A DNA stretch of 64,000 bases from contig NC_135818.1 in NCBI RefSeq assembly GCF_964213995.1, positions 64,356,001 to 64,420,000 on the forward strand, given 5' to 3'. A program made the position numbers and the translations under genes. The DNA comes from Mustelus asterias. Its lineage: Eukaryota. Under the pieces are notes generated by a model. It ran no database searches. It saw nothing but the letters and a program-made list of their open reading frames with translations, and had not been told where the DNA came from. Position 1 is the stretch's first letter. Every line of letters starts with the position of its first letter. This document shows, in pieces, positions 1-64,000 of this stretch.

Positions 1-1844
1 CATAATGTGAGGAAAGTATACTTCCTTCCAGGAATGATTCCACTGACAAGTAGGGATCTTTTATGGTGAAACAAACTTTATTTAATAACACAGTTTAAAT
101 ATAACTCTAACAAATGAAGCAACTTGACTATTAACAGTTTAACCAAATTAAAAAATGAAAGGAAGCAACTTTAGTTTCTACCTTATGACTGTTCCAGTTC
201 CAAATAAGCCCCATTCATGAATAAATCCAATTCACTTTTAAATAGCAAACCCGGGCATACTTGCTTTAACACTTGTTAACAGTCTTGGAGCTTTCAGAGT
301 GAGATAGAGTTTTAGAAGCCTACAAAATCCTTCTAACTTCAACCAGGCTTCAGCTGCAAGCTAAACTGCTTTTTGCAAAAACTTTTCTCTCTCTGCTATA
401 GACTCAGGACTGCAAACAAACCACATCGCTTGATCCTGTCGATCGCTCTAATCAGAAATCCTCAGGGAACTTAAGTAAATAAAAGTCTATTAATTCTACT
501 TAATGTAACTACTTGCAAGGCTAAAATGAGTAATTATCCTGCTCTCCCAGAGTCTGAGCTGCATTCCCTCCAGACATACCAACTGCCTCTAGCATAAAGC
601 TGTATTTTTAAAACTTCCCCAAAACATTAAAAACCTTTACATATCAATTGTACTATCATAGCCTTCACTTTTCCCGGGTAAGCCCTAATAGTGTCAAGCA
701 AGATACTGCAACAATACAAAAAAATCACCTCTGCATCAAATTATTAAATAGATTCCCTTCACACTAGATATTGTATCCCATTTATAGCACACTTAGCAGA
801 AGCTATATATGATCAATTTTATAAAGTACTGTGTAGCAGCTGCATAAGCAAACCAAAAATGCTTAATTTGATCAAGTTTCCCAACTCTCAACTTAGCAAC
901 AGCCAAAATAACTATTCCAAATTGCTATTATACACTCAAATTTCCACTTATAATTAGTTACTGTCGCGCTTGATTCATAAGTATATTTTAGTGGTAAATT
1001 GTAAAATCAAATATTTTCTTGGCCTTTTACCCCCAACTTCATTTTTTTTTAAAATGACATAACAGAAAGAAATGATAGAATCAGAGAGTATTGCACTCAG
1101 GCCCTCTCCCCTGTCCTATTCCCATAACCCCACACATTTACCATGGCTAATCCAGCTAACCTACACATCTCAGCAGAAATGTGAAAAAGTTTTAGATTTT
1201 TTGTAAAACAAAGGACTTATTTTTAAAATATAACTACCAGTGTTTACAGATATCAAAGAGATGGGTAAAATCTAGTTGGGGCCATTAACGATCACTTTTG
1301 AAAATACCATCAGAAACAAAAGTCATGGAGCTGCATTTAACTGATTTATTACTTCTTTTAGTCAAACTACAAAATTATAAAAGTAGAAACGCAGGATGGT
1401 TCATCTTTATTTAAAAGTGAGATTATATTGTTTTACGCTTGAGCCATTTGTGCATTAAAATATTGATTTATAAACGATGTTAATCTGCAAAGCGTACTTG
1501 TGTACATCATTTCAGAGAAGAAATCAAAGTTGTCTAATGCTGTGTTATGATTATTTCCTCAATAACTTCAAAATGCATTTATGGTCATTTCTAGACGGTT
1601 TAGCTATTAAATGTACTACCAGAAAAGCCAGAGGACTGTGATAGGTTTACTGATCTCACCGGTGTAGCATTTTACCTCAGTGTGCCCAGTTCAGGTCTTA
1701 AGAAGAAAACATATTACTCTCAAACCAAATATCTAACCATTCACATCTTTTCAAAATTCTACATTCATATCTAGTGAGAACTGGGGCTCAGTCGTAACAG
1801 AACCTATAATTAAAGCATCTGCCAACATTAATTATCTCACAAGC

Positions 1845-3930
1845 TGTAATAACTGGAGGTGACTCAATGTGGCTCCAACAACAAAGGATTTATTAAACTA
1901 ACATAACTATATACAAGACAAGGGTCTGACAGAACGGATGCACAGGTCAACTCTTTCCCTCTATGGTTCCCACTGAAGTTCCTTCCTGTCCCAGGACATG
2001 TGCCCTTGTTCCTGGTTAGCCCGGCTTCCCATATGGCCATTCCATAGGGTCCGGCCTGATCACGTGACCCGCAAAGGATCACCCCTTAAAGGGGCCATGT
2101 TACCACTCTCCCTCCTCCCTAAACTCTTGAGTAAACCGACGAGTGAAAACAAAAGAGAAACAACATTATACAGAGGCACATAGACCCAATATCACATTAG
2201 GGAGACCAAAGGAAAATTCATTCACAGAGACAATCAGTCCGGATACTTCCGGACTCTTGCAAAACACCGCAACTCATACAGGGCCCTTCAGCAAGCAATG
2301 AATCCGCTCCAGCCGAACAAAAAGGAAAACTCAACAGGGTGGATATCTTCCCTGGTGGCTTCTTGCTTCGCTGCTCCACAAGCTAGAAGTTGCCTAGGCT
2401 CAACAGAGGCCGCAGGTATCCCTGGTTCTATAGCTAGCATGTACGAGTCCGCAGCAGGCCATACCTGTTGATCCCTGGGATCAGGCCCAGGTCTCATTAG
2501 AATCCCTACAGTGCAGAAGGAGGCCATTCAGCCCATCGTATCTGCACCGACCACAATCCCACCCATGTCCTACTAGGGGCAATTTAGCATGGCCAATCCA
2601 CCTAACCCGCACATCTTTGGACTGTGGGAGGAAACCAAAGCACCCGGAGGAAACCCACGCAGACAAAGGGAGAATATGCAAACTCCACACAGTGACCCGA
2701 GGCCGGAATTGAACCCGGGTCCCTGGCAATGAGGTAGCAGTGCTACTCTGCCAACGCGCCGTCTCTTTGTCAAGTGATCCACATGTTTTTTCATATGGTG
2801 ACCATGTACTTCCAACACGTATGAAACTGGTCCCATTCTCTCTACAATCCTTCCCAATACTCAGACTGGTTCACCCCCCACCAAAGTTTCTCTTCCTGAC
2901 TAGGTCATCAACCTCGAATGCTCTGTCCCTTTCCTTAGTGTCATGGTGTTCTTTCTGGGAGACTTGTCTAGCCTCCATCCTCCCTGACAAATCTGGAACA
3001 AACAAATCCAAGCAGGCTCATAAGCAGAGTCCCATTAATAGTTCAGCTGGCGTAACCCTGGTGATGGCATCTGGCGTAGTATTATTCAATAACAAGAAAC
3101 TTGCCAAATGTAAAGTCGGTGGCCTATGAGCTTGCTTTTTCATAGAAGCTTTGAATGTTTGTATGGCTCATTCTGCCAAGCCATTCGAGGCTTGGTGGTA
3201 CGGGGTTGACTGAACGTGGTGTATCTAATTTGATTTGACAAATTGGCAGAACTCCTCAGCTGTAAATGCTGTGCCATTGTCTGACACTATGAATGGCAAA
3301 AACCTGCCGCAACTTGTCGATGGCGGCTGTGGATGTTGTAGACTTCATGAGCTGGACATCCAGCCATCTTGAATGTGCATTAACCAGGATAAGGAACATA
3401 TGTGCCATAAACAGTCCTGCAAAGTCCAAGTGCAATCGCGACAATGGTCAACCTGGCCTTTCCCTCGGATGTCTAGCTGTTGGTGACGGCAATGACTGTT
3501 GGGTTTGACAAATCAGGCACTGGCTAACCATTCCTTCAATCTCTTTGTCGATGCCCAGCCACCAGGCGTAGCTTCAGGTCGGTTTCTTCATCCTACTTTG
3601 CCCAGGGTGGACAACATACAATTCCTGCAGTAAAAGCTGTCGCCCCTGGGGTGGCATTATAACACAAGCCCCCTGCCCCTCCATGATGACACGCCATCCT
3701 CACATGTTGGGCCGGATTCTCCGACCTCGCTCGCAGCCGGGATTCTCCCATCCCACTGTAGTAAACGGAGATTTGGCCGAGCGCCAAATTCTCTGTCCGC
3801 GCTGTCAGCAGCGGTGGGACATATTGGCCTTTATCTCTATCCTATGCTGTAGGTAAGGTATGATCTGCTCTGACTGGTCATTGTGCCAACCTTGCAGCAT
3901 CCAAGGGTCAATGGCCCCAACAACAAAAAC
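1845..3930 (-). mobile_element. Decayed Ty3/Gypsy LTR retrotransposon (integrase remnant, PPT and 3' LTR), interrupted by a SINE and a GC-rich repeat
   Basis: Minus-strand fragments read SRLHLDFAG..FLILVNAHSRWLDV..STTSTAAIDKLRQVFAIH and GRIVERMGPVSYVLEV..KKHVDHL, typical of rve integrase and its C-terminus. A polypurine tract AGGGAGGAGGGAGAG (2106-2120, minus) abuts an LTR-like segment at about 1845-2105. Boundaries are approximate. Confidence 0.8.
2495..2760 (-). mobile_element. HE1/V-SINE-like tRNA-derived SINE
   Basis: Reverse complement of the recurrent unit ...GGGACCCGGGTTCAATTCC...TGTGTGGAGTTTGCA...TTTCCTCCCACAGTCCAAAGATGTGCGGGTTAGGTGGATTGGCCATGCTAAATTGCCCC, which occurs more than 12 times in this window. 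Confidence 0.85.
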
Positions 3931-4144
3931 AAAATCCATGCTTTTAGGAATGAGAGAAAATTACATCAATTTTTACTCAAACATCTAAAAGAATGATAGA
4001 AACTGGTTATAGACAATTATAACACATTGAAACAAAATAAATATATTGCAGATGATGAAAAGATTCAGCATCAAGCAGAATGTGTACAGGAAAGGGGAGT
4101 AAAGGTTGATGTTTTTAGCATAACCTCCATCAGAAGTGGAAGAT

Positions 4145-6026
4145 TCAGTAAGTAGTCTCACAACATCAGGTTAAAGTCCAAGTTTTATTTGGTAGCACGA
4201 GCTTTCGGAGCGCCGCTCCTTCATCAGGCGAGTGCAGGGTTTGTTTCACAAACAGGGCATATATAGACACAAACTCAGTTACAAGATAACGGTTGGAATG
4301 CGAGTCTTAACAGGTAATCAAGTCTTTACAAGTGCAGACAATGTGAGTGGAGAGAAGGTTAAGCACAGGTTAGAGAGATGTGTATTGTCTCCAGCCAGGA
4401 CAGTTAGTGAGATTTTGCAAGCCCAGGCAAGTCGTGAGGGTTACAGATAGTGTGACATGAACCCAAGATCCCGGTTGAGGCCGTCCTCATGTGTGCGGAA
4501 CTTGGCTATCAGTTTCTGCTCAGCGATTTTGCGTTGTCGTGTGTTGTGAAAGCCGCCTTGGAGAATGCTTACCCGAAGATCAGAGGCTGAATGCCCTTGA
4601 CTGCTGAAGTGTTCCCCAACAGGAAGGGAACACTCTTGCCTGGTAATTGTCGAACAGTGTCCACTCATCCGTTGTCGCAGCGTCTGCATGGTCTCACCAA
4701 TCTACCATGCCTTGGGACATCCATTCCTGCAGCGTATCAGGTAGACAACATTGGCCGAGTTGCAAGAGTATGTACCGTGTACCTGGTGGATCGTGTTCTT
4801 ACGTGAGATGATGGCATCCGTGTCGATGATCCGGCACGTCTTGCAGAGGTTGCTGTGGCAGGGTTGTGTGGTGTCGTGGTCACGGTCTCCTGAAGGCTGG
4901 GTAGTTTGCTGCGTACAATGGTCTGTTTGAGGTTGCGCGGTTGTTTGAAGGCAAGTAGTGGGGGTGTGGGGATGGCCTTGGTGAGATGTTCGTCTTCATC
5001 AATGACATGTTGAAGGCTCTGGAGAAGATGTCGTAACTTCTCCGCTCCGGGAAAGTACTGGACGACGAAGGGTACTCTGTCCGCCGTGTCCCGTGTTTGT
5101 CTTCTGAGGAAGTCGGTGCGGATTTTCACTGTGGTGTGTCGGAACTGTCAATCGATGAGTCGAGCGCCATATCCTGTTCTTACGAGGGCGTCTTTCAGCA
5201 TCTATTGCGATGCTTCTCATCTGAGCAGATCCTGTGTATACGGAGGGTTTGTCCGTAGGGGATGGCTTCTTTAACGTGTTTAGGGTGGAAGCTGGAGAAG
5301 TGGAGCATAGTGAGGTTATCCGTGAGCTTGCGGTACAGTGAAGTGCTGAGGTGACCGTCCTTGATGGAGATGCGTGCCCAAGAATGCAACCGATTTCAGA
5401 GAGTAGTCCATGGGGAGTTTGATGGTGGGATGGAACTTGTTGATGTCATCATGTAGTTGTTTCAGTGATTGTTCGCCATGAGTCCAAAAGGAAGAAAATG
5501 TCATCAATGTATCTAGTGTATAGCATCGGTTGAAGGTCCTGTGCAGTGAAGAAGTCTTGTTTGAACCTGTGCAAGAAGATGTTGACATATTGAGGTGCAA
5601 ATTTGGTCCCAATGGCCGTTCCATGTGAGTGGATGAACTGGTTGTTGAAGGTGAAGATATTGTGGTCCAGGATGAAACGAATGAGTTGCAGAATTGCGTC
5701 TGGAGATTGGCAGTTGTTGGCATTGAGTACTGAGGCAGTTGCAGCAATGCCGTCATTGTGAGGGATACTGGTGTAGAGTGCCGAAGAGTGTTCCTGGTTC
5801 AACTGCTCCATGGGTGCTGAGTTTCCGTAAGGAGTCCGTAGTGTCGCGACAGAAGCTAGGGGTTCTTTGTACGATGGGTTTCAGGATGCCCTCAACGTAG
5901 CCAGAGAGATTCTCACACAGGGTCCCATTGCCTGATACAATGGGACGGCCGGGTGGGTTGGCCTCGTGTATCTTCGGGAGGCAGTAGAGATCTCCAACAT
6001 GAGGATATCAACATCATCCACATCAT
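4145..6026 (-). mobile_element. Penelope-like retroelement, 5'-truncated and frameshifted (RT plus GIY-YIG endonuclease plus terminal repeat)
   Basis: RT motifs SALYTSIPH, GTAIGTKFAPQY, YTRYIDDIFF, LYRK..HFSSFHP..AIPYGQ. Endonuclease C-terminus TLRQRMSGH..PVGEHF..AEQKLI..GLN. A 12-bp direct repeat GAAGTGGAAGAT at 4133-4144 and 6027-6038 is a likely TSD. Confidence 0.92.
4196..4230 (-). ncRNA. Minimal type I hammerhead ribozyme motif in Penelope terminal repeat
   Basis: Minus strand reads CGC-CTGATGA-A-GGAGC-GGC-GCTCC-GAAA-GC-TC-GTG: conserved core, stem II, UH site and 3-bp stem I. Confidence 0.75.
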
Positions 6027-6486
6027 GAAGTGGAAGATGTTACAGATGAGCAGTACTTGGAACAGAAAATAGAAAGCTGCCGGATACAAAGGCTTATTGA
6101 TATTCCAAAGTTTCTCAGAGTCAAAAGCAAGATCTTATAAATTTGTTTAGACACATGGAAAAAAAAACACTATTTGACAACAAGTTTCATGAAGGAATCT
6201 AAGATTTGCAACCATAACTGCAAGTTCACCCATTGGATTTCTGATCTTTCTTCTTCAGTACTGCACTGTACATTTTGGTTTACATACTACCTTACATACT
6301 CCACAAATTGGCCATGTCTAAACAACGCTATCTTTCACTTTTAGCACAGTCAAGCTCCAATTTTATTTATTTTTTAAATGAGAACCATAATTTTTAATAT
6401 AAACCACAGCATTGGATGTTTAAATTTAAACTTTTCTCCTTCCCAAATTTTTTACTATACCTTTTGACAGAAGCAATAATGAATCC

Positions 6487-6745
6487 TAGCACTGCTGCCT
6501 CACAGCGCCAGAGACCTGGGTTTGATTCCCGGCTTGGGTCACTGTCTGTGTGGAGTCTGCACGTTCTCTGTGTCTGCGGCGGTTTCCTCCCACAGTCCAA
6601 AAGACATGCTGGTTAGGTGCATTGGCCGTTCTAAATTCTCCCTCAGTGTACCCGAACAGGCGCCGGAGTGTGGCGACAAGGGGATTTTCACAGTAACTTC
6701 ATTGCAGTGTTAATGTAAGCCTTTTGTGACTAATAAATAAACTAA
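6487..6745 (+). mobile_element. HE1/V-SINE-like SINE (subfamily with alternative 3' tail)
   Basis: TAGCACTGCTGCCTCACAGCGCCAG...CCCACAGTCC... ending GTGACTAATAAATAAA. The same tail is seen reversed at 48818-48985. Confidence 0.8.
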
Positions 6746-7189
6746 CTTAGAATAACCTTATTTCAATCGTAAGCTAAGGAAAAGAGCAAATTAAAATGAG
6801 GGTAAAAATCTTTAGCAAAACTTCCTCTAATTTTTTTGTACTGCACGGCGATACGTTTACATGCTTGGGCCCTTTCAATTCTTACATGCGGTCACACTTG
6901 AAGGGGCCAATTTATGTTTGGCCTGCACAGGAACATTGCGGGCCATGCAGCTTAGAGGAAACATTGATCTTAAACATAATTTAGAAGTTTAATTACAATT
7001 TTGATGTTAAAACTCACAAACATGCTGTACTTCAAATCAGCACTGAAACTGGTACCAAGGAATTAGAAAAAAGATGCCAGTGGATGGAAGAGACTGAAAT
7101 CTGAAAAGTTAGACATTTCACCATTCAGCTAAGATTACACTAAAGTCAGTTAACTTCACCCCATTCTCTAAAGAGAAAATAACACCTAC

Positions 7190-7348
7190 CTGTAGGTATA
7201 AAGACCGGATAGCAATCAGCTCAGAACCCAGGGGAACAACAAACTTCTCCACGTGTCTCTGGTGCGAGTAGGGCTGGATGTCCAGGGAATCTTCAGACCT
7301 CACCTCCAGATGCGAAATCATCAGGTTTGAAAGAACTTGTTGTACAGC
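7190..7348 (-). CDS. FANCM: FANCM coding exon 4 (159 nt)
   Basis: AVQQVLSNLMISHLEVRSEDSLDIQPYSHQRHVEKFVVPLGSELIAIRSLYLQ, with AG acceptor and GTAGGT donor, phase 0/0. Downstream exons were not found in the window. Confidence 0.93.
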
Positions 7349-9514
7349 CTGTCATATTAACACAACACTTATATAATATATGCTTCCATCAAACATCTTG
7401 AGCAAATTACCAATTCTTGTATCCTTCACCTCCCCAATGCTGTCCAAATCCTTTCAATCCTACTTTTGTCCTCCTATGGGGGCAACACATTTTCTCAAGT
7501 TACTTACAAGTGCTCCTAACTGCCTTACTGCCACAATATCTCTGCAGTTTTCAATGTGCTCAGCCACCCTAATGCTCCAGCTTTGACGTCCTTGTCCACC
7601 CACGAAACCTTCACCATCAGACGCCTCAATCCTCGAATAGGAACCATCTTAGCTCCCTCAAGTACAATCGCACAGGACTTGACAACTGATTTTGCCATCA
7701 ACTATCAGATTTGCTGCTTAAAATCAAGTTCCATTAGAACATTGGCTAACCTCCACCTTTTCCCCCCATTGTCAACTTCTGCTTATATCTCGAACAATAA
7801 AATAACTTTCTCACCAAGCTGATCCACCCATTCTCTGACCATGCCAGCCCTGAGCCACAATTCTCTACCTTGTTTATTGCCCATCTCCTCCATGCCTCCC
7901 CTGAACTCAACTCATTCACATGCCCCCCGACACTTTCACCCACTGCGACCTCATTCCCTACCTCCTCCTTTATGCCCACTGGCATTATGAATGGTTCCCT
8001 CTCCAGAGGCACTTCTTCCATTTCAAAGTGCACTGATCAATTCACCTTAAAAAAAAACTATTTGACCTCCCTATCCTTGCAAATTACTGCCCAACCTCCA
8101 AACTTCTTGAACATATTTATGAGATATGAAATGATGTTGCCGGTATTTAAAATTTTATTCATAAGGAATGATTGGATAGGCTAGGGGTTTTTTTGGAGCA
8201 GAGAAGGCTGAGGGGAGACTGAATTGAAGTGTACAACATTATGATGGGTTTAGATAGAGTGGATAGGAAGGCTTTGAAGCTAATATTAATACCTGCTCAT
8301 TACTAGATGCAAGCATGTCTCAGGCAATTATAAATAAAAAATACACAGTTTTGGCATTCAAAATCTTTGTGTACAAATAATAGAATAGCCCAATGGCACT
8401 ATTGGTTGATGTATTCATGCAGGAGAATCATAAAACTTGGACAAGGGTAAAATCATCTGAAATCCCAAACAAGGTGCTACTTTGCTACAACCCAGTTAAG
8501 ATTGTGTTGCATCGATTACGCACTGAAATTTTGCCTTACTCTTGCATTTTCCATATCCTCCAGTGACAGAGTCAATATGACTCGTTTGGTAACTCTTCAT
8601 AGACAGAAGATTGGCATTCAAGTCTCATTTCACATCAGAACACAGTCTAGGCTTATACTCCAAAACAGCATTGATGAGCAATCTGATTATTGGTGCTATC
8701 TTTCGGATAATAAGCTTATCTGAAGTCTGGTCAGCCTGCTAAATGGACATGGCACAATTTGAAGATCAGAAAGTTCTTCTGCTATCCTGAACTATTTCCA
8801 CCCAGGAGCCACTACCAAAACAGATCAGTTCGTCATTTATTTAAATTTATTTCTGGGACCTCGCTGTGTCTTCATTACAGTGACTACGCTCACATGGCTG
8901 TGAAACAACATGGACATCCATAGGATATGAAAGGTATCAGACATTTCTCAAATTGCAGTCTATATTAATGACCTAGATGATGGTGTTGTAAGCTCTGTCG
9001 GCAAGTTTGCAAATGACATTATGTTATTAGTGTTAGGTGAGGAGGATAAAGCTACAATCTCATCTATATCCGACAGACGTTTCACACCTGGCCAACGTCA
9101 CAACATAGGTAAATGCAAGGTCACGTCTGTGGGTGAGGTTAATGCTAAGCATGGCTGGTATGGAAAAGGGGGCAGTTACAATACAGGACAAGTTTGTGAA
9201 GGTGCACGATCAATGCCACAAAGCTACAGAGTATCAAGTTTGACAAGAACAATTCAGTATAAATGAAAATAGTTGTAGTGCTCCTATAGATGATTTTTAT
9301 TAGACTTTATTGGATATGCCCCAAAAAAGGTTCAAGGACCACCACTGAATGATCTCTAGACAAAATACCCGTAGTTATGATGATAGGGTTTATACAACTG
9401 GATCTTATTTTGGAGAAGTTGCAAGGAGATTTAATTCAAGTGTTTAATATTTAATTACTTATACGATGTAAATAGGTTAGGGAAAACAAGAGGACCCCAA
9501 AGCTCATCTACCAG

Positions 9515-10010
9515 TTACAAGGCACAAGTCAGAAACGTGGTAGAGTACTCTCCATTTGACTGCACAGTATAGCTCCAACAACAATCAAGAAGCTTGATGC
9601 AGCCAGAACAAAGAAATCCACTTTAATGGCACTTCATCCACCACCTTAAACATTCACTCCCTTGACCATCGACACACAGTAGTACCAACTACAAGTTGTA
9701 CATCAGCAACTCGACAAGTCTCCTTCAACACTCTCCAAACCTGTAACCTTTACTACCTAGAAGGACAAGGGCTGCAGATGCATTGGGAATACCATTACCC
9801 AGTCATTCCTCCCCATGGCACATGTAATCCTAATTTGCAACTATATCACCATTACTTCTGTTACTGGGTCAAATATCCGGACTTTGGGTGTATCTACACC
9901 AGATGGACTGCAGCAATTCAAGGCGGCGGCCCACCATCACCTGCAAGGGCAATAGGGGATGAGCAACAAGTGCTGGTTTTGCCTGCTATGCCCATATGCC
10001 AAGAATCAAA
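9515..10010 (+). mobile_element. Old L2/CR1-clade LINE 3' fragment
   Basis: Degenerate RT end (YKAQVR..EYSP) and a 3' tail AAGGGCAATAGGGGATGAGCAACAAGTGCTGG shared with the SINE at 35965-36345. Confidence 0.6.
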
Positions 10011-10404
10011 AACATACATATAGTATGGGAACATGCATATAATATGGGAATAATGACAGGGAAAGACTCATTGGTCCATCTGGTCAGTCGTATATATGAG
10101 TGATAGCTTGGCCCATAACTTCCGATCTCTAGAAAGTGACACCGTGACCCCACCACCCTCCTGCCAACCCAGAAGCCCCACACAAGGACTGCACGGCAAT
10201 TCCTGAGAAGTTCAAACTTCCATGCGCTGGGAACCATTCGATACTCCAATTTAAATCATGCACTTCGGATGATTCTGACCGTCTTACCAGAATAGTTACC
10301 CAGCAAAGGTTAGAAGAATTAAAGCCGCTTCTAACTCTAGTACTAACCCCACCACCACTCCCATTCCAACAGATCAGCCTGACTCCATCCCTTTGCTCCC
10401 TCCA

Positions 10405-11015
10405 TTTTGATTGGATTTGTCACATGTATTAACATACAGTGAAAAGTATTGTTTCTTGCGCACTATGTAGATAAAATATACCATTCATAGAGAAGGAAAC
10501 TAGAAAGTGCAAAATGTGGTGTTACAGTCATAGCTGGGTGTAGAAAAAGATCAACTTAATGCAGGGTAAGTCCATTCAAAAGTCTGACAGCAGCAGGGAA
10601 GAAGCTGTTCTTGAGTCGGTTGGTATGTGACCTCAGACTTTTGTATCTTTTTCCCGACGGAAGGTGGTAGAAGAGAGAATGGCCGGGGTGCATGGGGTCC
10701 TTAATTATGCCGGCTGCTTTGCCGAGGCAGCGGGAAGTGTAGATTGAGTCAATGGATGGGAGGCTGGTTTGCGTGTTGGATTGGGCTACATTCACGACCT
10801 TTTGGAGTTCCTTGCGGTCTTGGACAGAGCAGGAGCCATACCAAGTTGTGATACAACCAGAAAGAATGCTTTCTATGATGCACCTGTAAAGGTTGGTGAG
10901 AGTCGTAGCTGACATGCCAAACTTCCTTAATCTTCTGAGAAAGTAGAGGCATTGGTGGGTTTTCTTAACTATAGTATCGGCATGGGGTGGGGGACTTGGA
11001 CACCTAAAAACTTGA
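10405..11015 (-). mobile_element. Rex1/Babar-like LINE 3' fragment
   Basis: ORF 10556-10915 reads TLTNLYRCIIESILSGCITTWYG..LPSGKRYKSLRSHTNRLKNSFFPAAVRLLN. Confidence 0.8.
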
Positions 11016-11409
11016 AGCCAGTAGAACTTACTACCCCTTCACCCCGGCCATGCCCACCCTATTCTACCCCAATTACTGCACATACTTACCTCCTCCCTGG
11101 CTTTGCAAAGTGGCTGGGACATTAATCCCTATCCTTCTATTTTGCTACACCCCCTCTCTTCAACATCATGCCATCATCAACCCATCACATTTCTGCCTCT
11201 CGTCAGCTCTGAAGTCTCATACGGACTTGAAACATTAAATCAGTTTCTCTCTCCACAGATACTGCGAGACCTGAGTTTTTTCAGCATTTTCTGCTTTAAT
11301 TTATAAAATGGTTTCCAGCATTCCCGACATGAATTTTATGTAGTATAAAAGCAACTCAAATTTATTTTAACAGTGGCAATGATATCGGGCCTCTATGCGT
11401 AAATAGGAT

Positions 11410-11895
11410 ATCATAGAAAGCATCCTTCCAGGATGTATCACAGCTTGGTATAGCTTCTGCTCCGACCAAGACCGCGAGAAACTACAAAGGGTTGTGAACG
11501 TAGCCCAGTCCATCACGCCAACCAGCCTTCCATCCATCGACTCGGTCTACACTTCCCGCTGCCTCGGAAAAGCAGCCAGCATAATCAAGGACCCCATGCA
11601 CCAGGACATATTTGCTTCCACCTTTTTCCGTCGGGAAAAAGATACAGAAGTCTGAGATCGTGCACCAACCAACTCAAGAACAGCTCCTTCTTTACTGCCA
11701 TCAGACTTTTGAATGGACCTACCTTATATTAAGTTAATCTTTCTCTGCACTCTAGCTATGACTTTAACACTACATTATGCACCCTTTCCTTTCCTTCTCC
11801 CTATGTATTCTATGAACGGTATGCTTTGTCTATATAGCACGCAGGAAACAATACCTTTTCACTGTATACCAATACATGTGACAATAAATTAAATA
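11410..11895 (+). mobile_element. Rex1/Babar-like LINE 3' fragment (opposite orientation to the 10405 copy)
   Basis: Reverse-complement similarity to 10405-10880. Ends ACATGTGACAATAAAT. Confidence 0.8.
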
Positions 11896-12698
11896 ATAAA
11901 CCTAGCGCCTTGTGACTGCATGCTTGCATGCAGACAAGTAGCAAGATACATAAATACAGCCATATTCGTCATTGCTATCTATATCAATTTGTCATAACCA
12001 TTATATTTAGTTCCAGTGAAGGTATGCTGTGTATTGTTTTGTTTCTAATCTTTGGGTACATGTAGCCCAAATTCTGTTTTAAAAAAAACTGGGTCAACAC
12101 CTCATTTAGGACAATAATTGACAAATCAGCTACAGTAAAACCAGACATCTGTAGAATAAATTAGGAATTAACTATAGTGTTTAGCAATGGCAATAAAAAG
12201 ATAGCATCAAGCATGTAGCTGAATAAGGCAATACATCAAGATTAAATAACAATATTCCAGAATTTCAACTCAATTGCATGACAGGCACAGAGATAAAAAA
12301 ATGACTCAAGTTAAAAGTTAATGCATGGTACTTATAATGCAGCACTTTTGATTCCATCCAAAACCCTCAGTCAACTGAAGATTGTCATCAAATGTTGCTT
12401 ATAAAGAGATTTTGTACTTCTCTTGTATTCCAATAACAAATAGCATTTTAATGACTTCATTTAGTACAAAACAGAAAATCATATCCAAGCAGTTCTTTAT
12501 AGTACAAAAAACGACAAGGCTCCAAGACAAACATATGGACACCCTCCATCCTATAATGTTGTAATTTCAAGTTTTTTCTTCCATGTTTATCTTTCTTCAA
12601 CGTTTGTACATTGCAATTACCCGGTCTTCAGAAAATTAAAGATGAACTGTGAAATCATACAATCTATCCAATACGTGAAACCTGTACGAGTAACTCAC

Positions 12699-12776
12699 CT
12701 TCATGTCACTACCCGGCGTTGCAGTCAAAGCCAGAACACGGAACTGAAGTGTATAATTACATAGCTCCCGAACAAC
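12699..12776 (-). CDS. FANCM: FANCM coding exon 3 (78 nt)
   Basis: VVRELCNYTLQFRVLALTATPGSDMK, containing helicase motif III (TAT), with AG and GTGAGT boundaries. Confidence 0.95.
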
Positions 12777-13017
12777 CTTCAAGAGAAAGACGAAATGATA
12801 AAAGAAAAATCACAAGACGTTATGATAGGGTTTATAGAACTGGATCTTATTATTTTGAGAAGTTTCAAGAAGATTTGATTCAAGTGTTTAATATTTAATT
12901 AGCCTATCGCTGTAGTTAGGTTAGGGAAAACAAGAGGACCCCAAACCCATGCTCACCAGGTACAAGGCACAAATTACAATACGAGGGTGTATATGCACAA
13001 CCTTTGCAATACTGTAC

Positions 13018-13190
13018 CTGGCAGTAAGCGTGATTCCCTAATGCCTTGTGAGCTTCATCCACAACCAAACACTTCACATCAGCAGCTGGGCAAGCTTGAC
13101 GAGAAAGGTCATTCATCATAACCTGCGGTGTGAGGAAGACAACTCGTTTGGCATTCCAAATATTCTGGCGATTCACTGCCTGTGTCTGTC
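13018..13190 (-). CDS. FANCM: FANCM coding exon 2 (173 nt)
   Basis: (G)QTQAVNRQNIWNAKRVVFLTPQVMMNDL..KCLVVDEAHKALGNHAYCQ, containing the DEAH box, phase 1/0. Confidence 0.96.
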
Positions 13191-14524
13191 CTGCAAAAGT
13201 TATTGAATGCTTAGCTAAATATCAATTTTAATCCATGCACTTTTACAAAAAATGAACGGAGGGAGAGGACTTATAATTAAAAATGGCATTTGCAGGACGT
13301 TACATTGGCACTGTGTATTCAGGAACTAACAATCAAAGGCAAAAAGCAAGGTCCAAATGTAGATTTGATTCTCATTCTGCTCAATTCTCACAAACAGTTG
13401 CAGTAACTGAGGAGACGGGATGCGAAGCAAAGATTGTAAAATCTCCTTGTGGAAGAGAAAAAAAATCAGAAAGAAGGATTTTGAATGGCAGGGTCTAATT
13501 TTTCTCAATAGCCAGCTACAGACCACTGATGATAACCTACCCAGTTCCCTGCTCTTGACAGTAAAGATGAAATGGCCAGTTAAAGATTGGGATATTTATC
13601 AGAATAAACTTACATCTTAGTGACACTAACTTTGCATTTGCTTGCCCCTTCAAATCAGGGTACAGTCAAAAGAATTTATAAAAAGGGGAGTTCATGTGAT
13701 TTATTTCTCAGCCTTCAGAAGGTATAACTTGCAAGAATGTTTATAAATAATCAAATTACAGCAGCCAAATAAGCTCTCAAGTAAAGGTTTATGATTTTGG
13801 AATCCTATTAAACATAGTCATTGTAGCAGCTTCCAATTGAAGAATTCTAAAAAATGTGTCAAATCAAATAAAACCCAGAAATAGTAACATATGTTGAGTC
13901 CACTATAAGTATATGCAGTCCGCCTATTCTTGGCCATGTATTTTGAACTTTGTCTGTTACTACTATTGTTGAAGGATGACTACATAAAATGTAATCCTAA
14001 TAACCAGGTTGATGCAGATACATTCACTACCATTATAGAGCAAACAATGTTGGGAGTTAATACTGTCCTATTATGTCTGGTACAATCTTCATTAGCTGCA
14101 AGTGCTCTAACAGTAATCAAATAGCTAAGAATGGAACCCAAAAAGGGATAGTCCCATTGAACTGGACAAGAGGAGAGGCATTAGTAGAGGATAGTATGTT
14201 TAACCACCTCAACAACTACAATTAAGAAATGGAAGGAGAATGCCCCATGCTTCCAGGCACAGATGAAGTCATTTATGACTGACTTTGGTGAAGGTTTTAT
14301 TAGTACTATTGTAGGGCCAGAAGCCTGTTGGGGTGATTCAAACAGGAAACTGTGGGAAAGATGGTCATGTATTTGGACACTCAAGGACAGAAAATGCTGG
14401 AAAACCTCAGGAGGTCTAAAAGCATCTGTAGAGAGAACACAGAGTTAACGTTAAGTTTGGATGATTTTTTGTCATCCAAACTTGAAATATTAGCTCTGTT
14501 CTCTTAAAAAAATATGGTAACTGC

Positions 14525-14990
14525 TTAATTACAGGAAGGATGTGGAGACTTTGGAGAGGATGCAGGATGCTGCTTGGACTAGATGGTATGAAGTATAAGG
14601 AGAGGTTGTTTTCTCTGGAGCAGCGGAGGCTGAGGGGAGACCTGAGAGGAGTCTATAAAATTATGAGAGTTTACAGTCAGAATCTCTTTCCCAGAGTTGA
14701 AATGTCTAATACTAGGGGTCATGCATTTAAGGTGAGGGGGGAAAAGTTCAAAGGAGATGTGAGGGACAGATTATTTTTAAAAATAGAGTGGTAGGTGTCT
14801 GGAACGCACTGCTGGGGTGGTGGTGCAGGCAGATATGATAGGGGCGTTTAAATAAGTACATGAATATGCAAGGGAGAGAGAGATATGGACCAAGGGCAGG
14901 CAGAAGGGATTAGTTTAATTTGGCGTCATGTTTGGCACAACATTACAGGCCAAAGGGCCTGTTCCTATGCTGTACTGTTTTATGTATTGG
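14525..14990 (+). mobile_element. CR1-like LINE 3' fragment
   Basis: ERLFSLEQRRLRGDL..VYKIM..TRGHAFKVRG, the CR1 ORF2 C-terminus. Confidence 0.8.
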
Positions 14991-15119
14991 ACAACACCAC
15001 CTAACCCATGGAAACTGGGGTGCAAATGCAACACTTCTATCCAGTCTTGGTGCAGATTTGCTTACCCAGGCCTTTCCTGCTCTTGTGGGTTGGTGCAGTT
15101 TAAACATTATCTGACAATG

Positions 15120-15415
15120 GGGCGGCACAGTGGTTAGCCCTGCTGCCTCACAGCGCCAGGAATCCGGGTTCGATTCACGGTTTGGGTAACCGTCTGTGAG
15201 GAGTTTGCACATTCTCCCCATGTCAGCGTGGATTTCCTCCGGGTGCTCCAGTTTCCTCCCACAGTCCAAAGATGTGCGGGTTAGGTGGATTGGCCGTGTT
15301 AAATTAACCCTTAGTGTCAGAGGGATTAGCTAGGGTAAATGCATGGGGTTATGGGGATAGGGCCTGGGTGGGATTGTGGTCAGTGCAGTCTCGATGGCAC
15401 TGTAGGGATTCTATG
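15120..15415 (+). mobile_element. HE1/V-SINE-like SINE in FANCM intron 1
   Basis: GGCGGCACAGTGGTTAGC...CACTGTAGGGATTCTATG, a near full-length unit. Confidence 0.87.
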
Positions 15416-15427
15416 ACAATCCGTTAC

Positions 15428-15962
15428 CTGTCATCTCTGTCATGTGCTCCTGCGGGATGCCCATCACCTTGTAACAAGCTTCGATCTGCTGAGCTACCAG
15501 GGGTTTAGTGGGGGCCATGAACACGATCTTGCCCGAGGGGTACCAGCGGTAGAAGTTGTACATGAGCACGGCGGCGATGAAGGTCTTGCCCAGGCCGGTG
15601 GGCAGACACACCAGCGTGTTGTGGAAGAGGGCCGCCTGGGCCATGTCGAACTGGTAGCTTCGCAGCGGGTAGTTGACGGGGTAAATCCACACATCGCCCG
15701 AGGACAGGTCGAAGCCCGGGAGGGTGGCGGGCGGCGGGCCGGGGGAGGCCGGCCTGGGGCTGGCCAGGCTCCGCTCAGCCTCAAACACCGCCACCAGCAG
15801 CACGTCGTCATCCTCCCCGTCCGGGAAGCCATCCGAGGCCGAGGCCGGGGCTGAGCGGCCGGCGGGCCCGGGCCCGGCCTCGGCGCTCCTCCCGCCCGGG
15901 CGCTGCGATCCGGCCTTGCTGCCCCAGCTCTGGAACAAGGTCCTCTGGCGCCCGCCGCTCAT
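15428..15962 (-). CDS. FANCM: FANCM (Fanconi anemia group M helicase/translocase) coding exon 1
   Basis: MSGGRQRTLFQSWG..DDDVLLVA..GFDLSSGDVWIYPVNYPLRSYQ..NTLVCLPTGLGKTFIAAVLMYNFYRWYPSGKIVFMAPTKPLVAQQ, the FANCM N-terminus with Walker A. Donor GTAACG at 15427, phase 1. An in-frame upstream ATG exists at 15977. Confidence 0.97.
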
Positions 15963-16200
15963 TCGAGAAACTTCCATAAACCCCTCAGTGCCGTGGGTCG
16001 GGCGGCATGGTTTATACTGGTTTAACGCTGGTTTATACTAGTCGAACGCTGGTTTCAATGGTTTATTCCGGGTTTGTCGATAGTTTAATTTTGAAGCCGC
16101 CGCTTGTCATTCGAATCTGGCGCATTTTTGTGACGTGGCGACATCAAAGCCCCGCCCCCTCCCCCGTTGCTAGGAGACGAACCGCAGCCTCCTGACTGCC
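15963..16200 (-). promoter_or_regulatory. FANCM CpG-island promoter / 5' UTR
   Basis: CpG-rich. CHR-like TTTGAA 16090-16095, E2F-like TGGCGC 16118-16123, CRE/E-box-like TGACGTGG 16131-16138, GC box GCCCCGCCCC 16149-16158. These are motif matches only. Confidence 0.65.
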
Positions 16201-16203
16201 CCT

Positions 16204-18483
16204 CACTGGACACAACTCCCACTGGACACCTGGACACAGCGACACTCCCACTGGACACCTGGACACAGCGACACTCCCACTGGACACCTGGACACAGCGA
16301 CACTCCCACTGGACACCTGGACACAGCGACACTCCCACTGGACACCTGGACACAGCGACCCTCCCACTGGACACCTGGACATAGCGTCACTCTCACTGGA
16401 CACCTGGACACAGCGACACTCCCACTGGACACCTGGACACAGCGACACTCCCACTGGACACCTGGACACAGCGACCCTCCCACTGGACACCTGGACATAG
16501 CGTCACTCTCACTGGACACCTGGACACAGCGACACTCCCACTGGACACCTGGACACAGCGACACTCCCACGGGACACCTGGACACAGCGACATTTCCACT
16601 GGACACCTGGACACAGCGACATTTCCACTGGACACCTGGACACAGCGACACTCCCACTGGACACCTGGACATAGCGTCACTCTCACTGGACACCTGGACA
16701 CAGCGACACTCCCACTGGACACCTGGACACAGCGACACTCCCACTGGACGCCTGGACACAGCGACACTTCCACTGGACGCCTGGATACAGCGACACTCCC
16801 ATTGGACACCTGGACACAGCGACGCTCCCACTGGACACCTGGACACAGCGACGCTCCCACTGGACATCTGGACACAGCGACCCTCCCACTGGACAACTGG
16901 ACACAGTGACACTTCCACTGGACGCCTGGATACAGCGACACTCCCATTGGACACCTGGACACAGTGACGCTCCCACTGGACACCTGGACACAGCGACGCT
17001 CCCACTGGACATCTGGACACAGCGACCCTCCCACTGGACAACTGGACACAGTGACACTTCCACTGGACACCTGGACACAGCGACACTCCCACTGGACATC
17101 TGGACACAGCGACACTTCCACTGGACACCTGGACACAGTGACACTCCCACTGGACACCTGGACACAGCGACACTCCCACTGGACACCTGGACACAGTGAC
17201 ACTCCCACTGGACGCCTGGATACAGCGACACTCCCATTGGCCACCTGGACACAGCGACACTCCCACTGGACACCTGGACACAGCGACACTCCCACTGGAC
17301 ACCTGGAAATAGCGACACTCCCACTGGACACCTGGACACAGCGTCATTTCCACTGGACATCTGGACACAGCGACACTCCCACTGGACACCTGGACACAGT
17401 GACGCTCCCACTGGACACCTGGACACAGCGATGCTCCCACTGGACATCTGGACACAGCGACACTCCCACTGGACAACTGAACACAGTGACACTTCCACTG
17501 GACACCTGGACACAGCAACACTCCCACTGGACATCTGGACACAGCGACACTTCCACTGGACACAGCGACACTCCCACTGGACATCTGGACACAGCGATAC
17601 TCCCACTGGACACCTGGACGCAGTGACACTCCCACTGGACACCTGGACACAGCGACACTCCCACTGGACACCTGGACACAGCGAAACCCCTACTAGACGC
17701 AGTAACACTCCCATTGGACACCTGGACACAACAACACTCCCACTGGACATCTGGACACAGTGACACTCCCATTGGTCACAGTGACACTCCCACTGGACAC
17801 CTGGACACAGTGACACTCCCACTGGACACAACGTCCACTGGAAATCTGGACACAGTGACACTCCCACTGGACACAGTGACACTCCCACTGGACACAGTGA
17901 CACTCCCCCTGGACACAACTTCCACTGGAAATCTGGACACAGCGACACTCCCACTGGACACAACTCCCACTGGACATCTGGACACAGTGACACTCCCACT
18001 AGAAATCTGGACACAACTCAGAGTGGACATCTGGACATGATGGCTCTCCCACTGGATACCTGGATGCAGTGACATTCCCACTGGACACAACTCCCACTGG
18101 ACACCTGGACACAGTGACACTCCCACTGGGCACAACTCCCACTGAACATCTGGACAGAGTGACACTCCCACTGGACACATGGACACAGTGACCTGCCACT
18201 GGACACATAAACACAGTGACACTCCCACTGGACACATGCACACAGTGACACTCCCACTGGGCACAATTCCCACTGAACATCTGGACAGAGTGACACTCCC
18301 ACTGGACACATGGACATGCTGACACTCTCACTGAACACAGTGACACTCCCACTGGACACCTGGACACGCTGACACTCCCACTGATACAATGACACTCCCA
18401 CTGGACACATAAACACAGTGACACTCCCACTGGACACATAGACACAGTGACACTTCTGCTGGACATGGTGACATTCCTACTGG
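16204..18483. repeat. 29-bp minisatellite array (CACTGGACACCTGGACACAGCGACACTCC)n, about 2.3 kb
   Basis: Directly visible tandem units, homogeneous near 16220-16900 and increasingly degenerate with shortened units towards 18480. Confidence 0.97.
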
Positions 18484-18693
18484 GTGCAGTGACCTGAATT
18501 TTGGCCCAGTCAGAAGAGCTCTGCACCTCACTGAGAATGAATGAGGCATGGAGAGCTTCTGACTGCGACGGAATTCTCCTATCTGGCTCTAGGTCCCATG
18601 ATGTGGAGATGCCGGCGTTGGACTGGGGTAAACACAGTAAGAAGTTTAACAACACCAGGTTAAAGTCCAACAGGTTTATTTGGTAGCAAAAGC

Positions 18694-18734
18694 CACACAA
18701 GCTTTCGAGGCTCTAAGCCCCTTCTTCAGGTGAG
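18694..18734 (-). ncRNA. Minimal hammerhead ribozyme motif (minus arm of palindrome)
   Basis: CAC-CTGAAGA-A-GGGGC-TTAGA-GCCTC-GAAA-GC-TT-GTG. Confidence 0.7.
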
Positions 18735-18777
18735 TGGGAATTCTGTTTGTTCTGTCTGTTTGTGAACAGAATTCCCA

Positions 18778-18818
18778 CTCACCTGAAGAAGGGGCTTAGA
18801 GCCTCGAAAGCTTGTGTG
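18778..18818 (+). ncRNA. Minimal hammerhead ribozyme motif (plus arm of palindrome)
   Basis: CTCAC-CTGAAGA-A-GGGGC-TTAGA-GCCTC-GAAA-GC-TT-GTGTG, read directly at 18778-18818. Confidence 0.7.
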
Positions 18819-19249
18819 GCTTTTGCTACCAAATAAACCTGTTGGACTTTAACCTGGTGTTGTTAAACTTCTAGGTCCCATGGCAGTGTCAGGGACAGGG
18901 AATGTTTCCTGCTGCAGAGGCTGATGGGGAATCTCATGGTATCTTCTGTCCCTCATGTCATTAATTATGCAAATATGTGCCCTGCCATCATATCGGTTCA
19001 ACATATTTAAAAAGCATCCGAACATCCTTAATGTCAGTGCAAACTACAAAGGTGTCTGGAAGGAGAGGTGAAGGTCCAACACCGAAGTTTAGGGACACCC
19101 TCCTGTATGGCCTCCGGAACCATGTTGGGGTCGGAGGAATATATTTCCTCCGGCTGATGGGAGGAGGTTGAGAGGGGAAACCAACCCTGTGTGGGTGCAG
19201 GTGGCAGATGCCCACGCTGTTCAGGAGAGGTCAGCAATACAATGTCACA

Positions 19250-19530
19250 GAACCACAGAATTCCTACAGTACAGAAGGAGGCCATTCAGCCCATCGGGTC
19301 ATGCACTGACTCCCCGAAAGAACATCTTACCCAGGCCCACCCCATTGCCCTATCGTAACCCCGCACATTTACCATGGCTAATACACATAATCTACACATT
19401 TTTGGACACTAAGGGACAATTTAGCATGGCCAATTCACCTAACCTGCACATCTTGGACTGTGGGTGGAAACTCACACAGAATGAGGAGAATGTGCAAACT
19501 CTACACAGTCACCCAAGGTCCATGGCACTG
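19250..19530 (-). mobile_element. HE1/V-SINE-like SINE, degenerate
   Basis: Reverse complement of the SINE body (GGGACAATTTAGCATGGCCAATTCACCTAACC...TGTGCAAACT). Confidence 0.75.
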
Positions 19531-20137
19531 TGGGGATCCACAAGAGGATGAACAACCTCATTCGCTCCGCCAGGGTAAGTAACCCCAAAGCTAGTTGTTT
19601 AAACCACAGGACCAATATGTCAGGGTACATGAGCCTCGGTGGTAATGGCATAATTCTGCCTCGCAACTACCTAAATCTCCTCAGTGCCCTGTCTAACATC
19701 TTAACATTGTCCTAAAGTGTAATGCCCAGAACTGGACACAGTGCTCAAGTTGGAGCCTCATGATTGTTATTATAAAGGTTTAGCATAATCTTCTTGATTT
19801 TGTACTTTATGCCTGTGTTTTACAAAGATCCTTATACCATTATGATAGCCTTCTCAAATCCTGTTGTAAATGTTAATAAGTTGTTAAGGCAAAATAATTG
19901 CCAATTAACAGTAAGTATAGAAAATTTTAATAACAAATGTTCTTTATCAAAAGTACAGCAAAGTGATTCCATTAAAGTAAACCCAGTTAAACATTACTGA
20001 GCAGCAGACAAAATAGCAAACTGTGCTTGTGCATCAAGCAAATAACAATGCTGTTGACTTTGTGTGTGTGACCTCCTGGACAGGTCACCAAGGTCTGTTA
20101 AACAATGTTTCAACCTGTTTCTGTCTTCAAAAAGAAA

Positions 20138-20674
20138 TGATGTGGAGATGCTGGTGTTGGACTGGGGTGAACACAGTAAGAGTTTTAACAACACCAGGTT
20201 AAAGTCCAACAGGTTTATTTGGTAGCAAATGCCATTAGCTTTCGGAGCGCTGCTCCTTCGTCAGATGGAGTGGATATCTGGTCTCAAACAGGGCATACAG
20301 AGACACAAAATCAAGTTACAGAATACTGATTAGAATGCGAATCTCTACAACCAACCAGGTCTTAAAGATACAGACAATGTGAGTGGAGGGAGCATTAAGC
20401 ACAGGTTAAAGAGATGTGTATTGTCTCCAGACAGGACAGCCAGTGAGATTCTGCAAGTCCAGCAGGCAAGCTGTGGGGGTTACTGATAGTGTGACATAAA
20501 TCCAAGATCCCGGTTTAAGCCCGGAACTTGGCTATCAGTTTCTGCTCAGCGACTCTGCACTGTCGTGTGTCGTGAAGGCCACCTTGGAGAACGCTTACCC
20601 GAAGATCAGAGGCTGAAAAGAGGCAGAAGATCAGCCTCTGATCTTCGGGTAAGCGTTCTCCAAGGCGGCCTTCA
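20138..20674 (-). mobile_element. Penelope-like 3' fragment with short inverted 5' segment
   Basis: Colinear with 4150-4590. Inverted repeat at about 20573-20617 vs 20630-20674. Confidence 0.88.
20232..20268 (-). ncRNA. Minimal hammerhead ribozyme motif
   Basis: Minus strand reads CCAT-CTGACGA-A-GGAGC-AGC-GCTCC-GAAA-GC-TA-ATGG, with a perfect 4-bp stem I. Confidence 0.75.
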
Positions 20675-20902
20675 TTGCGGTGTTATTGTAAGTCAACTTG
20701 TGACTAATAAACTTTAAAACTTTAAACACACAGGTAAATAAATAAAATAGCAGCCAAGGCTGCCTTGAGGCAGTGCCCCAATTCTTGCAAACTTACATCA
20801 TGGCTGTTCTATGATTCTGCGTGAGAGAGGACTCCACCCTTGGGCATGATTGGTCCTTCAAGCCAGGTAACCCTCTTCTGCTGCGCTGTCTTAAAGAGAT
20901 AG

Positions 20903-21122
20903 TAAGAAGTTTAACAACACCAGGTTAAAGTCCAACAGGTTTATTTGGTAGCAAAAGCCACACAAGCTTTCGAGGCTCTGAGCCCCTTCTTCAGGTGAGG
21001 AAGGGGCTCAGAGCCTCGAAAGCTTGTGTGGCTTTTGCTACCAAATAAACCTGTTGGACTTTAACCTGGTGTTGTTAAACTTCTTACTGTGTTTACCCCA
21101 GTCCAACGCCGGCATCTCCACA
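20903..21122. mobile_element. Second palindromic Penelope terminal-repeat mini-insertion (hammerhead motif at 20959-20999, minus)
   Basis: Inverted arms of about 90 bp. TSD TCTTAAAGAGATAG at 20889-20902 and 21123-21136. Nearly identical to the 18601 element but in the opposite orientation. Confidence 0.9.
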
Positions 21123-21588
21123 TCTTAAAGAGATAGGCCCCACAATCACAGAGAATCTGCATTCTCAGCACGTTTAAAATGAATGGGAACCAGTGCTGCC
21201 ACCTCTTGTGGGTGGATTTATTGTATCAATGATTTCAGCCTGGCGTTGCAATGACGCATGCCACCAATCTGTAGCCTTTTACTTCGGGGCATCGCTTTGG
21301 ATTCGGGTCGGGAATCGAAAAGTGCCAAGCCTCCCGCAGACTCTGTGGCTGCAGCGAACTCAAAAGGAATAGGATAACAATTTTTGAGAAGTGCCTCTTA
21401 AATATGGTGCCCAGTTACGACAGCAGAGTGAGTTCTTTCATTCTTGCTGGCAGTGGCGACGGGGCGTGAACGGCCAGAAAATTCCAGCCAATGTTTTTAT
21501 GGAGTAATAGCCTTAATGGAGGTACAGACTCAGTGAGATCGGGTATTAAAGCTGAAAATTAGATCGCAAGTATTTTCCTATGAAGTAA

Positions 21589-21835
21589 TTCATTTAAAGA
21601 ACTTAAATAACCCAGTTAAACATTAACGAGTAGCAAATAAAATAATTTTGCAAACTGTGCTTGTGTGTCAAGCAAATAGCAATGCTGTTGACTTTCTGTG
21701 TGTGACCTCACGGACAAGCCACCAAGGTCTGTTTGACAATGTTTCAACATATTCGTATCTTCAAAAACAAAGGCAGAGAAAAGTAAATCACAAATTGCAG
21801 AGGGGGCTCGAGCGAAGATCAGCAAATAAGTGAGT
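21589..21835 (+). promoter_or_regulatory. Putative liver-type promoter and non-coding first exon of the serpin
   Basis: HNF1-like GTTAAACATTAAC 21615-21627, FOXA-like AAGCAAATA 21670-21678, TGTTGACTTT 21686-21695, then a consensus donor GTGAGT at 21830. The serpin ATG exon begins with an acceptor, so an upstream exon is implied. Inference. Confidence 0.45.
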
Positions 21836-22624
21836 CCAGAAACAATTGGTAAAGTGTTCAGGAAATCATTTTGCAGAATATCGAGGTGCAATTCCGTAAG
21901 GCAGGATAGTCGTTGATGAACAGTCTTATAATCAATACTGTCCGTTATGTTTTCTGATTGGATGTCGCCAAGACTAATTATACTTAAAATGAAGGTTATT
22001 TTCTATTCTTATTTTGTGCCATGGAATGATTATTTGAATCACTGAACACAGGGGCAAAAAAAAATCATTCACGGCAAATGTTCACATGTGAAATTAACGG
22101 AAACCATTTCGGGAAGTCCAGAATTTATGCCAATAGATGTATCTCTGCAGAATGGAGAATGGCATAATTCCATTACATCCTGCACCCGGCTACTACTTTA
22201 GCTGAATTTGTCCTGCACTCTGAGAGAAATGCAAGCCTTTATCCATCTGACAAAACAAGTTCAGGTTGCACTGGGTTTGAAGTCAGATCTTTGAACTCAT
22301 CATTTTCATAGGTTTTTGTGATCTATGTTTATTTCGCAGCTCGTGGTGAATTCAGTAGGATTTAATTATATCCTGTTTGGAATGGAATGAGGTTTGGTTG
22401 CTGACTTATGTTCATAGGCAACACAAGTGGGAGAATTGGGTTTACAGCATTGTAGACCTTGCTCCAATCAGCGCTCTCCATGATCATGTAGTGCCAAATC
22501 ATCATACCTAGCGGTCCAGATTTTACTGGAGTGGACCATCTCACAATGTACCCTGTTATTTGAGTTGTTCATGCATGTTTCAATTTTAAACTTTATGCCC
22601 ACAAAGTTATTCAAATTGTGTACT

Positions 22625-22800
22625 GTGAAAGATGTGCAGGTCAGGTGGATCAGCCATGCTAAATTGCTCCTTAGTGTGGGGGGGGGGGGGGGGGGACTAG
22701 CAGGGTAAATATGTGGAGTTACGGGGAGAGGACCTGGGTGGATTGTTGTTGGTACAGGCTCATTGGGCCGAATGTCCTCTTCCTGCAATGTAAGGATTCT
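22625..22800 (+). mobile_element. HE1/V-SINE-like SINE 3' half with G-run
   Basis: AAAGATGTGCAGGTCAGGTGGATCAGCCATGCTAAATTG...TGTAAGGATTCT. Confidence 0.7.
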
Positions 22801-22849
22801 ACGAGGGCAATAGAATATATGGCACTATGGTGAACAACATGAAAAAAAA

Positions 22850-23530
22850 GTGCCAATGCCCAGGGGGCACCTTGGCACTGCCCATCGGGCAAGGGCCAGT
22901 GCCAAGGGGGCGGGGCCTGATGGGGTGATCAGTGGGGAGTCCCGCTGCCACCTTGCTGAGGGATCATGGGGGGGGGAGCAGGGAGGCCAGCGATCGGGGC
23001 GGGCTGGGGGGTGTCAGCCGGGGACGGCGGTTGGGACTGAGGGGGTGTGTTATTGAGAAGGGGGTGATTGGAGGGGGGGAGGGCGAGATCTGAAGATTGC
23101 AGCGGGCCAGGAAGGGCGGGGGGGTGGGGGGGGGGGTCGGGGTCGGGGTCATGAGATAAAAGGTAGCAAGGTCAAATGGTTTTGGGAATGGTCGGGGGGC
23201 CAGCGATCGGGCCATGGGGGACCAGAGAGACGGCGTTGTGGGGATCATGGAGCTGGCCAGCAATCAGGAGAACATCTGGGGGGGGCCACTGTGCACCGGC
23301 ACTGACAGTTCGGTGCATGCGCAGTAGCTCACTCAGCATGCTGATTTCAGCCTCTCCACTGGGAATACGCGCCCCCCCCTGAAATTTAATGATAGTCACG
23401 CTGGTGACCTCTGCAGTGCACAGAGTGTGGGAGATTCTTCTCAGAAATCCCACTGAAAAAAAACAGCGTGAATTACTCCAGTTTTCACGTGAATTCAATA
23501 CTTAGAATTTTTGGGGGAGAATTCCGTCCG
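22850..23530. mobile_element. GC-rich non-autonomous repeat (MITE-like), partial
   Basis: Shares blocks (GTGCCAATGCCCAGGGG; GCTGGCCAGCAATC; CTCAGCATGCTGATTTCAGCC) with 50230-51175. Ends GGGAGAATTCC. Confidence 0.6.
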
Positions 23531-23999
23531 CTGTTTCTGTGAAGTTCATCGCACCAACAGCATAAATCATTCAAAAACTCAGATGATTTGCAATTCATGG
23601 GGCATTTCTTCCTTACAGCCAGTCATTGGTTGATTTGTGAGTTAGTAATGGAATGTGTTGTTCAGGGCACCATTATTCTTTTCAGTAGATGCTGACCCAA
23701 TATATTTCCAAGGATAAGGATTTGTTCCAGTTAGCCTTTGAAGTGAATCCACTCTATAATTTCAATTTCTGCATCACCTGCCTATCAGTTCAACTCTAAG
23801 AATTCTACTTTCAACACTTCTGGGCCCAAGTAGCACCACATTGTAATGGATTGTTCTTTAGCCATCGGTTGTGCCATTCTCAATCAGCACCTATGCTGTC
23901 TACAGTATATTCTAATCATTTTTCCAGCAAATTGTGGGGTAAATTTCCTGCGGAAGGATTAGGGAGCTTTGTGGTGTTTTTCATCAAGATCACCATTAC

Positions 24000-26140
24000 A
24001 TAGAACATAGAACAGTACAGCACAGAACAGGCCCTTCGGCCCACGATGTTGTGCCGAGCTTTATCTGAAACCAAGATCAAGCTATCCCACTCCCTATCAT
24101 CCTGGTGTGCTCCATGTGCCTATCCAATAACCGCTTAAATGTTCCTAAAGTGTCTGACTCCACTATCACTGCAGGCAGTCCATTCCACACCCCAACCATT
24201 CTCTGTGTAAAGAACCTACCTCTGATATCCTTCCTATATCTCCCACCATGAACCCTATCGTTATGCCCCCTTGTAATAGCTCCATCCAGCCGAGGAAATG
24301 GTCTTTGAACGTTCACTCTATCTATCCCCTTCATCATTTTATAAACCTCTATTAAGTCTCCCCTCAGCCTCCTCCACTCCAGAGAGAACAGCCCTAGCTC
24401 CCTCAACCTTTCCTCATAAGACCTACCCTCCAAACCAGGCAGCATCTTGGTAAATCTCCTCTGCACTCTTTCCAGCGCTTCCACATCCTTCTTATAGTGA
24501 GGTGACCAGAACTGCACACAATATTCCAAATGTGGTCTCACCAAGGTCCTGTACAGTTGCAGCATAACCCCAGGGCTCTTAAACTCCAACCCCCTGTTAA
24601 TAAAAGCTAACACACTATAGGCCTTCTTCACAGCTCTATCCACTTGAGTGGCAACCTTTAGAGATCTGTGGATATGGACCCCAAGATCTCTCTGTTCCTC
24701 CACAGTTTTCAGAACCCTACCTTTGACCCTGTAATCCACATTTAAATTAGTCCTACCAAAATGAATCACCTCACATTTATCAGGGTTAAACTCCATTTGC
24801 AATTTTTCAGCCCAGCTTTGCATCCTATCTATGTCTCTTTGCAGCCTACAACAGCCCTCCACCTCATCCACTACTCCATCAATCTTGGTGTCATCAGCAA
24901 ATTTACTGATCCACCCTTCAGCCCCCTCCTCTAAGTCATTAATAAAAATCACAAAGAGCAGAGGACCAAGCACTGATCCCTGTGGCACTCCGCTAGCAAC
25001 CTGCCTCCAGTCCAAACATTTTCCATCACCTTCTGTCTTCGATCAGATAGCCAGTTACCTATCCAATCGGCCAACTTTCCCTCTATCCCACACCTCCTTA
25101 CTTTCATCATAAGCCGACCATGGGGGGCCTTATCAAACGCCTTACTAAAATCCATGTATATGACATCAACTGCCCTACCTTCATCAACACACTTAGTTAC
25201 CTCCTCAAAAAATTCAATCAAATTTGTGAGGCACGACTTGCCCTTCACGAATCCGTGCTGACTATCCCGGATTAATCCGCATCTTTCTAAATGGTCGTAA
25301 ATCCCATCCCTAAGGACCTTTTCCATCAATTTACCAACCACCGAAGTAAGACTAACCGGCCTATAATTACCAGGGTCATTTCTATTCCCTTTCTTAAACA
25401 GAGGAACAACATTCGCCACTCTCCAGTCCTCTGGCACCATCCCCGTGGACAGTGAGGACTCAAAGATCAAAGCCAAAGGCTCTGCAATCTCATCCCTTGC
25501 CTCCCAAAGAATCCTAGGATATATTTCATCAGGCCCAGGGGACTTATCGACCTTCAGTTTATTCAAAACTGCCAGTACATCCTCCCTCCGAACATCTATT
25601 TCCTCCAGCCTATTAGCCTGTAACACCTTCTCTTCCTCAAAAACATGGCCCCTCTCCTTGGTGAACACTGAAGAAAAGTATTCATTCATCACCTCGCCTA
25701 TCTCTACTGACTCCATACACAAGTTCCCACTACTGTCCTTGACCGGCCCTAACCTCACTCTGGTCATTCTTTTATTCCTCACATAAGAGTAAAAAGCCTT
25801 GGGGTTTTCCTTGATCCGACCCACCAAGGACTTCTCATGTCCCCTCCTAGCTCTCCTAAGCCCCTTTTTCAGCTCATTCCTTGCTAACTTGTAACCCTCA
25901 ATCGAGCCATCTGAACCTTGTTTCCTCATCCCTACATAAGCTTCCCTCTTCCTTTTCACAAGACATTCCACCTCTTTCGTGAACCATGGTTCCCTCACTC
26001 GGCCATTTCCTCCCTGCCTGACAGGGACATACCTATCAAGGACACCCAGTATTTGTTCCTTGAAAAAGTTCCACTTTTCATTAGTATCTTTCCCTGACAG
26101 TTTCTGTTCCCATCTTATGCCCCCTAATTCTTGCCTGATC
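24000..26140 (-). mobile_element. CR1-like LINE, 5'-truncated, relatively young
   Basis: RT ORFs 24949-25998 and 24077-25015 ([40 protein letters not shown]). TTCTATG tail at 24000. CATTACAT flanks both ends (possible TSD). Confidence 0.95.
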
Positions 26141-27223
26141 GCATTACATCAATGATTTTTCCATTACTCATGAGATAAAAGGTAGCAAGATCAAATGGTT
26201 TCGCAAGAGAATGCCAAAAGGCAGTAGTTGAAAGTCTGGCCGCTGATAGTGGAGTGAAGGGAGTAAGAACAAGAGGCAATCTACAGTCAGGGGAAGGGAG
26301 AACAGTGACCCAAGGGGTCCGTGCCGTTCAGAAAGAGTACACTATTGGAATAAATACAGTGACAGAATAACAGCATAACCAGAAGAGCACTGTGTCACAG
26401 AACTCTAGAGCGAGAGGCAGAGGAAGAAAATAGAATGATCAGCAGCACCAAAGTTAGCAGAAAGAACACAGAGATAGAGAAACACAATCATAGATTGGTG
26501 ACTCTGACCAGGGCGATCTCAGCACTGCTATAAACAGGCCAGATAGGGTAGAGATGCTTGACCATGATGGAAAGGGTGATTATGACGTGGCAATGATCTT
26601 GGAGAGAAAGGGCAATTTAGACATGGGGTGATCATTGAAGAAAATGTCGCGAGAATGGACTTTTCAATAAGTAAGTGGTGAAAGGAATTTTGAAAGGGAT
26701 GGGAACAAGAGGATAGGGGAAGGTTGATAGTGCTGACACGTGTTTTAAGGATGTACAATTACATGAAAATAAATATTTCTCAGAGTAATTAAACTTTTGT
26801 AAAATGAATTACTACAAAAACATTTTTTAGCTTTAATGAAATTATTATTCTCTCCCGCCTTCCTAGACTAAAATACTCACGCCTTGGCTGAGATTAATTT
26901 AGCAGAGACCAGTATCAAAATGTCATTCTGAAATGGCGCTGCATCCTTCCAGAGCTCTCCTGACAGTGTTCTTTTCAATCACCTAATGTTTGCTAACAAC
27001 TGAGTTCTATTGCAGACAAATATTCAATATATCAACATTCTCAAATAATGCCTTCGGGTAAATGGAGAGAGATCCTGTGCCACAAATAGATGGTCATGTT
27101 CAACTAATACATCTTAGAAAAGCCTGGGCAAGCTGCTTGTACTTTCCAACCACTGAAATGCATCACTGTCTACAGGCTGATACCCAATTAAAGTTTTTAC
27201 CCCCAAAAATTTCAAGCACATAA

Positions 27224-28300
27224 CAGAACTGGCTTGCCTGCAGGAGGCAGAGAGTGGTTGTAGATGGGTCTTTTTCTGAATGGAGGTCAGTCACCGGTGG
27301 AGTGCCCCAGGGATCTGTTCTGGGACCCTTTCTGTTTTGTCATTTTCATAAATGACCTGGATGAGGAAGTGGAGGGATGGGTTGGTAAGTTTGCCGACAC
27401 GAAGGTTGGTGGTGTTGTGGATAGTTTGGAGGGATGTCAGAAGTTACAGAGGGACATAGATAGGATGCAAGACTGGACGGAGAAGTGGCAGATGGACTTC
27501 AACCCGGATAAATGTGTAGTGGTCCATTTTGACAGGTCAAATGGGATGAAGGAGTACAACATCAAGGGTAAGACTCTTAGCAGTGTAGAGGATCAGAAGG
27601 ACCTTGGGGTCCAGGTCCATAGGACTCTTAAATCGGCCTCGTAGGTAGAGGAGGTGGTTAAGAAGGCATATGGTGTGCTGGCCTTCATTAATCGAGGTAT
27701 TGAGTTTAGGAGTCGGGAGATAATGATGCAGCTTTATAGGACCCTCATCAGACCCCACTTGGAGTACTGTGCTCAGTTCTGGTCGCCTCATTACAGGAGG
27801 GATGTGGAAATTATTGAAAGGGTGCAGAGAAGATTTACAAGGATGTTGCCTGGATTGGTTGGCATGCCTTATGAGGATAGGTTGAGGGAGCTCGGTCTTT
27901 TCTCCTTCGAGAGACGAAGGATGAGAGGTGACCTGATAGAGATGTACAAGATGTTGAGAGGTATAGATCGGGTGGATTCTAGGAGGCTTTTTCCCAGGGC
28001 TGAAATGGCTGCTACGAGAGGACACAGGTTTAAGGTGCTGGGGAGTAGGTACAGAGGAGATGTCAGGGGTAAGTTTTTCACTCAGAGGGTGGTGGGTGAG
28101 TGGAATCGGCTGCTGTCAGTGGTGATGGAGGCAAACTCGATAGGGTCTTTTAAGAGACTTCTGGATGAGTACATGGAACTTAATAGGATTGAGGGTTATA
28201 GGTAAGCCTATATATAAGCCTAGGTAGGTAGGGACATGACTGGCGCAACTTGTGGGCCGAAGGACCTGTGTGTGCTGTATTTTTTCTATGTTCTATGTTC
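27224..28300 (+). mobile_element. CR1-like LINE 3' part
   Basis: [33 protein letters not shown], and a (TTCTATG)n tail at about 28284-28300. Confidence 0.93.
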
Positions 28301-28464
28301 TATTAGCTCTTTGACCAAGCTTCTCGCCATCTGATTGAATCTCTCCTTCTGTGGCTCAGTGTCATACTTTGTTTATAATGCTCCTGTAAAGGGCTTACTG
28401 ATATTCCTTTATGTTAAGGTACTGTATACTTATGAGCTGTTGCTGTACTCTATTGGCAGGGACC

Positions 28465-29098
28465 ATGCTGCTCCCAGTAATCTTGCTGTTAATCATCTCC
28501 TCATTCACTGGAGAAATTTGTGCGGTGAAGAAGAAACGTCATGACCATCTTCAACAAGTCCTTCAAAGTCATGAGCAGGAATCTGATATGGCAATGGTTT
28601 CTTCTGCAAATGCTGACTTTGCTTTTGACCTCTACAAAGAAATTGCTAACCACAGCAGCTCCAACATTTTCTTCTCCCCTCTGAGTATCTCCACCGCTTT
28701 GGCCATGCTATCCCTGGGTACCAGATCTGCCACTCGTGAGCAGCTTCTCCACGGACTTCACTTCAATAATATGACAGAGGAACGAACAGCAAAAATGAAC
28801 AGAGGCTACAAGCAACTTCTACAGGCTCTAATGGCAGAACGCAATGAGCTTCAGCTATCTACAGGAAACTCCCTTCATATTCAAAAAGGTTTCGATGTGT
28901 TGCCAAACTTCCTAAATAAGACCAAGAAGTTTTACAATGCGGAGGTGTTCCCTTTAGATTTTAAACTGGATCCCGAAAATGCCAAGCAACAAGTGAATGA
29001 TTACGTGAAAAAGATGACAAAAGGAAAAATTAAAAAAATGTTTTCCACAATTGACCCTGAAACTAAACTAATGCTTATTAACTACGTCTTTTTTAAAG
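28465..29098 (+). CDS. Clade A (alpha-1-antitrypsin-like) serpin, first coding exon
   Basis: Acceptor TTGGCAG at 28459 and ACCATG. Signal peptide MLLPVILLLIISSFTG, then NADFAFDLYK..NIFFSPLSISTALAMLSLG..LINYVFFKG. Donor at 29099, phase 1. Confidence 0.95.
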
Positions 29099-29429
29099 GT
29101 AAATCCATTTTTGCCATTGAATGTTTTGTACGTTATACATCCATTATTATAAAGAGTGTTATAATTCAAGTCGGAAACTCCAAAGTGTTTTATGAAGCCC
29201 ACCTGGATCATTACTTTTGCAATTTGAAATTGGCTAGGGGAAGCATGAGCTGCTTCACTTCAGGTATGATTCAAATGAGCCACTAGGTAGTTTTTTTACC
29301 AAACAAAGTTTATTTAAGAATACAGTTAATATGTATAGAAAGAAAATTAGCAATAAATTTTACCAATTACAAACAAGAAAAAAAAACCTTGACATTGTGT
29401 CAACCTTAACAGCTTAGTCAGCTAAGAAA

Positions 29430-29655
29430 CCGGGTGCTCCGGTTTCCTCCCACAGTCCAAAGATGAGCGGGTTAGGTTGATTGGCCATGCTAAAAATTGC
29501 CCTTAGTGTCCTGAGATGCGTAGGTTAGAGGGATTAGTGGGTAAATATGTAGGGATATGGGTGTAGGGCCTGGGTGGGATTGTGGTCTGTGCAGACTCGA
29601 TGGGCCGAAAAGCCTCTTTCTGTACTGTAGGGTATCTATGATTCTATGATTCTAT
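29430..29655 (+). mobile_element. HE1/V-SINE-like SINE 3' part
   Basis: CCGGGTGCTCCGGTTTCCTCCCACAGTCCAAAG...(ATTCTATG)n tail. Confidence 0.8.
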
Positions 29656-30309
29656 GCTGAAAAGCTCAGAATCTGGTGAGCAGAGACGTTTGAGTAATTA
29701 ATCGCAGAATAGGAGAATACAGATACTTACATCTTAGAAACAAATAACAAGATGTTACCAGAATCAAGTTAGAGAGCAGGGAATTAATGGACATTGCACA
29801 CAAATATTGTTCAATCTCAATTTTAAAATCATGTATTCTGCTTTTATGTTGACATTATATTTTGATTTAATATTAATATTTATGCTTGGAAAAACAGATG
29901 CCATTTTGGGAAGCAGAGAAGTAGAGTTGGTTCGAACATAGAACTCTGCAGTACAGACAGAGGAGCTGGGTGTTACAGTGTGGCACACTGCTGGGTCATT
30001 GTAATTACAGTGGACCAAGATTACATGGCTGATTTTTTTAATATGTTGGATTGGAAATCATAATGTAAAAGCAGGAAGTAAAGTTTTGCAGATATAAGAT
30101 TTTGCACACACCCTTGTGTTGCTAACACTGTAATAGTAATCAAAACACTTGCTCTTTTATACTCTCCTCATTCATACTCTCCCACTGCCCAAGGATGGCA
30201 CTGTCATGTCTCAATGTTACAAGAAAACTAGTTATTGCTGCTAGCTCCATTGCTGTTTAGTGTGGTGCAGCACAATGTAACCTGTGGGTTCTGAGGGCAA
30301 ATGTTGCAG

Positions 30310-31025
30310 TATTAGGAGACTTAGGAAACTTAGGGGTGATCTTATAGAGGTCTATAAAATAATGAGGGGCACAGATCAGTTAGATAATCAACATCGTTTC
30401 CCAAAGGTAGGGGAGTCTAAAACTAGAGGGCATAGGTTTAAGGTGAGAGGGGAGAGATACAAAAGGTCCAGAGGTGCAATTTTTTCACACAGAGGGTGGT
30501 GAGTGTCCGGAACAAGCTGCCAAAGGTAGTAGCAGAGGTGGGTACAATTTTGCCTTTTAAAAAGCATTTAGACAGTTACATGGGTAAGATGGGTATAGAG
30601 GGATATGGGCCAAATGCGGGCAATTGGGACTAGCTGAGTGATGTGCGATTAATTCACTCGGGAGGCTAGATTGTACCCGGGAAATAAAGGCTTTTATTAC
30701 TGACAAGAATGGAGCACACTATATACAATACAATCCCAGACTAAAGGGTCTCCAGGCAGTGCAGTGACGTTTATACTTCCCCTGGTAGGCGGAGCCAACT
30801 GGAGTGTACCACAGAACAATATCAACAGGTAGAACAGCCCAACCCTAACACCAACAGTAATTACAGTAACATATCTACAAACCCCATAGTGCTGACCATC
30901 CATGGCTCAGCACTCATAATGGTAACCAACTATGGTTCACCACACTGAGTGGTTAAAAAAAAAGGGCGGCATGGACAAGTTGGGCCAAAGGGCCTGTTTC
31001 CATGCTGTAAACCTCGATGACTCTA
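30310..31025 (+). mobile_element. CR1-like 3' fragment split by a solo LTR
   Basis: LRGDLIEVYKIMRG..TRGHRFKVRG, and the CR1 3' UTR resumes after 30949. Confidence 0.8.
30639..30944. mobile_element. Solo LTR
   Basis: TG...CA ends with a 5-bp TSD CTGAG at 30634-30638 and 30945-30949. Confidence 0.8.
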
Positions 31026-32697
31026 TTAAAACTATTGGCAGATACGAAATATTCGAGGGCCATGAAACACTTGATACCACATTCAATTTGCCTGTTGTTT
31101 ATTTTGACATTTGTTGCTCTAAGTGCTTCTGGGAAGAATCCCATGTATTGTAGAAATCATAAAATCATGGAATAGTATAGCACAGGTGGAAACCATTCAA
31201 TCTATCAAGCCTGTACTAGCTTTTTCAAAGAGGAATCCAGTTAGTTCCAATCCCCCACTCTTCCCCATATTCCCACGTTTTTTTCTTCAAATTCTATCCT
31301 TTTGAAAGCTACCCTTAAATCACTTTCCACCAGCTTATCATTCCAAATTCTAACCACTTGCTGCATTGAAAAGTTTGTTTTTCCTGATGGCATCTCTAAT
31401 TCCTTTGTCAATCGCCTTTAGTTTGTGCCATTCAATCACTGGAATCATTTTGTTTGCATTTACTCTATCTAAACCATGGATGTCTTCAAACCCCTCTATC
31501 AAATCTTCTCTTCCTCTGTTCTCAGGAGAACAACCTAAGCTTCTCCAGTCTTCCCACACAGCCGTAATCTCTCATTCCTGGAATCGTTCAAATTTCTCTA
31601 AATATTTTCTCCTCTCCCAATTCCTCTGGTGAAGCAATTCTGGAATTGAATCATCAAGTTTGCTCTTCCGTGACCTCATTACCTTTACTGTGCTGTATTA
31701 TTCCTTGCAGAATAAAGACTCCCCTGCTTTTCCTGTGCTAATGTTGGGCAAAACATTTGTCTGTAACATTTGTTACAAAGAATAATTGTTTAGAAGGAAT
31801 TTTACCAACAACTGAAGAGCTTTCTGCCATTCTAATAACATCTGTAAGTCCAAAGGATTCCATCACATCTATAGCTGCTCTATTTAAACAGTCAGGGCCC
31901 AGGAGAAGGATCCTTAGTCGATGCGAATAGGCAACTCCAAGAATTGAAAACTGCAACATTTACATTGTAACGCTGCTGAAATCAACTGTTGACAGCATCA
32001 TGCCAAAGGGCTGAAATTCCCTAGTTCCTGCTGCACAACTGGAAGGTTTGGGGAGCAGGAGTCCCTGCTATCTTATCCTGAGGTAGGCAGTTCATCTCAA
32101 AGGGACAGAGCCATTAGCATCTTTGGGGCCAGTGCATTGTGCCTGTAAGGATGCGCACCAGAGTCCAACCCAGTGGAGGCTGGGACTATCAGAGATGTCC
32201 AAGGTGAGGAAGGCCCACGTAGGGCCTCACAGTACAATAGCCACACAATTCTTCAGCTGTTATCCCTGTAGAATGGAAGATCCACCTCCCCCCATCACCA
32301 GCACCACCTCTTGAAGAGGGTTTATCTTTTGTAGCTTTTACCCCTAGTGAAAGACAGAGGCTCTCAACAGACATGGGGTCCAATGGGCAATCAAATGATG
32401 GAATCTCCTCAGAAAATGCTGGAGCGCCCCAGATTTATCCCCTTTGGAGTTGAGATGGCTCGCAGAAAATAATCCATAACCTACCTCGATGGAATTTCTT
32501 TTCCAAGGAACAAAATCCTATTGGAACCACATTCTGCTCTATTTTCCATCACTAATAGGTTTCACTGGAGATGGATTAATAGTCAGTGTAGAATCTCAGG
32601 CTGCAAATGTGTTATCAATAAGTGCAACAATAAGCTCATATATGCTTCCCACTCATCATTACTCTTTCAGAATCAATTTGTCAGAATTAACTACTGG

Positions 32698-32983
32698 TGT
32701 TTTAATAACTTTGAAGGTAATTCGTTGCGGCTTCAAGTTATAAAGGGTTTATTACCAACAATATCTATGTACAAACAAAGATCTGACAGAATTGTAATAC
32801 ACATCTGCTCTCTGCTCCTCCCTGGCTCTAACTGAGGTTTCTCCCCAGCCCAGGATGGGCACTTTTGCCCCCGATTTGCTTGGCTTCCTGCATTGCCTCT
32901 CCATAGGGTCCGGCCTGATCATGTGGCCCTCAGGGATTGCTCCCTTAAGGCGGGGGGGGGGGGGGGGGGGGGACACCACCACA
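32698..32983. mobile_element. Probable solo LTR related to the LTR at 1845-2105
   Basis: Shares TCCATAGGGTCCGGCCTGATCA and layout with 1845-2105. TG...CA ends with an imperfect 5-bp flanking repeat ACTGG/GCTGG. Confidence 0.6.
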
Positions 32984-33021
32984 GCTGGGTTACCAAACTC
33001 TGTCAAATTTCTGTCTGACAG

Positions 33022-33295
33022 GAAACTGGAAGGAGCCATTTGATCCAACTGTGACTCGTGAAGCATTCTTCAATGTGGACAAAACCACAAAAGTAAAAGT
33101 TCAAATGATGTTCCAAAATGACTGGTTCAGTGAGATATCTGACTTCCATCTTTCCAGTAATGTAATTAAACTTCCTTATGTTGGAAATGCATCAATGATC
33201 GCCATCTTGCCTGCGGAAGGAAAACTAGAAGACGTGGAACAAAATCTTTCCCGAGAAAAATTTGAAGAGTGGCTCCAACGACTTGGCCACAGAAG
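33022..33295 (+). CDS. Clade A serpin, coding exon 2
   Basis: (G)NWKEPFDPTVTREAFFNVDKTTKVKVQMM..LPYVGNASMIAILPAEGKL, with AG/GT boundaries, phase 1/2. Confidence 0.95.
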
Positions 33296-33436
33296 GTAAC
33301 TAAAATCTCACTCCAAACAGTCAGGTTAAATATCTGAAGATTTTATTCTTAAATTGATATTACCAGTACAAGTGTTAATGGTTTGAAATGTATCTTTGCT
33401 TGCTTTCTCCCTTGTGTTCAATAATCTATTTAGCAG

Positions 33437-33587
33437 GCGACGATTTTTCCTCTCCTTTCCAAAACTGTCATTGTCAGTGTCATGCGAACTGAAAAATATC
33501 CTAAAGGAAATGGGAGTGAGAGATCTATTTACAGACGATGCTGACCTATTTGGAATAAGTACAAATACAAGTCTGAAAGTTTCACAG
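33437..33587 (+). CDS. Clade A serpin, coding exon 3
   Basis: RRFFLSFPKLSLSVSCELKNILKEMGVRDLFTDDADLFGISTNTSLKVSQ, with TAGCAG acceptor and GTGAGT donor, phase 2/0. Confidence 0.95.
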
Positions 33588-33856
33588 GTGAGTTCATTAA
33601 GATGTAGAACATTTTCTTCCATTCTTGCACTTGCACATTTGGGACGTACGTACGTGTATATTAACGAGAATGACAATAAGCACACTACTTCTCAGCATCT
33701 ATTTCTGTTAACTAACTGAAATCAACCTGCCTAATGTACATGGCATTTTGCAGATGGCTCGTGAGCCAGGAAAAGGTGGTGGAGATTCTTTGTTAATTAA
33801 GGATGACATTAGTACAATGATGAGAGATAACCGTAGTTCTGAAAATCAAGTGGTAG

Positions 33857-34984
33857 GGGACTATCTTACTGGCTCGTCACACCGGTCGATTGGCATGGTG
33901 AGCTGATAGGGTCAGGCAAGAGGCGATAAATCAGGTTTGTGCCCGGTTTCTTGCCTCTTGCGATATTGCCGACCCAGTTCTATCGGCGTAATCTGGGCGC
34001 GAGGCTGATTTAAATATTTATAACATTATTTAAGTATCATTAGTGAGTCCAGGACACAATTGTCTGGGCTCACTTGCCTTAACGACCTTGCCAGTAGAGG
34101 TCCCCAACAATGGGGATTAGATGTGATGGCCTCGCCGGGGGGAGCAGAGGCCATTGAGACCCTTGTGGTGGCCAGGGGCAAGGGCAGCATGGGACTGCCA
34201 GCCTGACACCCTAGTAGTGACAGTCTGATACCCTGTCACTGCTCTTTGGGAACCCTAGCACTGCCAACCTGGCACCCTGGCAGTGCCCACTAGGCATTGG
34301 GCAGTGCCAATGGGTGGGGCCTACAGGGAGGGGAGGGACGGGGCCTGAAGATGGTGGGCCCATGACAGGGAGGCGGGGTGTGGGGAGCTTCATAGGGGAG
34401 GAAACTCTGCATCGGGGATTGTTGGGGCGGTGACCAACTGGGGACGGAATGGGGGCGGTGATTGGCCAGGGAGGAATGGGGGGTGGCCAGCAGAGCAGGG
34501 GCCGCAATCGGGGGGGCAAGGGGGGTTAGTCCGATGTCCATGTGGGGGTGAGAGGAGGTCTCCCGGTTCACCGGCAGATCAGGGCACCCTGTGGAATGGT
34601 GCCGGAGTGCTCTGAAGCTGGTTTCACCAGTTTATGTAAGCTCCGTCCCATCCCCGTAAGGTTCCCTGCTGTCAAAAAACGTGTTTTTAGTGTTTTTAGT
34701 GTTGTTAAACTTCTTACTGTGTTTACCCCAGTCCAACGCCGGCATCTCCACGTCAAAAAACGTGACAGAGCACTGGAAGATTGCAGGGCCAAGCTCGCCG
34801 AAAAGACCGGCGCAGAGGACTCCCGTTTTATCAATGTTATGACACTTCAGCCCAAATATTACGGCCGTTCCCGCCGGTGGAATTTTCCCAACCCAGCGAA
34901 GTGAACAGAGATTTGGTTGGGCGCCAAATTCTCCCACCTCTCTGCCACGGGAGTGTGGCGTGAACAGCCAGTAAGATCGGGCCC
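33857..34984. mobile_element. GC-rich MITE-like element with terminal inverted repeats
   Basis: Left end ATCTTACTGGCTCGTCACACC vs right end GGCGTGAACAGCCAGTAAGAT (imperfect inverted repeat). No credible coding capacity. Confidence 0.65.
34684..34751 (+). mobile_element. Ultra-short (68 bp) Penelope terminus insertion
   Basis: GTGTTGTTAAACTTCTTACTGTGTTTACCCCAGTCCAACGCCGGCATCTCCAC is identical to the end of the 20903 element. TSD GTCAAAAAACGTG at 34671-34683 and 34752-34764. Confidence 0.85.
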
Positions 34985-35517
34985 TTAGAATATTTGGGGG
35001 AAAAGTCTGCCTAAGATCCTGAGGGGACTTGAAAGGATCAATGTGGAAAGGGCGTTTCCTCTGTGGGAGAATCCGGAACCAGAGGTCACTGTTTCAAAAT
35101 AAGGGGTTACCCATTTAATTCAGAGATGAGGAGAATTATTTTCTCTCATTGTGTCAAGAGTCTTTGGGATTCTCTCTCTCTAAGCAAGGGGGATGCTGGG
35201 AATGCGGAGCTGAGGTTGCCATCAGCAACCATAATCCTACTGAATGGTGGGGCTGGTTTGAGGGCCCATATGCCCTACTCCTCCTTTTAATTTTTATGTT
35301 TGTACTTCCCAGTAATACATGTGGAATCTACAGGGCTACGGAAAGAGAACAGAGAGATCAGTTTAGGTTGCAAGTTGAGATGAAAGGCTCACTCTGTTAA
35401 GTGTTATAGCTTTAAAATGCTGGTTTACAATATAACAATCGTATCGAACCTTTTCAATGACCATCATTTACAGTGCATCTGTAGCTCAACATTTCTTTTC
35501 CTCTCCTGTTTCACAAG

Positions 35518-35718
35518 GTGACTCATAAGGCAGTGCTGGACATTGATGAAAAATCTACAGAGGCGGCTGCAAGCACTGGAATAAAAATAACCCCAATGTC
35601 ACTGCCACCTTCAATCACATTTAACAAACCATTCCTTTTGATCATCTATGAGGAAAACAGAAACAACATACTCTTTCTTGGAAGAATAAAAGATCCATCC
35701 AAGAAATCTTCTCCATGA
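35518..35718 (+). CDS. Clade A serpin, last coding exon (reactive centre loop)
   Basis: VTHKAVLDIDEKSTEAAASTGIKITPM-SLPPSITFNKPFLLIIYE..ILFLGRIKDP..stop. Total CDS 634+274+151+201=1260 nt, i.e. 419 aa. Confidence 0.95.
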   Translation: MTHKAVLDIDEKSTEAAASTGIKITPMSLPPSITFNKPFLLIIYEENRNNILFLGRIKDPSKKSSP

Positions 35719-35964
35719 ATTTCACCTACACAGTGAAAAAAATCAAAATACACGTCAATTCTAAGGCTGAGAATGACAGACATATGTAATCAACCCAATA
35801 TTACAATACATCGCCATCGCAATTATTTCTTTTTTTCCCCCAGGAATAGGTCAAAATACACAACAGATCCATCAGCATCTGCAAAGAGGATATACAAGTT
35901 AACATGTCAGCTGTAATCCTTCGTCACTGAAAACTGAAAGCCAGGCAAACATTTTAGTATGGCT

Positions 35965-36345
35965 GGGGGATAGTGGCATTGAGGTAATGTCACTGGACTA
36001 GTAATCCAGAGTCCCAGGCTAATGCTCTAAGGCAAGGGTTCGAATCCCACCACAGCAGCTGGTGGAGTTTAAATTCAATTAATAAATTCTGGAATATAAA
36101 GCTAGTCTGCCTATTTATGACCAATGAAAATATCATTGATTTGGGTAAAACTGGTTTAGTAATGCCTTTAGGGAAGGAAATTTGCCATCCCCGGCTGGTA
36201 TGGCCTATATGTGTCTCAAGATCCACAGCAACGTGGTTGGCTCTTAACTGCCCTTTACGATTGCCTGGCAGGTTACACAGTTCAAGGGCAATTAGGGATG
36301 GCCAACAAATGCTGGCCTTGTCGAGGGACGCACACAGCCTATGGA
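35965..36345 (+). mobile_element. tRNA-derived SINE with L2-type tail (SacSINE1/DeuSINE-like)
   Basis: A-box-like TAGTGGCATTGAGGTAA, B-box GGTTCGAATCCC, and tail AAGGGCAATTAGGGATGGCCAACAAATGCTGG. Family name from recall. Confidence 0.65.
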
Positions 36346-37109
36346 AAAAAAGGGGTGAACAATTGATCCTCCTCCAATCACAAAGTTAACAAGCAATCTG
36401 CTCAGCAGAAAAAAAGCTAGGTGCTTTCGAAAATGAATTCTGAGTGAGGATCAGTTAGTACATCGAACCTGTTCTTTATGTCACTTGGGGCATCTGGACA
36501 CCAACATGCCTCTCTCCCCATCACACAAACACAGGCAATAAAGTGCAAGGTCAACATAGAGAAAGGGAATCCGAGGAAGTTTCCCTAGGAAATTATGGAA
36601 AGGATCAGACAAGAAAAACATGCAAGAATATTGGGGAAATGGGAAGAAAAGAACAAACTGTGCAGATGTGTGGTGTGGGACCAGAAATGCAGAGCTAGTT
36701 TGCTGATCACAAAAGGATTACAACAGACCAAGGTAAACACACCAACTTTATACCCTATTATGGCAGTCTACACTCAAAAGGACAAGTTATCACCCTCTCC
36801 CAGAATGTCACATCCTCTAAAATTAACTTTCAGATCAGAGGCTACAAAACGTTCAGGAAAATAAGATACTGCTCCTTTGCAGTTTTTTTTTCCCGCTCCT
36901 TATTTTCTGTTATACTGATCAACAGAAATTAGGTTAATTAGTACATCGAAATAAATTCTTGAAGCACAATTATCTGTTAATTCTGTCGTGTAAAACAGAC
37001 TGCACGCATGTGTATTTCTTCATTGTCCGTATACAAGCCACAGTGAAATTTGAAGCATTTAGAACAGCAGTTGATGCTTACGAGGAAGACGTGGTATGAT
37101 CCATCTTCC

Positions 37110-37215
37110 GCTCTGAAGATGGGTCACACGGACTCGAAACATTAACTCTGTTTCTCTCTCGACAGATGCTGTCAGACCTGCTGAGTTTTTGGAGATTTTT
37201 CTGTTGCTTTTTATT
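37110..37215 (+). mobile_element. Terminus of a second repeat family with a decayed hammerhead-like motif
   Basis: CTGAAGA-T-GGGTC-ACACG-GACTC-GAAA-CA-TT-AAC followed by TCTGTTTCTCTCTC..CAGATGCTG..AGACCTGCTGAG. Related copies at about 11205-11300 and 14385-14505. Confidence 0.55.
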
Positions 37216-37489
37216 ATAGTATGATCCGTTACTGAATCAAGCAATATTTCAATATTTATCAGCCACAAATAATGTTTTATCGGAGTTCAATAAATTAAAC
37301 GGTCTTTATTCACACTGCCTTCCATATGCTTTGATAAAGTTCCTACTATTTCTGTCATCTACAGTATCTTCTGCTGAACAAAAATATTGAAAGTTAAGCA
37401 AATGCGAAGAGGAAAACCTGCATTTATATGGAGCCCCTCATGAACCTTGAGGTTTTTTAAAGTGCTTTACAACCAATGAAGTACATTCG

Positions 37490-38230
37490 AAATAGAAACA
37501 TACTGTTCATAGACTACATAGGGAGAAGGAAAGGAGAGGGTGCAGAATATAATGTTACAGTCACAGATAGGGTGGAAGAGAAAGATCAGCTTAATATATG
37601 ATAGGTTCACTCAAGTCTGTTGGTACGTGTTTTCAGACTTTTTTATTTTTTCCTGGCAGAAGAAGGTGGAAGAGAGTAAATCCGGGGTACGTGGGGTCCT
37701 TGATTATGCTGGCTGCTTTCCCGAGGCAGCAGGAAGTATAGACAGAGTCAGTGGATGGGAGGCTGGTTTGCGTGATGCACTAGGCTACGTTCACAACCCT
37801 TTGTAGTTTCTTGCAGTCTTGGTTAGCGCAGGAGCCATACCAAGCTGTGATACATCCAGACAGGATGCTTTCTATGGTGCATCTGTAAACATTGGTGAGA
37901 GTTGTAGTGGATATGCTGAATTTCCGTAGCCTCCTGAGAAAGTAGAGGCATTGGTGGGCTTTCTTAACTATATCATCGGCAAGGAGGGACCAGGACAGAT
38001 TGTTGGTGATCTGAACACCTAGAAACTTGAAGTTCTCGACCATCTCCACTTCATCACCATTGATGTAGACAGGGGCATGTCCTCCACTACACTTCCTGAA
38101 GTCAATAGTAGCTCCTTTGTTTTACTGACATTGAGGGAATGATTATTGTTGTTGCACCATTTCACTAGGTTCTCTATCTCTTTCCTGTGCTCCATCTCAT
38201 CAGTGTTTGAGATCTGACCAACTAAAGCGG
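37490..38230 (-). mobile_element. Rex1/Babar-like LINE fragment
   Basis: EMVENFKFLGVQITNNLSW..KKAHQCLYFLRRLRKF..YRCTIESILSGCITAWYG. Confidence 0.85.
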
Positions 38231-38339
38231 GGAGTTGGAGGGGTATTTGGCCACAAATCTTTTTTGGCTAAAAACAAATTATTGCAGATGCTGGAATCTG
38301 AAATCTTGGCTGGCTCGCTGCTGCCGCCGACTGGAAGTG

Positions 38340-38680
38340 GAATTCTGCTGTTGTCTGGGACTGGGATTCTGCAGCCTGTCTGTCTGCTGACTGGGATTCT
38401 GCAGCCTGTCTGTCTGCTGGCTGGGACTGGGATTCTGCAGTCTATCTGCTGTTGTCTGGATCTACTGGGTCTGGGATTCTGCTACTGTTCGGGACTTGGA
38501 TCCTGCAGATTGTCTGCTGGCTGTGACTGGGATTTTGCAGGTTGTCTGGGGCTGGGATTCTGCTGCTGGATGGGACTGGGACTCTGCAGGCTGTCTGGTG
38601 TCTGGGCCTGGGATTCTACAGGCTGTCTACTGTCTGGGACTGGGATTCTGCAGGCTGTCTGCTGTCTGGGACTGGGTTGC
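38340..38680. repeat. Degenerate tandem repeat (CTGGGATTCTGCAGGCTGTCTG-type), distal block
   Basis: Repeated GGGATTCTGCAG and CTGTCTGGGACT units of variable length (about 27-40 bp). Confidence 0.85.
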
Positions 38681-41303
38681 AGAGGATAGTGCAGATGAAT
38701 GCATGGCTTAAGAGTTGGTGCAGGGGGGAGGATTTTAGATTCCTGGATCACTGGGACCATTTCTGGGGAAGGTGGGACCTACACAAGTAGGACGGTCTAC
38801 ATCTGAACCAGAACAGGACTAAAATCCTTGCGGGCCATTTTGCCAGTGCTGTTGGGAGGAGTTTAAACTAATTTGGCAGGGGGAGGGGACACAGACTGTT
38901 AGCTGAATAAGAGGAAACAGAATCATACAGCAAAACAAACAAATCAGAGGGAATACAGCTGTATTAAGTTTCAAGGGAGTAAGGCCAGGTTGGATGGCCT
39001 TTACTTTAAAGCCAGGATATTGCAGGTAAAACAGATGATTTGAGGGCAATGATTGACACGTGCAAGTGTGATATAGTAGCCATCACAGAGACATGGTTGA
39101 AGGAAGGACACAATTCCGATATATAAAATCTTCAATTGAGACAGGGGAGGAGGTAAAAGAAGAAGAGGTATTGCATTATTAGTTAAGGAGTCAGTTCTGC
39201 AGTAAGGAGAGATGGTATTTTGGAGGGGGCATCAAATTAAGCTTTGTGGGTAGGGCTTAGGAATAAAAAAGGGACAGCCATATTGTTAGGGGCTTATTAT
39301 AGACCCCCAGATAGTCAGAGGGATATTGAGGGGCAAATATGTGCTCAATTTGAGGAGAGGTGTATAAACAATAAAAATAGGATTATTATTTCAGGTGATT
39401 TCAACTTTCCCAACATTCACTGGGAAATGCATAATGTTAAGGGCTTGGATGGAATAGATTTCTTGTAATGTGCACAGGAGAACTTTTTAAATCAATATGT
39501 GGAGGGTTGAACAAGGGAGGGAGCTGTGCTGGACCTAATTCTGGGGAATGAAGCTGGACAGGTGGTTGAGGTGATGGCGGGGGAGCATTTTAGTGATAGC
39601 GATCACAACATGGTAAGCTTGTTATGGACAAGGCAATAGACAAGATGCAGAAAAAATATTTTGGATTGGGGGAGAGCGGATTTTAGTAAAATAAGGCAGA
39701 ATCTGGCCAAGGTGGACTGGGAACAGCTACAAATGGGAAAATCCACAGAAGAGCAGAGGGGGGCATTCAAAAAGGAAATGGGGAGGGTGTAAGCCCAGTA
39801 TGTTCCCTCTAAGGTTACCAGGTAGGAATAACAAGCTCAAAGAACCACTGATGACCAGAGATATTTAGGTTCTAATGAGAAGGAAAAGAAAGGCTTTTGA
39901 AAAGTACAAGGGCAGAAAATCAGTGGAGGCATTAGTGAGGTATAGAAAGTGCAGGGTGGATCTTAAGAAAGCAATTAGGAATACAAAGAGGGGACATGAG
40001 AAAGCTCTGACTGGTAAAAGTAGGGAAAATCCCAAGGTAGTCTATAAGCATATCAATGGGAAGAGGATAACCAGAGAAAGAGTAGAGCCCATTGGGGACC
40101 AAGGGGGCAATCTGTGGGTGGAACCAGAGGACATTGATAGAGTGTTGAATGAATACTTCACATCCATCTTCAACTAAGAGAATGAGGACAAAGGTATGGA
40201 ATTCAGGGGGAGAGACTGTGAGGCTCTTGAGCAAATTGATGTAGGAAAGGACAAGGTTTTGGAGGTGTTGGCAGCCTTAAAAGTGGATAAATCTCCAGGT
40301 CCTGATGAATTGTGTCCTAGGCTGCTGTGGGAGGCAAGGGAGGAGATTGCAAGGGCTCTGACCCAAATTTACAATTCGTCTCTGGCCATGGGTGAGGTGC
40401 CAGATGACTGGAGAACAGCTAATGTGGTTCTGCTATTTTAGAAGGGTTGTAGAGATAAACCAGGGAACTATAGACCAGTGAGTTACACGTCAGTGGTACG
40501 GAAACTATTAGAGAAACTTCTGAAGGAGAACATTTATCTCCACTTGGAGATGCAAAGCTTTATCAGGGATAGTCAGCATGGCTTTGGCAGAGGGAGGTCA
40601 TGCCTAACAAATTTGATTGAATTTTTTGAGGAGGTGACCAGGTGTGTAGACACGGTAGTGCAGTCGGTGTAGTTTATATGGATTTCAGCAAAGTCTTTGA
40701 CAAAGTTCCACATGGGAGTCTTGTAAAGAAGATAAATTCACATGGGATGCAGGGTAATTTGATAAAGTGAATTCAAAATTGGCTCACTAGTAGAAGACAG
40801 AATGTGATGATAGAAGGCTGTTTTAGTGACTGGAAGCCAGTGTTCAGTGGCGTACCACAGGGATCTGTGTTGGGCACCCTATTATTCATCATTTATATAA
40901 GTGACATTGATGACTATGTAGGGGGTAGAATTAGTAAATTTGCGGATGACACAAAGATTGCTCGGATGGTTAACAGTGAGGCGGAGTGTCTTTGGCTACA
41001 AAACGATATAGACGGAATGGTCAAATGGGCAGATAATTGGCAGATGGAATTTAACCCCGAAACGTGTGAGGTGATACACTTTGGAAGGAGTAATTTGACG
41101 AGAAAGTACTCAATGAATGGTAGGACACTAACAAGTTCTGTGGAACAAAGGGACCTTGGCATGTTTGTCCACAGATCTCTGAAAGTGGAAGGGCATGTTA
41201 GTAGGGTGACAAAAATGGCATATGGGACACTTGCCTTTATCAATCGAGGCATAGATTACAAAAGCAGGGCAGTCATGTTGGAGTTGTATAGAACTTTGGT
41301 GAG
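38680..41303 (+). mobile_element. CR1-like LINE, internal portion (end of ORF1, endonuclease, RT), lacking the 3' end
   Basis: Esterase-like WDHFWGRWDL..DGLHLN, APE motifs YYRPP and GDFNFP, RT motifs [23 protein letters not shown]. Stops abruptly at LYRTLVR. Many stops and frameshifts. Confidence 0.92.
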
Positions 41304-41625
41304 GATTCTGCAGGCTGTCTGTCTGTCTGGGACTGGGATTCTGCAGGCTCTCTGGGACTTGGATTCTGCAGGTTATCTGGGGCTGGGATTCTGCAGGCTG
41401 TCTGTCTGCTGTCTGGGACTGGGATTCTGCAGGCTGTCTGGTTCTGGGATTCTGCAGGCTATCTGGGACTGGGATTCTGCAGGCTGTCTGGAATCTGGAA
41501 CTGAGATTCTGCAGGCTATCTGGGGCTGGGATTCTGCAGGCTGTCTGGAGTCTGGAACTGGGATTCTGCAGGCTCTCTGTCTGCTGTCTGGGATTCTGCT
41601 GTCTGCTGCACTGTGACTCTGCAGG
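41304..41625. repeat. Degenerate tandem repeat (CTGGGATTCTGCAGGCTGTCTG-type), proximal block
   Basis: Same unit as 38340-38680. Ends about 125 bp before the FKBP3 ATG. Confidence 0.88.
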
Positions 41626-41629
41626 CACC

Positions 41630-41749
41630 TAGCCAGACCACAATGCTTTGCGGTGTGCTTTCCAAGATGGCGCTTGTGAATAGGGTGTATGGGCGGCCGC
41701 TGGGCGGCGGTGTGACTGCCCCCGGGAGGCGGGGAGACGGGACACGGTC
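41630..41749 (+). promoter_or_regulatory. FKBP3 CpG promoter / 5' UTR
   Basis: YY1-like AAGATGGCG 41664-41672, GGGCGG boxes, CpG-rich. Confidence 0.6.
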
Positions 41750-41854
41750 ATGGCCGCCGAGCCAGCGAGGCAGTGGACGGAGGAGCAGCTGAGGAGCGAG
41801 GATGTGGCGAAAAAGGACATCATCCAGTTCTTGCAGCAGAGCGCCTCGGAGCCG
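41750..41854 (+). CDS. FKBP3: FKBP3 (FKBP25 peptidyl-prolyl isomerase) exon 1
   Basis: MAAEPARQWTEEQLRSEDVAKKDIIQFLQQSASEP, donor GTGAGA. Confidence 0.93.
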
Positions 41855-42310
41855 GTGAGAGCGGGGCCGGGGGGAGAGGGAGAGTTTCCCGGGGCTGGGG
41901 CAGCGCTAGTCCCGGGGAGCTGACTCCCGCACCCGGGAACATGCGGCTCGGCCTGCACTCGTCTGGAGGGCTCTGCAGAGCAGCACTGCGGCTGAATGGG
42001 TGCCAGTGGCTCCTTATAAACCTCTCCCCTGCCATTCACAGCTTCATAATGTTAGAGTCTAAAGACACACCTCCCTAATGCTGGAAAGCTGCTGAATAAT
42101 ATTTTATAAATACATATCTTCCTTTATCATAAATGCACAAAGCTGGCAAAAATCACAATGCAAAAAGAATCAGGTACAAAACTGGTTGCTATTTTAAGTG
42201 GCAGTTATTTTGAGACAGTCACCTTTAGAAGATCAGAAGTCGACTGCAGTATTATATATTTTCTAGTTCTTGTGACAGTGATTTTCAACATGTTTTCTTT
42301 TTCCAATTAG

Positions 42311-42412
42311 TTTCTTGGTGAACACAAGTTACTGGGAAACATCAAGAATGTGGCCAAGACAGCGAAGAAGGAGCAACTAATCGTTGCCTACAACCAGTTT
42401 TTTGAAACCAAG
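42311..42412 (+). CDS. FKBP3: FKBP3 exon 2
   Basis: [34 protein letters not shown] (N-terminal helical bundle domain), AG/GT. Confidence 0.95.
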
Positions 42413-42704
42413 GTGAAGAATTGTGCTTTGCACTCAGTGATATCATTGTTAAGTCATAAAGGCCTAGTGTCCACTTTGTTATAATTTTGACCATTGTTAT
42501 CAGAGTATGTTCGATTATTGCTTCAAACACATTTTTTGCTTGATAAGTGAATTTCTGGTTTGCAAGCCAGGATATTTTGAGTTAATATTTGCATTTATGT
42601 AGCATCTAAAGATGATAGGCCTTAAAACCAGTGCAATAAATTACTTTAGACTTAGTCCAGTGACTTATTTAAGCGGATATACAAAAATGAGATAGGAAAT
42701 TTCT

Positions 42705-43282
42705 CAGGTTTCCTCCCACACTCCAAAATGTTTGGGTTAGGTTGATTGGCCATGCTAAATTGCCCCTTAGTATGAGGGGGATTAGCAGGGTAAATACGTG
42801 GGGTTACAGGAATAGGGCCTGGGTGGGATTGTTTTTGGTGCATGTTCGATGGGCTGAATGGCCCATGCACTGTAGGGATTCTATGAAAAGACATCCAAGT
42901 CCATTCATCCAACCTGTTCCATATAATTGTGATGTCTTGTACTCACAATTCATACGCGGCACAGTAGCACAGTGGTTAGCACTGCTGCTTCACCGCTCCA
43001 GGGACCTGGGTTCAATTCCCGGCTTGGGTCACTGTCTGTGTGGAGTTTGCACATTCTCCCCGTGTCTGCGTGGGTTTCCTCCGGGTGCTATCACAGTCCA
43101 AAGATGTGCAGGTTAGGTTGATTGGCCATGCTATAATTGCCCCTTAGTGTCCTGAGATGCATAGGTTAGAAGGATTAGCGGGTAAATGTGTAAGGATATG
43201 GGGGTAGGGCCTGGGTGGGATTGTGGTCGGTGCAGACTCGATGGGCCGAATGGCCTCTTTCTGCACTGTAGGGTTTCTATGA
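42705..43282 (+). mobile_element. Two tandem HE1/V-SINE-like SINEs (partial 42705-42885, full 42955-43282)
   Basis: GGCACAGTAGCACAGTGGTTAGCACTGCTG...CACTGTAGGGTTTCTATGA. Confidence 0.85.
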
Positions 43283-44583
43283 TACTTCACTGTCTCACCT
43301 GGAGACCATGTACTTTTTTGGGAGAGGCAAGAAAAAATTTTGAAAAATCCAAGCCAGTTGGGGGAAATTAAGTCTAGAGAAAATACCCCCCTCCTCCCTT
43401 GCCCCAGATCAAAACTAGTCCAAGTCTTGATTCATGTTACATGGTATTTATCTCTTGTCGGAGATTATCTGTTGCTTACTTGATACCAGCTCACTTGAAG
43501 GAGCTCAGTAAATCAACATTCACCAGATGAGCTGCTGGTCTGTTCCATAGTTCTATTCCTAGGGCATCAAATTAAAATCTAACCTAATTCCATCATAATA
43601 TAACTTTAGATTGTGACCCCTCGTTCTTCCTAATCTATTTTGTTGAAACAAATTGCCTGCATAAACACAATATTCCCCCTTCATTATAAAAGGTAAGGTA
43701 AAGTTGCCATAGTCCCAGATGATCATAGGTTGCTCTTCCCTTTGAGGGGGAAAGCTGACTGGTAGTGATTTAATCTAAGGATCACCACACCTGAGGCAAG
43801 GGGCAAGGTTGTGAAGGCAGGACCGTCATTATATACCCATTAATAGTAGCTGTGTCCTCACAAACAGCGACAGGATGAAAGAAATTTAGAGTAATTGGAA
43901 GACAGTTGCATTTCTATTACACATGGGAGCAGTCGTAAAGGCTTTGTTTACAGTGAATGACTTAAGTAAGAAAGAGTTGGCATTTATGTGGCATTTTTCA
44001 CAACTTCAGGATATCTCAAAGTACTTCACAAGTGACTCTTGTGATGCAGAGAAATGAGGCAGTCAACTTGCACATAACTAGGATCCACAAACAACAGTAT
44101 ATTAAATCTCTAGACAATATGTTTATTGATTGAAGGATGTATATTAGCCAGGACACCAAAGGTCCCCCTTCTGTCCTTCATTGAATAGAACTGGGATCTT
44201 TTGCATGCGCCACATAGAGCACGTGGGACCTTTATTTGGTGCCTTTTGCAAAAGACATTTCAGTTGGAAAATAAATTTTGCACATTGCAAGGTCTCACAA
44301 ACGATAGTGAGATGAATGACAGTTAAATGCGCTGCTTAAGTGCTTCAGAGGTTTACCTGCTGTCTGCTTCTTGGAGGAGAGTTCTGTCCTACCAGCATAA
44401 TCACTCTTCTACAGTAGGCCAGTAATTATCAATAAAACCATCACAAATTGAGCACGGTGTGAATATTTATATCAACTTTCAATATATTTGCATAGACAAA
44501 ATAAAATCATAGCTTCTTAGTTTTGGTGGTCGTTGCAGCCTACACTTATAACATAGAATAAACTATTTTTCCTCGACCTGCAG

Positions 44584-44697
44584 AGGTTTAAAGGCACTGA
44601 AAGTGCAGAGAAAGTCACTCAGCAGCTGAAAGATGTGAAGTTAGGGGCTGCTCAGGATAAAGCAAAGGCCAAGAAACCGGAAGTGACCGCAACTGAG
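44584..44697 (+). CDS. FKBP3: FKBP3 exon 3
   Basis: RFKGTESAEKVTQQLKDVKLGAAQDKAKAKKPEVTATE, with CTGCAG acceptor and GTTAGT donor. Confidence 0.92.
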
Positions 44698-44749
44698 GTT
44701 AGTACACAAAATCCTTGGTTTTAAAAACAAAATCAGCATTATTGAATAA

Positions 44750-46810
44750 AATTTGATTTATTATTGTCACATGTATTGGTATACAGTGAAAAGTATTGAT
44801 TCTTGCGCGCTATACAGACAAAGCATACCGTTCATAGAGAAGGAAAGAAGAACAAAGAACAATACAGCATAGGAACAGGCCCTTCGACCCTCTAAGCCCG
44901 CGCCGTTCCCTGGTCCAAACTAGACCATTCTTTTGTATCCCTCCATTCCCACTCCGTTCATGTGGCAATCTAGATAAGTCTTAAACGTTCCCAGTGTGTC
45001 CGCCTCCACCACCTTGCCCGGCAGCGCATTCCAGGCCCCCACCACCCTCTGTAAAATACGTCCTTCTGATATCCGTGTTAAACCCCCCCCCCCCCACCTC
45101 ACCTTGAACCTATGACCCCTTGTGAACGTCACCACCGACCTGGGAAAAAGCTTCCCACCGTTCACCCTATCTATGCCTTTCATAATTTTATACACCTCTA
45201 TTAGGTCACCCCTCATCCTCCGTCTTTCCAGTGAGAACAACCCCAGTTTACCCAATCTCTCCTCATAACTAAGCCCTTCCATACCAGGCAACATCCTGGT
45301 AAACCTCCTCTGCACTCTCTCTAAAGCCTCCACGTCCTTCTGGTAGTGTGGCGACCAGAACTGGGCGCAGTATTCCAAATGCGGCCGAACCAACGTTCTA
45401 TACAACTGCAACATCAGACCCCAACTTTTATACTCTATGCCCCGTCCTATAAAGGCAAGCATGCCATATGCCTTATTCACTACCTTCTCCACCTGTGACG
45501 TCACCTTCAAGGGTCTGTGGACTTGCACACCCAGGTCCCTCTGCGTATCTACACCCTTTATGGTTCTGCCATTTATCATATAGCTCCCTCCTACGTTAAT
45601 TCTACCAAAATGCATCACTTCGCATTTATCTGGATTGAACTCCATCTGCCATTTCTTTGCCCAAATTTCCAGCCTATCTATATCCTTCTGTAGCCTCTGA
45701 CAATGTTCCTCACTATCTGCAAGTCCAACCATTTTCGTGTCGTCCGCAAACTTACTGATCACCCCAGTTACACCTTCTTCCAGATCGTTTATATAAGTCA
45801 CAAACAGCAGAGGTCCCAATACAGAGCCCTGCGGAACACCACTAGTCACAGGCATCCAGCCGGAAAAAGACCCTTCCACTACCACCCTCGGTCTTCTGTG
45901 ACCAAGCCAGTTCTCCACCCATCTAGCCACCTCCCCCTTTATCCCATGAGATCCAACCTTTTGCACCAACCTACCATGAGGGACTTTGTCAAACGCTTTA
46001 CTAAAGTCCATATAGACGACATCCACGGCCCTTCCCTCGTCAACCATTCTAGTCACTTCTTCAAAAAACACCACCAGGTTAGTGAGGCATGACCTCCCTC
46101 TCACAAAACCATGCTGACTATCGTTAATGAGTTTATTCCTTTCTAAATGCGCATACATCCTATCTCTAAGAATCCTCTCCAACAACTTCCCTACCACGGA
46201 CGTCAAGCTCACCGGCCTATAATTTCCAGGGTTATCCTTCCTACCCTTCTTAAATAATGGGACCACATTAGCAATCCTCCAATCCTCTGGGACCTCACCT
46301 GTGTCCAGTGACGAGACAAAGATTTGCGTCAGAGGCCCAGCGATTTCATCTCTCGTCTCCCTGAGCAGCCTTGGATAGATTTAATCGGGCCCTGGGGATT
46401 TGTCAGTCTTTATATTCCCTAAAAAACCTAACATTTCCTCCCTTGTAATGTAGATTTTCTCTAACGGGTCAACACTCCCCTCCGAGACACTCCCAACACA
46501 TCCCTCTCCTTTGTGGAAGGAGAGAGTGCAGAATGTAGTGTTACAGTCATAGCTAGGGAGTAGAGAAAAATCAACTTGATATAAGGTAGGTCCATTCAAA
46601 AGTCTGACGCCAGCAGGAAAGAAGCTGTTCTTGAGCCGGTTGGTGCATGACCTCAGACGTTTGTATCTTTTTCCTGACGGAAGAAGGTGCAAGAGAGAAT
46701 GTCCGGTGTGCGTGAGATCCTTAATTATGCTGGCTGCTTTGCTGAGGCAGTGGGAAGTGTAGACAGAGTCAATGGATGGGAGGCTGGTTTGCGTGATGGA
46801 CTGGGCTATT
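44750..46810 (-). mobile_element. Rex1-like 3' fragment (44750-44845 and 46510-46810) with a nested young CR1 LINE (about 44848-46500)
   Basis: Uninterrupted 448-aa CR1 RT ORF at 44920-46266. The flanks join into the same Rex1 3' end seen at 10405-10800. Confidence 0.92.
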
Positions 46811-47641
46811 ATAATTGTAGAATTGTAAGACAATTCTGTCTCAATGATGTATCCAATTTAATTTATAGAATTGCTTCTGGAATTATGACGCAATGGCCTA
46901 GCCCTAGATTTTGACAGGGAGGGGCACCGCACGATATGCCCTGTTGGATTTGTTGGTGTACATTTAAGTTGCAGTTTTAAAAAAAAGTTGATGCAAAGGG
47001 CAAGCTGAGGCAAAAGAGCATCTGGGACATTGGTGAACATTAGGAAAAACAATACCTCTCCTTAACTTTATAAAGAATTGGAACTTAAATGAGAAGGAGG
47101 ATGAATTGCAGTGGGTGAATTTAATGTCAAATCTGATATAGAAATGGAGAGGGAAAATCAGATTGAATTAAGAGAAAAAAAGACAGTAGATTATTTTAGA
47201 AATATGACATTTTGATAATACCTAATAATTTACAACCTGAAGAAATAAAACTCTACTTTTAAATGTTCATTTTTTCAGCCAGCAAGCTTATTTTGGCAGT
47301 CATTAACATGTGTTTTTAATTACGAAGCTTAATTTTCATGGAAATCACAGGGAGGTTAAAGACAAGATGCTAATCTCTGGAGGCTAATGGCGGAGACAGC
47401 AATTTTTGGGAATTCGCAATTCACACAATATCTTTTCCACATTGCGAGTTGCTGAATTACATGTTAAAGGAAGTGTGCATGTTTACACGCTGCTACTTTC
47501 GAGAAAATTCTGGGCCATTATTTCCAAAAATTCTAATTTTTAGGAATTGGATGTTGGTTTTATTTTGTTTCACTTCTGCCTGTTTGAAATGTTACTGATT
47601 TTAAAGTTAAATAACCTTCAACATCTTCTGATCAATTCTAG

Positions 47642-47774
47642 GAACCACCAAAATACACCAAATCCGTGTTGCAAAAAGGAGACAAAACCAACTTTCCCAA
47701 GAAGGGTGACACTGTCCACTGCTGGTACACAGGAACTTTGGAAGATGGGACTGTGTTTGACACAAATGTTGCTA
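47642..47774 (+). CDS. FKBP3: FKBP3 exon 4
   Basis: EPPKYTKSVLQKGDKTNFPKKGDTVHCWYTGTLEDGTVFDTNVA, donor GTAAGT, phase 1. Confidence 0.96.
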
Positions 47775-48209
47775 GTAAGTATTTTATAGAACAGAGGTGC
47801 TTTATAAATTAGAGAAAATAATTGAGGATATGAGCAAGTTTATAAAGTATGATGTTGCCTCTCATTCCAAACTCATTCATATCCATTCATTTAAAGGATA
47901 GTTCTGTGTATCTTTAATTGAGTAAACTTGCCACATATTTTTAATTGTAAGTGCATATAAACCATCCTGGACCTTTAGATGTTACAGTGGAGTAATCTAA
48001 CTCGATTTTGTGTAAAAATGAGTGGTTATTAAGCATTCTTCAGATATGATGAAAACATTAAGAGCAGAAAATTCTGTTATTTTCTTTTCAAGTGCAATAC
48101 TATTTTTCCTTTTCTTAAGAAAAGCTCCAAAGGGGCAAAGTATTTTTTTATTTATAGTGTGGTGGGGAAGTGGTGTCAGGGTTTTAACAATCCTGTTGGT
48201 TTGAAGGGA

Positions 48210-48545
48210 AGGTGGCACGGTGGTTAGCACTGCTGTCTCACAGTGCCAGGGTCCTGGGTTCAATTCTGGCTTTGGGTGACGGTCTGTGTGGAGTGTCCAC
48301 ATTCTCCCATGTCTGCGTGGGTTTCCTCCAGGTGTCCTGGTTCCTCCCACACCAAAGCTTTCCAGGTTACGTGGATTGGTCATACTAAATTGCCCCTTAG
48401 TGTCCCAAGATCTGTAGGTTAGGGGAATTAGGGGGGTAAATATGTGTGGTTACGGGGAGGGGCCTGGGTAAGATGCTCTGTGCGAGAGTTGGTGTAGACT
48501 CGATGGGCTGAATGGCCTCCTTCTGCACTGTAGAGATTCTATGAT
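48210..48545 (+). mobile_element. HE1/V-SINE-like SINE
   Basis: GGTGGCACGGTGGTTAGCACTGCTG...CACTGTAGAGATTCTATGA. Confidence 0.85.
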
Positions 48546-49840
48546 ATGCTTCTTTCTAAAGAGCTATCAAAAACAAGAAAATGTGAAGAGTGACTGGCAT
48601 TGAACATCCTTATCTTTCATTGTAAGCTGCAAGCTGTATTAGGTGATCTTTGTACAAAAGTGATACATTTTAAACCTGCATCAATGATTTCTTCCATTTC
48701 CTGGATACACCGGAGACTTGAAAGTAGTGCATTTGACATAATTTCCTGATTAATTTTATTGTTGTTGTTACTCCCAGTGGAGAAGTGTTTTGGCTTTCTC
48801 TGATAAAGTAAAATGTAAAGTTTATTTATTAGTCACAAGTAGGCTTACATTAACATTGCAATGAAGTTACTGTGAAAATCTCTGAGTCGCCACACTCCGG
48901 CACCTGTTCGGATACAGAGGGAGAATTTAGCATGGCCAATCCACCTAACCAGCATGTCTTTCAGACTGTGGGAGGAAACCCACCCAGTTGACATTATTAA
49001 CTTAACTGAACATAGTGTAAGCATGAACACAACCTGCATCCTCTTAGTTCATGGCACAATGTGTGATTTTGTTGAATTTTGTTTTATTCTTTGTATTTTG
49101 CTAAACTTTTACAATTGTGATTGATAAATCAAGGAATCATTACAAAAACATGTCAAACACAACTCTAGAAGGTGGCAGGACATGACTCACCGAGTGTGGT
49201 TAGCAAAGCATATGGATCTTGGGTTTCATAAATAGAGGTATTGAACACTAAAGAAGGGAAGTTATGCTCCAACTTGAGTATTTCATCCAGTTCTGGTCAT
49301 CACACTTTAAGATGTGAAGGTCATTGAGAGGGTGCAGAGGAAAATGACCAGAATGGTTCTAGGGTAGGGGGAGATTTAGTTGCAAGGTTAGGTTGGAAAG
49401 GCTGAGGTTGTTCTCCTGGATTTGAGCAGGAGAGTTGGACCAACTAGGTTGTTCTCCAGGAGCTAGCATGGGCCCAATGGGCTGAATGGCCTCCTAAACC
49501 ATAAATGACTCCATGACTAAAATAATACTTTCACTTTATTTTTATTTAATATAAAATATGCTTTTTTTTTACAGGTCCCAAGTAGTTTTGATAGATTTTT
49601 GGTTGGAAAAAAATATATTTTGAAAGCTTGTCACTTCCCTATCTCTGCTGAAAGTAATAATTTGAGCTTCTGTACAGTTCCATCACTGTTGGTAGCCATT
49701 AATTGGCCTTGTTGACCTGCTGAAGTGAATGCAAAAGACCCCTCTGGAATATTGAATGCTGAATATAAAATAAATGATAACAGGTAAAGGAGTTTTAGAT
49801 AATTGACTTTTAAATTATTCATGGAATTTCCTTTTTACAG

Positions 49841-49908
49841 GTTCAAAAAAGAAAAAGGCAGTAAAACCTCTGAGCTTTAAAGTAGGAATTGGAAGAGTTA
49901 TCCGAGGG
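49841..49908 (+). CDS. FKBP3: FKBP3 exon 5
   Basis: (S)SKKKKAVKPLSFKVGIGRVIRG, including the basic loop. TTACAG acceptor and GTAAGA donor. Confidence 0.95.
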
Positions 49909-50231
49909 GTAAGAACATAATTTATGGAGCTTAACAAAGTTGCCTTTAAATTGCTATTTGTCGGTTTTTATTTTCCACTCTTTTCACTTCTTGTAGAATT
50001 CCATTAACTGGCACCAGCAGCCCTCTGCTAAGTGTCCATTTTTCAATCTTTGCAAGCAAAGTGACTGTAGTTGGCTGATCCTGCCACTCAATGGTCAAAT
50101 ATTTGGGCTATTTTAGGGGATACAGTCAGGAACCTAAATCTTGCCTGCAATTTCCCCACATTCTTTCTCGAGGACAGTGAGACCAATTATAGAAATCTAG
50201 CTGGATTTGAAATCAACCAACCCTTGAATAA

Positions 50232-51175
50232 TAGGGGTAATTCTCCCACCCAGCTGCGTTAATTTTTTAGTGCAGTGGGCCGGGATAATCTCGCGGCGGG
50301 CAATGCGTGATATTCGCACGTGCGTTCCTGCCGTGAGAGCGTGTCCCAGCGCTGGATTTCCAGCAGCGTCTGTTCCACGCTGGAAATCGGTGGGGTAAGT
50401 ATTTCAATCCCAATTTTAATATAATTTAAATGATATTTGCACCGAAGTCTCTGGGCCCACTAGCATCCCCCCCCCCCCCCCCCCCCCCCAAGAGTGTTTC
50501 ACTCCAGCGGGGTTTGGAGTAGCTCCCCACTTTCGGGGAACTAGCAGCCCAACCCCCACTAGAGTGAAGGAGGGGTAATTAAGGGCCCCCCCCCAGATGG
50601 TCGGGCGACGGTGCATTGGCACCTGGGCATTGCCAGCCTGTGCCCTGGCACTACCCAAGGGGGCAAAGTGCCAATGCCCAGGGGCATTGGCCTCGGGGCA
50701 ATAGGAGTAGGGGATCCCACTGCCACTCTGCATAGGGATTGGTGGGGGAAGGAGGGAGGGCAGCGACCAGGGTGGGCTGGGGCAGTCAGCCTGCTGGGGC
50801 TGTTTGGCACTGTGGGGGTGGCGTTGTGGCTGGGCCCAGGAATGGTTGGTTGGGGGGGTAGGTGTTGCGAGGGTTCATGGGGCTGACCAGTGATTGAGCT
50901 GGCCAGCAATCGGGAGGCCAGCAGTGCAGGGCCACTGCGCATGTGTCGATCTCGTCACTGACAGACCGGTGCATGTGCAGTGGCCCACTCAGCATGCTGA
51001 TTTCAGCCTGTCCAGTGGGAATAGACCCCGCCACCTGAAATTTTAATATTCATGCTGGTGCCCTCTATTGCACAGTGTAGGAGATTCTTCGCTGAACTAC
51101 CACTGAAAAAAAGTGTGAATTACTCGTTTTCACGCAAATTTGACACTTCAAATTTCTTTGACAGAATTCCACCCA
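50232..51175. mobile_element. GC-rich MITE-like element
   Basis: Ends GGGGTAATTCTCCC...GAATTCCACCC. Related to 22850-23530. Confidence 0.6.
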
Positions 51176-51305
51176 CTTACCAAGTCCTAGTGGCCTGTAT
51201 TGAACATTATCTTTACCAATGTCTCCCAGTGAGGGAGCTTATGTTTTGAATGACTAATACTTACCAGTTGTCTCCTTTCATTTTATTAATATTTTGCCTC
51301 TGCAG

Positions 51306-51403
51306 TGGGATGAAGCACTCCTGACTATGAGTAAAGGAGAAAAAGCCTGTCTACAGATTGAATCTGACTGGGGATATGGTAAGAAAGGGAAGCCAGAAGC
51401 CAA
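51306..51403 (+). CDS. FKBP3: FKBP3 exon 6
   Basis: WDEALLTMSKGEKACLQIESDWGYGKKGKPEA, followed by the U12 donor GTATCCTTT. Confidence 0.95.
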
Positions 51404-51909
51404 GTATCCTTTCCTTCACAATTGGCTGGTGAAAGTATTTTAAATATTGTAACTAGAGGAGCTCAGCTACAGTACTTCTATAGACAGTCCAAAGATGTGC
51501 CGGTTAGGTGGATTGGCCACGTTAAATTGCCCCTTAGTGTTAAAAAATGTGTAGGTTAGATGGGTTAGTCATGGTAAATACGCAGGGTTACGGCAGAGGT
51601 AGGCCTGGGTAAGATGCTCTTTTGGCGAGTCAGTGGGCCAAATAGCCTCTTTCTGCACTGTAGGGATTCTATGTAAGAATGACTGTATTTCCAATCTGCG
51701 ACCATTGATAACTGATAAAACTAGATTTTGAGGTGAAAAACATTTATAGGTTTGCAAACCAGTTTACCCATCAGAATATTTTTATATTTGGCAATGAACC
51801 AAGTGTGCATGATATAAAATACATTTTATTTTACTAAGAAATTGGTAACGTGTTAAAAGATTGCGTTTGAATTTTTGGTACTTACTGATTCTCCTTAACT
51901 GCATAACAG
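51404..51909 (+). other. U12-type (minor spliceosome) GT-AG intron of FKBP3, containing a SINE fragment (about 51485-51672)
   Basis: 5' site GTATCCTTT at 51404, branch site TCCTTAAC at 51892-51899, AG at 51908-51909, no polypyrimidine tract. Confidence 0.93.
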
Positions 51910-51964
51910 CATTCCACCAAACGCTAAGCTCATTTTTGAAGTTGAACTCGTGGATATTGACTAA
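51910..51964 (+). CDS. FKBP3: FKBP3 exon 7 (last coding)
   Basis: (N)IPPNAKLIFEVELVDID-stop. Total CDS 675 nt, i.e. 224 aa. Candidate AATAAA at 52223-52228. Confidence 0.96.
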
Positions 51965-53858
51965 CGAAATGCAACTTATTCAGGTTTATGCTTCAAAATA
52001 CTGCCTCTGAATTGTCCAGAAATATCTTTCAGTTAAAACAATCTTTGTTAAATGTAAAAATATGCAACTAATGAACAAAATTGTGTATTTGTATAGGATG
52101 TTACTGAACATGACATACCACGCTGGAGTGTGTGAAATACAGCTGATTTACTTTGCCGATTACTTTAATTCTTGCACTTCAGAACATGGTGATGCTTGTG
52201 ATAATTGTTCATGTTCTAAACAAATAAATTTTGGAGCTGCTGCAGATTTTTTTGATGTCCATGCATTGTATCTTTTTAAACAATGTTAGTGTTAAATTTA
52301 ATTACATTATGACACTACACTGTATAATCATGGAAGCAGCTAAGATCAGTCTTTTACGCTGTATGTACGTGTGGCTTCCCTACAAGTGGGGCACTGCTAG
52401 TGGCTATGGAGCCTGATCTTGAGAGAACCAGGCTACCTGCCCATGTTTACCATCCAGTGACCCCAGGAGGAAAGGGTGAGAGTTTGCATTTTTTATGCCA
52501 AGACAAGGGCAGCAGCAGCAACTGGCAGACAAGTCAGTGCTTTCAAAGCAAGTGGGGCAAAAAATTAATCTAGTAAATTTTGCATTTGCACTGAGTCTTT
52601 TAAACATTTGTGCAGCAAATTTGGCTGCAGCACTTCCTTCTTCCAAATCATTAATATATATTGTGAAGAGTGGTATTCCCAGCACTGATCCCTGTGGCAT
52701 TCTAACCAGAAAAAGACCCCCTCCCCTACTGCTGCTTATAGCAGCTCCCAGAAGATATGTTATCATGGTATGTTACATTTGTTTGCCTTGTACCATCCTC
52801 CCACATCAACTGAAGTTCATCTACCAACTGTTCTGTGATGTCTGTCATCTAAGTACATGTAGGATAATTCTTCTTGCTGCCCTCATCATGGTACTTTTCC
52901 AAAATGGCAATTGTATTTCTGGTTGTCACTTGGCTCAGCTATGTTTCAAAGCTCTCCCCTTTCATCCATGGGAACATGTTCCTCCTCACCAAGTTGTTGG
53001 CTATCTCTATCCTATTGGCACCACATCTACCATCTGTTAACATTTGTCCAAATCAGATAAAACCTATCCACTTATTCCAATGTTACACCATGCATTTTAA
53101 GCTTCAATCTAGTTTCTTCCAACTACTATTGTTTTTGTCCTTCCAGTGTTCATGATCAATCTATAAACATTGGTGTAAATGAATGGACTTAGTAAAAGGG
53201 TGGATTAGATCTAAACACCCCTGCATTAAAGAGCATATGCTGGCTAAATATCTAGTGATTTACACATCCCAAGCACTTGAGTAGTAGAACATGCCAGCAA
53301 TGTTGTTTACTTATCACCTCTAGCTAGGAGATAATTTAGTAATACAAGATAAGAATTTTAACACAATATGGAACTGATTTGTGTATGTATACATATGAAA
53401 TATAAGCAGACAGAATATTTTATGAATGTTATTTGTCTCAGCCATGTGTTAAGCCCTCCCCTTTCATCCATAGGAACATATTTCTCTTCCCCCACCAAGT
53501 TTTGTTGTTGGTAACATATCCTTTAAAAATACTTCTGGCTATCTCTATCCTATTGGCACCAAATCTACCATCTGTTAACATTTGCCCTAATCAGATAAAA
53601 CCTATCCACTTATTCCAATGTTACACCATGCATTTTAAGCTTCAGCGTACAAGTGATGGAAACAAAAATCCAGGACTACACACAATTTAAGTGTTTTTAT
53701 TAGTCATTACAGAATTTAAATGACTAATATTACATAAGCCAATTACTTTATTTTTGAAATTTCCTGTACAGTGAACCATGCTGACAACAGAGTGAAGCAC
53801 AGACCTAAATTCATTATTGACTCAAAGTCAGCTTCTGATAGCAGAAAAGCAACAAAAT

Positions 53859-53984
53859 TTAGGAGTTTGAATTTGGTCCCTTCCTCTTGCCAAAGTATGG
53901 CACAATGTTTACGAAACGGCGATTGTACTGCATGCGTCTCTTTGCTCGGCCAGTCTTCTTTTTCCTCTTCTCTTGCTTTGCAAC
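53859..53984 (-). CDS. FAU: FAU last coding exon (RPS30/eS30 C-terminus)
   Basis: [41 protein letters not shown]-stop. Minus-strand AATAAA at 53747-53752. Confidence 0.96.
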
Positions 53985-54316
53985 CTACACATTAATTATT
54001 AGCTGCATTAATTTGTGAAAATTCACAATACAAATACAAAACATGACCAGTTCTTGTCACCAGATATAGTAGAATACAAGACTCTAGAGACCATTTGAGC
54101 ATGTAGCAGTCTTATAAAGAAGTGTAATCACACACAACCCACTTGCTGGTTTTAACAGGCTTGTCATTCCCAGCTGCAAAGCTAGACATCTGTTCCACTG
54201 AAAAGTGTACTTCGATGAATAATTTACCATAGTAGTGTTAACACTTCAACCAAACTGGAAAATAGCTTCACACCAGAATAGACAAATGCCAATCAAAAGT
54301 AAAAACAGATTCTATT

Positions 54317-54577
54317 AGGGGCAGCACGGTGGCCTCAGCTCCAGGGACCTGTGTTCGATTCCTGGTTTGGGTCACTGTCTGCATGGAGTTTGCACCCAGT
54401 GTCTGCGTTGGTTTCCTCCCACAGTCCAAAGATGTGAGGGTTAGGTGCATCAGCCATGCTAAATTGCCTGGGGTGCGTAGGTTAGAGGGATTAGCGGGGT
54501 AACAGAAATAGGGATTGTTGTCGGTGCAGACTGGATGGGCCGAAATACCTTCTTCTGCACTGTAGGGTTTCTATGAT
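54317..54577 (+). mobile_element. HE1/V-SINE-like SINE
   Basis: GGGGCAGCACGGTGG...CACTGTAGGGTTTCTATGA. Confidence 0.8.
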
Positions 54578-54731
54578 TTGGAAGCTACTCATGATTTAAG
54601 AGGCAGGACAATTCAGATCTCCACTTGATTCAGTGAATGGCAAGTGATTACAACAAACTGATTTTTACATACACAATTTTGATATGTCACAAAAGCTACA
54701 GTAAAATCTCCTACAAATGCTTTCAGCTTAC

Positions 54732-54787
54732 CTTTGGAGTTTGACCTTTTACTTTTCCAGCTCGGGCAAGGGATCCATGGACCTTGC
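54732..54787 (-). CDS. FAU: FAU coding exon 3 (start of RPS30)
   Basis: (G)KVHGSLARAGKVKGQTPK, 56 nt, phase 1/0. Confidence 0.96.
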
Positions 54788-55616
54788 CTGACAAGAGAAA
54801 AGGGAATAGCACTTAATATACTTCAAGACCAGGACATCAAACTGATTCCCTTGCAGTACTCATCATGCAACAGCTACCATAAATTTCTGGAGGTGGACAC
54901 ATGAACACTTATCCACATGCCTCGATTGACTATATAGCTGTTATCAGAGGGATGTTTGCATGTGGTCACCATGCTACTTCTGAAGAACTTATGCACATGT
55001 TGGACAACTCAAATCACCAGACGTTCAGTGAATGACCAAGTGACCATCTGCTTTCCGGGAAAGATTTGGAGGATAGAAAACAATAAGTTTCAGCTGCTTT
55101 AAGATGTTGCAATTGGCAATGGAACTCAGAACCACTCTGTGGTAGTGTACGTAATCCACACAATACAGGCAGGGGTGCAGTACCTAACAAAATCATTTGT
55201 TGTTGACAAAAAATCTAAAACTATCATTGCCGGTTGGAAGGCTGAGTTTCTCATTCCAAACCAGGCCACCATCTGCAGGGAACAAAAAAAAAATGAAGAA
55301 AGGCTCAGTCACTTAAGGGGGGGAAAACATGGTTTGTGGAGATCACTTTTCCAGCAATAGAATGGCATATGCCAGATCATTTGTTTGAACCAAGATTACC
55401 CCTGAAGCACATGGGAATATTTTGATGCAGTCAGATTTGTACACATTTAAAGGGAAAACTAGGTAATTGCACAAAGGAATAGATGGCTGAAGTTAGATGA
55501 AAGAGTGGAACGAGGTTCTTGATTCAAAAGAACCATCAGCATAGAGCAGATGAAATTATATTAGATTAATTATATAGTAAAGTAAGGTGGAAAATTGAAG
55601 TCAGTAAAATACATAC

Positions 55617-55761
55617 CACCCAACAACCGAGCAACCACTTCGAGAGTGCAGTGCTCACTGATACCACATTGGCCAATGATGGCATCATCAGCTAAGGGAG
55701 TGCCAGACAAAAGGACAACTTGGTCAACAGCAGAGACTCCTTCCAGGGATTCAACATGGGC
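55617..55761 (-). CDS. FAU: FAU coding exon 2 (FUBI ubiquitin-like domain)
   Basis: [48 protein letters not shown](G), 145 nt. Confidence 0.95.
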
Positions 55762-56089
55762 CTAGATCAACAAAAAACAAATCAGACTGAAACAAATCCT
55801 TCTGTCAAGCAAACCTGAATCATCCAATAATCAATTTACATAATCATTTTAAGATTCAACTGAAACAAACTAAAAATAGCCTGTCCCAATTTTTTTCCAG
55901 TTAACTTCAAATTTGCAACTAGCAAACAGTCAATTAAAAATTTTGATCATGGAATTATTCACTTTAATCTATAATATCCCAACATGGGTTAGCTTTTCCA
56001 TTTCTTACCAGCTACATCTTATGAGGAGCCAAATTAATGCAGTTAAGTGTTAGGACATTTAGATGAAAAGGTAATCTAAAAGCAAATGG

Positions 56090-56835
56090 GTGACAGTGGT
56101 TAGCACTGCTGTCTCAGTGCCAGGAACCTAGGCTCAATTCCAGCCATGGATGACTGTGTGGAGTTTGCACTTTCTCCCTGTGGGTTTCCTCCCACAGTCC
56201 AATGATGCACTCCTTTCCTTCCCTATGTACAGTATGCTTTATGTAGCGTGCAAGAAACAATACTTTTCATTGTATACGAATACACGTGACAATAATAAAT
56301 CAAATCAAGGTGTGGGCTAGGTTGATTGGCTGTGCTCAATTGCCCCTTAGTGTCAGGCGGAGTAGCAGGGTAAATATGTAGGGTTATGGGTTGGGTGGCA
56401 TTGTCAGTGCATGTTCGATGGGCCCAATGGCCTCTTTCTGCAGTGTAGGGATTCCACGATACAAGTATAATAGTGATCCTTACAACACACTCAATTTAAA
56501 CACCCCAAGCTTGATCTAATTACTACAGGTTTGGGTGTGATTTGCTGCCTAATCCCAAACCACAACCTTGCAAGTGGCACGGTGGCAGAGCGGTTAGCAG
56601 AAGCCTCACAGCGCCATAAACCCAGGTTCAATTCCGGCCTCGAGTGACTGTGTGTGGAGTTTGCACATTTTCCTCGTGTCTGTGTGGGTTTCCTCCCACA
56701 GTCCAAAGAAATGTGGGTTAGGTTGATTGGCCATGCCTTAGTATTGGGTGATTAGTAGGGTAAATGTGTGGTAACCGGGATAGGGCCTGGGTGGGATTGT
56801 ACTGGTGCAGGCTCCTTCTATACTGTAGAATTTTA
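56090..56835 (+). mobile_element. Two HE1/V-SINE-like SINEs, the first with a nested Rex1-like tail (about 56205-56308)
   Basis: SINE bodies at 56090-56460 and 56575-56835. The inserted piece ends GTGACAATAATAAATCAAATCAA, as in the Rex1 3' ends. Confidence 0.75.
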
Positions 56836-58295
56836 GAAACCAAAGAGCTGCAGTACTGACAGTGGCAATCATAACAATGAAAGCTGCCATAGAGCATGCT
56901 GACACAACACTTGGCAAATCACCCCACATTTACTGTCCAAAAGCCCAGTCACCTTTAATCAATGATCAGTTTGTAGAAATTGTCTTGGTGTCTCCATTCC
57001 AATGTACACCAGATCAATCTTTCAATGTAATATGTTCTGCAGCTATGATTATCTGATCCCTGCCCCCCTGACTACACCTCAAATGAAATGTGGGACATTT
57101 TGATATACTAAAGATGCTCTATATTAAATAAACATAAGTGGTGAATTAATTCCACAAATATGAACCCATTTTGAGTTTACACAATTGTAAATGTTCCTAA
57201 TCTCCCTAGACTATTTGTTCTTTGAAATATGTTCAAGATCAAATTTGCCCTGCAGTTTACTCTCAAAGTCACCAGGTGCTGGATTAGACAACGGTCCAGA
57301 AAATCAAATAGGGCCAACAAACCTTTAAACGAATGCTATTTTGGGGTATTTATGGTCTAATTAAGCAAAATAGTGTTAGCTCCAGGTTCCATTCTTCAAC
57401 ATCAAAGAACAAACCCATCCTAAATGAGAATATTTCCCTTTACAACAATTACCCAGTCATGTCCAACTAGCTAGCACCCACTACAAAAAGATCTGGGGCC
57501 AACCCTAACTCATTTCAGGTAGGACTCCAAGCGTGCAAGATTTCCCCAGCAGTTAAAGCTAGATTGAATCCAAAAACCCAAATGTGACAGGACACCGTGC
57601 TAAAAGACTGTACAATGCAATTCCAGCACTTATTTTGTGATACAGCCATTCCTATCATTGCCACCTGGTTGTGTTCTTACCCATTATGAAGCACATCAAT
57701 ACCCAAATCATAAACAGTGGAGCTGGAAATAAGTGCCAAATATGCAAAACCCTCAAACTGGATATACTTCAGACTTATCTGGTATGTCACAATCTAACAT
57801 TCCAAATCTGATCAATTTAACTGTAAATGAATTGGGATTCCTTTTGGTTCGATTGAGATATTCAAAAATCATGAATGGCCCAGAGTAGAAATCCCAATAC
57901 ACAGACCTCGTCCCCAGTTTTTCCCAATCCCAGATAATCACAAAGTTCAGGATTAATTAACATTCTTGTGTCTTGTGCCCTGCAGTCCTGAGGACATATA
58001 GAATGGCATGGTACAATCAAGTTACAGGCACTAACTTCTAAAGTGGATGCGCAATTTTACACTGCTGAACCACATTGTCATTAAATAGGATAGCATTACA
58101 GAAAATACGTGCTCTTAAACCAGCACATCAAAGCTGGAGATTAACGTTTTGTAAAAACCCAATTCAAAAATAAATTTCAGAACTAAAAGCCAAAAATGTG
58201 TCAGGTAACTGACACAAAAATAAACACTTAATATAGTACACACGAGAAAGATTTTGAACTTTACAAAGCAGTTCACCGTTCAGTAGACAGCCAAC

Positions 58296-58370
58296 CTTAA
58301 TTTCCCCAACAGTCTCTTCCCCAGTCACATCAAGAGTGTGGGTGTTTTGAGCACGTAGAAACAGCTGCAT
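58296..58370 (-). CDS. FAU: FAU first coding exon
   Basis: MQLFLRAQNTHTLDVTGEETVGEIK, with ACCACCATG context and acceptor at 58378-58379. Total CDS 402 nt, i.e. 133 aa. Confidence 0.95.
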
Positions 58371-59729
58371 GGTGGTTCTAGAGGGTAAAAGAAAATCTCT
58401 TCAGTGCGTGTAAAGATGATTTAAAGTCCCCCGATTCACCTTGTTTACACTCCCAATGTCAAAACCAGTTGCTGATTCTTAATTCCCAGTCAAATAAATA
58501 CAGGTCACTATCAGAATTGTTACAGCACAGGAGGCTATGAGCCCAATATGTTTGTACCTGCTCACCAAGCAACCAAATTCCTCTACTTCCGTCCTATAAC
58601 CCTGCACATTCTTCTTCCTTTTCACACAACAGTAATACCTCTTGAATACTTCAACTGAACCTGCCTTCACCACACTTTCTGGCAATATAGTCCTAGATGT
58701 AACCACCCACTGCACAAAAGCTTTTCTTTGTCGCTTTTGTTAATTACCATAAATCTGTGCGCTCTCACTCTCAAAGCTTTCACAAATATGAAGTTTCTTC
58801 CCATAAGCTCCATCTAGAAACCTTATGATCTTGAAGACTTTGATCAAAAGTCCTCTCAGCCTTATTGCTTCCAAGGAAAACAATCCCAATAAAATAAGTT
58901 CTTAGTAATTGTATGGTTTAAAATGTATCTAATTATTTGTTCGTCCCTTTGTACAAATGACTAATCGGGTGAATTTCATATTCAATGGTCATAAAAAACT
59001 AGTTCAATAAAGGATAAGTGACCACCTGCAACTATACATGACTCTAGATCCAATGTGGGTGGTTGGCTCTTGGGTGACTAAATAAGCCTTCATCAAACTG
59101 TTCCTGCACTGGATCCAACATCTTCGCATAGCAACTAGTGGCGAAGAGGCCATTTGGCCCATCGAGTCTGCACCAACTCTCCAACAGAGTATCTTTACTC
59201 AGACCCTCTTCCTGTGACCCCACATTTCCCATGGCCAACCCATCTAACCTACACAATTGGTAACGTTAATGCGACGATAAAACCTCTCTTCCTCCAGTTC
59301 AGACATGGACTTTAACCGGTCTGTGTTAAGATAACCGAGGATACACACTGGACAGCCAGCCGGGAAAATGCGACACGTCGTATAATGGAGGACGAACCGC
59401 GTGTCCGCAGATTCCCGAAACACGGGGACCGGCAGCGGACCCTTCAATAACAGACCCTCCCCAAAGGGCGCAGCAGCCCAGGCCCTGACAGCATCAAGAC
59501 ACCCCTTTCTTCCTCTCCGCACTCGGGCCCACGCCCCAGGCCTGAAGGGAAGCCCAGGCCACAGGCTCGGCGCCATTTTCATCCTCGCACACGCACAGCC
59601 CGAGGGGCCGCCACTCCACAGCCAACTCTTCAGAGTTACAGCCAGGACAAATCCGCCCTTAACGCTATTGACAACTCGCCAGCCGGCAAACGCTCCTTGA
59701 GAAGAAAGACGCGGACCCAGGAAACACAC

Positions 59730-59806
59730 CGAGAGAAGGCGGCCCGGGTTTCAGTGAAAACGGCCACAACCAGCTCGCCACCTCGCAACGGGGAGAAAGG
59801 GAGAGC
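59730..59806 (-). promoter_or_regulatory. Putative FAU non-coding exon 1 with 5' TOP/TCT start in CpG island
   Basis: Minus strand pyrimidine tract CTCTCCCTTTCTCCCC near 59805, candidate donor GTGTGT at 59729, YY1-like CGCCATTTT at 59571-59579. Exon limits are inferred. Confidence 0.5.
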
Positions 59807-59807
59807 G

Positions 59808-60020
59808 ACTGCGCACGCTCAATTTAACTACGGATAACCACAACTGCGCATGTGCATGTGCGAATGGCACCGCGCATGCTCAATTTATCAGCGAACAACC
59901 ACAACTGCGCATGCTCAGTTTAACTACGAACAACCACAACTGCGCATGCTCAGTTTAACTACGAACAACCACAACTGCGCAAGCTCAATTTAACTACGAA
60001 CAACCACAACTGCGCACGCG
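59808..60020. repeat. 35-bp tandem repeat (ACAACTGCGCATGCTCAGTTTAACTACGAACAACC) carrying NRF1-like motifs
   Basis: Units start at 59901, 59936, 59971 and 60006, with degenerate copies from 59808. Confidence 0.9.
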
Positions 60021-60482
60021 TACATTGTGCTGAGCTCATGGGCCGGAGTGCGCACGCCCAGTGGTCGGTTTCGGTGAGTTCTCGCGAGAGCAGAGGAGCC
60101 AGGCCAAGCTGTGAGGTCCGAGCGCACTCGTTACCTCCCAAAGCAATAGAATCGGCGCACAGAAACAGTTACCGCCTTCCACCCACACAGCCTGACCTCT
60201 GTCTTTCGGCTCTTGCTCGGACCTTCATCATCAACCATCATTTAAAAACTTGGCACCTGGTTTTTACAGCTTCAGCCGGTGCCCTTCCTGTCAGGGCCCA
60301 GCACCAGTACACACTTGTTTACCTGTACCAGTGGCTAGGTTCAATCACACACTCTGTCCCTCCTGCGCAAGCCTATCAGCAAGACATGCTAATTGATCTT
60401 ACTGAACCTGTCACTTTCCACTTACTAGTACTTAACTGTATTTTCAACAGTTGGCAGGCTGAATAGAAATCCTGGGCAGACT

Positions 60483-60775
60483 GGGTGGCACAGTGGTTAG
60501 CAGTGCTGCCTCACAGAGCCAGGGACCCGGGTTCAATGCCAGCCTAGGGTGACTGTGTGGAATTTGCACATTCTCTTCACGTCTGTGGACTTCCTCCCAC
60601 AGTCCAAAGGTTAGGTAGATTAGCCATGGAAAAACTGGCCTAGTGCCCCAAAAGGTGCAGGTGAGGTATATTAGCCACAGTAAATGGGTTAGGTAGCAGC
60701 GATAATATCATAGAAATCATAGAAACCCTACAGTGCAGAAGGAGGCCATTCGGCCCATCGAGTCTGCACCGACCA
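60483..60775. mobile_element. HE1/V-SINE-like fragments (plus 60483-60690, minus 60710-60775)
   Basis: GGTGGCACAGTGGTTAGC head and a reversed SINE tail CATAGAAACCCTACAGTGCAG. Confidence 0.75.
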
Positions 60776-60779
60776 CATA

Positions 60780-63700
60780 TGATTGAATTTTACATGCAGT
60801 TTGAGAGAGAAGAGTGAGGCCAAGACTATAATTTTAAACTTAAATAAGGGCAAGAAAGCAGAGCTAGAGTGAACTGGAAAATGTGCTTTAAAGATAGATC
60901 AATAGAGGCTCAGTAACAAGATACTTAAGGAATATTTCAAATATACAGAATAAACACATTCCAACGAGAAAGAAAATTCTAAGGGGAAGACGTATCATCC
61001 ATGGTTAACTAAAAAAGTTAAAGACAGCATTAAACTTAGTAAGTATATATTTGTGCAATAAATGGCAGGTGAAATAAATGCAAAAATAAATACAACAAGT
61101 GGCAGGTCAAAAGATTGGGCAGAATATGAAGATCAAAGAATGACAAAAAAATTGGGAAAAATTAGAAGCTATCTAGTAATATGAAGAGTGTTTGATAGAT
61201 ATCTAAATAGGAGTTAACAAAGTGAGTGTTGGTCCGATGGTGTGTGTCTAGGGAATTGATAACAGAAAGCAGAGCTATGGCAGATAAATTAAACAGGTAT
61301 TTTGCATCATTCTTCACTATAAATGACACAAGTAACATCCCAAATTGTTGGGTCGGTGAGCTGACAAATCCCTAGGTACAGATGGACTTCACCCCAAGGT
61401 CTTGAAAGAAGTGAAAGAAGCTACTTAAGAGGGAAATCAGGAGGGCTAAAAGAAGACATGAGGTTGCTTTGGCAGACAGAGTGAAGGAAAATCCAAAGAG
61501 CTTCTCTAGGTATGTTAGGAGCAAAAGGATAGTGAGGGATAAAATTGTCCTCTTGAAGACCAGAGTGGTAGACTGTGTATGGAACCAAAAGAGATGGGGG
61601 AGATACTAAATGGTTTTTTTGCATCCGTATTTACTGAGGAAACGGGCATGGAGTCTACAGAAATAGGGCAAACTGGTAGGGAGGTCATGGAACCTTTACA
61701 GATTAAAGGGGAGGAGGTGCTTGCTGTCTTGAGGCAAATCAGAGTGGATAAATCCCAGGACCGGACAGGGTATTCCCACGGACCTTGAGGGAAGCTAGTG
61801 TTGAACTTGCAGGGGCCCTGGCAGACATATTTAAAATGTCAGTATTCACGGGGAAGGTGCCGGATGATTGGAGGGTGGCTCATGTTGTTCCGTTGTTTAA
61901 AAAAGGTTCCAAAAGAAATCCGGGAAATTATAGGCTGGTAAGTTTGACGTCGGTGGTGGGCAAGTTATTGGAAGGTGTGATAAGGGATAGGATCTACAAA
62001 TATTTGGATAGACAGGGACTTATTAGGGAGAGTCAACATGGCTTTGTGTGTGGTAGGTCATGTTTGACCAATCTATTAGAGTTTTTCGAGGAGGTTACCA
62101 GGAAAGTGGATGAAGGGAAGGTGGTGGATGTTGTCTACCTGGATTTCGGCAAGGCCTTTGACATGGTCCCTCATGGGAGGTTAGTTAGGAAGGTTTAGTC
62201 GCTAGGTATACATGGGGAGGTAGTAAATTGGATTAAACACTGGCTCAATGGAAGAAGCCAGAGAGTGGTTGTGGAGGATTGCTTCTCTGAGTGGAGGCCT
62301 GTGACTAGTGGTGTGCCACAGGGATCGGTGTTGGGTCCATTGTTGTTTGTCATCTATATCAATGATCTGGATGATAATGTGGTAAATTGAATCAGCAAGT
62401 TTGCTGATGGTACAAAGATTGGAGGTGTAGTGGACAGTGAGGAAGGTTTTCAAAGCTTGCAGAGGGATTTGGACCAACTAGAAAAATGGGCTCAAAAATG
62501 GCAAATGGAATTTAACGCAGACAAGTGTGAGATATTGCACTTTGGAAGGACAAACCAAAGAAGAACGTACAGGGTAAATGGTAGGACTCTGAAGAGTGCA
62601 GTTGAACAGAAGGATCTGGGAATACAGGTACAGAATTCCCTAAAAGTGATGTCACAGGTGGATAGGGTCGTAAAGAGTGCCTTTGGTACATTTATAAATC
62701 GGAGTATCGAGTATAAAAGTTGGAGTGTTATGGTAAGGTTATATAAGGCATTGGTGAGGCCAAATTTGGAGTATTGTGTACAGTTTTGGTCAGCTAGTTA
62801 CAGGAAGGATGTAAATAAGGTTGAAAGAGTGCAGAGAAGGTTCACAAGGATGTTGCCGGGACTTGAGAAGCTGAGTTACAGAGAGAAATTGAATAGGTTG
62901 GGACTTTATTCCCTGGAGCGTAGATTGAGGGGAGATTTGATAGAGGTGTATAAGATTTTGATGGGTATAGATAGAGTGATGCAAGCAGGCTTTTTCCGCT
63001 GAGGCTAGGGGAGAAAAAAACCAGAGGGCATGGGTTAAGGGTGAAAGGAGAAAAGTTTAAAGGGAATATTAGGGAGGGGCTTCTTCACGCAGAGTGGTGG
63101 GAGTGTGGAATGAGCTGCCGGATAAAGTGGTAAATGCGGGGTCACTTTTAACATTTAAGAAAAACTTGGACGGGTTCATGGATGAGAGGGGTGTGGAGGG
63201 ATATGGTCCAAGTGCAGGTCAGTGGAACTAGGCAAAAAATGGTTCGGCACAGACAAGAAGGGCCAAAAGGCCTGTTTCTGAGCTGTAATTTTCTATGCTT
63301 CTATGGTTCTAAGTGGCTAACAAGATAGTTGATGCATTGGTTTAAATTCCCTCGATTGAAGAAGGTTCAATTAGATTGGAAGAGAGCAAATGTAACTAAC
63401 TCCTTTATTCAAAAAAGGAGAGAGAAAGCAGGAAACTACAAGCCACATCTGTCACAGGGAAAATGTTAGCTGTTCATAAAGATGTCGCAGCAGGGCACGT
63501 GGGAAAATTCAAGGCAAAGTCAACATGGCTTTTTGAAAGGGAAATCATTGTAATCAATGTGCTGTGGATAAAAGGCAACCATTATTAAACCTCATGGTGT
63601 AGAGGGTGACATATTGTTACAAAAGTTGGATAATCAACAGGAAACAGTTGACATGTTTTTTTTTCAAGCAAGCAGGATGTAATGAGTGGTGTGCCACAGG

Positions 63701-64000
63701 AAACAGTTAGGGCATTAAACTTTTACAATTTGTAAGAATGATTTGGATGAAAGGGACTGAAGGTATGGTTGCTAAATTTGCTGATGACACAAAGGAAAGT
63801 AAATTGTGAAGAGGACACAAGGAGGTGACAAAAGGACATAGACAGGTTAAATGAGTGGGCAAAAAAATCTGGCAAATGGAGTATAATGTGGACAAATGGG
63901 AAATTGTCTATTTTGGCAGGAAGAATAAATAAAAATCTAAATAAGATTGCAGAGGAATCTGGTCATCTTGCATGTATCACTAAAAGCTAGAAAAGAATGA
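60780..64000 (+). mobile_element. Old CR1 LINE (60780-61415, 63310-64000) with a nested younger CR1 (about 61420-63310)
   Basis: The inner copy has RT motifs ([41 protein letters not shown]) and a TTCTATG tail near 63290-63310. The outer copy is heavily decayed but continues across the insertion. Confidence 0.88.

Follow-up and report, generated by a model that had tools for sequence, protein, structure and literature searches.

Minimal hammerhead ribozymes (min-HHRs) of Penelope-like elements (PLEs) were described by Cervera and De la Pena (2014, PMC4209133) with the consensus CUGANGAH G..C GAAA N N' UH, an extra nucleotide separating positions 9 and 10.1, a G10.1-C11.1 pair, a palindromic 15.2/16.2 and a short helix I. 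They lie in the pseudo-LTRs (pLTRs) as many solo and opposite-strand copies and form covarying families. In vivo evidence for their cleavage is absent from that paper, and it reports that a single min-HHR did not cleave in vitro and that dimers cleaved poorly, which speaks against cutting in vivo. The same can be said of the Xenopus retrozymes, 8 of 9 dimers of which did not cleave.

A minimal hammerhead is also present at the pLTR-ORF junction of Poseidon from Anolis carolinensis (PAc; Frangieh et al. 2024, PMC11167929). For PAc, protein-assisted cleavage and an internal start of reverse transcription (RT) were shown; two internal RT start sites ~30-40 nt apart define the tail, and both target strands are primed. 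None of the PAc RNA-seq reads had its start or its end at the cut, and in vitro the transposition of ribozyme mutants was normal. Among PLEs, a CX2-5CxxC linker before the endonuclease defines the Neptune clade and is also found in Nematis, while Penelope/Poseidon are without it (PMC8557442).

The DNA analysed here, a 64-kb stretch of a shark genome referred to as the window, contains five matches to the hammerhead core pattern, and 100 dinucleotide shuffles gave none. An earlier note had listed these five copies in three variants, and their sequences read as it claimed, with the same coordinates and strands: N7 is U, A or C, the UH is UC, UU or UA, and the extra A and GAAA-GC-UH are present. 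The core CUGANGA ... GAAA ... UH is found in all five (5/5). The motifs belong to four insertions and represent three subfamilies of one Neptune-type PLE, those at 18694 and 18778 being mirror arms of a single insertion. The features are as follows.

4146..6000, minus strand: decayed, 5'-truncated Neptune-type Penelope-like element with RT and GIY-YIG endonuclease remains; 5' boundary approximate
4196..4230, minus strand: minimal hammerhead of the subfamily D type, with N7=U and UH=UC; cleavage predicted between 4199 and 4198
18599..18872, no single strand: head-to-head subfamily B stub, minus arm with a ~40-nt tail, plus arm without a tail
18694..18734, minus strand: minimal hammerhead of subfamily B, with N7=A and UH=UU; cleavage predicted between 18699 and 18698
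18778..18818, plus strand: mirror copy of the 18694 hammerhead (subfamily B); cleavage predicted between 18813 and 18814
20137..20674, minus strand: 5'-truncated subfamily A copy with endonuclease C-terminus, pLTR and full tail
20232..20268, minus strand: minimal hammerhead of subfamily A, with N7=C, UH=UA and CCAU/AUGG as stem I; cleavage predicted between 20236 and 20235
20901..21124, no single strand: head-to-head subfamily B stub, minus arm without a tail, plus arm with a tail
20959..20999, minus strand: minimal hammerhead of subfamily B; cleavage predicted between 20964 and 20963
21000..21028, plus strand: sixth, partial, 5'-cut hammerhead (stem II, GAAA-GC-UU and the stem I 3' strand), without the CUGA half of the core
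34699..34755, plus strand: tail-only fragment of the same Penelope-like family, without a hammerhead

The partial hammerhead at 21000..21028 had been overlooked in the first reading. The window copies are dead insertions. The ORF of the element at 4146..6000 has frameshifts and stops; its stop codon at ~4441-4443 is followed by the 3' pLTR, and the element ends ~50 nt beyond the cut, without a tail. The two stubs are flanked by target duplications of at most 13 bp (18588-18600 and 18870-18882) and at most 14 bp (20889-20902 and 21123-21136), both overlapping the element ends, and in such fold-back stubs the motif would be buried inside a long hairpin. The subfamily A copy carries a short inverted piece at 20573-20674, and no target duplication was found at its ends. 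Insertions of this kind resemble the complex insertions of EN+ PLEs (PMC3846280; PMC8557442), which combine an inverted 5'-truncated copy, a one-sided 30-40 bp tail and a target duplication; the duplications are mostly 10-15 bp at the shark loci read, compared to 8-10 bp given there for Adineta. No microsatellite targeting was apparent among the loci read.

That the hammerheads lie in Penelope termini, as the earlier note had proposed, is borne out by the 4196 copy, which sits 3' of the decayed RT/GIY-YIG ORF, and by a full 3019-bp pLTR-ORF-pLTR unit, in which the ATG follows directly after the tail. The element ORF has an RVT_1 match, and its nearest proteins are from sharks (82-89 % identity). 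The C-terminal GIY-YIG endonuclease motif was read in the translation; the Pfam GIY-YIG model scores only for the 43 % identical turtle relative P0038 and gives no score on the shark proteins. A C-x4-C-xx-C linker precedes this motif, and judging from the linker, which is common to Nematis, the element is a Neptune-type EN+ PLE. The linker differs from PAc, and its presence rules out an assignment to Poseidon (Penelope/Poseidon clade). Two 3'-end clusters, at ~45-50 and 82-90 nt beyond the anchor or ~+60-65 and ~+100-105 from the cut, are reminiscent of PAc. In the shark element, however, ~103 nt separate the cut from the ATG, which lies at the distal RT start, while the PAc ORF starts inside the ribozyme.

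The shark assembly contains 125,312 complete hammerhead cores and 154,065 tail 35-mers, with 0 in the controls for both. For Xenopus and coelacanth, ~9,000 and ~4,000 copies, respectively, were counted by another method (PMC4209133). The shark motifs agree with the published consensus in all the features given above, including their location, their solo and opposite-strand copies and their covarying families, and as in the Chrysemys (turtle) row of that paper GAAA-GC-UU is followed by CCAAAUAAA; the supplementary alignment examined has no shark row. The extra A and the 2-nt loop had been thought noteworthy, but both, like the palindromic AGCU and the covariation, are already part of the 2014 consensus. 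The motif class is thus a known one, to which the genome-wide core count and an excess of copies starting at the cut in subfamily B are added here. Searches of the literature outside subscription journals and Repbase/Dfam turned up no paper that deals with shark PLE hammerheads or with copies whose end is at the cut.

An Rfam scan of the 64-kb window gave no hammerhead family at E <= 5. The shark motifs differ in this from canonical type I hammerheads with their loop I-loop II contact. MicroRNA matches in the same scan were below gathering scores and merely reflect the fold-back arms. The extra A, a position left free in the search pattern, was present in 189/189 parsed copies, and the 15.2/16.2 palindrome was GC in 183/189, helix III being absent or minimal. 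The search pattern prescribes G10.1; opposite it, 175 of the 188 intact-core copies have C and 13 have U. Stem II of the GGGGC variant has to be corrected to 6 bp with a 3-nt loop.

The first stem I pair changes on both sides, from C-G (132/188) to U-A (45/188), but CGC/GUG is a rare single-copy change and was rejected as covariation or as a subfamily trait, the pair being A-U in 180 and G-U in 4 of the 188 intact-core copies. The third stem II pair is A-U in 73, G-U in 76 and G-C in 38 of the 188 copies. Across 21 chosen representatives 97.6 % of cells were paired, with two-sided change in 3 of 6 pairs, above all slid controls, and the five variants that subfamily B shares within its 37 motif positions fall at three loop II sites and at two stem II sites where pairing is kept. 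These observations agree with a structure kept by selection, but modestly, as there are just two or three two-sided changes in total, on a related set of sequences, and pair-level covariation measures for the 21 representatives were within the shuffle range (67/500 and 58/500). The covariation is supported, although it is thin.

The bare motifs of 35-41 nt fold into stems I and II, with z values of 0.24, -0.47, -1.88 and -0.08 against shuffles; because they are mostly no better than shuffles, the folding energy is not evidence. A stem I extended beyond 3-4 bp, with a CCACU bulge, appears in the fold of copy 18778 and is absent from those of 4196 and 20232, and the fourth stem I pair forms in 37 % of copies. 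Cofolding of two flanked copies gave other intermolecular pairings and no clean AGCU duplex, in energy models which do not score the catalytic core.

The 5' ends of the genomic copies pile up at the predicted cut, whereas PAc RNA-seq has no ends there. In subfamily B, 415 copies begin at the cut and have six bases upstream that do not match, 583 begin within -6..-2 with three such bases and 41,205 extend past -9; across all subfamilies 2,405 ends fall at 7 positions downstream of the cut. After correction for composition, which presumes random junction bases although most junctions are element-derived, there are ~2,340 subfamily B ends at the cut (5.4 %), compared to averages of 0.65 % and 0.51 % per neighbouring position. 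The excess is then 8.8 and 10.5 times, or 7.0 times with the AAGCTT-joined class, and 3.6 times uncorrected. In a position-unbiased sample just 6/160 ends were called by script at -1..+1; the short-spacer (D) subfamilies, mis-scored by the automated end-caller, were left out of the count. Re-insertion into an old pLTR was rejected as the cause of the footprint, since a split copy's upstream half was seen at none of the 30 cut-site loci read.

In A-type and related (UA) subfamilies the excess is weaker and more blurred than in B, at ~3.5 times: by hand tally of 100 listed ends, 29 were at 0/-1, 15 at -2, 12 at +1, 9 at -8 and 21 over -3..-7. In 59 of 100 UA-subfamily ends A precedes the cut (hand tally), and part of the peak may therefore lie at -1.

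The partner arms are also bounded. Inverted arms extended beyond the cut in 2/22 cut-site copies compared to 12/19 controls (Fisher p = 0.0006), and in 2/18 UA-subfamily copies compared to the 12/19 controls (Fisher p = 0.002). Among the 50 listed of 452 double-arm junctions, 19 were joined at the AAGCTT palindrome, and in 29 of the other 31 one arm ended exactly at the cut (hand tallies). Signs of run-off are seen in copies that go from the cut straight to +173 (L177 and L191) or +184 (L187) within ORF sequence, in target-duplication-flush insertions (L184, L194, L245, L247-L249 and L256) and in L225, a 214-bp tandem beginning at the cut. The start at the cut of ~5 % of the copies of subfamily B, a young branch, together with the bounded arms, indirectly suggests cleavage in vivo, and the 5' ends at the cut are likely a fossil trace of ribozyme cutting in living cells.

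It is conceivable, but we regard it as unlikely, that the hammerhead fold is genuine and cuts rarely or never in vivo, the pile-up marking an RT stall or an end-joining hot spot such as the border of an AAGCUU/AGCU duplex formed by two RNAs. In subfamily B, which has the strongest peak, the last base of the 6-nt palindrome is exactly -1, and in the UA subfamilies, where A so often precedes the cut, it is -2; even so, the A17 expected at a duplex-edge stop is missing in 41/100 of their ends, and A often precedes the cut in subfamily B too, although H17 is U there. Palindrome-joined junctions are common, as expected of such a hot spot, but the junctions at the cut vary in type, from blunt and target-flush ones to ORF jumps, with no single microhomology, and a stall does not agree with partner arms bounded at the cut or with the passage of RT through the 5-6 bp stem II in most copies. 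Position -36, which has no ribozyme cut, may be equally hot: among 104 subfamily B copies past -9, 4 of the 89 at risk end there (4.5 %, 95 % CI 1.2-11 %), a rate that may equal the cut-site peak. The lack of RNA ends at the cut in the anole element (PMC11167929) also favours a stall.

A capped transcription start would likewise bound both arms, and a pLTR promoter start coinciding with the cut site would give a hard 5' end. UU|G at the cut fits a pyrimidine-purine start, and an extra G precedes the cut in two of the ORF-jump copies (L177 and L191). G was, however, at -1 in just 8/68 AUG-type ends (hand tally); as genomic G is 22 %, there is no cap signature. Furthermore, the end tracks the UH across subfamilies that differ in sequence and in their distance from the anchor (15 and 13 nt), and we find a promoter origin the least credible of the explanations considered.

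In the model of PMC4209133, cleavage is efficient and is followed by ligation into unit-length circles, which would be the main template, so that intact motifs would be re-ligated junctions. An internal RT start just 3' of the cut would copy the whole unit on a circle, and in the L225 tandem three intact junctions are followed by an end at the cut. This locus, which holds the 214-bp unit 3.5 times, is like the non-LTR retrozymes (bioRxiv 10.64898/2026.07.22.740005), tandem hammerhead units derived from pLTRs, but the window motifs are solo or inverted PLE insertion ends rather than tandem units. Uncut linear tandem RNA accounts for the same copies, from which genomic copies do not separate circles, and was the dominant substrate in vitro (PMC11167929); circles as the main template seem very improbable to us.

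We consider it probable that these minimal type I hammerheads, in the pLTR of a very abundant Neptune-type PLE, cut a minority of element RNAs in vivo, at a site that immediately follows UH and is ~103 nt upstream of the ORF start codon. Stem III would consist of one A-U pair closing GC, and a second copy (AGCU/AGCU) or the protein of the element is therefore probably required for cleavage, the latter by analogy with the anole element. RT would begin internally, at the two tail sites, and copy toward the 5' end. On cut RNA it would run off at the cut, giving stubs of 60-105 nt, and on uncut or re-ligated RNA it would read through, which would account for the ~95 % of copies extending beyond the site. 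Cleavage of read-through or tandem transcripts would thus give the ORF-coding RNA its 5' end, and uncut RNA would be the template for most transposition.

With somewhat less assurance, we favour reading the thousands of copies whose start coincides exactly with UH, and whose two cDNA arms are both bounded at that site, as a fossil record of germline cleavage by a Penelope minimal hammerhead: the cut would set the 5' end of the ORF-coding RNA and make an RNA template for the 60-105 nt stubs only, leaving long transposition to uncut or circular RNA. With more than 100,000 cores and measurable 5'-end pile-ups this can be tested from sequence, and the exact RNA ends to be sought are now named. If true, the footprint would provide an assay of ribozyme activity from sequence alone, applicable to any subfamily or species.

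All five motif copies reported in the earlier note were confirmed on rereading the sequence, and a search of the window with the core pattern returned exactly these five matches; 100 shuffled sequences gave none. The identification was correct, and the motifs belong to an already known class, the minimal hammerheads (min-HHR). The Rfam search did not recognise them. They fall in four insertions of a Neptune-type Penelope-like element (PLE):

4196-4230, minus strand: motif terminating a decayed RT/endonuclease ORF
18694-18734, minus strand, and 18778-18818, plus strand: motifs on the two mirrored arms of a single 274-bp stub, a short head-to-head insertion
20232-20268, minus strand: motif terminating a truncated copy that retains the endonuclease C-terminus
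20959-20999, minus strand: motif on one arm of a second stub, the opposite arm of which runs from 21000 without CUGA

The second stub has the same layout as the first; in both, target duplications are up to 13-14 bp long and the tail, the ~40 nt at the 3' end of an insertion, is present on a single arm. A layout of inverted arms, one-sided tail and target duplication is already described in the available part of PMC3846280. The predicted fold of the first stub RNA is one long hairpin (-221.8 kcal/mol), and its motifs would thus be buried. A minisatellite (16071-18480, 29-bp unit, >60 copies) adjoins this stub. Elsewhere, the window contains many copies of a SINE-like repeat, two related tandem arrays of 25-36 bp units ~2.7 kb apart (38325-38697 and 41297-41615), an open frame at 28402-29286 on the plus strand that matches Serpin strongly (E = 2e-53) and probably represents a host exon, and further decayed RT frames (RVT_1) at 24077-26148, 44920-46380 and 62391-63002, which are probably LINE remains.

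The features that the earlier note called notable are the class definition itself, since the min-HHR of PMC4209133, in the part available, already combines an additional nucleotide following A9 with G10.1-C11.1, a palindromic 15.2/16.2 and families that covary. The turtle row of its alignment has GAAA-GC-UU and an identical CCAAAUAAA, like the shark motifs; shark was absent from the alignment rows examined. A literature search for shark PLE hammerheads gave nothing relevant, the lone match using 'shark' for the ribozyme shape only.

A natural full unit (pLTR-ORF-pLTR, 3019 bp) was found at loci L226/L066. Its ATG comes after the tail, ~103 nt downstream of the predicted cleavage site after UH (the cut), and the ATG continues the tail end in 70 of 194 tail ends. 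The nearest proteins are from sharks (82-89 % identity), with turtles next at about 43 %. The endonuclease motif is preceded by a C-x4-C-xx-C linker, a type which, according to the portion of PMC8557442 at hand, Neptune and Nematis possess and Penelope/Poseidon do not. The searched genome (G000) contains 154,065 exact matches to a 35-nt tail word and 125,312 complete cores, mirror arms being counted twice in both, while reversed-pattern controls for both gave 0. The 58 nt downstream of the cut are nearly identical across subfamilies, with no variant shared among 50 subfamily B copies (window 18599-18677 and all copies). The tail can form a stem-loop closed by GUUGGAC/GUCCAAC, likely an RT-binding signal.

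Covariation, also claimed previously, was assessed in 188 intact-core copies, a set enriched for subfamily B (UH = UU). Pairs 1-3 of stem I were formed in 96-98 % of these copies, and pairs 1-5 of stem II were formed in 93-100 %. Two-sided changes were seen in both stems: C-G (132) to U-A (45) at the first stem I pair, and A-U (73) to G-C (38) via G-U (76) at the third stem II pair. The CGC in the window is a rare change (G-U, 4/188). With 21 hand-picked representatives, scored at one stem I and five stem II pairs since the remaining stem I columns were misaligned, the fraction of paired cells and the covariation score exceeded all 500 shuffles, but the pair-level measures did not lie beyond them (67/500 and 58/500). 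Variants shared within subfamily B occupy three loop II sites and two pair-keeping stem II sites among the 37 motif positions, and none in the core; from so few events, this pattern is compatible with selection on source elements.

In a position-unbiased sample several truncated copies started at the predicted cut, and a genome-wide count was therefore made. In subfamily B, 415 copies begin at the cut (six non-matching bases upstream), 583 within -6..-2 (three non-matching bases) and 41,205 extend past -9; the downstream control of seven positions, all subfamilies together, gave 2,405 ends. After composition correction, which is rough because junction bases are often element-derived, the rate was about 5.4 % at the cut compared with 0.65 % and 0.51 % per position, an excess of 8.8-fold and 10.5-fold. 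The excess was 7.0-fold with palindrome-joined junctions included and 3.6-fold uncorrected. Several results count against reading this excess as a trace of cleavage. The position-unbiased sample is small, with 6 of 160 ends called at -1..+1. Among 104 B copies beyond -9, the mean end rate was 0.8 % per position across -10..-59, but 4/89 copies end at -36 (CI 1.2-11 %). Just 5' of stem I, at -35 to -45 (the region of 20999 and 18778 in the window), 16 of 104 sampled B copies end, four at -36. Candidates to account for this cluster are a microhomology hot spot, a promoter start and a splice acceptor, with a CAG ending at -45. In A-type (UH = UA) and related subfamilies the peak is weaker and blurred, with 29/100 ends at 0/-1 (hand tally) and the rest at -2 (15), +1 (12), +3 (12), -8 (9), +2 (2) and -3..-7 (21). 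An A directly precedes the cut in 59/100 ends of the UA subfamilies (hand tally).

An inverted partner within 400 nt was found in 22/30 cut-site loci, 18/30 loci of the UA subfamilies and 19/30 control loci, and it extended beyond the cut in 2/22, 2/18 and 12/19, respectively (p = 0.0006 and p = 0.002 against controls). Of 50 listed among 452 double-arm junctions, a pattern demanding that both arms reach the cut, 19 were AAGCTT-joined, 29 contained an arm that stopped at the cut and two showed neither feature (hand tally). Cut-site rows were flush with the target duplication in 7/60, three being one tandem locus, and control rows in 4/30. In three copies (L177, L191, L187) ORF 5' sequence follows directly after the cut, ending at +173, +173 and +184; the region near +173 may be a landing site or an RNA 3' end that recurs.

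The motif, the element, the counts and the end positions are direct observations. Beyond them, a minority of element RNAs would probably be cut after UH, RT would begin 60-105 nt downstream and run off at the cut to give stubs, and the remaining copies would derive from uncut or re-ligated RNA. An RT stall or a joining hot spot appears rather unlikely as the source of the 5' ends at the cut, circles as the main template seem very unlikely, and a promoter coinciding with the cut site is highly improbable. For the anole element, the accessible part of PMC11167929 describes two internal sites at which RT starts, priming of both strands and protein-assisted cleavage. It reports cleavage solely in the presence of protein, no RNA-seq ends at the cleavage site and normal insertion with dead ribozymes, all of which weigh against the cleavage reading, as does a bioRxiv 2026 preprint (10.64898/2026.07.22.740005), which in the part available gives cleavage in 1/9 dimers.

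Two loci outside the window carry tandems. At L225 (G000:C1, minus strand, overlapping L211) a 214-bp unit, repeated 3.5 times, starts at the predicted cut, ends with the tail and contains the pLTR from -56 through the hammerhead, the tail and the ORF to +153; it is a retrozyme-like tandem derived from the shark PLE. Directly downstream of a subfamily B tail at L247-L249 (G000:C4:98883971-98884225) there are three units of 111 bp, all made up of a target-duplication word and a subfamily A cut-to-tail stub.

The interest of these elements lies in the scale of the family and in the cleavage footprint, the excess of 5' ends at the cut, which is suggestive of ribozyme cutting.
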